NCBI GenBank assembly: GCA_963833425.1
Contig: CAWHXP010000002.1
Coordinates: 160,001 to 224,000, forward strand
DNA length: 64,000 nt
Direction: 5' to 3'
Source: an uncultured Methanosarcinaceae archaeon
GTDB taxonomy: Archaea; Halobacteriota; Methanosarcinia; Methanosarcinales; Methanosarcinaceae
The position numbers and the translations under genes were made by a program. Of the stretch, positions 1 through 64,000 are shown piece after piece (within the stretch, counting starts at the first letter, position 1; every line of letters begins with the position of its first letter). Below the pieces are notes generated by a model. That model was not told the origin of the DNA. It worked only from the letters and a program-made list of their open reading frames with translations, and did not search any database.

Positions 1-491
1 AATTACATTTTTTTCTTCGAATTGTTTTTATTTATTCACAGATACATCCTGAAATGAATTGTCTACTACGATTTAATGCGTAATCAAGCTTAATACTACA
101 AATCTCTGCTATGATAGCTAGCAGTTATTCAGCAAAATAATAATAGGACATTTTAACAAATATATACTTGCATGGAATACATATATATTATTTCTAAACA
201 TATAGATATATATAAATATATGAACTTATGAAAATCCTTCACAATATTAGTTGGTGTGATATGGATCAACAGATTTTGCACAATGAGGCAATTATCGGTT
301 ATGAAATGCTTGCTCTGGTATATGAACTGTTGGACTATTTGCAAGTATGAAGCGCAATCATGCAAGAACTCAACGAATAAAGCAGGCAAAGGTTGCGCGA
401 ATAGAAGCTAAACAATAAAAAGCTGATAAAACATACCATCTAAAAAGGTTTCCCTAGTTTGAAAACCTTTTTGCAGTTCAGGAAAAATATC

Positions 492-905
492 TCAATTCAG
501 AAGGAGAGTCCAGGTAACAAGGAAGAAATCAATGACTATAAACTCAACGTAAAACCAGTCCTTAAACTTGAATTCAATGGTATCGATATTAAGCTGAGAA
601 TAGATCAACTTCTGCAGAAAATATGTAAAACCGATTACTAACATGAGTATAGCATACCAGGCCTTATTTTCTCCTGTTCCATACAGTATAGATGCTATAA
701 GTCCTGCGATTATCCCAAGTGCTGAAGCTACTATTGTCTTTATGATTCCCTCTCTGTGGGCTTTTTGTTTCTCTTCAGGGGTAATTTCCTTGATAAGAGT
801 TTTCCTTTCCGAGGACTCATCGTTTACGACAGAATTTTTTGCAAGAACTTCTGTAGTTTTTGCTGGTTCAGTTATGGGTTTTGATTTTGGATTTTGTTTA
901 CTCAA
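492..905 (-). CDS. Small membrane protein with about 3 TM helices (archaeal EMC6-like family plausible)
   Basis: 137-aa ORF, TTG start, charged N-terminus followed by three hydrophobic segments and a C-terminal KDWFY...TWTLLLN. Confidence 0.7.
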   Translation of the reverse strand: MSKQNPKSKPITEPAKTTEVLAKNSVVNDESSERKTLIKEITPEEKQKAHREGIIKTIVASALGIIAGLIASILYGTGENKAWYAILMLVIGFTYFLQKLIYSQLNIDTIEFKFKDWFYVEFIVIDFFLVTWTLLLN

Positions 906-1216
906 TCGCTATACACTCCTGAACGGCAATTATCCTGGGATCTAATTTGCAAGAATTATACTTGAATCTCAAATTTGGATTATATATTTGGATAATTATA
1001 TTGATAGGCTATAATTGTTCAAACTTATCATTATATTAACCTATTGGGATTAAATGATCACATTTAAGTCATTCGGACTAAATTATCACCTAAATTGTTT
1101 TAATAGAATTATCATATTTGAATTCTTTGAATCTAAGTACTATATAAAAATCATAAGAATTTAATTTTCATATCTAAATTATCGATATTTAATTATTAAA
1201 CTTGAATCTCACAGCT

Positions 1217-2236
1217 TTAAATAAATTCATTACTTAAAACATTACCTATCTGATCTATGGATATCGAATCTATTCCTATTGAATTTAAATGTTTTGAAAA
1301 TTTGGAGGGCCTGTAACCTTTTGGATGGTAAGTAAGAGTAACTTCAGGGTTAAGTTTTCTGACCATATTTTCAAGACCGCATGCATCAAGATGGTCACTT
1401 ATCCTTATTATAGGGTAGGGATACTCCATGCGGCAGCTTAGAACGTACTTTTTCATATTCAATGGAAGCTTGCCAAGGTTCCAAGGTGCGACTATGAAAA
1501 CACCATCATCCCCTCCAGATCTCAGCCCTTCAAGTTCCCCTACATCTTCGATCATGTTTCGTGTAAGGGCTCTTGTCCTTGCATCCATATGGATAGTCTC
1601 CTCATATCCAAATTCCCGGATAAGTTTAACTGCTCGCTGGGCCTTCCCAAATTCATATGCTCCGAAAGCAACTGGTCCATGTTCAAAAAGAGCATCCTTC
1701 ATACCTTCGAAGTCATCTGCAAAATGACAACTTGGATCTTCTGGATCCCCATAGTTAGCCTCAGTGATCAGTACATCACAAGGAGGGAACTTACTTGCGT
1801 CTTTGATGTCACCGGTAACCAAAATCCTTGATCCTACTTCGTTTTCCCAGTAAAAAGCAGTCGCACCGGAAGTATGCTCAGTAGGGAAAGTCTTTACCCT
1901 CACCCTTCCTACATCAATTTCATCTCCAAGCCTGAAAATACTGCCGGCATATCTTTTATTGTGCCTGATTTCGAGGGCAATTGCAGTTTTTTCCGAACAC
2001 ACCGAATTAGAGGACATCATAGCCGATTTCCCATGATGATCTGAATGAGCGTGCGTAATCAGATACGCATCAGGGTATGCATGCTTTCCTGTAGTTCTGG
2101 TAGTGTCGATGGAAAACATGCGCAAATCCCCCTCATTATCCCTGAACCTGACCGAAATATGTGGTTTGAAATTTCCACGAGAGTTATGTTGCCTGAGCAC
2201 CAGCACTCCAAGATCAATTAGTTTTTTTGAAATCAC
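1217..2236 (-). CDS. MBL-fold metallo-hydrolase (beta-CASP-like nuclease)
   Basis: THAHSDH (HxHxDH) motif, TGD, EANYG, GKAQ and SDH motifs. Confidence 0.85.
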   Translation of the reverse strand: MISKKLIDLGVLVLRQHNSRGNFKPHISVRFRDNEGDLRMFSIDTTRTTGKHAYPDAYLITHAHSDHHGKSAMMSSNSVCSEKTAIALEIRHNKRYAGSIFRLGDEIDVGRVRVKTFPTEHTSGATAFYWENEVGSRILVTGDIKDASKFPPCDVLITEANYGDPEDPSCHFADDFEGMKDALFEHGPVAFGAYEFGKAQRAVKLIREFGYEETIHMDARTRALTRNMIEDVGELEGLRSGGDDGVFIVAPWNLGKLPLNMKKYVLSCRMEYPYPIIRISDHLDACGLENMVRKLNPEVTLTYHPKGYRPSKFSKHLNSIGIDSISIDQIGNVLSNEFI

Positions 2237-3303
2237 ACAAATCCTTGAGGAGATTATACTTAAGATATTTAAGTTTAGGTAAAAGAAATTTGAATTCTTT
2301 AATATACTAACTTACACATTAATCGAAGAACGTATCTAACATTAGAAGTGTCTTAGAATACACCTTTAAAACTGAAATTTGTTAACATTTTTTTGGAGCA
2401 TAAAAATATATAATTATTGTTCACGTTATTCGACTGTGAAAATCAAAGGTACAGTGTCGCACCCAGAAGCAAACGACATAAATTTTTCTCACCCACACTC
2501 TAGATATAAAAAGATTATTAGAAAGAATTATTCAAAACCAAATATTTTCATTTGTTTGTATGGTTCTTTTTCTTCATAGTTTCCCTTAGTTTCAACATAG
2601 AGTTAAAACGGGGTGGAGTGCCATCAATCATATTTTCAGTATAACCAGCACCAAAACTTCATCGAATAATGATGTTTTCATCTCAGCTCATACTTTTAAG
2701 ATTTTTATTGCTGTGATACTGTTTATAATTCACCTCAGCTTTGAAGGAGAGTATTTTGGTTCAACACCAACGAAAGGATTTACACTATGATCATCATAAC
2801 AGATTGTATTAAATTTTAAACAGTACCTTTTACTAATTTCAAAGTATGTATTTTTCAAATAATTGACTATGTCATCATCTAAAGAGCAGTCCTATTTATC
2901 TCATATTTTTTCCTCGCGGGAATTCTGTCCAGAACATCACCGCTAATTTAGGTATTTGATCTCATCTATTTTCTCGTTCATTATTCTTTGATTTTGAAGA
3001 CAGAGTCCGCTATGCTTAAAATACTCCTGCTATTTTCAATGCTATCAACTGATATAAATTCTAACAAAAAGCTGTAAACATCATCTTATACTCACTTTTT
3101 GCGCAGTAGTGAAAGAACTTTTCCTGCCTTAGAACCTTTTTAGTTACTGCATAGAATTATCATATCAAATATTTTTTAAGCTGTTTAATTGAAAGCTGAC
3201 AAATTCGATATAATTTCGATGAAATCTTTGAAGTCTATCAAATTATTTTTTTAATTAAAAGACGAGTTTTCATTCCAAATAGATATTTACCGTCAAACTA
3301 ACA

Positions 3304-3386
3304 AGGATTTATCGAAATCCTTAAATTTTGTCACATGCTTATGAATGAAATCTAAATGACTCGACAAATTAGAGGTTTATCGAAAT
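3304..3386. mobile_element. MITE-like repeat, IS5-end related family (copy 1)
   Basis: Aligns by eye with the reverse complement of 3881-3976. Its end GTTTATCGAAAT is the exact reverse complement of ATTTCGATAAAC at the IS5 remnant end (38576-38587). Confidence 0.55.
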
Positions 3387-3880
3387 GACATATTAACTCT
3401 TTAGAGATTACTCGTATTTCAGGCTATTGAACAAACTAACTTGAGAGACGAGTTTAAAAGCTTTAAGAAATTCATTCAAGGGTGCAAAAAAAGCCTCTAA
3501 TAGCTGCTAAACTTGGATAACTGGACTCATTAAGAAATGTTTTATTAAATAAATTGATAGTGGTAGCAAAATTCAAAATAGAAGTTAGTTGTTTGAATTG
3601 TGCCAATATGAAAAAATTAAAATCAGTTTTAGGTGAAATTATTAATTATTTCAGGACAAAGCACAGAGGCAGTTAAAGAAATCGAAATTCCTTACTTACA
3701 CATCTTCTCTGACTTTTTTTTGGCATAAAATATATATTGATGTAATTCTTATTATTTAGCAGAGATTCCTTTTAAAAAAAAGCGTTTTCAGAGTTTATTC
3801 TTTTCAGCTTTTGAAGAGAAAGCTATAGGTAGTAGATGTCAGGTAGCAGATATCTAAACTGAAACTTTTTATGAGTAATT

Positions 3881-3976
3881 TGCAGAGGATTTGATAAATC
3901 GCTGATTTTCACGAATTATTTACATATATATTTATAAGCATATGACGAAATTGAGAATTTATTGAAATCCTCTGCA
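3881..3976. mobile_element. MITE-like repeat, IS5-end related family (copy 2)
   Basis: Perfect 12-bp terminal inverted repeat TGCAGAGGATTT / AAATCCTCTGCA; non-coding interior homologous to 3304-3386 and about 9277-9350. Confidence 0.6.
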
Positions 3977-4134
3977 ATTCGCAGGAAATTGCTTTTTATA
4001 GCGCTTTTAAGTTTTATGAAATGTTTTCTGTTGTGTGGAATGTTTAACTATTCCAAAATTTCTTTATTTGATACACCCTGATTCTGAAAAGATACTTTTA
4101 AGGTTTTTATAGTAAAAAGCATAAGGACAGCATA

Positions 4135-6318
4135 TTGATGACAATTTTAAATGAAGCCACGTCTGGCATGAAACCTGTTTATCTCGAGCCTATGAAGGAA
4201 AATAAGAAGAGAATTGTTAAAAATCTTCTGAAATATTTTGAAACAAATCAAAGAGGCTACATCAAAGTACCCACTGGCTGGGGAAAGACTTTTGTTTCGA
4301 AGCACATCATGAAAACTTACTACTGTGAGAGAAAGATTATTCTTTTTCTAGTCTCAAAAAACAACCCTCTTCTTAATCAGACTTATTACGATAGGAAAAA
4401 AAAATATCCTCTTTTTCCAAATAGTGCAATCCTCTCTTCAGAACATAAGGTAGATAGAAATGAGCTTGCTAAAGTTTTGAACTATCTCGGGAAAGAAAAA
4501 AGCGGAGGTTTTGTGCTTTTTGCCTCTTTACAGACAATATTGGGAAAACAGGGTTCTGAAATCAAAAATCTAATTCTTAAATTTACAGACCTCGCAATCG
4601 TGGATGAGATCCATAACTTCATCAACAATAAAGGGAACGATTTTCTCAATGAGTTTGGTGAACGGACAAAAATCTTGGGCATGACTGCAACTCCATTCCA
4701 GGGTATAGTCGGAAATGTCAAGTTCGTGGATGAAATTGCTGGGGATATGAGGGAGATTTACTCTAAAACGCTTCCTGAATGTATTCTGGACGGAGAACTA
4801 GCCCCACTCATATATACGATTGCAGAAAGTTCAGAAGACATCTCTGAGATCTTTGATTTCGAAAAAGGTTTGGAAGAACTTGATAAGCAGGATCTTTTTC
4901 TTGACTGTAGTACTGCCGATAAGTTGAAGAAAGTTATACGAAGAACACAGCTCGCAAAAGATGTTTACGATTCTATGGTAGAACAAAAAGATTTAAAAAC
5001 ACTTATATTTTGTGCCCCTGTCCGGAAGCAGGTATATGGAGCAGGAGCAGGGGGAGACAAAATTAATGCTTTTCATGCAAAGCTTACTTCCTCAATTTTC
5101 AATGGAGAGGTTTCTGACGTAGAACTGAATCAGGGCTCTGAACCTGTCCTGCCTGCAAATTTTGAAAATTATACCCCAGAAGGACAATTCAAAAATTCGG
5201 TATTTATAACCTCTGAATTGCCTAAAGAAACTCAAGAAAATATTATTGCGGCTTTCAAAGAGATTGGAAGACCTCCTTATATTCTCTGCGCTGTAGGGAT
5301 GTTGATTGAAGGTTTCGATTTTCCGGGCTTAGAATCCCTTTTTCTGCTGCGACCAACACTGAGCATGAGATTATTTGAACAGCAGGTTGGAAGGGTAACA
5401 AGAATGTCCACAGGTTCAGGAAAGCGGCAGGGGAGGATTGTTGAAATTTCAGATAAAATTGAATCTCTCTATCAGCACTTCGGGGAAGGAGTTTTTAATG
5501 GGGGAAAAGTGAATCAAATTCAGATGCTTCAACCTGAAATACGTATCGAAGAGCTATTTTCGGAGGGAGATGCTGCCAGGGCGATTGAAGAAGGAAAAAT
5601 TAAGATCAACAAGGTAGAGTTTAGATCCCTCGGAAAAGGAAAAAACCCACCTTTTAAGGAAATGCCCATAAGGCTTCCACCAACCGCCCTCAGGGTTAAA
5701 TATTTCTCACGCCTGCTGACTCTGATAGAGGAAAAGGATACCGGAGCTTTTGAGAGGGAAAAACGGGAACTCATGCGGGATACCCTGAGATTCAGGGTAA
5801 GAGGAGTTAAAGATGCTGAAGAATTATCGATTCTTACAGAACAGATCAATAAGCTCAAGCGGGAAGCATATGAAGACCGTAGATTAGGAGACATCTCGAG
5901 GCAGCACAAACCGAAGGTATTCGGGGAAGTTGAGTGGCTGCTGAAGCTTCAGGCTTTAAATTCTCTCAAGTACGAAGGCAAGCACCTTTCGATATCTGAA
6001 AGAAACCGGATATTTAACACCTTGGGTTTCGAATCAGATTTTAGGAAAATAGATATCTACAGACTTAAATGCCTTAAACTCGGTTCCGCTCAGAAGACTA
6101 TCCCAGATCTTGTAAAGGTTCTGGGGTTCGTAAGCCGGTTATCGTCTTCAAAAACATATCAATTCATTGATAAAAGGAAGAAAGAGCAATGGAAGCGAGA
6201 ATTCCTGCCTGCGGTTTATTGGGGTTTCTGCTTTATTAATGACTCTTCAGAAATCAGAGAACTTTTTGAGTCTACAGAATGGGACAGGCTGGTTAAAAAT
6301 ATAATTCGGCAGAATTGA
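4135..6318 (+). CDS. Superfamily-2 DEAD/DEAH-box helicase (ResIII-like N-terminal domain) with uncharacterised C-terminal region
   Basis: Walker A PTGWGKT, Walker B DEIH, motif III TAT, motif V EGFDFP, motif VI QQVGRVTR. Confidence 0.9.
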   Translation: MMTILNEATSGMKPVYLEPMKENKKRIVKNLLKYFETNQRGYIKVPTGWGKTFVSKHIMKTYYCERKIILFLVSKNNPLLNQTYYDRKKKYPLFPNSAILSSEHKVDRNELAKVLNYLGKEKSGGFVLFASLQTILGKQGSEIKNLILKFTDLAIVDEIHNFINNKGNDFLNEFGERTKILGMTATPFQGIVGNVKFVDEIAGDMREIYSKTLPECILDGELAPLIYTIAESSEDISEIFDFEKGLEELDKQDLFLDCSTADKLKKVIRRTQLAKDVYDSMVEQKDLKTLIFCAPVRKQVYGAGAGGDKINAFHAKLTSSIFNGEVSDVELNQGSEPVLPANFENYTPEGQFKNSVFITSELPKETQENIIAAFKEIGRPPYILCAVGMLIEGFDFPGLESLFLLRPTLSMRLFEQQVGRVTRMSTGSGKRQGRIVEISDKIESLYQHFGEGVFNGGKVNQIQMLQPEIRIEELFSEGDAARAIEEGKIKINKVEFRSLGKGKNPPFKEMPIRLPPTALRVKYFSRLLTLIEEKDTGAFEREKRELMRDTLRFRVRGVKDAEELSILTEQINKLKREAYEDRRLGDISRQHKPKVFGEVEWLLKLQALNSLKYEGKHLSISERNRIFNTLGFESDFRKIDIYRLKCLKLGSAQKTIPDLVKVLGFVSRLSSSKTYQFIDKRKKEQWKREFLPAVYWGFCFINDSSEIRELFESTEWDRLVKNIIRQN

Positions 6319-6633
6319 ATTTTCATTCCGTCTAATACCGCGCAGCTTGTTGTGGGGTTGGATACTTCCCTGAGAACAGTTATTAACGGATTGATTTGTA
6401 TTTTATACAACCTTTGTACTATAAAAAAGAGCTAATTAGTGGAAAGAGTGTATATATAAAGTACGACATTCAGTGGTTTTTTTAGTATGAAGTATCGTAA
6501 AAAATCTATTCTAGTTTTTAAATCGAAAAGTTAGTTTTATTGTTTAAAATGGTAGCAAATAAACTACCTGACTGATATAAATCTTGATTTGGAGGCAAAA
6601 AGGGATTGTTACAAAAAAACGCATTGTAACATG

Positions 6634-7487
6634 GGTTTCGTTGCAAAATCTAAGAATAAGCACGTAAATATATGGATGATAAACAAAAGTCAAAATATCC
6701 GAGAAAAATGTATCAAACTACAGAACTATTCCAAATAATTGATTGATATATTTAGCTTCATTGAGACCAGAGTAGTTTAGATTCTTGATTAGTCCTTTTT
6801 TAACCATATTCAAAGCTTCAATTCCTTTTAAAATCTTACTTGCAGAGTGAAAAGACTGAAAGCTTAGCATTGGAGCAATTATCCGCTTGATAGACCTATG
6901 ATCTTGTTCTACAATGTTATTCAAATATTTTACTTGTCTAATTTCAACTCTTTTAGACAACTTCTTTTCATTTTTCAGTTCATGTATGGCAATAGGATAA
7001 GCTGAATTTTTATCAACTGTTATTGCTCTCGGCATTTGATTGTGATTTGAACTCAATGCCTTCCTAAGGAATCTCTTTGCAGCTTTTCTATTTCGTTTTG
7101 CAGTTAGCATGAAATCTGTTTTGTTTCCACCTGAGTCAACTGCTCTGTAAAGATATTTCCATTCACCTTTTACATTTATATAAGTTTCATCAACTTTCCA
7201 TGAATCGTTAGTTGGTCTTAAGTGCTTTCTTATCTTCTTTTCTATTCCAGGGGAATATTGATGCACCCATCTTATTATAGTACTGTGATCAACTTGAATT
7301 CCTCTTTCTGCCATCATTTTCTTTAAATTTCTATAGCTTAATGCATATTTAAAGTACCCTCTTACGTTTAATAAAATAATTTCTTCTTCATAGTACTTCC
7401 ATCGAAAGGAATTTACTGGAATAATATATACTCCTAAATTTCTACTTATTTCAGTAAATCCCACTCATATTTTTTTGCAACTGAACC
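6634..7487 (-). mobile_element. IS6-family insertion sequence with 8-bp target-site duplication
   Basis: Ends GGTTTCGTTGCAAAA and TTTTGCAACTGAACC; GTAACATG repeated at 6626-6633 and 7488-7495; encodes an IS6 transposase. Confidence 0.93.
6718..7464 (-). CDS. IS6-family DDE transposase
   Basis: SWKVDETY, YLYRAVDS, TVDKN and YLNNIVEQDHR motifs; true start may lie slightly downstream. Confidence 0.9.
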   Translation of the reverse strand: MGFTEISRNLGVYIIPVNSFRWKYYEEEIILLNVRGYFKYALSYRNLKKMMAERGIQVDHSTIIRWVHQYSPGIEKKIRKHLRPTNDSWKVDETYINVKGEWKYLYRAVDSGGNKTDFMLTAKRNRKAAKRFLRKALSSNHNQMPRAITVDKNSAYPIAIHELKNEKKLSKRVEIRQVKYLNNIVEQDHRSIKRIIAPMLSFQSFHSASKILKGIEALNMVKKGLIKNLNYSGLNEAKYINQLFGIVL

Positions 7488-7705
7488 GTAACATGTACAT
7501 CTCAAGTCAGATAGTGGTCATATCATATAATGAATTCACTAAAAAATGTTTGAAACTATCATTAAATGTATCCTTCGGACTTTACGCTGGTTAACGTCCA
7601 AATAGGCGCATAAAAAATCAAACTATTGAAACATGCTGATTTTTACAAACTCATTTTTGCTTGAGTTTGCTCATCAGAAGCGTCAAGTGAATAATTCAAA
7701 TCCAT

Positions 7706-7879
7706 TTATTTGTCATTTAAAACTACATCTCTTATTTCTAAAAGTTCACACAATCTATTCAACGCATATTTTTTTTCGTGTATCATAACCTGTAATTTAT
7801 TAACTTCTACTTCCAGCTGCGCTATTTCTATTTTCAATTGTATTACCTGCTCTTTAATGAGCTCATTACTTTGCATCAT
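7706..7879 (-). CDS. Possible small coiled-coil protein (57 aa)
   Basis: Read manually: MMQSNELIKEQVIQLKIEIAQLEVEVNKLQVMIHEKKYALNRLCELLEIRDVVLNDK, with heptad-like periodicity. Confidence 0.35.
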   Translation of the reverse strand: MMQSNELIKEQVIQLKIEIAQLEVEVNKLQVMIHEKKYALNRLCELLEIRDVVLNDK

Positions 7880-8089
7880 ATCAGCTCAGTCTAATGTCTT
7901 AATGTTCCTTAAACCATGATACTGCTTTTACATATAAATTCATGCGTTTTCAATAGTTTTGAATCCCGTTAGTTACTAAACCATTTCTACAAATAAAAAA
8001 AATCAAACAAGTATTTAAGGTAATTAAGTCGTTGATTCCGACAAAAAAATGACTCCACTTCTAGTACAGATATAAGTAGTTAATTTTCT

Positions 8090-9091
8090 GGCTCTGTAGA
8101 AATCCTCAATTTGATGCCAATTACCTCTAAAACTTTTTTTATCTATGTTGTATATTATTAATTTAATTTTAATCTCTGTCACTTGATAACGGAATTTCCT
8201 TGCCCTTAGTGTTTCTCCTAATTTTCTTTTAACTACAGAAAATATTGTCTCCACTATATTTCTTTGATTATATTTAATTCTGTCAAAGGCCAGATTCAAC
8301 TGTTTTCTATATTTACCTCTTATTTTCTTTCTTTTTCTCTCTCTTACAGGTATAATTGAATCTGCTTTGATTTCTTCTCTAATTATAGAATGTATTTTTT
8401 TCTGAATCGTATCCTGTATCCATTAACATAACAATCAGACTTTCTCATCTTATTTGATTGCCTTATCAGAGCATTTGCATTTTTGATTTCAGGGTCTGTT
8501 TTTTGACTAATTTTCCATCCCAATATTATCTTTTTACTTGTGTCCACTGACATTGAAGTTCTCAGGAAGCTTCTTCGAAGCTTCCCTGTTCTTCTGGAAT
8601 AATAACAACTTGCATATGAACTCGTAAATCCTGTTGCATCAATCACTGCAAAAGAGACATTTTCTCCATATGAGTAAAACAGCTTTAGAATCCTTGACAG
8701 AAGAAGGTTAAACAGAGAGGAAGGAATCCTAGTTACAAACTTTTGAAGGGCAGTGAAATGTGGAATCTTATCAAGAGCAAGTTTTTCTATTATATCACTC
8801 ATAAGTCAATAAGTTCTACAAAATCTCGATAGTCTGTACTAATATACTCTTTCAATAAAACCAGTGAAAGAAGCTGATGCTGAGTATAAACGTGTTTTGA
8901 ATACTTGCAGGAATAAAGCTTCAGTCTCGAAGATTGAACAGTTTCAAGACTAGTATCAACAAATTTAATGTACTTATTAAACTTCAATATTGAATGTTCC
9001 TTCATTTTTAGCGAAAAAATAAGACGAATATTATAACTGAATAGTTATAATAATGGTGTAAAAGTTTAATTTAGAACATTTCTACCGAGCC
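8090..9091 (-). mobile_element. IS5-family element with fragmented transposase (pseudogene)
   Basis: TIRs GGCTCTGTAGAAAT / ATTTCTACCGAGCC; flanks TAATTTTCT and TAATTTTCA (near-perfect duplication); three ORF pieces carrying IDATGF and YNQRNIVETIFSVVKRK DDE motifs. Confidence 0.85.
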
Positions 9092-9421
9092 TAATTTTCA
9101 TTTCTTTTTATCTTTCGTGAAAAGGGATCTTTTTCGGCTTTTTAATATTCCACTACTTATCAACCTTCTAGTCATTTTGAGTATTTGTTTATTCAAGCTC
9201 AAACTTGCAACCATCACACAGACTTCAAAAAAATAATATGCAAAAAATCATATAATTTCCACATATAATTATTAAAAATTTCGATGAACTTATAAATCTC
9301 GTCATGTGTTTATGCACAATATATAAATAATTCATAAAAATAAATAATTATTGACATTTTCCATAGTAAGTTGTAGCTATTTTTCATTATTAATATATGA
9401 ACAAATATTCGGAAACTGAAT

Positions 9422-10477
9422 ATGAAAAAAGCGACATACTATAAAGCAAGTAGAAGGTTAGGCATCACTTTGTCGACCCTTTTAATACTTGTGAGTATCG
9501 CAGGTGAGGCACAACTTGCAGATATTGCAAACTCCGGCAGCAACAATATATCTGATTTAAATAAATCACTTGAAAATGACATAAAAATTCAGGACAAAGC
9601 AATTGAAATTAACCCTCAGAATTCAACGGCTTGGAGCAACAAAGGACTTGATTTAGGGCTATCAGGTAGATATGATGAAGCAATAAAAACATTTAATAAA
9701 ACAATTGAAATTAACTCGCAGAATTCAGATGTTTGGACCGGCGAGGGACTTGCTCTATATTATTTAAATAAATACGATGAAGCAATAACAGCTTACGACA
9801 AAGCAATTGAAATTAACTCTCAGAATTCAATAGCTTGGGATGGTAAAGGACTTGCTTTATATAAATTAAATAAATACGATGAAGCAATAAAAGCATTTGA
9901 CAAAGCAATTGAAATTAACTCACAGAATTCTATAGCTTGGGAAGGTAAAGGACTAGCTTTTAATAATTTAAACAAGCATGAAGAAGCAATAAAAGCATAT
10001 GATAAAGCAATTGAAATTAATCCACAGGATTCAAAAGCTTGGTCCAATAAAGGACACTCTCTCAATAACTTAAATAAATATGAAGAAGCAATGAAAGCAT
10101 ATGACAAAGCAATTGAAATTAATCCTTTTGATTCAATAGCATGGGAAGGTAAAGGACTAGCTCTTGATAACTTAAATAAGCATGAAGAAGCAATAAAAGC
10201 ATTTGACAAAGCAATTGAAATTAACCCACTGGATTCACTTACCTGGGCCTCTAAAGGAGATGCTCTAAATGATTTGAATAAATCCGATGAAGCAATAAAA
10301 GCATTTGATAAAGCAATTAAAATTAACCCACTGGATTCAATAGCATGGGAAGGTAAAGGACTTGCTTTTGATAACTTAAATAAGCGTGAAGAAGCTATAA
10401 AAGCGTACGACAAAGCAATTAAAATTAATCCGAGGTATTCAATGGCTTTGGAAGCTAAAAAAAAATTAGATAAATGA
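9422..10477 (+). CDS. TPR-repeat protein with N-terminal signal-peptide-like leader
   Basis: About 8 full 34-aa repeats (AWxGKGLALxxLNKYDEAIKAYDKAIEINP) and a hydrophobic N-terminus. Confidence 0.92.
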   Translation: MKKATYYKASRRLGITLSTLLILVSIAGEAQLADIANSGSNNISDLNKSLENDIKIQDKAIEINPQNSTAWSNKGLDLGLSGRYDEAIKTFNKTIEINSQNSDVWTGEGLALYYLNKYDEAITAYDKAIEINSQNSIAWDGKGLALYKLNKYDEAIKAFDKAIEINSQNSIAWEGKGLAFNNLNKHEEAIKAYDKAIEINPQDSKAWSNKGHSLNNLNKYEEAMKAYDKAIEINPFDSIAWEGKGLALDNLNKHEEAIKAFDKAIEINPLDSLTWASKGDALNDLNKSDEAIKAFDKAIKINPLDSIAWEGKGLAFDNLNKREEAIKAYDKAIKINPRYSMALEAKKKLDK

Positions 10478-10689
10478 ATTGAATATATTTAAATAGTAAA
10501 TTAAATAATTACTTAACTTTTATTTATTTTTACTTTTTTAAAATATAACTAGAGTAATTTTATGATTTTTAATATAACATATATTTAAATAAAAACTATA
10601 CCTTTTTTGAACAATAATTTGAGACATCATATAATTTTGATGATGAAATTGGAACTTTGTAGATACAAATTTTCATCTATTTTATGAAA

Positions 10690-11170
10690 AGCATAAAAGT
10701 GAGATCGAAATTTTATTGTCTGCTTTAGGTATCGGAAAAAATTGACTTATTAGCTCTAATTGCTACAACAGGCGATTTCAAGACTTTAATTAAGTATAAT
10801 AAGTTTGCTTCACGGGGTGGAGTTGCTTAGGACGCATACCAATCTGCGGATTAAATTCTATAACTAGAAAATCACAAAAAGAGGATCAAAATTAGCAAGA
10901 TGGATTCTAACACAAATTGATCAAGCAGTAGCAAAAAATACAAATTAAAAGAGTTTATTAACCGGGAGAAAAAAAATCAATTCGACACCAAAGACGCTAT
11001 TCTCTAGCAAAGGAAATTGCCAAATTTATGGCATCTTATTATAAATGGCAAAATGTACTAAGATGAAAATGGGCATTAGAAGAAAGAAATTTATATTAGA
11101 ACGATTGTTAAGACTTAGAACGTCTCGGTTGATACAAATATAAAAATAATTGTGAAGTAATCGGAATTCT
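10690..11170 (+). pseudogene. Decayed IS110-family transposase, C-terminal half
   Basis: Manual translation across stops and shifts gives LLSALGIGK...GDF...YQSAD...TKRGSKLARWILTQ...WHLI, matching the IS110/IS116 C-terminal pattern; boundaries approximate. Confidence 0.7.
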
Positions 11171-11228
11171 ACATACTTTAATCCTCACTTTCATCATATG
11201 GCCAAGATTTCTCAGCCAATAGATATCT

Positions 11229-12182
11229 TCATATTAGTACATTTCTAACAGATTCCAAAATCTTGTCTATGTATTTTGCTGTTGCATTTTTCAGGTCCAT
11301 AGGATGTACTCTTTCTGCAACAAAATCGTTCTCCATTTCGTAGTAACTGGTGTATGTCAGGTTCCCACCGAACTTTTCAGGTCTCTCTATGACAACAGTC
11401 TCATATCTGGGGAAAATATGATAGCGTAAAATAGCAAGAATCGGGTTGTTTTCCAAGTCTCCTACTTTACAGTAGGCTTTCTTTAACTTTCTGTAAATCT
11501 CTTCTCCAGTATCGTCCACTGAAATGAAATTATCCTTTGAAGAAGACATCTTGGTTCCGTCCAATCCTATGAGAATTGGAGTATGAATGCAGACAGGTGT
11601 TTTGAATCCAATACTTTTTAAGTTTTCACGGGCAAGCATATGGATTTTCCTCTGGTCAATACCACCAACAGCAATATCAACTTTGAGCATCGCAATGTCA
11701 ACAGCCTGCATAAGGGGATATACCATCTGAGAGACCGTGGGGTCATCCATAGCACGCCCAACTTCATCCATACTCCTGCGCGCCCTATTAAGTGTTACTG
11801 TCCTCGAAAGCTTGAGAACATTTAACATGTAATCTGCACCAAACTGATAGTCTGAACCATATACAAAATCAGTTTCCTTTTCATCAAGACCGAGAGCAAC
11901 AAAGCAACGTCTGTTATAGTCTGCAATTTTCCGGACATCTTCAAGTGTGCCTTTTCTATTCAGATAAGCATGTACATCTGCAAGCAGGACAATGACCTTG
12001 AATCCTGCTTTTTGCAAATCAATTAACTTATTTACTGTAAGAACATGGCCCATATGAATTTTCCCGCTTGGCTCATATCCTACATAGGCACGTGGAGCTT
12101 TTTTTTGATTAAGAAGTTCTCCAAGTTCTACTTCTGTTACAATTTCCTGAACGTTTCTTTTCACAAGTTCGAGTCTATACAT
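11229..12182 (-). CDS. tyrS: Tyrosine--tRNA ligase (archaeal type)
   Basis: YVGYEPSGKIHMGH (HIGH), YPLMQAVD, GGIDQRKIH and KMSSS motifs. Confidence 0.97.
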   Translation of the reverse strand: MYRLELVKRNVQEIVTEVELGELLNQKKAPRAYVGYEPSGKIHMGHVLTVNKLIDLQKAGFKVIVLLADVHAYLNRKGTLEDVRKIADYNRRCFVALGLDEKETDFVYGSDYQFGADYMLNVLKLSRTVTLNRARRSMDEVGRAMDDPTVSQMVYPLMQAVDIAMLKVDIAVGGIDQRKIHMLARENLKSIGFKTPVCIHTPILIGLDGTKMSSSKDNFISVDDTGEEIYRKLKKAYCKVGDLENNPILAILRYHIFPRYETVVIERPEKFGGNLTYTSYYEMENDFVAERVHPMDLKNATAKYIDKILESVRNVLI

Positions 12183-12962
12183 CGCCTTACATTCCTTACG
12201 TTATTTTCTTATCTTCAAAAACTAAATTTAGATTAATAAGTTTATCTAGAAGTGTTATTTCATTTTTTAATTTGGATTTAGCGATTCCCAAATTGCGAGT
12301 GACTTTTCTGCACAGAGATTTAGTCTCCTCGCCAAAAATCGGTTTAGAGCAAGAGGTTCATGAATCGTTGTATAAATGAGAATTTATCTCCTCTTCCAAC
12401 TAGAAGTCGTGCAAGGTTAGTCCCCGTTTCAAAAAACATTTAATGGATTTTCCATTCTTTTTTCTTTTCAGATTTTAAACTTCACATTATCCGTTACTTT
12501 TTATACATCAGAGCATAGTAACTCGATATATAAAAAAAATTTGCAAGGATCCAAAATATCTCAAATGAAAATGAGAAGGAATTTTCCTCCTTTTGAAGGA
12601 CAAATATTCTGGAATCAAAAGCCAAAGATTTTTCAAGCCACAGATCTATATTAATGGAGCTTCCTAGAAAGCTTTCTACAATATAGTCAATTTTACTACT
12701 TTACTTCAAATGAAAGATCTGTAAACACAAAACTGATTTCATCCGAAAAAGTTTAAGGCAAAGAGAGGGCCTAAACTACTTTTCTAACGAAAAGTATGGC
12801 ATTATTCGCCATCTTCCTGGTGAAGTTTGGGTCATAGAGTTTCTTAAACCCAGGCACAAGAGCTTATTTCTTGATACCTAATATCAGCGCGCACAACCAC
12901 AGGAGGGATACAGCGCATTTCAACAAAGATTTCCATATTTTTAATTTATCGTTCAAAAATTA

Positions 12963-13223
12963 TCAGTCTTCTTTTCGTTTTTTGTATCTTTGGACAACAT
13001 CTCTTATTATAATAATATCTGCCGCGGTTATGACCCACCGGTAAGGAATAATTACACCTCTGGTGGTCAGGTCAAAAAGTTCTTTATTAATATCAGAAAC
13101 AGCAAGCCCAGTAATCTTCTGATCATCTATATCAATTACAAGGTCCTGTAGCTTTCCTACATAAACACCGGTATTTGTGTATATGCTTAAACCAAAAAGT
13201 GATGTAAGTTCTGCGCGCATCAT
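12963..13223 (-). CDS. PRC-barrel domain protein
   Basis: GLSIYTNTGVYVGKLQDLVID...IIPYRWV...DIIII pattern. Confidence 0.85.
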   Translation of the reverse strand: MMRAELTSLFGLSIYTNTGVYVGKLQDLVIDIDDQKITGLAVSDINKELFDLTTRGVIIPYRWVITAADIIIIRDVVQRYKKRKED

Positions 13224-14430
13224 ATCCCTGCTTTGTAAATTTATTTCATTCTTTCTCCTAACCTTATATGAAAAACATGCTTATATATCTTACAGTTTTA
13301 CTGTCTCATAATTACTGTTTTCGTTCATCTTTCAGGTGATAATGAATTTTCAATCTGCTTTTTATTAAAGTATTCTTATCTGAGTAATGTGAGGAAAGGT
13401 AATTCAACTTTTTAAAATCCAATCTCCAAAATTTAAGTTCAGAAACGATAATTTTAATTATATTAAGTTGCCTTCGTATTTATTCGTTCAACTATGGAAT
13501 TCTTAATTATTATTTTTTTTTCATTATACATTTATAGTAAACTAATAAATAAATTACACTTTTGATAATCAATTATGCTTTCGAACTTAATTACTTGTGC
13601 TTGGTCATTGGAAATTCTATAGAAAAAGAAAAAGCAGAATTACAAGAAAAAATGTTCAAGTATTTCCTTTATTCAGTGTTTTCTGTGCTTTCCAAGATTT
13701 ATCTCTGAGTTTAGGATCCGTGGAGCAAGGTAACCATTTAGATTACCAAAAATCAGTTGTAGATATCTATTTTGACGCAATAGATCTTTTTGACTGTACA
13801 CGGATTGAAAAATAAAAATCAATGTTCTTGGCCACGGTTAACTTAAAATACGCCTACCTAAATTTGCTACCGAATCCTAGTGAAGAGGTATATTGGGATT
13901 TTTTACTCAGAATGGATAGTCACAAAGAAATTTTAGTATTTTATCACGAATTTATTTTTTTCTCATTTTGTAAAGTGTCGATTTTTGCTGTGAGGGCCAT
14001 TTTAGAGTAAATCTGTTTAAGTTCATGAGAACGCAAACATTCTTTATAATGAAAGTCTGTAATAAACTCACAAATCAATAAAAATTTCCGAGAATATCTA
14101 TACTTTAATCATGATTATTCATACTTCAGTCACTCAAAATTCCACAATAATGGAAATAAACCGAAATAAAAGGAAAAATTATTTCCTTATTCTATTTTTT
14201 TCGTGCTCTAAGTGATCCAAATTTGTATTATGTCTAAGAGAAATGTGTGTATCTGATGATAAATCCATTTTTCCTAGATTTTTAAATATTAATTTTTATT
14301 GAGATGACTATAATTATGATGACATGAAACGCTTAAATGGGCGACGACTCGAATTTAAATAATTGAAGGGAATATGATATGTTGGTAGATATTTTTGATA
14401 CCAGTCAGTTTCAATAAAAAATTTTGCCTC

Positions 14431-15180
14431 TCAAGCATTTAGAGCCTTTTCAACCATTTTAGGATAAGTGAGCTCCAAAATAGTTTTCAGATTAACTATA
14501 TCCTCTTTATTATATTTAATAAGTTTGGCTAGCGCATTTTTGTCTCCTCTCTCATATTGTCTCCAGAGCCTTACGGCATCAAATCCTGTCATACATACAG
14601 TATCTTCACTTCGGGATATCCCGAGTATCTTTTCAATATTTTTGAGGCCACCTTTATATCCTATTCGCCTTAGAGGATACAAAAGATCTATATGGAGCTG
14701 TTTGAATTCTATTTCAGGAAATTCGGACCTTATGAAAGGAATATCAAAACGAGCGCCATTGAAGGATACAAGTAGCCTGTATTTTGAAAATTCATCCACA
14801 ATATCATCAAGATTTATGTTCTTTACATATGTCTTAGACTCTCTACCATCATAAATTCCAACAACGGTTATTTTATCTCTACGCTGAGAAAGCCCAGTTG
14901 TCTCAATATCCACAAATGCTACAGACTCGGAAAACAGAGGGTAGGTCCTCCAGTGTTCAGCAGGAGGAAGACACTGAGAAAAATAATAATAATCTTTTGC
15001 TGCCAGACGCTCGGAAGACTTCTTAATCCCCTCACAAATTATTGCTTTTCGAGTAGGAGGTATTGAGATTCTATCTCCCATCTCAAGAAATTCTTCCCAT
15101 GTATGTATTCCTTGAGCCCAGATCTTCTGTTCAAGGCCTTTCCCTACACCAGGAATATGAATATATGTATTATTTAGCAT
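14431..15180 (-). CDS. RNase H-like / DnaQ-type exonuclease domain protein (YprB-like) with N-terminal HhH
   Basis: IPGVG HhH; FVDIETTG, FNGARFD, HIDL and YNKEDI acidic motifs. Confidence 0.85.
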   Translation of the reverse strand: MLNNTYIHIPGVGKGLEQKIWAQGIHTWEEFLEMGDRISIPPTRKAIICEGIKKSSERLAAKDYYYFSQCLPPAEHWRTYPLFSESVAFVDIETTGLSQRRDKITVVGIYDGRESKTYVKNINLDDIVDEFSKYRLLVSFNGARFDIPFIRSEFPEIEFKQLHIDLLYPLRRIGYKGGLKNIEKILGISRSEDTVCMTGFDAVRLWRQYERGDKNALAKLIKYNKEDIVNLKTILELTYPKMVEKALNA

Positions 15181-16189
15181 ATTTTACCTTGGATAATTTG
15201 GAATAATATTTTATAAAAATGCTGCTTGAAGTCAGAGGATATTCAAAAGCTGTAACTATCCATCCTTGACGCCTAGATTAATAGCTACCTTTACTAAGAT
15301 TCATTGAGTAAATTTATGTAGGCTTATTTTTCTCCAATCGAATACCCTGCAGCAATCTGAGGGGATGTATACTTTCCCTAGAATCTTTATCAACTAGCCA
15401 ATTAATATTTTAACCGACTTTCTGCAAATGTACACGGATATATATTTGTTTGTCTATTTGTCCACAATGATTTATTGAAAATCCGATTGATTTTTAAGCT
15501 ACTGTCATATTGAGAAAAGATATGACATTTTTGGTACGTCTGCGGAAAATGGGATACGATTCTTTTAACTTTGAATTTTTGCAAGTTTATCAAACGATTT
15601 AACCTTAGAAGAAATGTATAATAAGTATTTTATTACAGTCAAATACTCACAGATTGTTGTGATGATGAAAACTTCCAAAAGAACCGTTATTAATTAACTG
15701 CATTATCATTTAAAACCTTTTTATGATATTTCATACAAAAAAAACCATATGATATCTAATTTCTTAGACTAATGGTTTACATATCTTAATTTCACCTACA
15801 GCAAAAGGTAATTGAGGATTAAATCAGCTATTTAACGACGGTTACCTTGAAAGTTGAATCTCTGCAGTAAGCCGCAGGATATTCGAATTAAATAAAAAAT
15901 AGCATTGTCATCCACAAATATACCGAATAGTTACAATAGGATATCACATAGCTTTTTAGGGAATATAATAACTTTTTTTAGACTATCAAAGACTGACTAT
16001 TTGAGACTGGTTTCGTACTCAATGATTATGTGGACAAAAACGTAGATAATTTTGACATTGATCACAAGCTTATCAACTACTGAGGCCTTTTAAAGAGCCC
16101 AGTTGGCATAAAATATCATATAAAATCAGCAAAAATTTTAAATAAAATAAAACCGTTCGAGAAAACTGCATATGAGAAAATAATTATTT

Positions 16190-16519
16190 GATGAAGTAAA
16201 AAAGAAACGGGTTATTTTTCTGGCAATCTTATTTGTAGTGATATTAGCAACTGTAACGGTGAGCGCATTCGAGTCAACAAATGCAAATTATTCTGTAAAA
16301 ATGATAAAGATTGCAGTGAGTACAATCAGGGATATCACAATGGATATTAGAAAGGATATCAAGATGGTTTTATTGATGTAAAAAATCGTCAAGGAGCACG
16401 CATATTTTCTATGAAATGTTTTACAGTATTCTTCTGGATACTATTGAGGACGCTCTAATGGCTACAGACTCGGATATAATCAGGGATATGCTAATGGGAA
16501 AAAACACGTCATTAATTAG
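16190..16519 (+). pseudogene. Decayed small secreted protein with GY-rich repeats
   Basis: KKKRVIFLAILFVVILATVTVSA leader, then frameshifted YNQGYHNGY*KGYQDG and NGYRLGYNQGYANG. Confidence 0.55.
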
Positions 16520-17148
16520 TATCAACGACAGTTAAGAATCCTCCATTTTTGGTGGTTTAAAATTTCCAAGTTCTTAATTCTTGAGAGAAGTTAGAGGATT
16601 GCAAATAATGCTGAAAATATAGAAATGGCTAGTGATACGAGATTTATATGCACAAGGCTTGAGCATTAATTGAATAAGTGAATTGCCCCTTTATTACAAG
16701 ATTGTGTTTTCAGCCCGAACTTGGGTATATATATGATCCTCACAGCAATTAATTTTCCAAGTTATGTAACTATTTAACTTGGATAAAACAACATCAATGG
16801 TCATCTTTATTGAGATCAATTGACAAATTTCAGTGAGCTGATTTTCTTTCATGTATCTTCGGTTAAGCGAGGAATCGTGCTAAATTACACTGATTTCCAC
16901 AAAAGTTAATTAAAAGTATTCATTGATATTACGCTGTGACAAGATGCCTATTTCAGTTTTAGTACTCAAATTTGTGACTAATTTTTGTTTCAATTTGAAA
17001 TTGATAGCATTAGAATTTATTAGATTTTACATATGTGTTTCTTACAATTTATATTTCATTTACAGAATAAATTGTTGAAAATTTGTATATTCTTATATAT
17101 AATAGAACGATTGAGTCAAGATAAGTATGGGGAGCTTGATCCTAGAAT

Positions 17149-17180
17149 ATGCATAGTTTTTGTATCAAAAACTTGTGCAT
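17149..17180. repeat. 31-bp palindromic site family copy (1-nt insertion in right arm)
   Basis: ATGCATAGTTTTT-GTATC-AAAAACTTGTGCAT. Confidence 0.75.
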
Positions 17181-17481
17181 TTACTCTTCACCCAAAATCG
17201 AGAAAATTGTTATCTAAAATAGAGAATGTAAACAGTTTTTACTAAAACATATATTACAACTTAAAAATAAAAATGTTACTTTTAAACCCCTTATGGGGGA
17301 AAACCCATCAAAAATTCTCTATAGAATGATTTCTTGATATTAGTCATTTTGCAGAAAAATCAACACATAGACAATTATCATTGCTGTATAATCTTTGTTA
17401 ATAGTAGAAAATTCGCGAAATTGATCAAAACAATTTTAATAATAAAATGTTCATATAGATAATTGGCAATTTATATAACAT

Positions 17482-18126
17482 ATGTTAAAAGCAGTTATTT
17501 TTGATGTTGACGGAGTTCTTGTAGACTCCATGCGCTTTCATGCGGATGCTTGGAAGACTGTTTTTTATGAAGTTGGTATTAATATTACTAGGGAAGATAT
17601 TTATGAGCTAGAAGGCTCAAACGAGAGAGCGATAATTAAAACAATTTTTGAAAAAGATGGAAAAAAACCTGAACCCTGGCATTTCGAGTATTTGGTTAAT
17701 AAGAAACGTGAAGTATTTGAGTTTGATCAGATAAAACCATTTAAAAATATTCAAGATTGCCTCAAGAAGTTAAAAAGGTATTTCAATCTCGCTGCAGTTT
17801 CCGGGTCAAGCCGCAAAGTGGTTGAAAAAGTTATGAATACGTTTTTTTCAGGTTTTTTTGAAGTTATTATCACCGGAGACGATTTGGAGCGGGGAAAACC
17901 TAACCCAGCTCCCTTCCTTAAAGCCCTTGCAAAACTTGACATTACTAAAAATGAATGCATTGTAATTGAGAATTCACCTTTGGGTATCACTGCCGCTAAA
18001 AGAGCTGAAATTTATTGTGTTGCGGTCGCAAGCACACTTGGACCTGATAAATTACAACATGCAGATCTTGTGTTCAGAGATCACACTGCCCTTTTTGACT
18101 TTCTGAAAAAATTTATCCAAAAATAG
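17482..18126 (+). CDS. HAD-superfamily phosphatase (beta-phosphoglucomutase-like)
   Basis: FDVDGVLVDS motif I, SGS motif II, KPNP motif III, ENSPLG motif IV. Confidence 0.92.
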   Translation: MLKAVIFDVDGVLVDSMRFHADAWKTVFYEVGINITREDIYELEGSNERAIIKTIFEKDGKKPEPWHFEYLVNKKREVFEFDQIKPFKNIQDCLKKLKRYFNLAAVSGSSRKVVEKVMNTFFSGFFEVIITGDDLERGKPNPAPFLKALAKLDITKNECIVIENSPLGITAAKRAEIYCVAVASTLGPDKLQHADLVFRDHTALFDFLKKFIQK

Positions 18127-18610
18127 ATTCTTAAGTTTCAGAATTATTTTCTACATTTCTTCCTAAAAGATAAACCTCGCAGAAAGTGAGATATTAGAGC
18201 AAATATGTGACTTTTCTGGATAAACATCAACTCGTTATTGATGGACCACCAAATTTTTTGAACAAAAATATTTAACCAAGATTTGACAGAATCATAAATG
18301 TCAGAATATATAAATTGGCTTTATGTTTCTATTTTGTTCATATCCACTCTCTTCAGATGTACACAAAAATGCCATATAACATCTCAATATGATAGTAGCT
18401 TAAAAATTAAACTGATTTAAATAAATTAGTGAGCAAATAGGCAAACAACTTCTACATCTGTGTACATCTATGGAAAATGAAAGTATAGCTATATTCGGTC
18501 AGATTTCATTTACCAAAAAAAAAATATACATAAAAAATATGTAAAATCTGAAAAGGTTCAAGATTCGGAAAATCACAAAACGTATAAAATGAAACTAGAA
18601 GGTTCTAACT

Positions 18611-19885
18611 ATGGCCGAGATAAAAATTGACAGGTCTCTCTCATATATTGAAGGTACACAGCGAGTGTATGATGAAACTACAACCTTGGAAAATACAAAA
18701 GATAAGATAAAAAAGATAGGTGTTACCCGAATTGCAGACATTACAAACCTGGATAGGTTAGGAATCCCTATTTTTTCGGCAATCCGCCCAAGTGCCGCTC
18801 AGGGAGCGATCAGTATATACTCAGGCAAGGGTTCGACTGAGCAGAGAGCTCGGATTTCGACTATAATGGAGAGTTTTGAGCGCTGTCTAGCAGAAAAACC
18901 GGGCCTGAATGAAAACATCGCAGAAGACATTTCCGCCCCATCTCTAGTCGAATCCTATGCTAAAGCCATCGAAAACTTCAATGTACTGGATCCAAAAACC
19001 CTCCTTCTGCCTCAGCCCTATATTCCCCAATCCCTACTTGAATGGGTGAAAGCTTACGATTTAATAAATGAGGAAGAAGTTTTCGTAAGCGCAAATGCGG
19101 TTTACCATCCATACGACGCACCAGGTCAATGTCAGAAACTTTTCCTGAGTAATACCAATGGGCTAGCATCTGGGAATGTAATTGAAGAAGCTATCCTGCA
19201 TGGAATGCTTGAGGTCATAGAAAGAGATGCAATTAGTATAGCTCAGTTTACCCGCAACCTTGGGAAAGAAATATTGCTGACTAAAGAAGATGGATATCTC
19301 TACGAGTTTGCCAGAAAGTTCAAAGACGCGGAAATAGAATTGAAGATCTGGCTTGTTCCCACAGAAACCGGAATTCCAACAGTGATTGCAGTAACCGACG
19401 ACTTAAAATTGAAAGATCCCGCTCTTCTAGTAATGGGAGCAGGCTCCCACCTAAAACCTGAAACTGCGGTTGTAAGGGCCATAACTGAAGCTGCTCAATC
19501 GAGGGTGGTTCAGATCCAGGGAGCAAGGGAGGATACGGATAGAGAAGGTTTTATTAGAGGTATAGGGTACGATCGAATGAAACGCTTGAACTCTTTCTGG
19601 TTCGAAGATGGAGAAAAAGTTTCCCTTTCTGAAGTGCAAGATCTATCCAGAAAAAGTCCTGCAGAAAACATCGACTTGATACTCGACAAGCTCCGGGATC
19701 TTGCTGAAAAAGTGCTAGTAGTGGACCTCTCAAGGAAAGAAGTTGGAGTTCCGGTTGTTAGAGTAATTATCCCTGGCTTTGAGCTTTTCACTATTGATCG
19801 TGACAGAAAGGGAAAAAGAATGGCTTCAGGGCAGAAAAAAAATTTTTTTAGGGACAGAAATGATAAGCCATGGAAAAGACTATGA
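18611..19885 (+). CDS. ycaO: YcaO-family McrA-glycine thioamidation protein (methanogenesis marker 1)
   Basis: SGKG, MESFER, SNTNGLASGN, EVIERD, EAAQSR and PVVRVIIPG motifs; overlaps tfuA. Confidence 0.93.
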   Translation: MAEIKIDRSLSYIEGTQRVYDETTTLENTKDKIKKIGVTRIADITNLDRLGIPIFSAIRPSAAQGAISIYSGKGSTEQRARISTIMESFERCLAEKPGLNENIAEDISAPSLVESYAKAIENFNVLDPKTLLLPQPYIPQSLLEWVKAYDLINEEEVFVSANAVYHPYDAPGQCQKLFLSNTNGLASGNVIEEAILHGMLEVIERDAISIAQFTRNLGKEILLTKEDGYLYEFARKFKDAEIELKIWLVPTETGIPTVIAVTDDLKLKDPALLVMGAGSHLKPETAVVRAITEAAQSRVVQIQGAREDTDREGFIRGIGYDRMKRLNSFWFEDGEKVSLSEVQDLSRKSPAENIDLILDKLRDLAEKVLVVDLSRKEVGVPVVRVIIPGFELFTIDRDRKGKRMASGQKKNFFRDRNDKPWKRL

Positions 19886-20541
19886 AATCAAGAGCTGTAA
19901 TTTTTACAGGCAACAGCATCAGCCACGAGGATGCAAAAAAAATATTGAGGGTAAATTACCAACCTCCTGTATGCAGATTTCAGCTTGAAATATTCGTCCA
20001 GAAAGGATATAATATCATAGGGATCATAGACGGAATTTTTTTTGACAGGGCTGCAGTAGGACACAGGGAGATTATATCCGCCCTCAATGCAGGAGTAAAA
20101 GTTATCGGAGGCTCCAGTATGGGAGCCCTCCGAGCCTCTGAACTAGATACCTACGGGATGATAGGAATAGGAAAAGTTTACGAATGTTACAGAGACGGGG
20201 TATTTGAATCAGATGATGAGATAGCAGTTAGTACTAATCCTGATACTTTCGAGCCCATTTCCGTGCCTCTGGTCAACATAAGAGAAACCTTGAAAGTCGC
20301 TGTGGCTTCTGGAATTCTAAGTAAAAAAGAGCATAATGATCTCCTGGAGCTTGCGGTTAACACATATTACCCGGACAGAAGCTATCTTGGACTTATAAAA
20401 GAAGGAACAAAAAGAGGCCTGGTCCCGGAAGAAAAGAGAAAATCAATTCTAGATTTTTGTATCGTCAGAGAAATTGACGTGAAAAAGGAAGATGCAATCC
20501 TCGTGCTTGAAACAGTGAAAAAGCTGATAGAAGATACCTGA
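19870..20541 (+). CDS. tfuA: TfuA-related McrA thioamidation protein
   Basis: IIDGIFF, VGHREI, GGSSMGALRASEL, DDEIAV and SVPLVNIR motifs; true start may be the second Met. Confidence 0.93.
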   Translation: MEKTMKSRAVIFTGNSISHEDAKKILRVNYQPPVCRFQLEIFVQKGYNIIGIIDGIFFDRAAVGHREIISALNAGVKVIGGSSMGALRASELDTYGMIGIGKVYECYRDGVFESDDEIAVSTNPDTFEPISVPLVNIRETLKVAVASGILSKKEHNDLLELAVNTYYPDRSYLGLIKEGTKRGLVPEEKRKSILDFCIVREIDVKKEDAILVLETVKKLIEDT

Positions 20542-20787
20542 TGATTAAGATTTCTTTAAAATAGCATTATTGACTCTCAAAAACTATTTTTCAATGCATT
20601 GTTTTATTTTAGTTTAGCGATTCAGTTTCAAATTTTCTTCATGATTTAATAGCTTTTTTCAACGCTTTAATATTAGAGTTTGATAATGTAAAGGTTCAAA
20701 GCGTGACAAGTCAGTTGGAGATAAACTTACTGCAATTGCTTTTTTAGTCCTTTTCTTCACTATAAAAAAGAGATTTTGTCTATAACG

Positions 20788-20818
20788 GCACAGAGGTTTT
20801 GTGATAAAATCTATGTAT
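20788..20818. repeat. 31-bp palindromic site family copy
   Basis: GCACAGAGGTTTT-GTGAT-AAAATCTATGTAT. Confidence 0.7.
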
Positions 20819-21695
20819 TTTATCAGTTTCAGCCAAAATAGTAGGGGCATTTTTATCTAAATTTAGGATAAGTACATATATTTTACAAAAATAACTGCAT
20901 TATTAACCGACTTTCCACAGATCCCCTTTTGATTTTAACAATCTTTCTGTTATCGCTCTTTATGAAAATCACCTTTGCTACTCAAACATGGGTTTTTGAA
21001 ATGTCCAACAACTTTCAACCCTTCTACTTCATTGAAAAGTTTTGACTTCCATTCCCCAAAATTTGAAGTAGAATAATTCTTTACATTTGTTCAATAACCC
21101 AGGAACATGGCCCTAAATTTAAAGATTCTTACTTTAAAAAAATTGTGTTGATAACAGCTCTTATCAGACCTTTAAAAGTTTGATTTTAAAACATTCTATG
21201 AGAAAGTAATTTTTATTCAGAAATTATTTTTTATTGAGTTAATTTAAAGTAATAATATACGAAATAGTACACTGTAGCTACCGAAAATCAACAAAAAATT
21301 AGGGATTATTGAAAAAGTCTATAGCAACTAAATATATATGCAATTTATAATTTTTGAGTCAAAAATGAGTAGATGGGTAGGAAGATAAAAAATTTTGTGT
21401 TATACCTAATAATAGTTGATATGATATCAAGATCTGGCGGTGCTACAATAGTAAAAGCCAAAGATTGAGGGATAATATGTGGGGTGGAGAGGACGAAAGA
21501 ATTTTAGACAAAATTCAAGATTCACTTAACAAATATGGAAATTCGTGAGTAGTCAGTGATACAAGCATGTCTTTGCTCCCACATACATTTCTTAATTTTT
21601 TTATTCTAATCGTTTAGGTCGTGTATTAATTTAAGAACGAATGTTTCTAAAAGGATTTCAGCTACTTGAAATTGGAAATTTAGGAGAATCTAGAT

Positions 21696-22235
21696 ATGAA
21701 AAAGCATATATTTCAAAAAATAAACAGAAAAATAGCTATTCTGTTGTCAGCCTTCTTTGTAGTTTCATTGACAGCAGTATCAATAGGCTCATCTTCTACA
21801 ACTCAATCAGTAACAAGTTTTGTTGATCCATATCAATATAAGTTGACAGGCCATGGCATAAACGTGATATATACCCCTATGGGTCCAGGTGCTGTACCAA
21901 ATTTAATCTATAAAGATAGAGTTGGAACAAAACATTTCATTGGTAAAAATATTACCATCGTTAGCGTAGAGAACCTTGGAACTGTAGTTGAAGTTACTCT
22001 TGATAGCAGATTGGTGGGAGTTGGCTGGTCTAAAACATCCTTCGCTTTTATATTGCCGGTATTCAATCACGAAGATCTAAATAGAACTAGAACCCCAATA
22101 CCGATCCATACAATAGGTATTAAAACGAATTACAGGGAGGGGGGTGCAACTCTTCCAGTCCACCAAATTGGGACGTCGATTGACACATACAACTTAAAAG
22201 GTACGGCATCTAAACCTCGGATTAACCCGCTTTAA
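21696..22235 (+). CDS. Secreted hypothetical protein (signal peptide plus beta-rich domain)
   Basis: 179-aa ORF, upstream AGGAG, leader RKIAILLSAFFVVSLTAVS. Confidence 0.75.
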   Translation: MKKHIFQKINRKIAILLSAFFVVSLTAVSIGSSSTTQSVTSFVDPYQYKLTGHGINVIYTPMGPGAVPNLIYKDRVGTKHFIGKNITIVSVENLGTVVEVTLDSRLVGVGWSKTSFAFILPVFNHEDLNRTRTPIPIHTIGIKTNYREGGATLPVHQIGTSIDTYNLKGTASKPRINPL

Positions 22236-22494
22236 ACATCGGGTTGATCATCTCACTAACTACAAAAACAATATTTTATGGTAGTTAACTTCATGTTGAT
22301 AGTTGGAATCACAATGCATAATTTAAAAGGGTTAGTCATCTAATTTCCAGGGCAATAATGATATTCTTTAAGGTAATCTATATTGCCCTATTTCTTTTTG
22401 CGTCTTCAACAGCACTTATTACTCGGGCCTTCGTTGAAATTAATGGGAATCAGTAGTTTTGCTGACAAATATTATATTTAGATTGTTCTCACTG

Positions 22495-22525
22495 ATGCAT
22501 AGGTTTTGACACAAAAACTGCGCAT
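22495..22525. repeat. 31-bp palindromic site family copy
   Basis: ATGCATAGGTTTT-GACAC-AAAAACTGCGCAT. Confidence 0.85.
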
Positions 22526-22715
22526 TAAAAGGTTGTACTTAAGCATATTGATCACTAATTCTCAAATTTTGGGAATATTGAATGTATCGAATCTATGACT
22601 TTTTCGTATTTTTATAGAATATTACGCGCATGCTTCCTGATCTATTAGAAAAGTCAAATTAATCACAATTTTTATAGAAATTTATTTCAATCCTTTTGCA
22701 GTTAAGTGATCTCAT

Positions 22716-23573
22716 ATGACCGAGAAAAAAATTGATGAATCTTCACTCAAAAACAAAGGTTTTCTGTCTCAGAGACAAGAAAATATGTTTTCAATGCGGC
22801 TTAAAGTTGTAGGTGGAATGGTAAATGCCAATAAACTACGGGCAATTGCGGATGCTGCAGAGAAATACGGCTCTGGTTACATCCATTTAACTTCAAGGCA
22901 ACAGATTGAAGTTCCATTTGTCAAACTTGAAGATGCGGAAAAAGCGAGTTCTGAGCTTGAAATGCAGGGGATTTTCGGAGGTTCTTCTGGGAAAAGAGTA
23001 CGGGCAATTGTTGCTTGTCATGGGAACACTGTCTGTAAATATGGATTAATTGACTGCCAGAAACTTGCTTCCAAGATCGATGAGAAATATTTCGGAGAAT
23101 CTGTCCCTAAAAAACTCAAGATTGCGATCACAGGCTGCCCTTCTGCCTGTGTAAAACCCCAAGATAATGATTTTGGAATTATGGGTGTTACAAAACCTGA
23201 AATTTTCGAAGAGGATTGTATTGGTTGTGGGCTCTGTGAAAAAGCTTGTAAAATGGAAGCAGTAACAATCAAAGATGAAAAAGTAAGGATTAACAGAGAG
23301 AAGTGCGTTCTTTGCGGAGCTTGTATTACAGCTTGTCGGAAAGATGCATTGAGAGCGGGAAAAATTGGATATACGATTTTTGTTGGAGGTAGTATGGGAC
23401 GCAAGCCAAGGCACGGAATAAAATTTATTGAACTTGTGGATGAGGAGCAGCTTTTTTCAATCCTGAAAAAAACTATTGATTATTACAGAAAAGAGAGTCT
23501 TGACGGAGAAAGGGTAGGAGAACTTTTTGACAGGCTTGGAATTGAAAAATATAGGAAAGAAATTCTTTCCTAA
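22716..23573 (+). CDS. Siroheme sulfite/nitrite reductase-like protein (Dsr-LP/AsrC-like) with 2x[4Fe-4S] ferredoxin insert
   Basis: HLTSRQ, CHGNTVC (Cx5C), GCPSAC (Cx3C) and two CxxCxxCxxxC motifs. Confidence 0.9.
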   Translation: MTEKKIDESSLKNKGFLSQRQENMFSMRLKVVGGMVNANKLRAIADAAEKYGSGYIHLTSRQQIEVPFVKLEDAEKASSELEMQGIFGGSSGKRVRAIVACHGNTVCKYGLIDCQKLASKIDEKYFGESVPKKLKIAITGCPSACVKPQDNDFGIMGVTKPEIFEEDCIGCGLCEKACKMEAVTIKDEKVRINREKCVLCGACITACRKDALRAGKIGYTIFVGGSMGRKPRHGIKFIELVDEEQLFSILKKTIDYYRKESLDGERVGELFDRLGIEKYRKEILS

Positions 23574-23646
23574 AAATATCCGAAAATTTATGTATTTAAT
23601 TAACTATAATAAAATCTATCTGGCTAGTATATAATTAAATCAGATA

Positions 23647-23677
23647 ATTTATAGCTTCTTTGATAAAATCTATGGAA
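23647..23677. repeat. 31-bp palindromic site family copy (degenerate)
   Basis: ATTTATAGCTTCT-TTGAT-AAAATCTATGGAA. Confidence 0.5.
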
Positions 23678-23769
23678 AGGATTGACTATATCTGGTATCA
23701 AGATTATAATGTATGGAATCCACATCTGAAGCAGTGAGTACCTTACATTATAATCGTAAGAATGAGATC

Positions 23770-23800
23770 ATACATATGCTTTATCACAAAAACTGTGCAT
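23770..23800. repeat. 31-bp palindromic site family copy
   Basis: ATACATATGCTTT-ATCAC-AAAAACTGTGCAT. Confidence 0.75.
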
Positions 23801-24247
23801 CAATATAAAAAAACAATTTCTTTTTCGTTGTGAAAAAAACACAGAGTCATTCATAATTTACAGATTTGTAGGTACATTTTCGTGAGAGTTGAGTTGGCTT
23901 TAAAACTTTAATATTTTTTCAAGAAAAAGGACTTTAAAATCAGAGACTTGCCAAAAAATTCTCAGATGGAAATAATGTGATCTTGAACATAATTTTCGAA
24001 TAAGGATGTTAGAGATCATATGAGCTTACATACTATCAGATGAAAGTTCAATATATTGAAGGATAAAAATAAATAAAAATTAAGTAACTATTCAATCTAC
24101 AAATAGAATTTATTTAGTCTATTTAGATAAAGTTTCTTCGTTATAGTACCAAGCTATGTAATTATAGAAATTAATTTCATTTGTTTTGATGTATGCTTTC
24201 ATATTAATCTCTTTGGAAATTTAAGATAAGTACTTACTAACGATTCT

Positions 24248-24823
24248 TTAGATTTTAATAGGAGTACTTACTAACAATTTTTTAGCCAAGTCTACCTTGT
24301 ATTCAACGGGCTCCTGGCTTAATGGCTCTGGCTCAACATGCAATACCTTTAATGTGGATATGTCGATTATATTCGGGTTCATTGCAGCTGTTTTGAATGC
24401 TATTTTTTCAAGATCTTCATCTGTTTTAGACTTGGCTCCAAAATAATCATGGATATGTACAACTTTTCCATTGCTGTCATAAAGTACACACCTTTTATCT
24501 ATCGTCGTAGCAGTAGGATTCCAAGCAAAATCAGCACGCAATACACCTCTGATCGTACAAGTCCCAGAACCTGATGGGTGAGCATACATGAAATAGGTTA
24601 TTTCAGTTGCATTAGAGATCTCAGCTGCACTCGCATTTATCTGTTTATCGACCCCAGCATCCACGACACTTGCGACTCCTACACCCGAAGTTCCCCATCC
24701 ATCTAAACCAGTCATATACGCCTCTGCAAACACATGTACACCTGATGTGTCTCCAGAATAAGTGTGAGTCCAGGCGTGGTAATTATTAGTTATCGTGGCG
24801 GGAAAAATCCATAGATTATCCAT
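24248..24823 (-). CDS. Hypothetical protein (191 aa)
   Basis: ATG preceded by GAGGA on the minus strand; protein-like composition; no family recognised. Confidence 0.75.
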   Translation of the reverse strand: MDNLWIFPATITNNYHAWTHTYSGDTSGVHVFAEAYMTGLDGWGTSGVGVASVVDAGVDKQINASAAEISNATEITYFMYAHPSGSGTCTIRGVLRADFAWNPTATTIDKRCVLYDSNGKVVHIHDYFGAKSKTDEDLEKIAFKTAAMNPNIIDISTLKVLHVEPEPLSQEPVEYKVDLAKKLLVSTPIKI

Positions 24824-25150
24824 ATAAGTGTCCTCCTATATACTTTTAGTATTCATAATTGTACTATTATATTATGTTATATTTTTATTTAAATATTTTA
24901 AATCTTTAGATATGTATATTATATTGGTTGTTTTTTATGTAACTTGAATGGCTAAAATAAAACATTTACAACATTTAATATTAAGTTATCTATCAAAAAA
25001 ATAATTTTCAAATGAAAAATAATTCTATATTAAAAATAATTTTATATGAAATTTTTGTAATAAAAAAATTTAGCAAAATACCCACTATCTTTTTTGTTTG
25101 GCTAAATGCTTGTTTTTCCATTTGCTTAGACTCCAAAATGTTGTTTAATT

Positions 25151-25540
25151 TTATTGCGGATGCTCTAGATAATATAACGCCTGCAATGCTGGTTTGTTAT
25201 ACGGTTTAAGTTTTAGTGAATTTTTGTAATCAAAGATTGCTGCTGCTTTATCGCCTTTAATTTCGTCAAAGACTCCTTTTGCATTCCAACCAAAGAAATT
25301 GTTTGGATCAAGCATCAAGCCTTTATCTACATAATTTTCTGCTTCATCTTTTTTACCTTGATTCATTAGGGTTCAATAAAAGTGCATGGTCAATTGCTTC
25401 ACTAGCTTCATTCATCTTAAATTCACCAGCTAGAGCATTTACTTTATAATATCACGCGTTAGCATCTTTCGGATCTAGATTAATTGCTTTATTAAAAATT
25501 AATATGAAGTCATCGTTTTGTTTGGCGTTAAACAGATCTT
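25151..25540 (-). pseudogene. Truncated TPR protein
   Basis: Manual translation FNKAINLDPKDANA*YYKVNAL...AIDHALLLNP, then a frameshift into the 71-aa ORF (GLMLDPNNFFGWNAKG). Confidence 0.7.
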
Positions 25541-25569
25541 GCAAATGTTTTCACACAAAACCTATGTAT
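25539..25569. repeat. 31-bp palindromic site family copy
   Basis: TTGCAAATGTTTT-CACAC-AAAACCTATGTAT. Confidence 0.7.
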
Positions 25570-26130
25570 TTTTTAGATCACTTCAATTACATCAGAAGTA
25601 TGTAAGTTCTATTCAAGATACCCTTTCTTAATTACGCTCTGCTCTTCACGAACTTAGCGTTACATCTTTTGAGTACCAGTTAGTACCGTCCATCCAAGTT
25701 CGTAGGCATGATTATTGTCCCCAAAATAATATATCCTAAGTAAATTATTTTTTAGAATTGTTGATAAAAGTGCACTTTCAGGCTTTGATGGTTGACTATT
25801 TGCATCTATTGGTCTTGGAGATTTTATCACATGTTTCACCTTGCTATCGTATTTTTTTGTTGTTACTTTTAAAATACATAATTTTTTCCTGAATTATTTA
25901 AAATTAATTGCACAAAAATTAGTTTATAATTAAAATTAGCTTTCTGATGAAATTTTTTAAGACCACTAAATAATCAAATACTAATGAAGTCATATTACTA
26001 GTTTCTAAATAAGCTTATTTCAGCGTGAAACGTTGTAAAAATCAACTGCGATTTGATATTAATCACATTATTTAATTATTATAAAATAGATAATGTCTAG
26101 TCAATAGTTTTACAAGAAAGAAGAAATTTT

Positions 26131-26180
26131 GGTTCCGTTGCAAAAATAATTTTTCTGCAGTGTGATACTATAAATTTTAT
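26131..26180. mobile_element. Solo IS6-type end / MITE fragment
   Basis: GGTTCCGTTGCAAAAATAATTTTTCTGCA...ACTATAAATTTTA matches the reverse complement of the 45097-45146 MITE end. Confidence 0.7.
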
Positions 26181-26568
26181 TTTTTTTGAAGGAGTTAATA
26201 TTGAAGAATCTGAACTTAGAGCAGCTTACTATTTAAAATTTGAACAGCTTTCTAAAGTGAAGACATGATCCTTTCATTTATCGCGAAAATTTAGTTCTCT
26301 ATCAACTAACTAGGATGAAATTACCATATTTGAAAGATATTCTCTGCGGCTGTATACCTATATTTTGCAAAATCTTTCCTTTTTTTGCATTTCTAGCGCT
26401 TTTTGTTTTTTCATAAGTTCTTTTAATGTTGGTGGGACTATATACCCATTCTCAAGGTTTTTAATATCCGCAATGTACATGGGCTTTTTTATATAGCCAT
26501 TATTATTTGTATATACCTATTTTTTCTGCTTTTTGCCACTACAAAAAATAGGACTTATAGTTTTGCTT

Positions 26569-26599
26569 ATATGGAAATTTTCATACAATTCATGTGCAT
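26569..26599. repeat. 31-bp palindromic site family copy (degenerate)
   Basis: ATATGGAAATTTT-CATAC-AATTCATGTGCAT. Confidence 0.45.
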
Positions 26600-26681
26600 C
26601 TTAGGGTTAAGATAATTCAAATATTTGGACAAAAATAGAAATCAGTATTAAGATCAATAGTCTCAATATGTTTCTAGATTT

Positions 26682-27176
26682 TTAATCCATAAATTCTCGA
26701 AGAAGGCACTCGATTTTAGAGTCCAGATCTCTAGCAATAACGAGAGCTTCAGGGTTTCCGTATGGAGCCAGAAAACTGGCTATCTTGTCATACGACAAAT
26801 GCACACCATCTGGCCGCTCATCGACCAGAATTGTAACTGGAGCGTAAGATCCAGCATCGGGAATATGCTTTACCATTTCTTTCATGATGAGCGGATTGCC
26901 GATCAAAAAACGCATGACTTTCGGAGTGTTGAGCCCGTTTTCCTTACGCAAAATAGCGCCTAGATCGAATTTCATGAACATCATCAGCCCCGTTCTACCC
27001 AGACTCCTATGAATTACATTTTTCAGTTCAGCAAAGGTAAGTGCGCACTGAGTTGCTTCCATGAATTCGACCATATCTGTGTGCCCAACAGCCGCTTCTA
27101 GGGCTGCCACGATCACTTCGAATGGCTTGGAAGATATCACGCTGAATCGATCGATCTGGACTTTTTTGATAGTCAT
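26682..27176 (-). CDS. DUF302-domain protein
   Basis: Likely start MTIKKV; IGNPLIM...DAGSYAPVTILVDE...LSYD...ARDLD pattern. Confidence 0.8.
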   Translation of the reverse strand: MTIKKVQIDRFSVISSKPFEVIVAALEAAVGHTDMVEFMEATQCALTFAELKNVIHRSLGRTGLMMFMKFDLGAILRKENGLNTPKVMRFLIGNPLIMKEMVKHIPDAGSYAPVTILVDERPDGVHLSYDKIASFLAPYGNPEALVIARDLDSKIECLLREFMD

Positions 27177-27359
27177 GTTTTCTTTTTCTCCGTAAAACCA
27201 TTTATATATTAGATTCCATTGCAAAAAATTAAAAGAAGATTCACCGAAATAAGTGGCAGTTTAGGAATATATATAATGAATATTTAACAAATATATAATT
27301 CCTTATCTCGAGGCTTCGTAGAATTTAGGAGCTTTTTTACTGTTTTCTGAGAAAATATT

Positions 27360-27390
27360 ATGCAGAGATTATAATGTTAAATCTGTGCAT
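27360..27390. repeat. 31-bp palindromic site family copy
   Basis: ATGCAGAGATTAT-AATGT-TAAATCTGTGCAT. Confidence 0.8.
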
Positions 27391-27464
27391 AATTTGAACA
27401 GAAAATCCACAAAGGAAAAATCATGGATAAATTAGAATTCTCATTGGCATATTGTTATGCCTAA

Positions 27465-28421
27465 CTATTTGACAACTGCATATGCAAAGTGCTCATTTTC
27501 TTGTGTTTGATATTCATCAGTAAGTCCTTTGAAATAACGTTCTTTGATGTCTTCTGGCCTTAAATTTTCTTGGAGACTAAATCCTAAACTTGCTAGCTCA
27601 TCTCCTAAAATTGACGGATTTAAGCCAGTAATCATCGGTTCGCCTATATTTCTTAAATACTCCAACGTTTTTTTCATTCGTGGAGACGATTTCTCAGGGA
27701 TAAAAGCATCGGTATCGAGATAATCAAAAACAATAGTACTATCAGTGGGAGCAATTATTGTGATTGAGTGAAATACTGTAAATATTTCATCACGGGTCAA
27801 ATAAGGGGTAACACCAAGCCAATTAAAGAAGGTTTTAACTTTTTGGTCATAAGAAGATGAGCTAGTTAGTGCTGTTATTAGGCTTTCCTTCGTGAGATCT
27901 ATTGGAATAAAATGTAATTTTGCTGGATGTTTCCATCCCAACTCAGCAATGCGATGGAGCTTAAATTTTTGTGTAGCTGGGTGATCAACCTCAAACACTT
28001 CCAACTCTTCCATCATTTCAGGTTGTCGGAATGCAAATGTATCCATTCCTGCTCCAAGAATCACATACTGCTTTACTCCTTTTTTGATTTCATTTTTTAA
28101 GGCATCTTCAGCATATCGTGCACGGCTATTGAAAAAGCCTTCCAATTTACTGGTTGCTTGTCTTAATAACTCTGGAGTAATTGTTTGCTCAGATTGCAAT
28201 GCAGTATGAGGAAAATCATTCAACGGTAGATCATAGATCATATTTTGTTCAATTAAATGTTGTTCAATTAGTGCCCTTTTTTCCTCGGGTATCAACTCAT
28301 AGGCCAGAAAGTCGTCAAAGATTTTTTGAGTTGCATGTATGGAATGATAGGCACGCATGTAGGCTACCGTCATTGCAGTAAAGCTTGCTTGATTATCTTT
28401 CACTTTTATTGTCTCCTTCAT
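27465..28421 (-). CDS. Class I SAM-dependent methyltransferase (LCM / TIGR00027-like)
   Basis: TAMTVAYMRA, QYVILGAGMDTFAFR, FEVDHPATQ and WLGVTPYL motifs. Confidence 0.9.
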   Translation of the reverse strand: MKETIKVKDNQASFTAMTVAYMRAYHSIHATQKIFDDFLAYELIPEEKRALIEQHLIEQNMIYDLPLNDFPHTALQSEQTITPELLRQATSKLEGFFNSRARYAEDALKNEIKKGVKQYVILGAGMDTFAFRQPEMMEELEVFEVDHPATQKFKLHRIAELGWKHPAKLHFIPIDLTKESLITALTSSSSYDQKVKTFFNWLGVTPYLTRDEIFTVFHSITIIAPTDSTIVFDYLDTDAFIPEKSSPRMKKTLEYLRNIGEPMITGLNPSILGDELASLGFSLQENLRPEDIKERYFKGLTDEYQTQENEHFAYAVVK

Positions 28422-28537
28422 TTAACCATCTATTTTTAATGTAACCTCTCCAAAAAAACAATATCCAGAAAAAAATTATAACGTAAGAAAGTGAATAATG
28501 TTTTGCAGAACAGATCACAAAACTTTTCGAATGGGCT

Positions 28538-28765
28538 CTAAAAAAGTTCAATAAACTCTTCAGGTGTCAAGCCAGACTGCCTGATTATTGACTGCAAAGT
28601 TCCAACAGGAATTTCATTATAGTCAGGGATGATAACGATACGTGTTTCTTCCGATGTTTTCTTTTTCATTTTTATATGGCTGCCCTTTTGTGAAACCACC
28701 TTAAATCCTTGGCTATTGAGACCTTTTATAATCTCATGTGCTGACAGTATGGGAAGTTTTGTCAT
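28538..28765 (-). CDS. hicA: HicA-family toxin
   Basis: LPILSAHEII...GF...QKGSHIKM...GTLQSIIRQSGL; likely start MTKLP. Confidence 0.88.
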   Translation of the reverse strand: MTKLPILSAHEIIKGLNSQGFKVVSQKGSHIKMKKKTSEETRIVIIPDYNEIPVGTLQSIIRQSGLTPEEFIELF

Positions 28766-28976
28766 GGGAGACCTCAATTATTGTGGTAAGAATCGAGCCT
28801 GCAGCAGGGATTTTAACATCTTCATCTTCAAGATAGAGTTCTATAGCCTCTTTAAGATTATCAATTGTTTTTTCAATAGTTTCCCCCTGGCTTGCCACGT
28901 CAAGTTCTGGACACCATGATACGTACCATTCCCCTTCTTTATGGATTACTGCTGAAAACTTATAGGTCTCTTGCAT
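28734..28976 (-). CDS. hicB: HicB-family antitoxin
   Basis: YVSWCPELDVASQGETIEKTIDNLKEAIELYLED; lies upstream of and overlaps hicA. Confidence 0.88.
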   Translation of the reverse strand: MQETYKFSAVIHKEGEWYVSWCPELDVASQGETIEKTIDNLKEAIELYLEDEDVKIPAAGSILTTIIEVSHDKTSHTVST

Positions 28977-29078
28977 ATATGAAAAAAGGTTGTATGCGCT
29001 ATAAAGATTTTCTCAAATATCATTTATTTTGAGAAAGTAATCATATCAGCGCTCATGGTTTACAAAACTGATATTTGA

Positions 29079-29109
29079 ATGCACAGATTTTTCTATAAAA
29101 CCTGTGCAT
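29079..29109. repeat. 31-bp palindromic site family copy (near-perfect)
   Basis: ATGCACAGATTTT-TCTAT-AAAACCTGTGCAT. Confidence 0.88.
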
Positions 29110-29488
29110 TAATGATGATAAAAAACAGAAACTTTGTCAGCATAATAATTGAATCTGCATCATACTTTTTGCAGTGAAATAAAAAATAACCCACATATGA
29201 CACATTTAAATCTTGAGAAGAACCTGATATCGATGAATTCCTCTGTATCTGGTTCCCTCAAGAAAGTAATGAGTTCTCGATCAGCCCACAAGATTCTTCT
29301 TAATGTATTGATAGGATAGCAAAACTATATCATTAATTGAACTGGCAATTGATTGCAATTAATTCAAAACCCAGAAAATAATAAAAAAATGTTTTATTTT
29401 TATCATTGATTGTTTTGAATGAGTATAGAAAAAATTTGGAGACCAGAAAATAAAAAAGTCTCTGGCTTACTGCTGTCTATGATTGGCA

Positions 29489-30688
29489 TTATGCTCGGAA
29501 CCGGGATGCTTCCTCCGAGCCACCTGTGGTATCACCCTCGGTATACGAACGAGCACCGGTCCCTGCCAGCTTTCCGTGGTCCACGATTAAATACTCTTCG
29601 CGGATCTGGCGTCCCTCCAGCCAGCATTCCAGAATCTCTCGAGTACCTGCCGCGTATCTTGCCTGTGCTGAGAGTGAGGTGCCTGAAGTATGTGGTGTCA
29701 TGCCATGATGTGGCATCGTCCGCCAAGGGTGATCCTTCGGCGCCGGCTGTGGGAACCAAACATCACCTGCATAGCCTGCCAGATGCCCGCTCTTCAGCGC
29801 CTGCGCCACAGCATCTCGGTCACATATTTTCCCACGAGCGCAGTTCACAAGGTAGGCTCCCCGTTTCATCTTGCTGATAAGCAAATCGCTAAACATGTTC
29901 TCTGTCTGCGGATGCAACGGTGCATTAATCGTCACTACGTCGCACAAAGGCACCATAGACTCAACATTTGAGTGATATTCCGCATTCAGCTCCTGCTCCA
30001 CTTCCACCGGCAACTGATGCCGTTCCGTGTAGTGAAGTTTAACGCCGAACGGCTTCAGCCGCCTGAGAACTGCCTCTCCAATGCGGCCTGCACCGACCGT
30101 ACCCACATGCATTCCTTCTAGATCATACGACCTGGACACCGCATCCGCGATGTTCCACCCTCCACGTATTACCCACCCATAGGCTGGTATGTAATCCCTC
30201 ACCAGCGCCAGGATCATCATAACCACGTGCTCGCTTACACTGATACTGTTCGAGTAGGTCACTTCCGCTACAGTCAGCCCGTGCTCCCCTGCCGCCTGTA
30301 GATCAACATGGTCCGAGCCGATTCCAGCGGTAATCACTAGTTTTAGTTTACGAGCCTTATTAATTCGGTCGGCAGTTAAGTACGCAGGCCAGAAAGGCTG
30401 CGAAATCACTACGTCTGCATCAATAAGCTCTCTTTCGAACACACTGTCCGACCCGTCCTTGTAAGAAGTTACCACTAAAGTATGCCCAGCAGCCTCCAGG
30501 AATTTCCGCAATCCAAGCTCGCCAGAGACACTTCCAAGCAACTCTCCAGGTCGAAAGTCGATAGCATGGGGCGTAGGTGCCGTCTGCCCATTGGGATACA
30601 GCTCTATTTCCGGTATGTCTTTTCGTGCATACGACGGTGGATAGCCCGTTATCGGGTCGTCGTACAGTACACAAAGGATTTTCACCAA
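29489..30688 (-). CDS. fdh: Metal-independent NAD(P)-dependent formate dehydrogenase (Pseudomonas sp. 101 FDH type)
   Basis: KILCVLYDDP, GELGLR, SQPFWPAY, GIGSDHVDL, GAGRIG, NCARG, GDVWFPQPAPKDHPWR and MTPHTSG motifs; visibly GC-richer than its flanks. Confidence 0.95.
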   Translation of the reverse strand: MVKILCVLYDDPITGYPPSYARKDIPEIELYPNGQTAPTPHAIDFRPGELLGSVSGELGLRKFLEAAGHTLVVTSYKDGSDSVFERELIDADVVISQPFWPAYLTADRINKARKLKLVITAGIGSDHVDLQAAGEHGLTVAEVTYSNSISVSEHVVMMILALVRDYIPAYGWVIRGGWNIADAVSRSYDLEGMHVGTVGAGRIGEAVLRRLKPFGVKLHYTERHQLPVEVEQELNAEYHSNVESMVPLCDVVTINAPLHPQTENMFSDLLISKMKRGAYLVNCARGKICDRDAVAQALKSGHLAGYAGDVWFPQPAPKDHPWRTMPHHGMTPHTSGTSLSAQARYAAGTREILECWLEGRQIREEYLIVDHGKLAGTGARSYTEGDTTGGSEEASRFRA

Positions 30689-31361
30689 AATAAATCACTC
30701 CTTCTCTGCCACAATGACGAGTAAGAGCTATCGAAAAACGTTCCATAACTGAAAGTTGATACACGCAGGGATGTTTGATCAATTTGTGTAGATTTCATCT
30801 TTTTGTCTCCTGTTATGTAACCATTCAGCTTAAAGAATACAACATCAATAACCATCTTTTATTAAATTCTCTTGACAAATTTCAATGAATCCGTTTTTGT
30901 AACCGCTGGATATTGACTATGTTTTTTGTAAATTAAAAAACAATTTTGGATGTATACTATTTCAAAATTGATATTAATTAATTGTTTTCAGTAGGCTGAA
31001 CAGTTATGTTTGGTTTATGTTCCATTCCCTGTGAGCGCCTATTTATAATTTAGGAGTTGCACATTCTATAATCAAATTAAAGAATAGCAAAGCCTAGTGG
31101 AAATATAAACTTAGGAGTTCGATAAATATCTAGGCATGTCAGTGATTGGTCGAAAATCTTATGAATGAAAATATTTCTATAGAACTTATGACAAACCTCG
31201 TATTCTTCGAACAACGGGCACAAGACATGAAAGTACTTGAAAGTGCTTTCATACCAAAGTTTGGATATATTAATCTTTTATAAGATTAATAATTGACAAA
31301 CAATAGTCTTTTATTTAAAACCTTAGAATGATGTACAAATAAATATCTATATATTGTACAA

Positions 31362-32216
31362 GGTTCCGTTGCAAAAAATCCTTTCTACTGATACAATAGA
31401 ATAAAAAGAAAATCAAAGATAGTAATATGCTATCTAATTCCTTTAAATGGAAGCATTATGAAGGAGAAATTATCTTATTAAACGTAAGATGGCACCTAAA
31501 ATACCCATTGAGCTATAGAAATTTAAAGGAAATGATGATAGAAAGGGGAATTCAAGTTGATCACAGTACTATAATGAGATGGGTACATCAATATTCTCCT
31601 GAAATCGAACAAAAGATAAGGAGACATTTAAGACCAACTAATGATTCTTGGAGAGTGGACGAAACTTACTTCAAGGTAAAAGGAGAATGGAAATATCTGT
31701 ATCTTGCAGTTGATTCAACTGGAAACACAGTTGATTTTATGCTAAGTGAAAAACGAGATAGAAAAGCAGCAAAGAGATTCTTTAAGAAAGCTTTGAGTTC
31801 TAATCATAACCAAATTCCGAGAGTAATAACAGTTGATAAGAATCCAGCTTATCCATCTGCTATAGGTAAACTGAAAAATGATAAAATACTACCTAAAAAC
31901 GTAGGTATTCGACAAATCAAGTATTTGAATAACATTATAGAACAAGATCATAGATCTATAAAGCGAATCGTTAATCCAATGTTAGGATTTCAGTCTTTTT
32001 GTACAGCCATCAAGACTTTAAAAGGAATTGAAGCTATGAATATGATCAAAAAAGGACAAGTAAATGATCTAGATTACTCTATTTTTAATGAAGTCAAATA
32101 CATTAATAAATTGTTTGGTATAATTTTATAATGTTAGTACATTTTCCTTGAATATTTTGATTTTTATTTATTACTTATAGATTTACATATTTTTTTGAAT
32201 TTTTTGCAACGGAACC
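31362..32216 (+). mobile_element. IS6-family insertion sequence
   Basis: TIRs GGTTCCGTTGCAAAAAA / TTTTTTGCAACGGAACC; no target duplication seen. Confidence 0.93.
31427..32131 (+). CDS. IS6-family DDE transposase (intact ORF)
   Basis: SWRVDETY, TVDKNPAY and YLNNIIEQDHR motifs. Confidence 0.93.
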   Translation: MLSNSFKWKHYEGEIILLNVRWHLKYPLSYRNLKEMMIERGIQVDHSTIMRWVHQYSPEIEQKIRRHLRPTNDSWRVDETYFKVKGEWKYLYLAVDSTGNTVDFMLSEKRDRKAAKRFFKKALSSNHNQIPRVITVDKNPAYPSAIGKLKNDKILPKNVGIRQIKYLNNIIEQDHRSIKRIVNPMLGFQSFCTAIKTLKGIEAMNMIKKGQVNDLDYSIFNEVKYINKLFGIIL

Positions 32217-32281
32217 CTTTTCTGAAAAGCTAAGGCAATTGGACACCTTGCCTTAGTTTTTCATTCTTAAATTCATCTGCT

Positions 32282-33310
32282 TCATTTCGCAGTGATAGCT
32301 TTCTCATAGAAACTTGTATCAAAAAGATCTTCTTTTGTCAGAGGTTTCGAAGTGTAATTCAACCCATATAGAACATTCGAGAAATCAACAGTAGAATTTT
32401 CAATCGGTGCAGGATCTGTAATCAGTTCTCCATCCCATTCTTTTAGAGATGCCTTTATAGTTTCAAGATCCTCTGAAGTCTTATTTGATAAAATCTGAGC
32501 AGCTTCATCCTTATGCGCCGTGGTATACTTAGTTGCATTAATATGCGTCTTTACAATCTGCTCCACAATATCCGGATGATCCCGGATAAGTTTTCCGCTT
32601 ATCAAAAGCACACAGCATATGTGATTAGGTTCCATCTGCCCAGATTGTACGATGGTGCGCCCATTACCTGCCTTTTCTACACTTGTTGGGGAGGGATGAG
32701 GCAGGAAGACGGCGTCTACCTTTTTGGCTGAAATAGCGCTGACGGCGTCTCCTGCTGCGGCCATTCCAACGATTGTCACATCTTTCTCAGGGTCAATGCC
32801 GTTTTCCTTGAGCCATTTTCTCAATAGCGTATTTTGAATTGATCCTGGTGGATATGTAGCTATTTTGAGTCCCTTTAAGTCTTGAGGACTTGTATACTTG
32901 TATTCTGGCCTTAGAACAAGACTTGAACCATTTGTATTTACAGGTTCAACAATCTTTGCGTCAAGACCCTGGCTGAGAGCTGTAATAGCAGGGGCTGCCC
33001 CGACATAAGCTACGTCCAGATCTCCAGACATCATGGCTTGCATTTCAGGAGGGCCGGTTTGGAACACATACTCTTTGATATCCTGAACTCCATAAGGTGC
33101 AAGATCTGTTTTCCACCATCCTTTTTCATCTGCAACCACAAATGCAATATGATGGGTACTTGGTTGATAGCCCATTCTCAGTTGCGTAATTGCAGATGCT
33201 CTTTGAACTCCGCTTCCATTATTGGATACGTTCCCTTTATCGGATACACAGCCGGATACGAAGACAGATGCTACCAGTAATAAAATGAGTACAATACCTA
33301 GTTTTTTCAA
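32282..33310 (-). CDS. ABC transporter substrate-binding lipoprotein, NitT/TauT/SsuA family
   Basis: Lipobox VSGC; MGYQPSTHH, GDLDVAYVG, DLKGLKIAT and HICCVL motifs. Confidence 0.88.
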   Translation of the reverse strand: MKKLGIVLILLLVASVFVSGCVSDKGNVSNNGSGVQRASAITQLRMGYQPSTHHIAFVVADEKGWWKTDLAPYGVQDIKEYVFQTGPPEMQAMMSGDLDVAYVGAAPAITALSQGLDAKIVEPVNTNGSSLVLRPEYKYTSPQDLKGLKIATYPPGSIQNTLLRKWLKENGIDPEKDVTIVGMAAAGDAVSAISAKKVDAVFLPHPSPTSVEKAGNGRTIVQSGQMEPNHICCVLLISGKLIRDHPDIVEQIVKTHINATKYTTAHKDEAAQILSNKTSEDLETIKASLKEWDGELITDPAPIENSTVDFSNVLYGLNYTSKPLTKEDLFDTSFYEKAITAK

Positions 33311-33514
33311 CGTTTCACTTCACAAATTTTATAACTATGAATAATTCCTATAGCCTGCACATTTCCCCTCTAGAATTAACAATATCGGATGAACTATTTT
33401 AGAAAATTTTTAGCAATGCTAAATATAGATCGAAAAGTGGGGTATTTTAGTCTACAAGCAGCACTTTTTGATATCTCTCCGTGAGGTTAGTTCAAATTTT
33501 GGTGCTATCTATAT

Positions 33515-33634
33515 TAGGACTCATGCGATTGCACTGAAAAATCAACAGCATTAAACTTTTAATTGTCTAAAATGAAAATTTAAATAGCAATCTTTCTTAC
33601 ACTTGATTTTGCACCTCAAGTGCATAAGTACCTG
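33515..33634. mobile_element. About 120-bp MITE-like repeat (TAGGACTTACGCA-type ends), copy 1
   Basis: Imperfect TIRs TAGGACTCATGCGATTG / CAAGTGCATAAGTACCT; interior homologous to 35702-35820. Confidence 0.65.
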
Positions 33635-33852
33635 CAAGCATATTTCTACTACCGTAAAATAGGTGTTTGAATAGACAAATAAATTATACACCTATGTTAA
33701 TCTACGGAATGTCAGTTTAGATATGATATTAACTACTACTCAGCTAAAGACCCAAAGGTTTTAAGCTTTGTCCCAAAAATTATAAAATTAATTAAATCAT
33801 TTTAGATCTACTACGGAGAACTTCTTTTACAGAGATGAGTACAAACGGTATG

Positions 33853-34347
33853 TTATAATCCCTTGGGTTTAATCTTTGCCAAACTTCCATATTTAATTTC
33901 AAAATGTATATATTCCACTTCCACACCTGCATTCCTAAAAAAATTAAGTGAATCAGTATCATGATAAAGAGTTGCATATACAACCCTCTTGATATTTGAA
34001 TTAATAATCATTTTCGTGCAGAGAATACAAGGCTGATGTGTGCAATAGATAGTTGCCCCTGATACGTTCACCCCATGGATTGCAGCCTGAATGATGGCAT
34101 TCTGTTCCGCATGCACTGCCCTGCATTTCTCCTGTTGAGTACCAAAAGGGATCTTCTCCATGTCCCGGATACACCCGATTTCAAGGCAGTGTTCCATACC
34201 ACTCGGAGCCCCGTTGTATCCAGTTGAGAGTATACGTTTATCTCTAACAACAACTGCCCCTACATTATTTCGGAGGCAGGTAGATCGTTTTCCCACCACG
34301 AAAGCAATTTCAAGGAAATATTCGTCAAGGGAAGGTCTTTCTGTCAT
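33853..34347 (-). CDS. dCMP deaminase family protein
   Basis: Likely start [25 protein letters not shown] and PCILC zinc motifs. Confidence 0.92.
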
Positions 34348-34693
34348 TATTTTTAATGAACAGTAACATTGTATATATAGCTGTGACGTTAGAACTTGTA
34401 CCAGTTTCAAGAGTTAATTTTAAGCGTAATTAAATAGCGGTGTATAGGGAAAAATTTACTTTCAAAGAAAAAATATAGATAATTTTTACAGCTTAATGTT
34501 TAAAACGTATTGATTTTCTAACCAGACTGTATAGATTCTGTCATAGATTAAAGCTCCAGATCTTTATCTTATAGAATAGCCAATGTTTTTTTCGCTATAG
34601 AAATAAAAATATCTGGGTCTGGTTTATTGTGGATCAATGATTTATCTAATATTATCTTATAATACTTCATTAGTTTTATTTTATAATACTTCA

Positions 34694-35146
34694 TTAATTT
34701 TCTCCAGGATAACAACAGCTTTTATCATGTATGGTTTTCCCGCAAATACCTACTCTTGGATGCCCCAGAGAATTACAAATCTTATTGACCACATTCCTTG
34801 ATATGTATCCCTCAAACTTCAAAGCTTCATCACAAGCTTCGTGTCCAGAAAGCCCATAGTGAGAGAGCATCAATTCTATAACCCGGTGACGTTTAACTAA
34901 AAACTCAGCATGCTCTGTGCCCTTGGAAGTCAAACTAATGCCCCTATAAGGTACATAATCTATAAGGCCAGTGGAAGACATCTCCTGTATGGCCTTAGTA
35001 ATTGTTGACGGGTCAAGGTGAAAATGATCTGATATATCCATTGTACGAACAGTACCCCCTTTTTCAAATATATACTTCAAATATTCACTTTTTTTAGGGC
35101 TTAACTCTAGACCATCATTACGTTTCATTGTTTGGTGTATACTCAC
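34694..35146 (-). CDS. DtxR/MntR-family metal-dependent transcriptional regulator
   Basis: EYLKYI, HTH region, PYRGISLT, RHRVIE, EALKFE and LGHP motifs; divergent from a metal ABC operon. Confidence 0.88.
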   Translation of the reverse strand: MSIHQTMKRNDGLELSPKKSEYLKYIFEKGGTVRTMDISDHFHLDPSTITKAIQEMSSTGLIDYVPYRGISLTSKGTEHAEFLVKRHRVIELMLSHYGLSGHEACDEALKFEGYISRNVVNKICNSLGHPRVGICGKTIHDKSCCYPGEN

Positions 35147-35460
35147 ATATTATTAATATTTTTTGCATATGTCTCAAATTTATGGTACAATCCCATTTCT
35201 GAAGAAAAAACGTATAGATATTCCTATGCTTACGTTTTTCAACAACACACTCTCACTATTTTAAAAAAATAGATATTATAAAATTTATATTTATCTAATA
35301 AATGATTCTAATTATAATATCAATAGAGTCGGATTTTTTGCCACAAATGCGTCGGATCAATAAATATATGTGTGATTTTCCGGTAAAAATGACCATTTTC
35401 TAATAAGTCATCTAATTTTTTTATTTAGTTTATTTTTGTATTTAAATAATCCTTAGCTAT

Positions 35461-35507
35461 GACGAAAAATGCTTTATATGCCACAAAGTATTTGGTAGAT
35501 AACCAAT
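35461..35507 (+). promoter_or_regulatory. Candidate BRE/TATA promoter with downstream inverted repeat (possible operator)
   Basis: GACGAAAAATGCTTTATATG followed by TTGGT-AGATA-ACCAA. Confidence 0.35.
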
Positions 35508-35701
35508 AATTTATCAACGGGTAATTACATAATAATCTCGTCTCAAATCCATTTAATTTGGAACTTATGTGATTGAGGGATAAAATCAAAGATTTATGCT
35601 ATCATCAGAATTATTGATCTGTAGACAGTTGAATATTTAATGCTGCAGTTTCTCAGTTTTATCCCCATATTTAATCTATTTACCCCTAATCATTAGGATT
35701 C

Positions 35702-35820
35702 TAGAACTTTCGCAGTTGAAATAAAAAAATCAATAGCATTAAACTTCTAATTACCCAAAGTACAAATTTAGTCACAAAGTCTAAAGTACTTTGTTTTATA
35801 CCCAAAGTATGTAAGTCCTA
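35702..35820. mobile_element. About 120-bp MITE-like repeat, copy 2
   Basis: TAGAACTTTCGCAGTTG...CAAAGTATGTAAGTCCTA; shares AAAAATCAAYAGCATTAAACTTYTAATT with copy 1. Confidence 0.65.
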
Positions 35821-35944
35821 GATTCTTCACATTGTTTTTATGATCAGAGACTTGACTCTTCGTTCAAAATATGAGATTCAAAAAACTAACTTTAATTTTT
35901 GAGATCAGCTGAATAATGTATTCACATTCAGTAGGTAGAAAATA

Positions 35945-36895
35945 ATGAAACATACAACTTATATTGTCATAGGAGTGGTGATCCTTATTGCCCTTGTTTC
36001 TTTCATCGCAATAAAGGATTCTCACCCAAGTTCTTTTGGCACCAATAATAATTCAGTTGCCACCAATACTACAAAAACCATACAAATTGTTGCTGCTGAA
36101 AATTTTTGGGGCAGTCTGGTATCTCAGATTGGTGGAACGCATGTCAAAGTGTTGAGCATAGTTTCAGATCCCAATGCAGATCCACATGAGTACGAAAGTA
36201 ACACTGAAAATGCGCGTGCATTTGCCATGGCAGATTATATAATTGTTAATGGAGCCGGATATGACAGCTGGGCTGACAAGCTTATTGGAGCTGGCATCAA
36301 ATCAGACTGCAAAATTTTGAATGTAGCAAAGCTTCTTGGAAAAAAAGCGGGTGATAATCCTCATTTCTGGTATGACCCCGATTATGTGAACCTGACTGTG
36401 AAGCAGATGAAAGAAGATCTTATTTCTATCGATCCAGCCAATGATACATATTATAAACAAAATTATGCAAACTTGCAATTATCGCTTTCAAAATATCAAA
36501 ATAGGACCGCGGAGATCAAACAACAATTCGGGGGCGCGAAAGTAGCAGCCACAGAAAGTATCTTTGCATATCTAGCAAACGCTACGGGTCTTGACCTTGT
36601 TTCACCCCCTGAATTTACTCAAGCTGTTGCCGAAGGGAACGATCCGCCAGCAGAGAGCATTGTACAATTTGAGAAGCAGCTTAAGAGTGGAAATGTGAGT
36701 GTGCTGGTCTATAACCAGCAAACGGTAACGCCAATTACGAATAATATGAAGAAACTGGCTACAGAAGAAGGCATACCTATCATTGGTATCACAGAAACTA
36801 TACAGCCGCCAGATGTTTCGTTCCAGGATTGGATGAACTCAGAATTAATCTCTCTTCAGAATGCGCTAAATGCAAAAGCTCTTGGGAAACGATAA
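35945..36895 (+). CDS. Zn/Mn ABC transporter substrate-binding protein (ZnuA-like)
   Basis: DPHEYE, NGAGYD and NPHFWY motifs; N-terminal membrane anchor. Confidence 0.92.
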   Translation: MKHTTYIVIGVVILIALVSFIAIKDSHPSSFGTNNNSVATNTTKTIQIVAAENFWGSLVSQIGGTHVKVLSIVSDPNADPHEYESNTENARAFAMADYIIVNGAGYDSWADKLIGAGIKSDCKILNVAKLLGKKAGDNPHFWYDPDYVNLTVKQMKEDLISIDPANDTYYKQNYANLQLSLSKYQNRTAEIKQQFGGAKVAATESIFAYLANATGLDLVSPPEFTQAVAEGNDPPAESIVQFEKQLKSGNVSVLVYNQQTVTPITNNMKKLATEEGIPIIGITETIQPPDVSFQDWMNSELISLQNALNAKALGKR

Positions 36896-37693
36896 ATGAA
36901 CGCAAACTATCCGAATATTATTACAGTTGAAAACTTGGCGGCCGGCTATCAGAACAACATCGTTTGGCAGGACGCCAATTTTACTATAGACCAAGGCGAA
37001 TTCGTAGCGATCATCGGGCCCAACGGATCGGGAAAAACAACCCTGTTTCGTTTACTTCTTGGGATACAACAACCTATTTGTGGCAACATTAAGATATTTA
37101 ATGCTCCACCTAAACGCGGCAATTCACGTATAGGTTTCGTACCGCAGAGACACTTAATTGATCCAGAAATGAACATCGAATCCCTTGAATTGGTAAGGCT
37201 CGGATTTTCCGGAAAACAGTGGGGTTTTAATCCATTTTCCCAAAGAGATCGCAAATACGCTTTTGATGCGCTGAAAGCCGTTGGAGCAGGAGATCTAGCA
37301 CATCGGTCCCTTGGCGTATTGTCAGGCGGAGAATTACAGCGGGTATTTCTAGCTGAAGCGTTGGTCAGCGACCCAGATCTATTATTGCTCGATGAGCCAT
37401 TGTCAAACCTTGATATAAGGCGCGAGCAAGAATTAGTGCAGCTTATAGATAATGTAGTTCGAGCACGCAATGCAACTGCATTGCTCATAGCTCACAATAT
37501 TAATCCGCTCCTCCAGGTTCTTGATAAAGTGATCTATATAGTCAACGGCAAAGTAGCAATCGGCAGGCCTAACGAGGTCCTGACATCGGAATCTTTATCA
37601 GCTTTATATGGAACACAGGTCGAGGTCCTGCGTGGTTCGCAGGGCCAGGTAGCAGTAATAGGTATCGAAGAAAACCAGCACCATTACGATTGA
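36896..37693 (+). CDS. Zn/Mn ABC transporter ATP-binding protein (ZnuC-like)
   Basis: GPNGSGKT, LSGGELQR and LLLLDEP motifs. Confidence 0.93.
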   Translation: MNANYPNIITVENLAAGYQNNIVWQDANFTIDQGEFVAIIGPNGSGKTTLFRLLLGIQQPICGNIKIFNAPPKRGNSRIGFVPQRHLIDPEMNIESLELVRLGFSGKQWGFNPFSQRDRKYAFDALKAVGAGDLAHRSLGVLSGGELQRVFLAEALVSDPDLLLLDEPLSNLDIRREQELVQLIDNVVRARNATALLIAHNINPLLQVLDKVIYIVNGKVAIGRPNEVLTSESLSALYGTQVEVLRGSQGQVAVIGIEENQHHYD

Positions 37694-37694
37694 T

Positions 37695-38552
37695 ATGTCC
37701 TTTAGCATTAATTTATTAACTGACCTGCAAGAGATGTGGCAGTACGGATTTATGCAGCATGCCTTTGAAGCCGGAACTATAGTCGCGATCGTCGCAGGCA
37801 TCGTCGGCTACTTTATAGTGCTTCGTCGCTCATCGTTCGCAGCGCATGCTCTTGCTCATATTGGATTTGCAGGAGCAGCTGGCGCCGTGCTATTTGGGAT
37901 CGCTCCTATAATAGGTCTCCTACTGTTCACGAGCTGTGGAGGTATAACGATAGCAATACTTGGTCGCCGAGCAGCTTCGCGCGACACTCAAATTGGAATA
38001 GTACTTGCATTCATGCTTGGACTTGGTGTTCTGTTCATTAGCCTCTATAGTGGCTATGCAACCGAAGCATACTCCATTTTATTCGGAGAAATATTGGGTA
38101 TTAGTAATAATGATGTCGCTGTGACACTTGTTGCCAGTCTGCTGATTATTTTTTCAACCGGGATCGTATATCGACCACTTTTATTTTCATCTCTTGATGA
38201 AGAAGTAGCAGAAGTAAAAGGATTGCCTACGCTTTTGCTTGGAATGATTTTCATGCTTATGGTCGCAGTTGCGACATCTGTAGCCGTTCAAGTCGTTGGT
38301 GTCCTCCTTATTTTTTCATTAATGATCACACCAGCAGCGATCGCTCACCTATTTGCAAAAAGACCAAAACAAGGCATAATGATCTCCATATTTATTGCTC
38401 TAATAGCAACGTGGCTTGGACTCTTCATTTCGTTTTATGAACCCTACCCGGTGAGCTTTTTTATAACTAGCATAGTATTCGTTCTTTATATTATTACCCT
38501 GATTTTTCAGAGAATTAAATCCAATCTGAGATTCATCGCTTATAATGAATAA
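37695..38552 (+). CDS. Zn/Mn ABC transporter permease (ZnuB-like)
   Basis: HALAHIGFAG, ILFGEILGI and QVVGVLLIFSLMITPAA motifs; multiple TM segments. Confidence 0.92.
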   Translation: MSFSINLLTDLQEMWQYGFMQHAFEAGTIVAIVAGIVGYFIVLRRSSFAAHALAHIGFAGAAGAVLFGIAPIIGLLLFTSCGGITIAILGRRAASRDTQIGIVLAFMLGLGVLFISLYSGYATEAYSILFGEILGISNNDVAVTLVASLLIIFSTGIVYRPLLFSSLDEEVAEVKGLPTLLLGMIFMLMVAVATSVAVQVVGVLLIFSLMITPAAIAHLFAKRPKQGIMISIFIALIATWLGLFISFYEPYPVSFFITSIVFVLYIITLIFQRIKSNLRFIAYNE

Positions 38553-38571
38553 GTAAATATCTTTATTGATA

Positions 38572-38925
38572 GAGTATTTCGATAAACTCCTATGCATTTT
38601 AACATTGGAGATTTTAAATCTCTTGACAATAATTTCTGCTCATGAAAACTCTTACTGATTTTGTTCTTAAAGAGGGATACAAATGTCTTCAGTCAGTTGG
38701 AGATAAACTTGCTAAAATTGGTTCCTTAATTGATTGGAAACCTTTTCGTATCATTTTCGAGTACATATATTTCAACAAAACAGTTTCCATAGGCAGACCT
38801 GAAGCTGATTTATTATTATGTTTAAAATGCTTGTTTTACAGCAATGGCATGATCTTGCTGACTTTGAAATTAAGAGAAAAATGGATTTATAGAATACGAT
38901 TTTCAAACTCACTCGAAATCTTAAA
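38572..38925 (+). pseudogene. IS5-family element left end with truncated, frameshifted transposase
   Basis: End GAGTATTTCGATAAAC; LQSVGDKL...IDWKPFR...GRPEAD, then shifted MFKMLVLQQWHDLAD. Confidence 0.75.
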
Positions 38926-38927
38926 AT

Positions 38928-39290
38928 CTAATAGGCATCTTCCGGCTCAAAAACGTTCTCAATTATTATCTTTCCCTCTATATTTCGGAAAAAACAAGAT
39001 CTGTATCCCATATGGCAGACTCCTCCAACCTGCTTTACAAGCAAGAGGATAGAATCCATATCACAGTCAATCCTGATTTGATTTACGTTCTGCACATTCC
39101 CCGAAGTTTCCCTTTTTTCCCATACCTTTTGTCTGCTCCGGCTCCAGAAATGCGAGATTCCAGTTTCTATAGTTTTCTCAAGAGCTTCCCGATTCATATA
39201 AGCGCACATAAGCACTTCTCTGCTGACATAATCCTGAACAACAACACGAATCAAACCGTTGTCATATTTCAAGGTATCTAAATCGATCAT
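38928..39290 (-). CDS. hisI: Phosphoribosyl-AMP cyclohydrolase
   Basis: FWSRSRQ, ETSGN, DCDMD and CHMGYRSCFFR motifs. Confidence 0.93.
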   Translation of the reverse strand: MIDLDTLKYDNGLIRVVVQDYVSREVLMCAYMNREALEKTIETGISHFWSRSRQKVWEKRETSGNVQNVNQIRIDCDMDSILLLVKQVGGVCHMGYRSCFFRNIEGKIIIENVFEPEDAY

Positions 39291-39510
39291 GGAAAACAGA
39301 TTACCAAACTAGTATAAAAGAACACATTTTTATATAGATAGAAGTGTAGAATCTGGAACAAAAACTTGCCATTAAACTACAAATGAGAAAAGAATAATAA
39401 AATTAAGGTCCTTAAAAGGGACATTTGATTTATTTTCAGATTATTTTTGCCAGGAGATTAAGGAACTTAATTGTCGATAAAACCGTGCTTAAAAATTCTT
39501 CCTCAAGTTT

Positions 39511-40179
39511 TTATCTTTTTTTCCTATTAAGTAGCCAGCTTACAGAGATAAAGACGATAACCGCAATAGCGGTATAAAACACAATCAGCAAAAGAGAACC
39601 GTATTTACTCTCCAAGAAAAGATTTGTGTTATCTATCTGCTCATTGGATGGATACATGATATCCTGCGGATCATTGCTGTGATCCAATCCCAAGGCATGG
39701 CCCAATTCATGCTCTACAATGGCAATCATTGCTGTATCACTATACTGAACCCAATCAATCCACTGTTGAGTTCCAACTCCAAGTATAATATTTACGTATA
39801 CAAATTGCTCATTGACAATATGCCGGATTGTTTCACCTGCAATTCCATGAGAAGCATCTTGATCTTTCTGCAGATTTGCGTCCCATTTTATCCTGATATC
39901 AGCATCTTCCGAATCCACAATCTCAAACACAGGATTGTACTTCAGTTTACCATTTCCACCTTCTGCCCAATAATTCAGAGCTTTTTCTATATCTGCGTAA
40001 TAGGTGGGACTATAATGGAGAGGAACCGTTTTGTTATTTATATATACGGTGATAGGTGAATAATCCCATGGATGATCTAAAATTTTTGGATAACTAAATT
40101 CAGAAGCTTTCGATGTGATGGACAAAATAAGTGCCAGAAACAATAATAAGAAAAGCAATCGTATTTCAGCCCTATCCAT
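39511..40179 (-). CDS. Matrixin-family (M10) zinc metalloprotease, secreted and C-terminally anchored
   Basis: HELGHALGLDH zinc motif, DIMYP Met-turn, signal peptide, C-terminal TM plus RKKR. Confidence 0.9.
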   Translation of the reverse strand: MDRAEIRLLFLLLFLALILSITSKASEFSYPKILDHPWDYSPITVYINNKTVPLHYSPTYYADIEKALNYWAEGGNGKLKYNPVFEIVDSEDADIRIKWDANLQKDQDASHGIAGETIRHIVNEQFVYVNIILGVGTQQWIDWVQYSDTAMIAIVEHELGHALGLDHSNDPQDIMYPSNEQIDNTNLFLESKYGSLLLIVFYTAIAVIVFISVSWLLNRKKR

Positions 40180-40408
40180 TTGGATAATATAAACCTACGT
40201 CTGCGTTATTTTGGTCCTTAACTTAATGAATTATACTTTTTATCTCTGAATATAACTTTTTAATCCATTTTTTTGCAAATGATAATACTTTTGATATTCT
40301 TGTGACTTAGTATTTGTAAATATATTAATGCTGGAGCTTTAGAGAAATTGGCTCAGATATATACTCTAATGAAAGATATATCTTAGAATTCATAGAAGTT
40401 GAGAGCGT

Positions 40409-42493
40409 ATGAAAAAAAAGAGAGTAATATATATATTCGTTTTTGGTATCGCATTAATTATCGCTTTAAACCTCGTAGCTTTTGGTTCTTCTGAAACTTC
40501 GATGAGTAATAAAACCATTTCAGGATATGAGAAAGCTTTCGATCCAGGGAGTATGAACCTCGCAGTAAAACCTGGCGATGATTTTTATGAGTATGTTAAT
40601 GGAGCTTGGATAAAAAGCCATCCTGTACCTGCGGATAAATCACGATACGGAGAGTTTGAGATAGTAAATGACAGAACCTTTGACCGCGTCAAAGACATCG
40701 TGGAGAGTGCAGCCAACAATACATCTGCTCCTAAGGAAAGCCTCGAGCAGAAAATCGGTAAATTTTACTCTATGGGAATGGATACTCCAACCATTGAAAA
40801 GCAGCGTCTAGATCCCATCAAAGACAAGCTAGAGAAGATAGACAACATCACCAACATCCCTGATGTCCAAGATGTATCAATGCAAATGATGGACTATGGT
40901 ATGGACCCCTTCTTCTCTATGTATGCCGAACCCAATAAAAAGAACAGTACAATTATGATCGCTACTCTCACTCAGGGGGGTTTAGGCCTCCCAGATAGAG
41001 ATTTCTATTTCAGGCAGGACAATGAATCTGTCCATATAAGAGAGCAATACCTAACTCACGTTGCCAAGATGTTTGCCTTCCTTGGAGACAGCCCAAAGAT
41101 TGCTGAGCACAATGCCAGAGCCGTAATGAAGATAGAGACAAGGCTAGCCAATGCATCCTTTACTAATGTGGCCAACAAAGATGCGGTCAAAACATATAAC
41201 AAGATGAACCTTGAGGAACTTCAGGCCTTTGCCCCAGGTATGAGTTGGTTTCATATCTTCAGTGTTCTGGGTCGCTCAGACGTGGCTGAGGTCAATGTGA
41301 GAAATCCATCCTTTTTCAAGGAATTGAGCATCTCTCTGCAGGAAGAGAGTGTAGCTGACTGGAAAACTTTTCTTCGCTGGAAGCTGATATCAGCCACGTC
41401 CCCCTATCTTAGCTCCGACCTAGAGAAGGAGCACTTTGATTTCTATGAGAAAAAACTCAATGGCCAGCAGGTGATGAAGCCCCGCTGGAAGAGGGTCCTT
41501 GATGCAGAATATGAGGCCATAGGTGAAGCCATAGGCCGCGTTTATGTGGAAAGGTATTTCGACTCAAGTTCCAAGGCCAGGATGCAGGAGATGGTATCTA
41601 ACTTAAAAAAGGCCTTTAGGGAAAGAATTAAAAATTTGACATGGATGGAACCCGAAACCAAGAAAAAAGCCCTTATGAAACTTGATGTCTTGGATGTTCA
41701 GATAGGCTACCCAGATGAATGGTTAAATTATTCAGAGCTTGAAGTGAATAATGATTCATATGTCATGAATGTCCTTAGTGCCTCGAAATTTAAGTTCCAC
41801 CACAGTTTCGATGGCTTGGATAAGATAGGCAAGCCAGTTGATCGTAAGCTCTGGCAGATGAATCCCCAAGAGACTAACGCCTATGCTGATCCTAATAAAG
41901 TTCTCGTAGTCTTTCCAGCTGGTATTCTTCAGCCTCCTTACTTTAACAAAGACGCTGATGATGTAATCAACTACGGTGCCATTGGCGCCATTATAGGACA
42001 CGAGATGACTCACCACTTCGATAGCCAGGGTAGGAAGTTCGATGTTAATGGAAATTTAACTAATTGGTGGACACAAAAAGATGCTGATACCTTTAATAAA
42101 AACACGGGTATTTTGGTGGATGAGTACAACAGGTTTGAAGTCCTTCCCGGCCTACATGTAAACGGTAACTTGACCCTGCAAGAGAATATAGCAGACTTCG
42201 GCGGATTGACGATGGCCTATCATGCATATAAACGTTCATTGAAAGAGGAGCCTAAGATAATTGATGGGTTTACGAGTGATCAAAGATTTTTCTTAAGCTT
42301 CGCCCAGATGTGGAGGCAATCTGAAACTAATGAAGGCCTAAGGATGCGAGCGCTTACTGATCCTCACTCTCCAAACAGGTTTAGAGTTAACGGCGTTGTC
42401 TTCAATGTGCCTGAGTTTTACAAGGCGTTCCCTAGTGTAAAGCCAGTGGATAAACTCTACAGCCCAGAAAATGAGAGGTCTGTGATATGGTAG
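40409..42493 (+). CDS. M13-family metallopeptidase (neprilysin/PepO-like)
   Basis: PGDDFYEYVNG, NAY, FPAGILQPP, HEMTH, ENIADFGG and DPHSP motifs. Confidence 0.95.
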   Translation: MKKKRVIYIFVFGIALIIALNLVAFGSSETSMSNKTISGYEKAFDPGSMNLAVKPGDDFYEYVNGAWIKSHPVPADKSRYGEFEIVNDRTFDRVKDIVESAANNTSAPKESLEQKIGKFYSMGMDTPTIEKQRLDPIKDKLEKIDNITNIPDVQDVSMQMMDYGMDPFFSMYAEPNKKNSTIMIATLTQGGLGLPDRDFYFRQDNESVHIREQYLTHVAKMFAFLGDSPKIAEHNARAVMKIETRLANASFTNVANKDAVKTYNKMNLEELQAFAPGMSWFHIFSVLGRSDVAEVNVRNPSFFKELSISLQEESVADWKTFLRWKLISATSPYLSSDLEKEHFDFYEKKLNGQQVMKPRWKRVLDAEYEAIGEAIGRVYVERYFDSSSKARMQEMVSNLKKAFRERIKNLTWMEPETKKKALMKLDVLDVQIGYPDEWLNYSELEVNNDSYVMNVLSASKFKFHHSFDGLDKIGKPVDRKLWQMNPQETNAYADPNKVLVVFPAGILQPPYFNKDADDVINYGAIGAIIGHEMTHHFDSQGRKFDVNGNLTNWWTQKDADTFNKNTGILVDEYNRFEVLPGLHVNGNLTLQENIADFGGLTMAYHAYKRSLKEEPKIIDGFTSDQRFFLSFAQMWRQSETNEGLRMRALTDPHSPNRFRVNGVVFNVPEFYKAFPSVKPVDKLYSPENERSVIW

Positions 42494-43104
42494 AATGACT
42501 TTTTTGCCTTTAATGGCATTTTATCATTTTTTAGATTTCGGGTTTTACAGAAAAAAAATGATTGTATGGTTTCAATCTGCATGTTAAAAACTGATTTTGA
42601 TAAAGTAAAAAAAGTCAATGATTGTACAAATAAAATTTCTATTTTTTCTCTATACACAATTTTTGTATTAGAATCTCTTTCCTTTATCAAAAAAGTATTA
42701 TCTTGTATCAAATGTGAACTAAATTAGGTGCTTGAAATTTGAGAACTATGGTAATACAGAATTCTTAAAATATCAACTGCTTAATGTGAAAGTATTCTTA
42801 AGTTCACCGATGCTAAAAAACTGTTATTTCAAATCAACAATTACTTTTTTTACTTCAGCCGCAAAGTTTTGAACCTTGGCCAGTTTCCAATTTTAAATTT
42901 TGTTGATTGTTGGTTGACCAGTATGTATGGACCGGTTAATGGTTAATGATAGGAACTATAACTGAATAAAACTATAAATCAAATGTAAACTAAATTTTTA
43001 CTGTTTATGTAATCTTATACTGGATTGTCGAAAACGTTATTATCTGCATTCACTTAACTAAAATTGTTGTTCTTAATTTCTATAAATTAAGGGGGTATTA
43101 TATA

Positions 43105-43734
43105 ATGAATAAAAAGACTGTTCAAGTTGACGGAATAAGCATCGAACCGGATGATAACGCGAAAACCATTTCTATTCAAGATGCTAGACGTATGTTCATA
43201 GGAGCAAAAGGTTGAGAAAAAGTGACCATTCAGGATATAGCAGATTCAGCCAATGTAAGTATAGGCCTGATTCATAAATATTTTCCAGACGGAGAATTTG
43301 ATATCCTTAAAGGAATCAATCACCAATATACAGACGAACTGTTGATGATAAAGCAGCCAGAAAATGTTGATTTCAATGATTTTCCAGGATACATGAAAAC
43401 TATCATCAAAAATCTGCAACAACTCAATAAAAACAATAGCTCTTTGGTAAAGGCATTGACAATTGCTACACCTACTGATGGTGAAATTCTAGATGAAATC
43501 AAAAAGATGGACTTTAAAGACTACAAAGCGGCAGCTGATTTTTTTGCCCGTTTCAATAACGTTAAAATAGGGAGTAAGGATCCTTTAGAACTCCTGATGC
43601 ACTGGGGAATTATGGTAAAAGTCACTATTCTCCTTAACATGATATATCCAGTGCCTTTAACGAATGAAGAAGCTTTGACTGATTTAATGGTCGATTTATC
43701 GTTGACTATATGGGGCTACCAGAAAACACCATAA
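43105..43734 (+). pseudogene. TetR-family regulator with in-frame TGA
   Basis: ATG at 43105 is in frame with the 43222 ORF; TGA at 43213 in KG*EKVTIQDIADSANVSIGLIHKYF (HTH). Confidence 0.75.
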
Positions 43735-44659
43735 TCTTTTCCCAGTCAGAGCCACCTTGAAAGCTATCGATTTCAAAATTTAGGCTTTACATAAATCCGG
43801 ATGTCAAAAAAGTCATGTGTACATACCTATTTACTTATTTTATCAAGTATCTATTCCTTTATTTTCAGTTTCTTGATCTAGATTCAGACATTAATCACGA
43901 AAAATAACTCCAAAAATGCAAGTGGGTAATATTTAAGCGAAATTAAAATTGACCTGGGACATTTTTTAGTTCAAATTCTAAATCTATAATAAATTGGAGA
44001 GGAAAGTACTGCTGATGCTGCACACATCAACAGTATCTAATTTACTGTATGAGGATTTGTTCGTCTGTTCGACGAAACAATATTTGTTTTAGTACATTAT
44101 AAGCTTTTTACATAAGTATTCCGTCTTTCAAATATGATCTTTCTATTGGATAGAAACGCAGCTATTCGGGTACTTTATATGTTTTACATAATAGTTAATT
44201 TTTGCAACGCTCAGACCCGTACCCTATGTTCCATCACAATGCAAATAAGCGGTCTTTGGATGTCCTTTTACTAGATATACTATTTTTATTGTAATTTCTC
44301 CCCCCTTTTGCCACATCCACAGTTTGTTGGTTTATTGAATTATCGTCTGTATCCGAATCTGGAACTCTTAGAGCTTCTGGGATTCCTAGAACATTAGAGT
44401 TTATGGAAAACTTGGAACTAATTAAACTAAACCACAAGCATAAATAGAAAATTTCAGTAAAAAAATAATATTAGAGTACTCTAAACAAAACTAAAGTACA
44501 AATGGTGTTGAAGACATCAAGCTTTTTTGATTCCCTTTGAATAGTTCTTTTAATATCCAATCTATACGAAAAAGCTGGCATCTAAAATACCACAAAATAT
44601 AATTTGTTTAAAAGAAAATAAGTCTCGAAAAACAATACAATTAATCATTAAGAAAGGAG

Positions 44660-44899
44660 ATGCGTTTTATGAGCAGATTTAGAAAGGTATTGACTATCTC
44701 ACTGGCAGTCTTATTTTTAGTATCATTGACGATAGCAGCATCGGGGGCTGAACCATCTCACGAGCACAAACATTTGGATCGTGTCCATTTGGGTGACAAC
44801 TATCATAATGACCATGACGATCATAACAACCATCACCATGATAATAATGACTGTTGGGCGTGGAGTCCTACCAAAGAACAATGGGTATATATCTGTTAA
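44660..44899 (+). CDS. Small secreted His/Asp/Asn-rich protein with C-terminal CWAWSPTKEQWVYIC
   Basis: AGGAG upstream (start may be ATG 44669), signal peptide, low-complexity His tract. Confidence 0.75.
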   Translation: MRFMSRFRKVLTISLAVLFLVSLTIAASGAEPSHEHKHLDRVHLGDNYHNDHDDHNNHHHDNNDCWAWSPTKEQWVYIC

Positions 44900-44964
44900 T
44901 AGTAATGATGATAAAAACTGCATAAATTAAATAGATGTAACTAAAATATCGATACAGGTTTTAC

Positions 44965-45146
44965 GGTTCCGTTGCAAAAATGATATTTCTACATTTGGCT
45001 CCGTTGCAAAAAATCTGACTCTCTTGCAAAATCAGAAAAAATCTTCACAATTCGGAAAGTTAAATATTTCAATCCGAGCGAAAATGATACATAAAGGTAA
45101 AATTTATAGTGCCAAAATGCAGAAATATTATTTTTGCAACGGAAAC
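44965..45146. mobile_element. IS6-derived MITE (44997-45146) preceded by a 32-bp extra end (44965-44996)
   Basis: GGTTCCGTTGCAAAAA at 44965, GGCTCCGTTGCAAAAAA at 44997, TTTTTGCAACGGAAAC ending at 45146; no ORF. Confidence 0.8.
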
Positions 45147-45711
45147 AAAAAGAGTATATAGAAGGGCCGGAGTGATTAAACCCTTCCTAAAATTTATTAT
45201 TTTGTGTTCTGCAGTGGAAATTTTCTATTTACCTTTAAAGGCATATATATCGAATATATTCTAAAAAAGTGGATTTGATATTACGCCAATTTGAAAGGGA
45301 ATATATTGAAGGGAAAATGAGGAAACCCTTCTAAGACATGTGGTATTTTGTTTGAGAAACCTGAAACTATCCATCGGCTTGCACTTATAGATAAGGAGTT
45401 TCACCACCACAGGAATTCCACTACCAAAGGTTCAATGAATAAATTTCAGATCTACTTATTTTTCTAGATCTTTTGGATAGACATATGTATGTACAACAAA
45501 CTCATATTCATTATTTTTCTTTTTTTTTCATATTTCATAATACCAAACTTAAAAAAAATATTACTTACCAGATTTACATCAAAAATAGTAATGAAGATTT
45601 TACATTGAGAATTACATAGTTTTTCAAATAAAATTTCTTGATTTTCTAAGTCACAAAACCAGCAGTTTACCATGCTACCTTGTATCCGAAAACGGTATTC
45701 TAACATTCTCA

Positions 45712-45727
45712 GGTTCCGTTGCAAAAA
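45712..45727. mobile_element. Solo IS6-type terminal repeat
   Basis: GGTTCCGTTGCAAAAA. Confidence 0.65.
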
Positions 45728-45760
45728 TATATAGGATAAAATTGATAATAAGTCAAATTG

Positions 45761-45791
45761 ATGCATAGGTTTTATAGCAAAATCTATGCAT
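45761..45791. repeat. 31-bp palindromic site family copy (near-perfect)
   Basis: ATGCATAGGTTTT-ATAGC-AAAATCTATGCAT. Confidence 0.88.
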
Positions 45792-45999
45792 TTTCTCAAC
45801 CTCACGGAGAAGATTTCTGCACTGAATTCCAAAGATTAATCGAACATTAGTTTTAAATACTGAATACAAAGTATAATTATAAAACTAATTCCATAAGTAA
45901 TGACTTAAATACATGATCATGAGGCCACATGACAGTCAATATCTCCATTAATTCAAACGACAAAAAAACGAAAGATATAGCACATTTCTCAAAAATTAT

Positions 46000-46261
46000 A
46001 TGGCAGCATCTTCTGAAACTTACACAAAAATAAAATATAAGTTATCTGGGTATTTTTATTTCTGACATTCACGGGGAATAAAAAGAGGATAGTGACCTCA
46101 TTATTCCTGTAGGATCCTCCAAAGAACCTGACATCTTAGAATCCATTGAGCTCAAGCAGGAGCTATCAGAAATAATTGGCATAGAAATGGATCTTGTTAT
46201 GAAAAGTACTTTAAAATCGATGACTAGGTAAGGGATTCTTGAAAAGGTTGTACAGATATGA
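46000..46261 (+). pseudogene. Minimal nucleotidyltransferase (MNT) antitoxin remnant
   Basis: HGE*KEDSDL...IELKQELSEIIGIEMDLVMKSTLK with stops; stop codon overlaps the HEPN ATG; 5' boundary approximate. Confidence 0.7.
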
Positions 46262-46610
46262 TTGAGTGTGATGTAGGAAATTATTTGCAGGATATCCTTG
46301 AGACGATTGAAAGTTGTGAACGTTTTATTAAAGGAATGGATTTTGACTAATTTATTTCCGATGAAAAAACAATTTTTGCCGTAAATCATGCACTTGAAAT
46401 CATTGGAGAAGCAACAAAACATATTCCTGAAGAGGTGAGAAAGGAATACCCAATCGTTCCTTGGAGAAAAATGGCTGGAATTAGGAATGTTATAGTTCAC
46501 GCTTACTTTGGTATAAATTTGAATGTTGTTTGAAATACTGCGAATATAAGATTTCCTGAACTGAAAAGGACATTAAAAAAAATAGTGAAAGAAAAAAAGA
46601 GCAATGAAAT
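46258..46610 (+). pseudogene. HEPN/DUF86 (HepT-like) toxin remnant
   Basis: YLQDILE...D*F...LEIIGEATKHIPEEVRKEYPIVPWRKMAGIRNVIVHAYFG..VV*; Rx4H motif; two internal stops. Confidence 0.82.
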
Positions 46611-46698
46611 TAATATATATGGAAATTTTGGTGAGGTAGAGACTACCACACTTGTACCGAAAATATCTTTTTAATATTTGGCTTATACATCAAAAATT

Positions 46699-46965
46699 TT
46701 ACAAACGGCCCATCTTGATATATAGCTTTGCCAATTGGTCTGGATCGCCAATAAATACAATTTCGCTTTTGGGACCACCACGACCACGGCTAGATTTGTT
46801 TGCGTTTATTATGCCCATCAGTTTAAATTTAGACACTTTTTGAGATATGTGGGCTAATGATAGTGGTTTTTCTTCTCCAAATTGGCACATATCGATATAA
46901 ATCCGATATATATCACCAGTAACAATGAATTTTCCTTTTTTGAGATATTTTTCGGTATTCAACAT
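46699..46965 (-). pseudogene. Isolated Orc1/Cdc6-like C-terminal winged-helix fragment
   Basis: TGDIYRIY..MC....KPLS...ISQKVSKFKLMGII....SRGRGG..SEI resembles the Cdc6 WH domain; no AAA+ domain upstream. Confidence 0.6.
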
Positions 46966-47441
46966 GCCTTAAAATTTATATCGAAAAGTGTGAAGATTTG
47001 AACCGATCAAAATTGTGAAAATTAAAAAGCAATTGACAATTTTTCTGATAGCATAATAAATAAAGAGAGAAAATCAAGTTTATGGAACGGATTATATGTC
47101 AATGATGTGCATAATTAAGGTGGGAATGAATTTTAATATGAATAGTACTTACATAGTTTAAGGATGAAAAAAGTACATCTGGCTTCTCAATAATCATTTA
47201 AATTTAGACGATTAAGTGCTTAATGTTGTCATTTTTTTCAATTCAATTGTGTAAGCTTTAATAAAAATAGGCATTCAAATAAAGATCGCATTTCGCTACT
47301 CTAAATAATTGGTACTATATTTTCAAATATGCGGTTAATGTTGCATAATTTATTAAAGTAACTCTGAATTTCAATCCCTCAAACAATCAATCTAAACTAA
47401 TAAAGGGAAATCATAAAATATAAATTTTAATTGGTGATTTT

Positions 47442-48698
47442 ATGGTCCAACTTGACTATGATCTAAATGATGAAGAGAAACTTCTTTTAAAGAAAGTCTT
47501 TGATGGTGATATAGCTTTTCGCAAGATTGAAGAATTTACAGATCCACTAACAGCGGTAAAACTTCGAAGGCTCGCGATACAGAAGTTTACAAAACTCGAA
47601 TTCGAGCATATCCAGAATTTTTCCCTTGATGTGGAGACTGCAAAGATGAAGAATATTGAAAATATGATAGGTGCAGTACAAGTTCCTCTTGGAGTTGCTG
47701 GGCTTTTAAAAATCAACGGAGAATATGCAAACTCTGAATATTATATTCCTCTTGCCACAACTGAAGGGGGCCTTGTTGCCAGTGTAAATCGGGGTTGTTC
47801 GGTTATCACAAAGTCAGGGGGAGCAAATGTAAGGATTTTTGAAGACGAGATGACTAGAGCTCCTGTTTTTAAGCTTGATAGTATCGAAAGGACTAAAAAA
47901 TTTTATGAGTGGGTAAAGCGTCCTGAAATTTTTGACCAAATGAAAATAATTGCTGAAAAAACGACTCGTTTTGGAAAGCTAATTTCTGTAAAGCCCTTCG
48001 TGACTGGTACTTATGTGTACCTTAGATTCTCATACGATACAAAAGATGCCATGGGTATGAACATGGTGACTATAGCTACTGATGCAGTACTACACCTGAT
48101 AGAAGACGAATTTGGAGCGCAAGCTATTACCCTTTCAGGAAACATGTGTACAGATAAAAAACCGGCTTCTATAAGCACAATTCTTGGAAGAGGAAAGACT
48201 GTTGTAGCTGACGTTACTATTCCAAAAGAAATCGTCAAGGAAACTTTGAAATGCACACCAGATGCCATGTTTGAGGTAAATTACAGTAAAAATCTTTTAG
48301 GCTCTGCGAGAGCAGGATCACTTGGCTTCAATGCCCATGCTGCGAATATTATAGCTGCCATTTATATAGCATGTGGACAGGACGCAGCTCATGTTGTTGA
48401 GGGCAGCACTGCGATTACGAGCATGGAACTAACTGGGTATGAAGAAATTCACTGCTCTGTTACCTTGCCTACTCTACCTGTAGGAACCGTAGGAGGAGGT
48501 ACTGGTCTTGGAACTCAGAGAGATTGCCTTAATATTCTTGATGTTTCAGGTGAAAGTAACATTCCTGGGGCGAATTCTCGAAAATTTGCAGAGATAGTAG
48601 CTTCTGCTGTGCTTGCAGGAGAAATTTCCCTCATAGGAGCCCAAGCTGCCGGACATTTGGCCCGAGCTCATGCCCAACTGGGTCGTGGAAAGTTCTAA
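47442..48698 (+). CDS. hmgA: HMG-CoA reductase (NADPH, class I)
   Basis: ENMIG, PLATTEG, DAMGMNM, DKK, GQDAAH and GTVGGGT motifs. Confidence 0.97.
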   Translation: MVQLDYDLNDEEKLLLKKVFDGDIAFRKIEEFTDPLTAVKLRRLAIQKFTKLEFEHIQNFSLDVETAKMKNIENMIGAVQVPLGVAGLLKINGEYANSEYYIPLATTEGGLVASVNRGCSVITKSGGANVRIFEDEMTRAPVFKLDSIERTKKFYEWVKRPEIFDQMKIIAEKTTRFGKLISVKPFVTGTYVYLRFSYDTKDAMGMNMVTIATDAVLHLIEDEFGAQAITLSGNMCTDKKPASISTILGRGKTVVADVTIPKEIVKETLKCTPDAMFEVNYSKNLLGSARAGSLGFNAHAANIIAAIYIACGQDAAHVVEGSTAITSMELTGYEEIHCSVTLPTLPVGTVGGGTGLGTQRDCLNILDVSGESNIPGANSRKFAEIVASAVLAGEISLIGAQAAGHLARAHAQLGRGKF

Positions 48699-49246
48699 AA
48701 CGATGGATTGATGCTTTAAATTATTAACTGATAAAAAAGAAACAAATATTGTTAATAGACGAGGTTTAATTAAAATCGGCCAACTTAAATTTGCTATTGA
48801 ATCTTATTAAAGGTGGCTACAAATATTCTTTTCCACGGCTGAATGGTTACCTTATATTAAGAATTATATTTTAAAAAATAAAATCCTTATCTACTTTAAA
48901 TTAGGAAACAAGGATATTATAAGCCGTAAATCTGATAAAACGCTGAATGGGTTTTTATCCAATGCATGATTTTAATAGGTAATACTATATAGAAGAAGAA
49001 ATATTTAAGAATTTATTATTTTCTGTCTATGTGTCTGTAGTATCCGATCACTCCCAAGATTCCTGGAATATACAAGTTTCTACCGATTTTACGCCGGTAT
49101 ATATGAAAATATAGTGAAAATATAGACTAAAGGCAGTCAATTTTATTGGCATCGATTTTCAAATAAGGAATCTCAGTAAAAATGGTTTTATAAAAATGTA
49201 AATATGAGTATTTCAAGTTAGGTAAAATGATCTTATAATTTACTGT

Positions 49247-49298
49247 TAGACCTGTGCATTTTCTCAACCGCACGGAGGATAATTCTGGCACTTAATTC
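49247..49298. repeat. Half palindromic site plus flank homologous to 45779-45830
   Basis: CCTGTGCATTTTCTCAACCGCACGGAG versus TCTATGCATTTTCTCAACCTCACGGAG. Confidence 0.6.
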
Positions 49299-49616
49299 TT
49301 TTCCTGAATCAGAAAATTGGTTGAAGAATGTGGTTATAATGCTATATATTGGAGTCTCTTTAGAAGAAAATACTGAAAAAAGATATGAAGTGTTATAGGG
49401 TAAGAAGGGGTGTTGTAGAAAGGACACATTCGTGGATGAATCGATTCAAAAGACTGCTTATAATATGGAAAAATAAAATTGACAATTACTCGATTATGTT
49501 CCATTTAGCATGTGTATGGATAACCTTTAGTGAAGCGGGACTTTTAGGATAGGCTCTTAACAAATTTGGATGAAAATTTTGTTGTTCATTCAAAATTGGA
49601 GAAGAAATAATATAAA

Positions 49617-50534
49617 TTAGAAAGATTCTTTAATAATATCGTTTCTAGCAGTGAGGTAAGACTGCTCTGCAATTTCCATACTACCCTTAAGATCAGTAAT
49701 TTTCATATCAAATTTACTGGCAAATTCCTTAACGTTTTCATCAAATTCAGGATTATTCGCAAATCCGGTATCTATTTTTGCAGTCATGCAATAAAGAGAG
49801 TTTTTCAGATACTTATTGTTAAAATCCCTCCCTTGAGCTTTATTTTCCAGCCGCTTCCAGCTTGAAGCCCACATTGGAGTCAGATAAATTGTTCCTATAC
49901 CTCTGAATTCGAGCATGCATCTGGCATAAGCCTCATTTCCTCCGAGAGCTAAACTGATGCAGTCTTCTATCATCTCTCCGTTTTCATCCTTCAGAAAAGA
50001 AAGCGAACATCCAAGATCTGCAAAGTCTTCTTTCAGTTTCCCTAATGTATGCCCACAACTACCATAGAATATTAATATATTATCCGAAAAGTGAGCCATT
50101 TCTCTCACATTTTCGTACACTTTTGCCTTCAATTGCTCAAGATCAGAGTGTAGGTCTTGTCTTAATAGGTTTACTACAACAGTTACCGTTTTCTTTTTTA
50201 TTAGTTCTCTCTTGTTGTGAATTTTATTGAAAATAGGTGGTAAAGAAAAAAATTTTAAACTTTTTCTTGATTTTAGGTTGTCTGTATCTTCGAGAAGCAT
50301 TTGGACTCTATCCAGGAAGACTTTTCTGGGAGTACAGTTTTTCGACTTAAGCTTTCGAAGGAATTCTAAATTGCCCCGGTTTTCCACAACTATTAGCTGC
50401 TTAAGTTCAGAATCTTTCGATAATACGTGTACTAACTCATCTTCAAGCATTCCACAGGCAATAATACTCATTACAGGCATATTCTCGAATTTTCTCCTGA
50501 AGTGTTTATTAGGTCTCATCAACGGTTGGTCCAA
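49617..50534 (-). CDS. DUF1638-domain protein
   Basis: IIACGMLEDE, LH, FYGSCG, DCISLALGG, YLTPMW and KIDTG motifs. Confidence 0.82.
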   Translation of the reverse strand: MDQPLMRPNKHFRRKFENMPVMSIIACGMLEDELVHVLSKDSELKQLIVVENRGNLEFLRKLKSKNCTPRKVFLDRVQMLLEDTDNLKSRKSLKFFSLPPIFNKIHNKRELIKKKTVTVVVNLLRQDLHSDLEQLKAKVYENVREMAHFSDNILIFYGSCGHTLGKLKEDFADLGCSLSFLKDENGEMIEDCISLALGGNEAYARCMLEFRGIGTIYLTPMWASSWKRLENKAQGRDFNNKYLKNSLYCMTAKIDTGFANNPEFDENVKEFASKFDMKITDLKGSMEIAEQSYLTARNDIIKESF

Positions 50535-51160
50535 GTCTAAAGAGTATCAGATTAGAGCCTATCCAAAAAGTCAATGATACATTTATGAAATAACAAAATG
50601 TCAGTGTATTAAAAGTTCTATAAAATATGATTGGCTATTTATCCTTTTCTTTCAATGCAAAAAGTTGGATGCTGAGCTAATAGTTTTACTGACCCAGCTT
50701 TTATTTCAATTGATTTTACTAACGGCTAGGTTTTGAAGTAAAACATATATAATCTCGACGTCAAAGTTTCGCCCCTATCTCTGTACTATTAATAAAATCT
50801 CAATACAATCTCAAATTTGTAAGTATAGGGATACCCATACCCTTTTGATTTTAGACAAGCTTATTCTTTTTAATACTTTTTTGCATTTACTGTGCATGTA
50901 ATTGGTCAAATAAGGTATAATTTATATCTGTAGTGGAAAGATCGAGTTATCAAAAATCTAGGCAAAAATTTGACCATTCACTATTTTGTGTTGTTTAAGA
51001 ATGATTCCCGAATTTAAAAGTGGCTCTATAAAATTGATGCTGAAAGCTGTCGAATTGTCATTTATATCTCTTAGATATACTAAATTAAATGTATGCTAAT
51101 GTTTTATATTTGATCAATAAATTACAGCTTTAGCTATATGATTTATGAGGTGATTACCAA

Positions 51161-51320
51161 ATGGAATTTAAAAAGACCATGACTATTTTGTTAGTTGTTT
51201 TCGTTATATCTTCATTGGTAGCTTAGCAGTAAGTTCAAGCCTAAGGTGGCTGTAAAAGTAGATCAGTAATAGTTGTAGGTTGAAGATACTGCCGATACCG
51301 ACGGTAGTGGTGGATTAAAC
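51161..51320 (+). pseudogene. Decayed small secreted protein (shared leader family)
   Basis: GAGGTGA RBS then MEFKKTMTILLVVFVISSLVA*; 3' boundary approximate. Confidence 0.4.
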
Positions 51321-52808
51321 TGTATTTCCACCCTATTTTAAAAATTAGAATTGCTGCAATTTTTCTTTTCAAGGTGATATGCTTATTATTTATTCTATTA
51401 CCTTTGTCTCTTCTTCTGCAAGAGTGCCCTTTTTTCTACAAAGGTCAAAATTTCATTCTTCAGTGATTAAGCTGTTTGTGAGCTTCTCCATAACAAATCC
51501 CACATTTTACCATGTCATTTTACCTCCGTTTTTCAATTTTAGATGCACCAACCCATATTATTCGGCGAGTCATTTATTTACACTTAATAGGAATCAAAAT
51601 ATATTAAATGTATTCAGGTATCTTTAAAAATATACATCGGAACGATCTGGAAATTTATGGTAAAAATTTAGGAATAAAGCAAATATGTATAAGCGTGTGA
51701 ACAGGTTAGCAAGGAGAAGGGCGACAATTCTAAAAATCCTGAAAAATCTGAAAATCTGGGACTGGCAGAGATAAAGGCTATATGGGAAAATTTTTCAGAA
51801 ATGCATAGTGGTATTAAAACAATGGTGAAATATTCTAACAGGCTGCGTTTCGAAAATGCTCCTAAAAGTTCAGGGCAGGAATATTCGAGTGCTCTTCAAA
51901 ATCACCTTTTTGAAGATTTAGAGACTGGACTGAATGGAACATGGTGGAAAAATGGCATGAAAATAAAATTACACTTCTGCTTTTATAGCTCTTGTACAAG
52001 ATAATGCAGAGTTTGTTAACAAAAACAAAGTAAATACACCCTTATTTCGGACAACAGAAAAAACTGGATGAACTGGAATGCGGAACCCCTGATAGGAAAT
52101 GCGAGAAGTGCTTTTCCGAAATTTCGAGTCTCTTCATAAAACACATCAACTTCATGCGTTATTGGAGATTTATGAAAATAATTCAGGACAAAAGCCTGAT
52201 ATTTAGCTCTCAAAACAAGTGTCTTTATGAACGAAATCCATGAGTTGGCCTCAATAACCAGCGTCTGGAAATTCTAGAAGCTGTCACCTTCGAACCAAAA
52301 AGTTTTTTTGTCTTTCACAAACTTACTGTTCTTATAGGAGGAAACTTACTCTTTCATCTCCAAAACTAATTGACTACGAACTAATTCTGCAGCAGCACGA
52401 AAGATGAGATTATATGACCACTAAAAAGGTTCAAAATTCTGCAGGGTTTGAACGAAATATATTTTTCACTCCAATATTTCCCACAACAGAGCTCCACAGA
52501 AAATACATTCAGAAGGAGAAGAAAGCCAGATTTGACTTTTTGATTATGTTCCACATTTTATCCTAATAATTATTTGTGCTCTTGATTCATAAGGTTCTGA
52601 AAGATCTTGATCTTGCAGGGATATCCTTATCCTGGAACCTAGAAAAAAACTAGCTAAATGAGCGAAAAAGGATTCATGTTACCAGAAACGGAACTCTGGT
52701 ATGCAAATCTGCTGTTTCAACAAATACATTAATAATGAGTTATGACTATTCACTTACGCTCAGCTTCACTTTTACATCCCATTTAATTTTCCTTATCAAG
52801 GTGAATTT

Positions 52809-54143
52809 ATGTCTTTAGCAAATCTTAGAACACATTACACAGCCGATATCAAACCCGACAAAATAGTAGCTGGCCAGAAAATAACCCTTGCAGGCTGGGT
52901 CCATGAGATCAGAGATCTAGGTGGAATCTGTTTTATAGTGATCCGTGACCGTGAGGGGAAGGCTCAGGTTACAATGGTAAAGAAAAAAATTGATAAAGAT
53001 TTATTTGATGCTGCAAGGAAACTTGTCCGCGAATCAGTAATCACAGTAATCGGATCTGTCAAGTTTGAAGAAAAAGCTCCAAATGGATACGAACTGCTTC
53101 CTGATGAGATTCGTGTCCTAAATATTGCAGGATCTCCATTACCAATGGATACAACTGGAAAAGTTGAAGCTGAATTGGACACAAGACTTGACTCCCGCTT
53201 TATAGATTTACGACGAGAAGAGACAACTGCGGTTTTCAAGATAAGACACCAGGTTCTTCAAGCTACCAGGGAATACTTCATAAAACACAAATTTATCGAA
53301 ACCTCAACTCCAAAGGTTGTGGCAACTGCAACAGAAGGTGGAACTGCACTTTTTCCGATCACTTATTTTGACAGAGAAGCTTTTCTGAACCAGAGCCCTC
53401 AGCTTTTCAAGCAAATACTCATGAGCGGTGGTTTTGACAGGGTCTTTGAGATCGGCCCGATTTTCAGGGCAGAGGAACACGATACTCGCAGGCATTTGAA
53501 CGAAGCCACCTCTATAGACGTTGAAGTTAGCTTTGCAGACCATTTCGATGTAATGGAAATTCTGGAAAACCTAGTGGCTTATATCTACAGCCGAGTTATC
53601 AAAAACTGTCAATATTCTCTTAAAGTCCTAGGAATCGAACTAAAGGTTCCGACGATACCTTTCCCGAAGCTTACCTACGATGAAGTAATCAGCATCATTA
53701 ACGCCCAGTCGGAAGAAAAAATGCACTGGAAAGATGATATCGGAACTCTAGGAGAGCATATTGTGGGCGATTATGTCTACGAGACTACAGGCGAGTCCCA
53801 CTATTTTATCATTGATTGGCCTACAGAGATTAAACCATTCTATGCCATGCCTTATGAGGACAAGCCTGAGCTAAGTAAATCATTTGATATGATGCATCGC
53901 ACAATGGAACTTTCCTCAGGAGCTCAACGTGTTCATATCCCAGATTTGCTTAAGAGCCGAATCGAATCTCAGGGCATGAATTCTGACAACTTTGAGTTTT
54001 ATCTTAAGGCTTTTGAATATGGTATGCCCCCTCATGCTGGTTGGGGTCTGGGTTGTGAACGATTTGTCATGACAATGCTCGGAACAGACAACATAAGGGA
54101 TACGGTGCTCTTTCCTAGAGACAGGAGAAGACTTTCTCCCTGA
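52809..54143 (+). CDS. aspS: Aspartate--tRNA(Asp/Asn) ligase, archaeal, probably non-discriminating
   Basis: [25 protein letters not shown] and FPRD motifs; GWVH and KAPNG carry the His/Pro signature of ND-AspRS. Confidence 0.97.
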
Positions 54144-54231
54144 GGTTCTTAATTTTGAATTTTGAACAATTTTTCGATCTTAAGAATATTTATAATTATT
54201 TTTTCAATATTCTTACCTAAAGGAAATACAT

Positions 54232-54930
54232 ATGGCGGAAAGAAATATATCAACTGACTCCGTGGAAAAACGTGCAGCTGGCACTGCAGCATCGCTAGTA
54301 GTGGAATCAGGAATGGTAGTGGGACTCGGGACAGGCTCAACAGTTGCGAATACTATAAGAGAACTCGGCAGACGGATATGTGAAGATGGACTCGAGATCC
54401 TTGGTGTTGTTACATCTTACCAGTCTGAAATGCTTGCAATAGAAGCTGGTATCCCTTTGACTACACTTGCCCAGCATCCGGCAGTGGATCTTGCTATTGA
54501 TGGAGCTGACCAGATTGATTCAAATCTTTACGCGATCAAAGGTCAAGGAGCAGCTCATACAAGGGAAAAAATAGTCTCACTTTCAGCGAAACGTTTTCTG
54601 ATCGTAGCTGACGAATCAAAAATAAGTTTGCATCTTAATAAGGAAGTGCCAGTAGAAGTCCTGCCCTTTGCAAAAGAACTTGTGATGAGAAATATATTTG
54701 ACATGGGGGGAAAGCCAGAGCTGAGACTTGCTTTGAGAAAAGATGGGCCTGTGATAACCGATAATGGGAACTTAGTAATCGATTCTAGATTTGGTATAAT
54801 ATATAATCCTGAAAGGCTTTCTCTTCAACTATCTTTAATTCCTGGAGTTGTGGAGCATGGAATTTTTTCCAATGTAAATGAGCTTTATATAGGGAAAAAA
54901 GATGGATCAGTGGAAATAGTCAGGAAATAA
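54232..54930 (+). CDS. rpiA: Ribose-5-phosphate isomerase A
   Basis: GLGTGST, DGADQ, REKIV, PVEVLP, TDNGN and PGVVEHGIF motifs. Confidence 0.95.
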
Positions 54931-55274
54931 TGGATACAACTCTTGGATGAGTAAAGCATAATCACGGGCTATCAAACTGTTCTATAGTTCTTGAGACGAA
55001 AAACTTATAGGAAGAATAAAATCGCAAAGGAATGCTTTTTGTTATCTTTCAGAATACGCTGAGGAAACATATTTTTATACTTAAGGATTGGTATTTGTAA
55101 TAGGTATGTTTTTATAGAAGTATTATCAGTAATTCCTGAGCAAATACTGCTTTGTATCAAGCAATCATTAAATCACTTTTTCATGTTGATCTACTGCTAA
55201 ATTGACCACAATTTAGAACAACTGCAAATTAAGTTCTTTAATAAAACACTATATTTTAAGGAGGTTTTTTCTAG

Positions 55275-56918
55275 ATGGAAAAAGGTGCTCAACCAATCAT
55301 AATAATAGATCCCAGAAAAGAGCAGACTAAGGGAAAAGAAGCGCTTAGTATGAATATTGCGGCTGCAAAGGCAGTTGCAAAAATAGTCCAAAGTACGCTC
55401 GGGCCGGCTGGTATGGATAAAATGCTTGTCAACCCTATTGGAGATATAACAATCACAAACGATGGTGCTACTATTTTGCATGAGATGTCCATCGAGCATC
55501 CGGCAGCCAAGATGGTGGTTGAAGTTGCTCAGTCACTTGAAAGTTCAGCAGGTGACGGAACTACAAGTGCTGTTGTATTCACCGGTTCCTTGCTGGAAAA
55601 AGCAGAAGCCCTTATTGACAATGGGGTTCATCCGATAATTGTTGTCAAAGGATATAATCTCGCAGCTGATAAGGCCATTGAGATTTTAGAGAATCTAGCG
55701 ATCTCAGTTGGTGAAGGTGAAAAGAAGATGCTGGTAAAGGTCGCTAGAACCTCCATTACAGGTAAGGCTTCCGAAAAATACAATACATTGATTGCGAATC
55801 TCTGCGTAGATGCAGTTCTTGCAGTACACGAGAAAGGAAAAGCCGACCTTAAACGCATTATTCTTACGAAAGATATAGGTCATACCATTGATGAGACGGA
55901 ATTTGTGGAAGGTATTGTAATTGATAAAGTTGCTCTGGAAAAAGATTTCCCTCTCAAAATCCAGAATCCAAATATCGCACTCATAGATGCCCCAATGGAG
56001 ATCGGCAAAACTGCAAACAAAGCAAAACTTCAGATCAACACGGTAGTGGATTTTGAGAATTTCATAATACAAGAGAATGCAGCTCTTTTAGAGATGGCAG
56101 ATTATATCATTAGGGCAGGTGCAAATGCTGTTTTCTGCTCAAAAGGTATGGATGATAAAATTGCAGCCTACTTGCAAAACAGGGGAATTTATGCCACTCG
56201 CAGGGTCAAGGGTGAGGATATGCAACACCTTGCTGACGCAACAAATGGAAAACTCATAAGAAATATCAAGGAACTTACAGAAAAAGACCTTGGGCATGCA
56301 GGACTCCTTGAACAGGATCGTGATGGAGACCAGGGTGAAACATATTTAAGAGATTGTAAGGGTGCTAAATCCGTGTCAATTGTCATCCGAGGCGAAACCG
56401 AACATGTTGTTGATAATGTGGAGCGTGCAATTGATGATGCACTCAAAGTAGTGAAATGTGTTGTGGAAGACGGAAAGGTTGTTCCAGGCGGCGGAGCTTC
56501 GGAAATAGAAGTCGCACTTAGGCTTCGATCATATGCTGCTAGCATAGGAGGACGTGAGCAGATGGCAATTTTGGCATTTGCAGGCGCACTTGAAGAAATT
56601 CCGAGGACGATTGCCAAAAATGCAGGCTTAGATGCAATAAACTCTATCGTGAACCTCAGGGCAAAGCACGTAGAAAACGAAAGAACAGGCTTAGACGTTC
56701 AAACAGGAATCGTGGAAGATATGTTTGAACGAGGTGTTGTTGATCCACTCAGAGTGAAGATAGAGTCCATCAAGGCCGGTTCCGAAGCTGCGGAGATGAT
56801 ACTCCATGTGGACGATGTTCTCAGTGCTAAGAGTTCGTCTATGCCTGATGTCAAACCAGAACATATGGCAAGTACTTATGATGGCATGTCAGCCCCTCAA
56901 CTTAACATGCGCAGGTAA
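55275..56918 (+). CDS. Thermosome (group II chaperonin) subunit
   Basis: [26 protein letters not shown] and VVPGGGASE motifs. Confidence 0.96.
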
Positions 56919-57319
56919 GTCTTATTTTTCAGAATTAGGCTATAATAATCCTAGATACAATAAAAGCAGGAAATATGGAGGTTTATTCTAGAGTTTCTAC
57001 TTTATAATCGTTTTATTATTATTTTTTGATTAATATATTTAGCAACTATTTAACAAAACAATATCAATAACCCTATTATTTAAGATTAACGGACTGGATT
57101 TTCAATAGGCTGATTTTATTTAACTATAGGATATTGATAATATTTTTTATTTTTTCCATTTGGATATTTTTCTAACAAATTTTTTCCTGTACTCCTGAAT
57201 CTGTCCACACTTAATTTACTCACGCATTAGTCAATGGCATCATATACTTTGCAATTGGGAGCGATTCTTCGCTAATAGGGATCGTTGAACTTTCACTCGG
57301 GTGAATTCTTGTTTTTTTC

Positions 57320-57607
57320 ATGCTGCTTCTAGCTTTCGCAGGGGTAATGTTTCTTATTACAAGGTGGAGGTTTAGAAAAGTTAGAGTCACAAAATTCACT
57401 TTTTTGGAAGTAAAAGAAAATATTCGTGAGGAGGAATTCTATGATATATACCCAAAAGAGCGTGATCAGAAAAAGAGATGTAGAGCTAGTATCAAAAGGA
57501 TGCGAGAAATGCCTAAAAATCGTGGTCGGAGTTCGCTTTTAGATCGAATTTTATGTAAAATAAAGTATTCCTTCGAGACTCTTCGTAATAGCTACGTTTA
57601 TCAATAA
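57320..57607 (+). CDS. Hypothetical membrane-anchored protein, possibly the 3' part of a decayed gene
   Basis: 95-aa ORF with an N-terminal hydrophobic helix; hydrophobic coding-like sequence with stops lies upstream. Confidence 0.35.
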   Translation: MLLLAFAGVMFLITRWRFRKVRVTKFTFLEVKENIREEEFYDIYPKERDQKKRCRASIKRMREMPKNRGRSSLLDRILCKIKYSFETLRNSYVYQ

Positions 57608-57619
57608 AAAGTTGCTCTC

Positions 57620-58567
57620 TCAATGATTATCGGAATTAGGTTCTTCAAAAAGGGCAGGATTCTTCTCTTTTAATGGTATGAGAAGTTCTTCGTCTAATTT
57701 TGTATCATAAAGTGTTTTCAATTTAGAGAGCTGATTAATTGTTAGATGGTGAGCTTCCTTAAAGTTCGCTCCTTGAAAGTTAGATTGTTCAAGGTTAGCT
57801 CCTTTGAGGTGAGCTTTTTCAAGATTAGCTCCTTGAAAGTTAGCCATTTGAAGTTCAGCTCCATATAGTTCAGCTCCTTTAAGATTAGCTACTTGGAGGT
57901 TAGCTCTTTGAAGATTAGCCCCTTCAAAATTAGCCTCTATAAGATCAGCTCCCTGAAGGTTAGCCCCTTCGAGTTTAGCATCTTGAAAATTGGCTCCTTG
58001 AAGGTTAGCCTTTTCAAAGTTAACTTTTTGAAGGTTAGCTCCTTGAAAGTTAACCTCAATAAGAAAAGCTCCTTCCAATTTAGCTCCTCTAAGTTTAGTT
58101 CCTTGAAGATTAGCCCCTTGAAAATTAGTCTCTTGAAGATCAGCTCCATAAAAATCAGCATCTTGAAGATTAGACTCTTGGAAGTTAGCTCCGTAAAGAT
58201 CAGCACCTTGAAGGTTGGCCCCTTCAAGTTTAGCCTCTTGAAAGTTAGCCAAATGAAGTTTAGCTGATTTTAAGTTAGCCTTTTCAAGGTTAGCTACTCG
58301 AAGATTAGCTTCTTCAAGGTTAGCTCCTTCAAGTATAGCTCCTTGGAGATCAGCACCTTCAAGTATAGCTTCTTGAAGATTAACTCCTTGGAGGTTAGCT
58401 TCTGTGAGATCAGCATAAAAAAGATTAGCTCCTCGAAGATTAGCTTCTTGAAGGTTAGCTCCTTTAAGTTTAGCTTTTGCAAAGTTAGCCTGTTCAAAAT
58501 TAGCTCCTTGGAAGTTAGTTCCTATATAATCAGCTCCTAAGAGGTTTTTTTTGTCTGGGTTATCCAT
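57620..58567 (-). CDS. Pentapeptide-repeat protein
   Basis: Long run of A(N/D)(L/F)xx pentapeptides; 15-bp DNA periodicity. Confidence 0.93.
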   Translation of the reverse strand: MDNPDKKNLLGADYIGTNFQGANFEQANFAKAKLKGANLQEANLRGANLFYADLTEANLQGVNLQEAILEGADLQGAILEGANLEEANLRVANLEKANLKSAKLHLANFQEAKLEGANLQGADLYGANFQESNLQDADFYGADLQETNFQGANLQGTKLRGAKLEGAFLIEVNFQGANLQKVNFEKANLQGANFQDAKLEGANLQGADLIEANFEGANLQRANLQVANLKGAELYGAELQMANFQGANLEKAHLKGANLEQSNFQGANFKEAHHLTINQLSKLKTLYDTKLDEELLIPLKEKNPALFEEPNSDNH

Positions 58568-59616
58568 ATACTTTAATTGGCTGGACCTTAAATAAACATT
58601 ACCGAGTTCGGAGATATTTCATATTCTTCAGGATTTATTTTCTCAAAATGTATATCCTATATAGTCTAGTTTTGTCTGGATAAAAAGATGGCAGCTACGT
58701 TTTGACGCAAAATATAGACTTTATATTGATTTTCTGCTGATTTTTCAGGCTAATTATAATATATCAGATAAAAATAGCTACCTTTCAATGTTCTGTAGCG
58801 ATCTATCTACTTAAATATCCCGATTATACTATACTCTAGAGTTGAGACTTAAAATAGGGTCCTAAGAATTATAGATGGAATAGGAGCTGAAATTTTTGGT
58901 GTATGATAAATGCGACGTAGGAGTTATGACTATTTAAATAGGCACGTCTGCCACCCCATCCTATTAATTATTTTAAAATATATTTAGTATTCAATATTAT
59001 ATGGATATATTATTTGACAATTAAGAAAAAATTCAAACATCATTTTGTCCCAAAAACTCTACTGGCTTTGAATACTCTCCTACCAGCTGTTCCAAGCAGT
59101 ATCATTAATTTCAACACATCAAATTCGTTCAAACATTCACACCCTTATATTATGGAATAGAACGTATGGAATTTTAGAATTGACAGAATGAGTATCTATT
59201 GTTCTAATTGTTACCTGTACTTAGGAACTGGCCGCAAAAATTTATATCGCAGTTCAACCGTTCAATCTATAAAATGAATGTTAAATTTGATTTTATTTTG
59301 AAGGCTATTTTTTTCAAGTTCAAATAGATGAAGAAATAAAAAAATCTTCAGCTAACGGATGTTTTGTACGAAAATTATCTCACTTATCTGTTTATTTTTT
59401 ATAGGCTCAATTAATTTTTGAAAGTAACTAAGTTAAGTTTTATTGAATAAAATTAACTGGCCAACAGTCAAACAACAGATAGCTGATCATATAATTTAAC
59501 AAATTTGGATTTACGCACTTAAACATTCATAGTGCATTTCCATGAAAAAAAGGTATGAATAGACAAACAAACACCGATAAGATTATGTTAATTTTAATAA
59601 AAGGAATGAATAATTA

Positions 59617-59845
59617 TTGAAAAATTCATTTGGTAAAATCAAAAAGGCATTAACTACTTTGTTAGCAGTTTTTTGTAACATCATTAACCATTGGAGCGGC
59701 AATTGAATGGAATTCTCGCGGCCATCACCATATTTGTCATAGCTGCAGCAGTTGTGGCAGCTTCATGGTCTCTAAAGTAACGGAATTCCCTGTCAAAATT
59801 GTAGCTGCAACAACGATACCACCTACGAAAGTTAATTGTTGCTAA
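59617..59845 (+). pseudogene. Frameshifted small secreted His/Cys-rich protein (shared leader family)
   Basis: KIKKALTTLLAVF, shift in a T-run, then VTSLTIGAAIEWNSRGHHHICHSCSSCGS...NCC*. Confidence 0.45.
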
Positions 59846-60835
59846 TTGTAAGTCAAATCGTGTGCTAAACTGTTTCGATGCATGAAAATACCAATTTACT
59901 TAGAGAAAATTATTGAGTATCCAATTATGCGAATAAGCTACTGTATACATTGCGTGGCGACGCCATAAGGCTGTTTTGATCATCCCCTGCTGGGATTCTA
60001 AAATCGGCAATTATAATATTTGAAAAAATTTTCAATCATTTGTATTTCTTTTCTCTCGATTTTTTAGTTATTCAGTAGCACCGAAAGTGGCTTCTAAGTT
60101 TAAGTTCATATTCATGAAGAAGAAGATTTGTGTATTATCGTTGCTTTGACTTTGTTTAATCTAACTCATTTTCTTCAGCCCATTTTGCGATTAAGCAAAA
60201 CAAAGAAAACATTTCGATCAGCATATCCAAAAATGCTCCTTCAGCCATGCCTATATCCATAAGAGGTACTGCCTGCTTCACTTGGTTTTATCATCTATAT
60301 TGCAAATAACATCCGTGAAGCCGTCGAGAGTCAGCCAATTCTCCTTTTTAAGCTGATGGACGGTATCATTCATATCATTTGCACCATTTTCACTTTGAAT
60401 GCAGAAATGATTAACTCACTCATTTTCTGAAGATCTCTTTTTGACTTCTGGTCCATGTAAAAAACGCTATTAATGTCTCGCTATTTTTCAAGGTTGAAAT
60501 ATTTTATGTAAACATAATTTTTATTTTGAAATAATTTTTCACATAATTAATTAAAAATAACTAAGTAGATTATCTTATATTTAAATGAAAATTAATCGGT
60601 TAAAAAGTGAGGAATAATAAGTAGATACGTAAATACAAATTACCTTGAAGGAGTTGATGCTGTTATAATTCAAATAATAATAGGGTGACAACAGAAAAGA
60701 AAAACAATTTCAGATTTTTACTGAAACTTATCCATTAAAGAAGTCTCGTAAAGAGAACATAGTTTTTATGGCTTGAAGTTATGGAGTTACTTTCTAAATT
60801 AAATCAACATAAGCTCTATAAGATACGGTTTACTT

Positions 60836-61960
60836 ATGGATAAAAAGGTTGAAATTTTGCTTTTTGAGGATGATCCTTGAGACACAAGTCTGATTGAAGA
60901 GATGCTTGAAGAATTCGCTGACTTCCCATATGAACTAATAAACGTTAAAACATTAAACGAAGGTTTGAGTCTTCTCAAAGAACTCCTATTTGATATAATA
61001 TTGGCCGATTTATGCTTGCAGGATAGTGATGATATCGACACTTTTCTTTATATTCATGCAGAGAATTCAAGAATTCCAATAATAATTTTTACCGCGTCTA
61101 ATGAAGAAAAAATTGGAATTTATGCTATAAAAAGGGGTACTCAGGATTATTTAGCCAAAGGACAAGTAGACGGTAGATTATTGAAACGTTCTATCCAATA
61201 TTCTATTGAACGCAAAAAGATCGAAGAAGTACTCACAAATATTGAAATTGCTCGTAAAAAGGAAATTCTTCATAGGATTAAAGAATAACTTACAGGTGAT
61301 ATCTTCACTTCTTGACCTTCAAGCTGATAAATTCAAAAGCAAAATGGAAGTGACGAGTTCAGAAGTCTTAGATGCTTTCAGGGAAAGTCGGGATAGGGTA
61401 ATATCGATGGCTTTAATTCATGAAGATTTATACAAAGGAAAAAATATAGGAAATCTAGATTTTTCATCATACCTTGATAAGCTCACTCAAAATTTATTCA
61501 AGACTTATGAATTTATGAAAGCCAATATAAGCTTAAGCATGGATATCGAAAATAATCTTCTCTTTGATATTGATACTGCAATTCCATTGGGAATGATTGT
61601 TAATGAACTTATTTCTAACTCCCTTAAACACGCATTTTCAGTAGGGATAAAGGAAAAATTCAAATCAAGTTTTGCCGTGAAAAAAAATTGGAATGTATAA
61701 TCCGCTTAGAAGAGAATAAAAATGAAAATTGTAATAGCACCCGCTTCAGTCTGACAGTTTCAGATGATGGAATAGGTATACCTAAAAACCTTGAGATTGA
61801 AGATATTGAAAATCTAGGGTTGCAGCTGGTAACTTTCCTTATACATCAATTAGATGGGGAACTTGAGCTTAAAATGAACAATGGGACCGAATTTAATATG
61901 AGATTCACATTAATAGATAAACTCAAGCATGAACTAATTAGTACTTATGCGGTAAATTGA
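60836..61960 (+). pseudogene. Hybrid response regulator / HisKA_2 histidine kinase, disrupted
   Basis: REC domain (LLFEDDP* with in-frame TGA, DIILAD, QDYLAK); HRIK/NNLQVISSLL split by a frameshift; NELISNSLKHAF; VSDDGIG in a third frame. Confidence 0.88.
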
Positions 61961-62060
61961 AAAATCAATTGCACTACACCTAAATTGTTTTAAAAAATTT
62001 GACCATGACGCTTATTGCGTTTTATTTTATGCATCAAATACATACGGCCTCCTATAAGAT

Positions 62061-62147
62061 ATATAATTTTTTTGTATCAAAATCTATGTGTTTTCTCATT
62101 TTTCAGCCGAAATCGCAAGGGAATTTTTATTTGAATTTGGGATAAAT
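62061..62147. repeat. Degenerate palindromic site plus about 55-bp flank homologous to 20806-20875
   Basis: TTTT-GTATC-AAAATCTATGTGTTTTCTCATTTTTCAGCCGAAATCGCAAGGGAATTTTTATTTGAATTTGGGATAA versus AAAATCTATGTATTTTATCAGTTTCAGCCAAAATAGTAGGGGCATTTTTATCTAAATTTAGGATAA. Confidence 0.65.
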
Positions 62148-62656
62148 AAACCGATTTTATGAAATTCACTGTATTAAACTACAGAAAAGAAACAGCAATA
62201 AGTGGCTGATGGGATTAAAAAAGCATTGATAGATTATCAGAACTAGTATGACCAAATTATGGAATTGGATAGCATAGGTTATAAAAGTGCAGCTGCTATG
62301 TTGAAAGCTTCCATTATGATATAATGAATTATATGCAGTTTCCCGAGAATCACTGGGAAAAAAGAATAACAATATATATTCCATGAAAAACAGCCAAAAA
62401 TTGAAGTTAATTAAAATCCTTAAAAAATCAATGATGTGGAAAAGCTGATCAGGCTAAAGAAAAAAGTTATAACTGACATTCTAAAGTCCAAAAAATAATC
62501 AAATAAAGTCTTTAAGTTATACAGTTTTAAATTTATTACGTTAAAATAAGTATCAACCAACTAATATTTGGTAGGTTGAACAGTTACCAAAAACAAAGTC
62601 CATTACAATTTTTAATTTTAACTATAACGGAGTGAAACGAAATGTTGAAACATTAA

Positions 62657-62828
62657 TCGAGTCGAATGAAAACGATAATGGTTAACTTCTGGCAGTCTTT
62701 TTTAGTTTATTTGGCAGCAGAAGCAGCGAGTTCAAGAGGCGGTTATTATGGCTGCGGGATCTACCATGGCTGGATTAAAAGGTATATAAGTCTGCCCTCA
62801 AAAGAACATATTGGTACTCATATATAAT
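62657..62828 (+). pseudogene. Frameshifted small secreted protein (shared leader family)
   Basis: SRMKTIMVKLLAVFF, shift, then LAAEAASSRGGYYGCGIYHGW. Confidence 0.4.
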
Positions 62829-63072
62829 ATGGAAATATGCCACACTGTGACAGCATTGCAGTGAAAATAAAAACTACAAAAATAAAATCTGTATGAAATA
62901 TTTGTTGAAATCGGAGGTTCATTGAAATTTTCGCAGTCTGTATCCTGATGAGAAGTTCTGATTTTTATACTAAAAATGATTAAATCCTGTTAGGCAAGAA
63001 TTGAAATCCTGTTTTTCTGGGATAAAAGATGAAAAGGAATTGCCCATCATATTCTTCTACTCTGTGATAAAT

Positions 63073-64000
63073 TTAAAATTTATGTATGTACGTATTAACT
63101 CCGTATCTCTCAAATGTTGAGGTTTCAAGAATCCGTTGCTTTATGTAATATAACGAACTCAGAAGGCTATCACTAGTTTCAGATTCTATCTCTCCTGCGT
63201 AGGGGTGAATATTTTCTTCAAGAGTTTTTAAAAATCTTGGATTCAGATCATTTATAAAGTATGTATTCAGAATCAGGAGGTTTGAGATCTGCTCGTAGAA
63301 ACTTACAAGTTCTCGAAGCCAGTCTATGACTATATAATTTGCTGCATGTATCTGCTTATTGAGAAACATAAGGTAATCAAAAATAGTATTTAGGAGATCC
63401 TCTGTTAGTCTGTTATCTGGAAATTTAATCGGAAAACGTCCAAGGACTGTAGGATCTGTATAATCCGAGAAGATCATTTCAGACTTGCATAACGCAGGAA
63501 AAAGTCTGGCTATCGGGCTGTTAAGCAATGCAGTGACATACGGATACTTACTCGAGTCTTTGAGAACAATCCCACAGCCGTTTCTAAACACGTGATTTCC
63601 AACAGCATCGTATGTAGCCTGGAGATGATAACCACCAATTGCGATGATTTTAGGGACATAAAGGTACCCAAGGAGCTCTGTTTCTTTTATACTGTAGTCT
63701 GCGGAGTTTAAGGGTGAAGCATCATGAAGGAATTGATTTTTGAATTCTATAATCCTCCTGTAAGCTCGAGGGAAATTGGACTTTAATTTCTCAGGAGGAA
63801 TAATTTTGTATTCGCTCTTTTTAATCCCATCGAACGGTTCATAAGGTAGCATAAAGCGGTAATTTGAAGGGCGAACCGCAAATTTTTCAGAAAATGCTCC
63901 TGATACATATGGATATATAATTCCAGGTTCTGAAAATACAGGTTTACATAGGCCTTCGCAAAGATAATATGATTCTGAAGTGCTTTCCTCAGGAAATAGA
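63073..64000 (-). CDS. C-terminal part of a type II/IIG restriction-modification-like protein (TaqI-like specificity domain); starts beyond the window
   Basis: Frame is open from 63852 to the window edge; IYPYVSG...FMLPY, NFPRAY, PKII, YVTALLNS and LGRFPIKFP pattern. Confidence 0.65.
   Translation of the reverse strand, partial: LFPEESTSESYYLCEGLCKPVFSEPGIIYPYVSGAFSEKFAVRPSNYRFMLPYEPFDGIKKSEYKIIPPEKLKSNFPRAYRRIIEFKNQFLHDASPLNSADYSIKETELLGYLYVPKIIAIGGYHLQATYDAVGNHVFRNGCGIVLKDSSKYPYVTALLNSPIARLFPALCKSEMIFSDYTDPTVLGRFPIKFPDNRLTEDLLNTIFDYLMFLNKQIHAANYIVIDWLRELVSFYEQISNLLILNTYFINDLNPRFLKTLEENIHPYAGEIESETSDSLLSSLYYIKQRILETSTFERYGVNTYIHKF

Follow-up and report, generated by a model that had tools for sequence, protein, structure and literature searches.

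The palindromic repeat and the genes around it

The window (the whole 64-kb stretch of DNA analysed) carries copies of a 31-base palindrome, ATGCAYAGRTTTT-N5-AAAAYCTRTGCAT, in which inverted arms of 13 bp enclose a spacer of 5 nt (Table 1). Core methanogen genes (HAD, YcaO and TfuA) lie in the interval 17149-20788, so that the sites separate accessory genes, as the initial annotation put it, only in part. Most of the cargo named there was recovered where it could be checked: a sulfite/nitrite-reductase-type protein, a TPR remnant, DUF302, an LCM methyltransferase, HicA/HicB, whose genes adjoin site 29079, and a 2-hydroxyacid/formate-dehydrogenase-family protein. Two items were not: the 179-aa open reading frame (ORF) at 21696-22235, taken for a secreted protein, gave no Pfam match, and the IS6 end placed near 25.5-26.6 kb was not confirmed. 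The strong sites do lie outside credible genes; site 45761 overlaps a 122-aa ORF that has no Pfam match.

All 12 coordinates reported earlier carry the sequence transcribed for them, and the repeat exceeds chance. Allowing up to three mismatches, the consensus matches at 22495, 27360, 29079 and 45761 in the window and nowhere in 100 dinucleotide shuffles. Copies were scored with a weight matrix of the two arms, trained on related genomes, with spacers of 4-6 nt allowed in the window scan; 10 shuffled windows, scanned with a 5-nt spacer only, gave a top score of 10.1. Eight copies outscore every shuffle and are the clear sites, seven of them inside 17.1-29.1 kb, a 12-kb part of the 64-kb window. 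The other listed copies (23647, 26569, 49247 and 62061) are either decayed or reduced to a half site. The palindromes of the last three score within chance on the weight matrix, and these copies are kept solely for a good right arm and flanks resembling those of other copies.

The spacer was described as fixed in length and variable in sequence. It is indeed mostly 5 nt, but site 17149 reaches its score only with a 6-nt spacer or an extra nucleotide in the right arm, and spacers of 4 or 6 nt occur in related loci. Its sequence is variable and asymmetric: NNNAY fits in exactly one orientation in 47 of 56 related copies and, reading the window sites by this rule, most spacers between 22.5 and 29.1 kb point the same way.

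Table 1. Palindromic sites and associated features, in window coordinates.
Feature	Position	Strand	Remarks
Palindromic site	17149..17180		Score 34.3; 6-nt spacing or 1-nt right-arm insertion
Type-A (recombinase-upstream-type) tail	right side of site 17149		Tail alignment
Second palindrome, decayed	17232..17262		83 nt from start of 17149; spacing as upstream of recombinase genes
Palindromic site	20788..20818		Score 16.1; right arm good, left arm degenerate
Tails of site 20788			Type-A right; CD-like left by eye only, outside CD family in clustering
Second palindrome, decayed	20870..20900		82 nt from start of 20788; 13-5-13 score 0.4
Palindromic site	22495..22525		Score 36.1; CD-type tail left
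Borderline decayed site	23647..23677		Score 10.3 (null maximum 10.1)
Palindromic site	23770..23800		Score 23.3; degenerate left arm
CD-type tail of site 23770	23801..23882, end approximate	+	Family alignment; degenerate distal TTTACAGAACTTTCAGTACACTGCC at end
Palindromic site	25539..25569		Score 20.9; degenerate left arm
Candidate site, strongly decayed	26569..26599		Score -3.0; retained since left flank groups with CD tails
Palindromic site	27360..27390		Score 24.8; 3 mismatches; DUF302 gene on one side, LCM methyltransferase gene on the other
Perfect consensus site	29079..29109		Score 42.0; CD-type tail right, about 29110-29160
Perfect consensus site	45761..45791		Score 41.4; flank family D3; IS6-type terminal repeat 34 nt left
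Half site, right arm only	49247..49287	+	About 40 nt of 45761-type tail; left arm absent; score -1.3
Right arm and type-A tail, left arm lost	62061..62091		Score -1.7; decayed second palindrome at about 62144

Exact matches to the palindrome number 51 in 185,579 species genomes. Archaeal titles account for 44 of them, from Methanosarcina to the broad label Methanobacteriota, and two loci under a bacterial label (L009 and L017) have the same flanking tails as the archaeal loci; the motif is confined to Methanosarcinaceae. Arrays recur elsewhere (five sites in 10 kb in L002, four each in L014 and L025). They are not the sole setting, however, since in many loci the sites are dispersed among ordinary housekeeping genes, including the core genes for TBP, KaiC and SOD. 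We found no published description of this palindrome system.

Conserved tails accompany the arms. Among 186 arm-plus-flank halves, 126 belong to conserved non-coding tail families of ~50-110 nt; the largest (55 members) extends away from the arm for 70-110 nt and has a sharp end at TTTACAGAACTTTCAGTACACTGCC. Of the 32 copies of this motif in the window and related loci, most lie on the outer side of a palindrome at a distance of up to ~100 nt; about 10 have no scoring site near them. At nine sites, none of them in the window, the left and right tails are of the same family. The right tail of site 45761 is found again at the half site near 49247 (at 49229).

A tyrosine recombinase linked to the palindrome

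In four related loci (L017, L001, L027 and L032) a ~200-aa tyrosine recombinase, comprising the catalytic domain only (PF00589, 33.9 bits; cut-off 27.1), starts ~100 nt from the palindrome, and recombinase remnants lie near it in L003, L015 and L019. Linkage to integrase genes, which the initial annotation proposed to look for, is thus seen on related chromosomes and plasmids. Since the motif was used to choose the chromosomal loci, the linkage is unbiased for five Methanosarcina plasmids only, each of which yielded one homologue in a protein search independent of the motif. Upstream of all nine intact recombinase genes lies the same module: a first palindrome, 83-85 bp, a second palindrome whose spacer is shorter (3-4 nt), and the gene (spacing measured in seven; two M. 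barkeri plasmids read by eye). In the M. barkeri 227 plasmid (39.6 kb) the palindrome occurs just once, upstream of the recombinase gene. On the Wiesmoor, Kolksee and M. vacuolata plasmids the recombinase is 63-65% identical and the palindrome, in the same place, is altered to CATCAGGTTTT-N5-AAAACCTGACG; a single copy was found in the 32 kb of the Wiesmoor plasmid and in the 50 kb scanned of the 54-kb Kolksee plasmid. No partner gene besides the recombinase was found in the plasmid comparison.

Residues R55, K142-x-x-R145, H168 and Y177 are invariant across 25 recombinase sequences. An AlphaFold model (pLDDT 89.9) has its best Foldseek matches, at TM about 0.6, in the integron integrase 2a3v (top), archaeal XerA (5hxy/4a8e), XerH and the Tn1549 integrase. 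Judged from the alignment and the model, the predicted recombinase looks active. XerA, the driver suggested before, is a weaker candidate, since the linked enzyme scores 19.5 bits against a cut-off of 220 for the XerA model, and the enzyme of the sites is likely to be the dedicated ~200-aa recombinase instead. The 64-kb window itself encodes no recombinase of the linked family, in agreement with the initial annotation.

Mosaic boundaries at the sites

We compared sites that have one flank in common. In 26 such pairs (68-99% identity over 150 nt), which form about 11 related groups and are not all independent, the other flank was 52-63% identical in 25, while random flank pairs have a mean identity of 57.5% and a 95th percentile of 63%. 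Blocks of homology of 0.4-1.6 kb, 82-90% identical, start or stop at the palindrome edge. In the window, the left flank of site 22495 is 80% identical to locus L038, the right flank not being common to both, and homology of site 23770 to locus L028 begins at the palindrome. Alignment ends were counted up to 400 nt from the site centres: of the 44 found, 25 fall 14-44 nt beyond the centre, and the 40 nt before the centre contain none; like the pairwise counts, these include within-genome duplicates. Same-genome pairs were excluded from the between-genome comparison alone, where 15 of 103 internal alignment ends lie no more than 25 nt from a site, the expected number being 2.0.

The spacer tends to follow the common flank, being identical in 4 of 19 pairs compared with 3.2% of random pairs. 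Mismatches in the near and far arms differ only weakly in number (37 versus 47 in 25 pairs), too little to locate the crossover within the spacer. Exact mosaic boundaries, seen in comparisons of genomes, coincide with the palindromes. Most common blocks meet a site at one end only; at the far ends examined, a second scoring site was absent. Such one-ended blocks make site-to-site rearrangement look likelier than excisable single-gene cassettes, and the integron- or pdif-like capture and shuffling of cassettes proposed at the outset was not recovered in them.

Proposed system

The palindromes are most likely the recombination sites of a small dedicated tyrosine recombinase of Methanosarcina-type methanogens. 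We assign a probability of about 0.62 to a core-site system that is restricted to Methanosarcinaceae and uses a recombinase with a catalytic domain only. The geometry of tyrosine-recombinase sites recognized in the initial annotation stands up, in that the sites behave as double-stranded and directional recombination sites to which a tyrosine recombinase would bind. Each 13-bp arm would be bound by one subunit of the ~200-aa enzyme, cleavage and strand exchange would occur in the short asymmetric spacer, mostly 5 bp, and the second palindrome, 83-85 bp downstream, would probably be an accessory or autoregulatory site. Methanosarcina plasmids each carry one site-plus-gene module, and some chromosomes many extra sites devoid of the gene. 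The window, with eight clear and about four decayed sites, would be acted upon only in trans, because it holds no recombinase gene. Inversion, deletion or excision, and integration from site to site would have repeatedly swapped the DNA on one side, the junctions arising from the recombinase rather than from general recombination; the sites would now lie between unrelated genes because this one-sided exchange was repeated. If this reading is true, the sites mark where Methanosarcina-type genomes were cut and reshuffled.

Alternative readings

It is possible, though unlikely, that the palindrome forms the conserved middle or terminus of MITE-like non-coding repeats of about 100-260 nt spread by transposition. 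The sharp boundaries would then come from copy insertion or from general recombination on repeats, and the module upstream of the recombinase would be one member or the source. A transposing family would mimic the tail picture, namely the wide coverage of half flanks by tail families and their sharp distal end at TTTACAGAACTTTCAGTACACTGCC, and rearrangements would be possible by-products; yet the common blocks span whole genes, and the fall in identity from ~90% to background level coincides exactly with the palindrome and does not lie within the tails. The same-tailed sites resemble a MITE centre, but no window site is of this kind, and the two sides of a site bear different tail families in free combination (A/CD, A/E and CD/F4). 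Motifs in inverted orientation lie at the ends of one full copy (L033, 4877-5138), but this copy shows no target-site duplication. The reported richness of Methanosarcina in MITEs, as far as described in PMC11602168, fits this reading, which however leaves unexplained why the altered palindrome tracks the more divergent plasmid recombinases.

We regard as improbable a true cassette system, in which segments between sites are excised as circles and captured at other sites, as in integrons or pdif modules. The arrays in L002, L014 and L025 and the mostly co-oriented spacers of the window are in its favour, but neighbouring window sites have different spacers, a situation that tyrosine recombinases usually do not tolerate well, the orientations lack the alternation of pdif modules, and an integron-type platform is absent. 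Small toxin-antitoxin cargo (the order site, recombinase, hicA, hicB, site in L017, and hicAB in the window) would suit cassettes, as would the LCM methyltransferase gene, which has a site 175-250 nt upstream also in L010 and L040. Core genes, however, are flanked as well (YcaO-TfuA here; those named above in related loci), and among the blocks examined no segment bounded by two sites was found in two contexts.

A transcription-factor operator, the alternative raised in the initial annotation, a terminator or an RNA hairpin is very improbable: 85 of 90 sites are intergenic, as a perfect operator palindrome might be, and the second palindrome near the recombinase start codon may regulate that one gene, but synteny is interrupted at the sites, 84 flanking genes are directed away from the site and 82 towards it (at widely scattered distances, the medians being 302 and 240 nt), and the four gene arrangements occur in similar numbers (23, 19, 18 and 16). 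Variable arm positions are paired at about chance (31 of 56 sites for positions 6/8, 26 of 56 for 9/5), and an Rfam search gave no match. The lack of arm co-variation and of any bias to gene starts or ends speaks against all three; the former argues for a double-stranded protein-binding site, not a hairpin.

Comparison with known systems

Cre-loxP (13-8-13) and FLP-FRT each have a simple site beside the gene on a plasmid. The palindrome has the same plan, two inverted 13-bp arms round a short asymmetric spacer, with one site by the recombinase gene on the three of five plasmids that were scanned fully or nearly so. It differs in its 5-bp spacer (4-6), in an enzyme of ~200 aa that has no separate N-terminal DNA-binding domain, and in the multiplication of sites on chromosomes. 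In the internal resolution site of TnpI/Tn4430, core inverted repeats are combined with accessory repeats next to the gene. The upstream module similarly has a core palindrome and a putative second recombinase-type motif immediately upstream of the gene, but here the second motif is itself a palindrome and no transposon context is apparent.

Acinetobacter pdif modules, in which XerC/XerD sites flank plasmid gene modules, likewise place inverted-arm sites between unrelated genes, including toxin-antitoxin genes, with mosaic breaks and no adjacent recombinase. In contrast, the present sites have a dedicated rather than a host Xer enzyme, are chromosomal and dispersed in non-alternating orientation, and yielded no module bounded at both ends. 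Neisseria dRS3 and intergenic mosaic elements, which consist of an inverted-repeat unit and repeat blocks of 50-150 nt, have in common with them freely combining repeat-block families, a dispersed intergenic location and a link to rearrangement; organism, sequence and enzyme class differ.

Integron attC sites work as folded single-stranded DNA, unlike the palindrome, whose arms do not co-vary. A tyrosine recombinase with many intergenic palindromic sites, and 2a3v as top structural match, recall integrons, but the palindromes are short and near-perfect, a single platform that combines a capture site with a one-orientation array is absent, and the recombinase has 201 aa whereas the IntI chains in 2a3v have 313-320. 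Integrons have been reported in Archaea, in the account given in bioRxiv 10.1101/2022.02.06.479319 / PMC9668308.

The plasmid pC2A of M. acetivorans, which is not among the five plasmid matches of our motif-independent search, encodes SsrA, described in PMC9569500 as a non-essential tyrosine recombinase that has homologues on the M. mazei chromosome and a perfect inverted repeat of 20 bp next to its gene. Going by that description, both cases pair a Methanosarcina plasmid tyrosine recombinase with a nearby inverted repeat; the SsrA repeat follows the gene (PMC9569500), whereas the palindrome precedes it.

Palindromic sites in the window

The initial annotation had described an inverted repeat, with 13-nt arms around a short spacer, at twelve coordinates, and the described sequences are indeed present at all 12. 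The consensus ATGCAYAGRTTTT-N5-AAAAYCTRTGCAT, with up to three mismatches allowed, matched four positions of the window (marked in the table) and gave 0 matches in 100 dinucleotide shuffles. A two-arm weight matrix, trained on related genomes and permitting spacers of 4-6 nt, recovered eight sites with scores of 16-42; the maximum in ten shuffled windows, scanned with a 5-nt spacer, was 10.1. One further site was borderline, and the copies at 26569 and 62061, together with the half site near 49247, failed as palindromes in the weight-matrix scan, being recognised solely through their right arm and the similarity of their flank to other copies. Seven of the eight strong sites fall inside 12 kb. 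The architecture, 13-nt arms and a spacer mostly of 5 nt (range 4-6), fits that of a two-arm tyrosine-recombinase core site.

The window is chromosomal Methanosarcinaceae DNA of 35% G+C with two IS6-family copies; its genes include YcaO-TfuA, DUF1638, HMG-CoA reductase, a thermosome subunit and two aminoacyl-tRNA synthetases. The search of species representatives, which do not include the source genome, gave L038 as the nearest match (95.6% identity over 1 kb). We considered a composition island at 17-30 kb and rejected it, G+C being even (32-40%). An Rfam scan of the window at gathering thresholds gave no match, and a tRNA scan of the window found none. Coding density is low for an archaeon, with long stretches devoid of any ORF of at least 90 aa.

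Positions of palindromic sites and other features, in the window unless another locus is named
Feature	Position	Strand	Remark
IS6-family (IS240-type) copy	6632-7497	-	
TPR gene	9422-10477		102-nt period
Stretch without ORF of at least 90 aa	15200-17480		example
Strong site	17149		scores with 6-nt spacer or 1-nt insertion in one arm
Strong site	20788		
Non-coding repeat	22229-22470		about 200 nt
Strong site	22495		consensus match
Borderline site	23647		score 10.3
Strong site	23770		
TTTACAGAACTTTCAGTACACTGCC	23855-23882		
Strong site	25539		
Failing copy	26569		
Strong site	27360		consensus match
Strong site	29079		consensus match
IS6-family (IS240-type) copy	31360-32216	+	
Solo IS6-type terminal repeat GGTTCCGTTGCAAAAA	44965-44980		
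Repeat inside IS6-type end repeat	44986-45150		about 150 nt
Solo IS6-type terminal repeat GGTTCCGTTGCAAAAA	~45722-45737		
Strong site	45761		consensus match
Failing half site	~49247		
Pentapeptide-repeat gene	57620-58567		15-nt period
Split kinase gene	60902-61960		three overlapping ORFs
Failing copy	62061		
TTTACAGAACTTTCAGTACACTGCC	L003 2673-2697		
TTTACAGAACTTTCAGTACACTGCC	L017 1861-1885		
Site-recombinase-hicA-hicB-site unit	L017 264-1844		

Distribution in other genomes

When 185,579 species genomes were scanned once for TGCAYAGNTTTT-N5-AAAANCTRTGCA, 51 loci matched (given L numbers here), 44 of which carry archaeal titles: Methanosarcina, Methanosarcinaceae or Methanosarcinales, and in two cases merely Methanobacteriota. 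Two loci with bacterial labels, L009 (a Smithella MAG) and L017 (a Patescibacteria MAG), bear sites of the Methanosarcina type together with their tails, the conserved non-coding flanks outward of the arms; L017 additionally has a recombinase gene and IS6 repeats. Both are probably mis-binned. Five bacterial records (L007, L020, L021, L048 and L049) were excluded from all counts and treated as chance or unrelated matches because they lack both a second site and any of the recurrent tails, and L026 was excluded as a duplicate of L025. At least one more site lies within 5 kb in 24 of the 45 retained loci, and L002 has five sites in 10 kb; an array of the window's type is therefore not unique.

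Among the 150 of 357 predicted ORFs that were scanned, the neighbours of sites were diverse and included housekeeping genes (TBP, KaiC, SOD, aTrm56, SAH hydrolase) and toxin-antitoxin pairs. In L017 a site, the recombinase gene, hicA, hicB and a second site follow one another in compact order. The hicAB pair of the window adjoins site 29079, with an LCM methyltransferase in the place that the recombinase takes in the L017 unit; HicB of the window and of L017 share only 40% identity.

A minimal tyrosine recombinase linked to the site

In L017, L001, L027 and L032 a tail of one family, A, leads into a gene of about 200 aa, remnants of which occur in L003, L015 and L019 and an IS-truncated copy in L013. 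The product is a tyrosine recombinase (PF00589, 33.9 bits; cut-off 27.1). Such enzymes conserve Arg, Lys/His-x-x-Arg, His/Trp and a nucleophilic Tyr, and here R55, K142-x-x-R145, H168 and Y177 are invariant in 25 sequences. With TM of about 0.6, its AlphaFold model (pLDDT 89.9) matches the catalytic domains of an integron integrase, archaeal XerA, XerH, Tn1549 integrase and lambda integrase, and no part of the protein remains for a separate N-terminal DNA-binding domain. Searches of solved structures with the sequence alone and as a profile gave no meaningful match. The family has many members: one search gave 223 close homologues of 200-235 aa, some of them named as M. mazei or M. barkeri integrases, and another gave 350 clusters at 50% identity. 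XerA had been proposed as an enzyme acting in trans; the linked recombinase scores 19.5 bits on the XerA model, where the cut-off is 220, and the site is multi-copy, as opposed to a single chromosomal dif, both of which speak against XerA. The observation that the window itself has no recombinase was borne out for this family: tblastn and a profile search in six frames found neither gene nor remnant of it there.

Since the chromosomal loci had been picked by motif, we searched plasmids with the protein alone, and found a homologue on five Methanosarcina plasmids, one on each. The same search of a phage collection gave no match. In all nine intact recombinase genes, from related chromosomes and plasmids, the order is palindrome 1 (the site), then a second palindrome, then the gene. 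Palindrome 2 has the consensus ATACAYAGNTTT-AAAT-AAAAYCTRTGTAT and a spacer of 3-4 nt; the gene begins 37-90 nt beyond it, and the two palindromes lie 83-85 bp apart, start to start, in the seven genes where a script located both (palindrome 2 of two M. barkeri plasmids was placed by eye). The 39.6-kb plasmid of M. barkeri 227 has exactly one canonical palindrome, upstream of the recombinase gene. The recombinases of the Wiesmoor, Kolksee and M. vacuolata plasmids are only 63-65% identical to the query, and in the same upstream place these plasmids have an altered palindrome, CATCAGGTTTT-N5-AAAACCTGACG, which is single-copy on the Wiesmoor plasmid (32 kb) and in the 50 of 54 kb scanned of the Kolksee plasmid. 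Site and enzyme thus change together. This joint change is the strongest argument that the palindrome is the recombinase's own site.

In the window, a decayed palindrome 2 lies at +83 after sites 17149, 20788, 62061 and perhaps 45761, which look like recombinase-upstream modules that have lost their gene. The best-supported reading is a site-specific recombination system made up of a minimal tyrosine recombinase and a 13-5-13 core site. Plasmids carry one site-recombinase module, and some Methanosarcinaceae chromosomes have many sites without the gene, where recombination would have exchanged the flanking DNA. We infer that the enzyme binds the arms, where it cleaves, and that it made the junctions described below; for binding and for staggered cleavage at the spacer edges the evidence is indirect, namely that homology breaks off at the palindrome and that the spacer tends to follow one flank.

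Arms and spacer

Two variable arm positions are complementary in 31 and 26 of 56 strong sites, about the level of chance, so there is no selection for a hairpin of RNA or single-stranded DNA, and on duplex DNA each arm behaves as a half site independent of the other. As described, the spacer is asymmetric: 47 of the 56 match NNNAY in exactly one orientation, and the site is therefore directional. The commonest spacers are GCTAT (13 sites) and ACAAT (11 sites). A link between spacer orientation and tail family was considered and found weak (type A on the 5′ side in 8 and on the 3′ side in 3; CD, the largest family, 14 versus 22); orientation relative to the tail was consistent among the five type-A copies compared.

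Mosaic boundaries at the sites

We gathered 26 pairs of sites that are alike on one flank, with 68-99% identity across its first 150 nt. For 25 pairs the opposite flank was at 52-63%, that is, at background, random flank pairs having a mean of 57.5% and a 95th percentile of 63%; L037/L039 is the exception, both of its flanks being orthologous. Blocks of homology of 0.4-1.6 kb (82-90% identity), with genes that include an acyltransferase, a histidine kinase and a methyltransferase, start or stop at the palindrome's edge. Of the alignment ends, 44 fall within 400 nt of a site centre, a count in which each alignment gives ends in both its loci and same-genome duplicates are included; 25 of these sit 14-44 nt past the centre and none in the 40 nt before it. 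The alignments cross the conserved palindrome and then end. When the comparison is confined to different genomes, long alignments have 103 internal ends, 15 of which lie within 25 nt of a site (2.0 expected); the remaining 88 are at IS ends, gene ends or other positions.

The spacer tends to accompany the shared flank: 4 of 19 comparable pairs have the same spacer, whereas 3.2% of random pairs do, and mismatches average 1.7 versus 3.0. Arm mismatches separate the near from the far arm weakly (37 versus 47). At site 7678 of L043 a left flank of the type seen at L012 (site 5000) is joined to a left flank of the type seen at L023 (site 5000), and all three sites are on one contig, CAVTET010000001.1. 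Recombination between two inverted sites would produce such a junction, and the reciprocal product of such an event would be a site flanked left and right by one and the same tail.

Tails and the possibility of a MITE family

Families can be assigned to 126 of 186 arm-plus-flank halves. Family CD has 55 members, with tails of 70-110 nt that end sharply at TTTACAGAACTTTCAGTACACTGCC; the short form, E, reaches TTTACAGAACTTTCAGTACACTGCC after about 45 nt; and family A, with 13 members and three more in the window, includes the second, weaker palindrome. In the commonest families conservation ends immediately beyond TTTACAGAACTTTCAGTACACTGCC. As a promoter TTTACAGAACTTTCAGTACACTGCC was rejected, the downstream gene being co-oriented in 15 cases and opposed in 15. 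It bears a loose likeness to a pair of arm-like half sites arranged in direct order and so might, speculatively, be an accessory binding site.

A serious rival is a family of MITEs that spreads with rearrangements as a by-product. At nine sites, none of them in the window, CD flanks both arms, so that the sites resemble the middle of a MITE about 250 nt long. At the sole complete symmetric element (L033) inverted ends are present and no target-site duplication was seen, and no empty site was found. The tail families combine freely across the two sides of a site. The two explanations may be combined: small repeats may seed sites, whose flanks the recombinase may then mix, which would also account for the combined tail families. 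As for REP/RAYT elements, which are imperfect palindromes recognised as single-strand hairpins and linked to an HUH-type transposase, the arms here are without co-variation and the linked gene encodes a tyrosine recombinase.

We also considered a composite transposon, with tail ends as outer inverted repeats around the site-recombinase-hicAB-site unit of L017, and rejected it, since the left flank of L017 site 264 lacks such a tail; that flank has two IS6-type repeats. The non-coding repeat ahead of site 22495 is shared, at 76-88%, with L010, L023, L038, L039, L040 and L042 from other genomes, and is followed by the palindrome only in the window and L038.

Cassettes, modules and operators

Cassettes in the strict sense, as in integrons or pdif modules, are a possibility; however, among the shared blocks we found no segment with sites at both ends in two different contexts, and at the far ends examined there was no recognisable site. 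In the acyltransferase block common to L002, L040 and L022, the far end was searched for a second palindrome and has at most a very decayed trace of one. A link between plasmids and chromosomes through site-adjacent acyltransferase genes was likewise dropped, the proteins being unrelated. The proposed likeness to pdif modules did not hold: these have alternating site orientation, are bounded at both ends and recur in different contexts, whereas no shared block was found with sites at both ends, and the window's spacers at 22.5-29.1 kb mostly point in one direction. Nor did the integron comparison hold: an integron has an integrase gene beside a capture site and then cassettes arrayed in one orientation, each with an imperfect, folded attC site at its end, whereas the window has no integrase and the sites, dispersed among housekeeping genes, are short, near-perfect palindromes with arms that do not co-vary.

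The weakest alternative is an operator with its regulon, which the initial annotation had named. Of 90 sites, 82 from the loci and 8 from the window, 85 lie between genes; flanking genes are oriented away from the site in 84 cases and towards it in 82, the four gene arrangements are near-equal (23, 19, 18 and 16), and site-gene distances have medians of 302 and 240 nt with a 10th-90th percentile range of 104-1106 nt; such wide distances and balanced orientations argue against a terminator and against an operator, which would keep a fixed distance from its promoter.

Significance of the proposed site-recombinase system

As proposed, the system pairs a tyrosine recombinase with an inverted-arm site of simple design, a known arrangement that here is minimal in size and multiplied across a chromosome. 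In literature searches and in the portions covered of the archaeal tyrosine-recombinase review (PMC8371274), the MITE census (PMC11602168), the pC2A shuttle-vector study (PMC9569500), the Methanosarcina genetics review (PMC3403347) and the tyrosine-recombinase classification (PMC8138268), we found no description of the palindrome or of its link to the recombinase. In the portion covered of the pC2A study, a non-essential tyrosine recombinase of that plasmid, SsrA, is described with chromosomal homologues and an inverted repeat adjoining its gene (PMC9569500).

If the reading holds, both parts of an uncharacterised archaeal recombination system have been named, a 31-bp site and an enzyme of about 200 aa, small enough for direct tests in genetically tractable Methanosarcina; the system would explain in concrete terms how Methanosarcina genomes, as is well known, came to be scrambled and how plasmids and chromosomes exchange DNA, and might supply a compact recombinase/site pair for archaeal genetic tools. 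The case also suggests that a plain-looking intergenic palindrome can be linked to its enzyme by comparing site and adjacent gene across plasmids. In the widest form of the reading, some Methanosarcinaceae chromosomes would have lox-like sites by the dozens to hundreds, on which a minimal recombinase with only a catalytic domain acts in trans and inverts, excises, captures and exchanges gene-sized segments, toxin-antitoxin pairs included, between chromosome and plasmids. We regard this form as doubtful (probability about 0.3). If true, it would be an independently arisen archaeal counterpart of pdif modules and integrons, and could partly account for the poor gene order of these genomes and for their large intergenic regions.

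Other repeats and gene remnants

The pentapeptide-repeat and TPR genes dominate the direct-repeat output and have no relation to the palindrome finding. A sensor histidine kinase/response-regulator gene is split into ORFs for the receiver, HisKA_2 and HATPase parts, is probably a frameshifted pseudogene, and stops about 100 nt short of decayed site 62061.

IS6-type repeats lie unusually often near palindromes: they abut them on the M. barkeri 227 and MS plasmids, and are 10 nt away in L035, 34 nt at window site 45761, 36 nt in L015 and 47 nt in L008. The repeat inside the IS6-type end repeat of the window matches at least eight other loci and is possibly an IS6-derived MITE.
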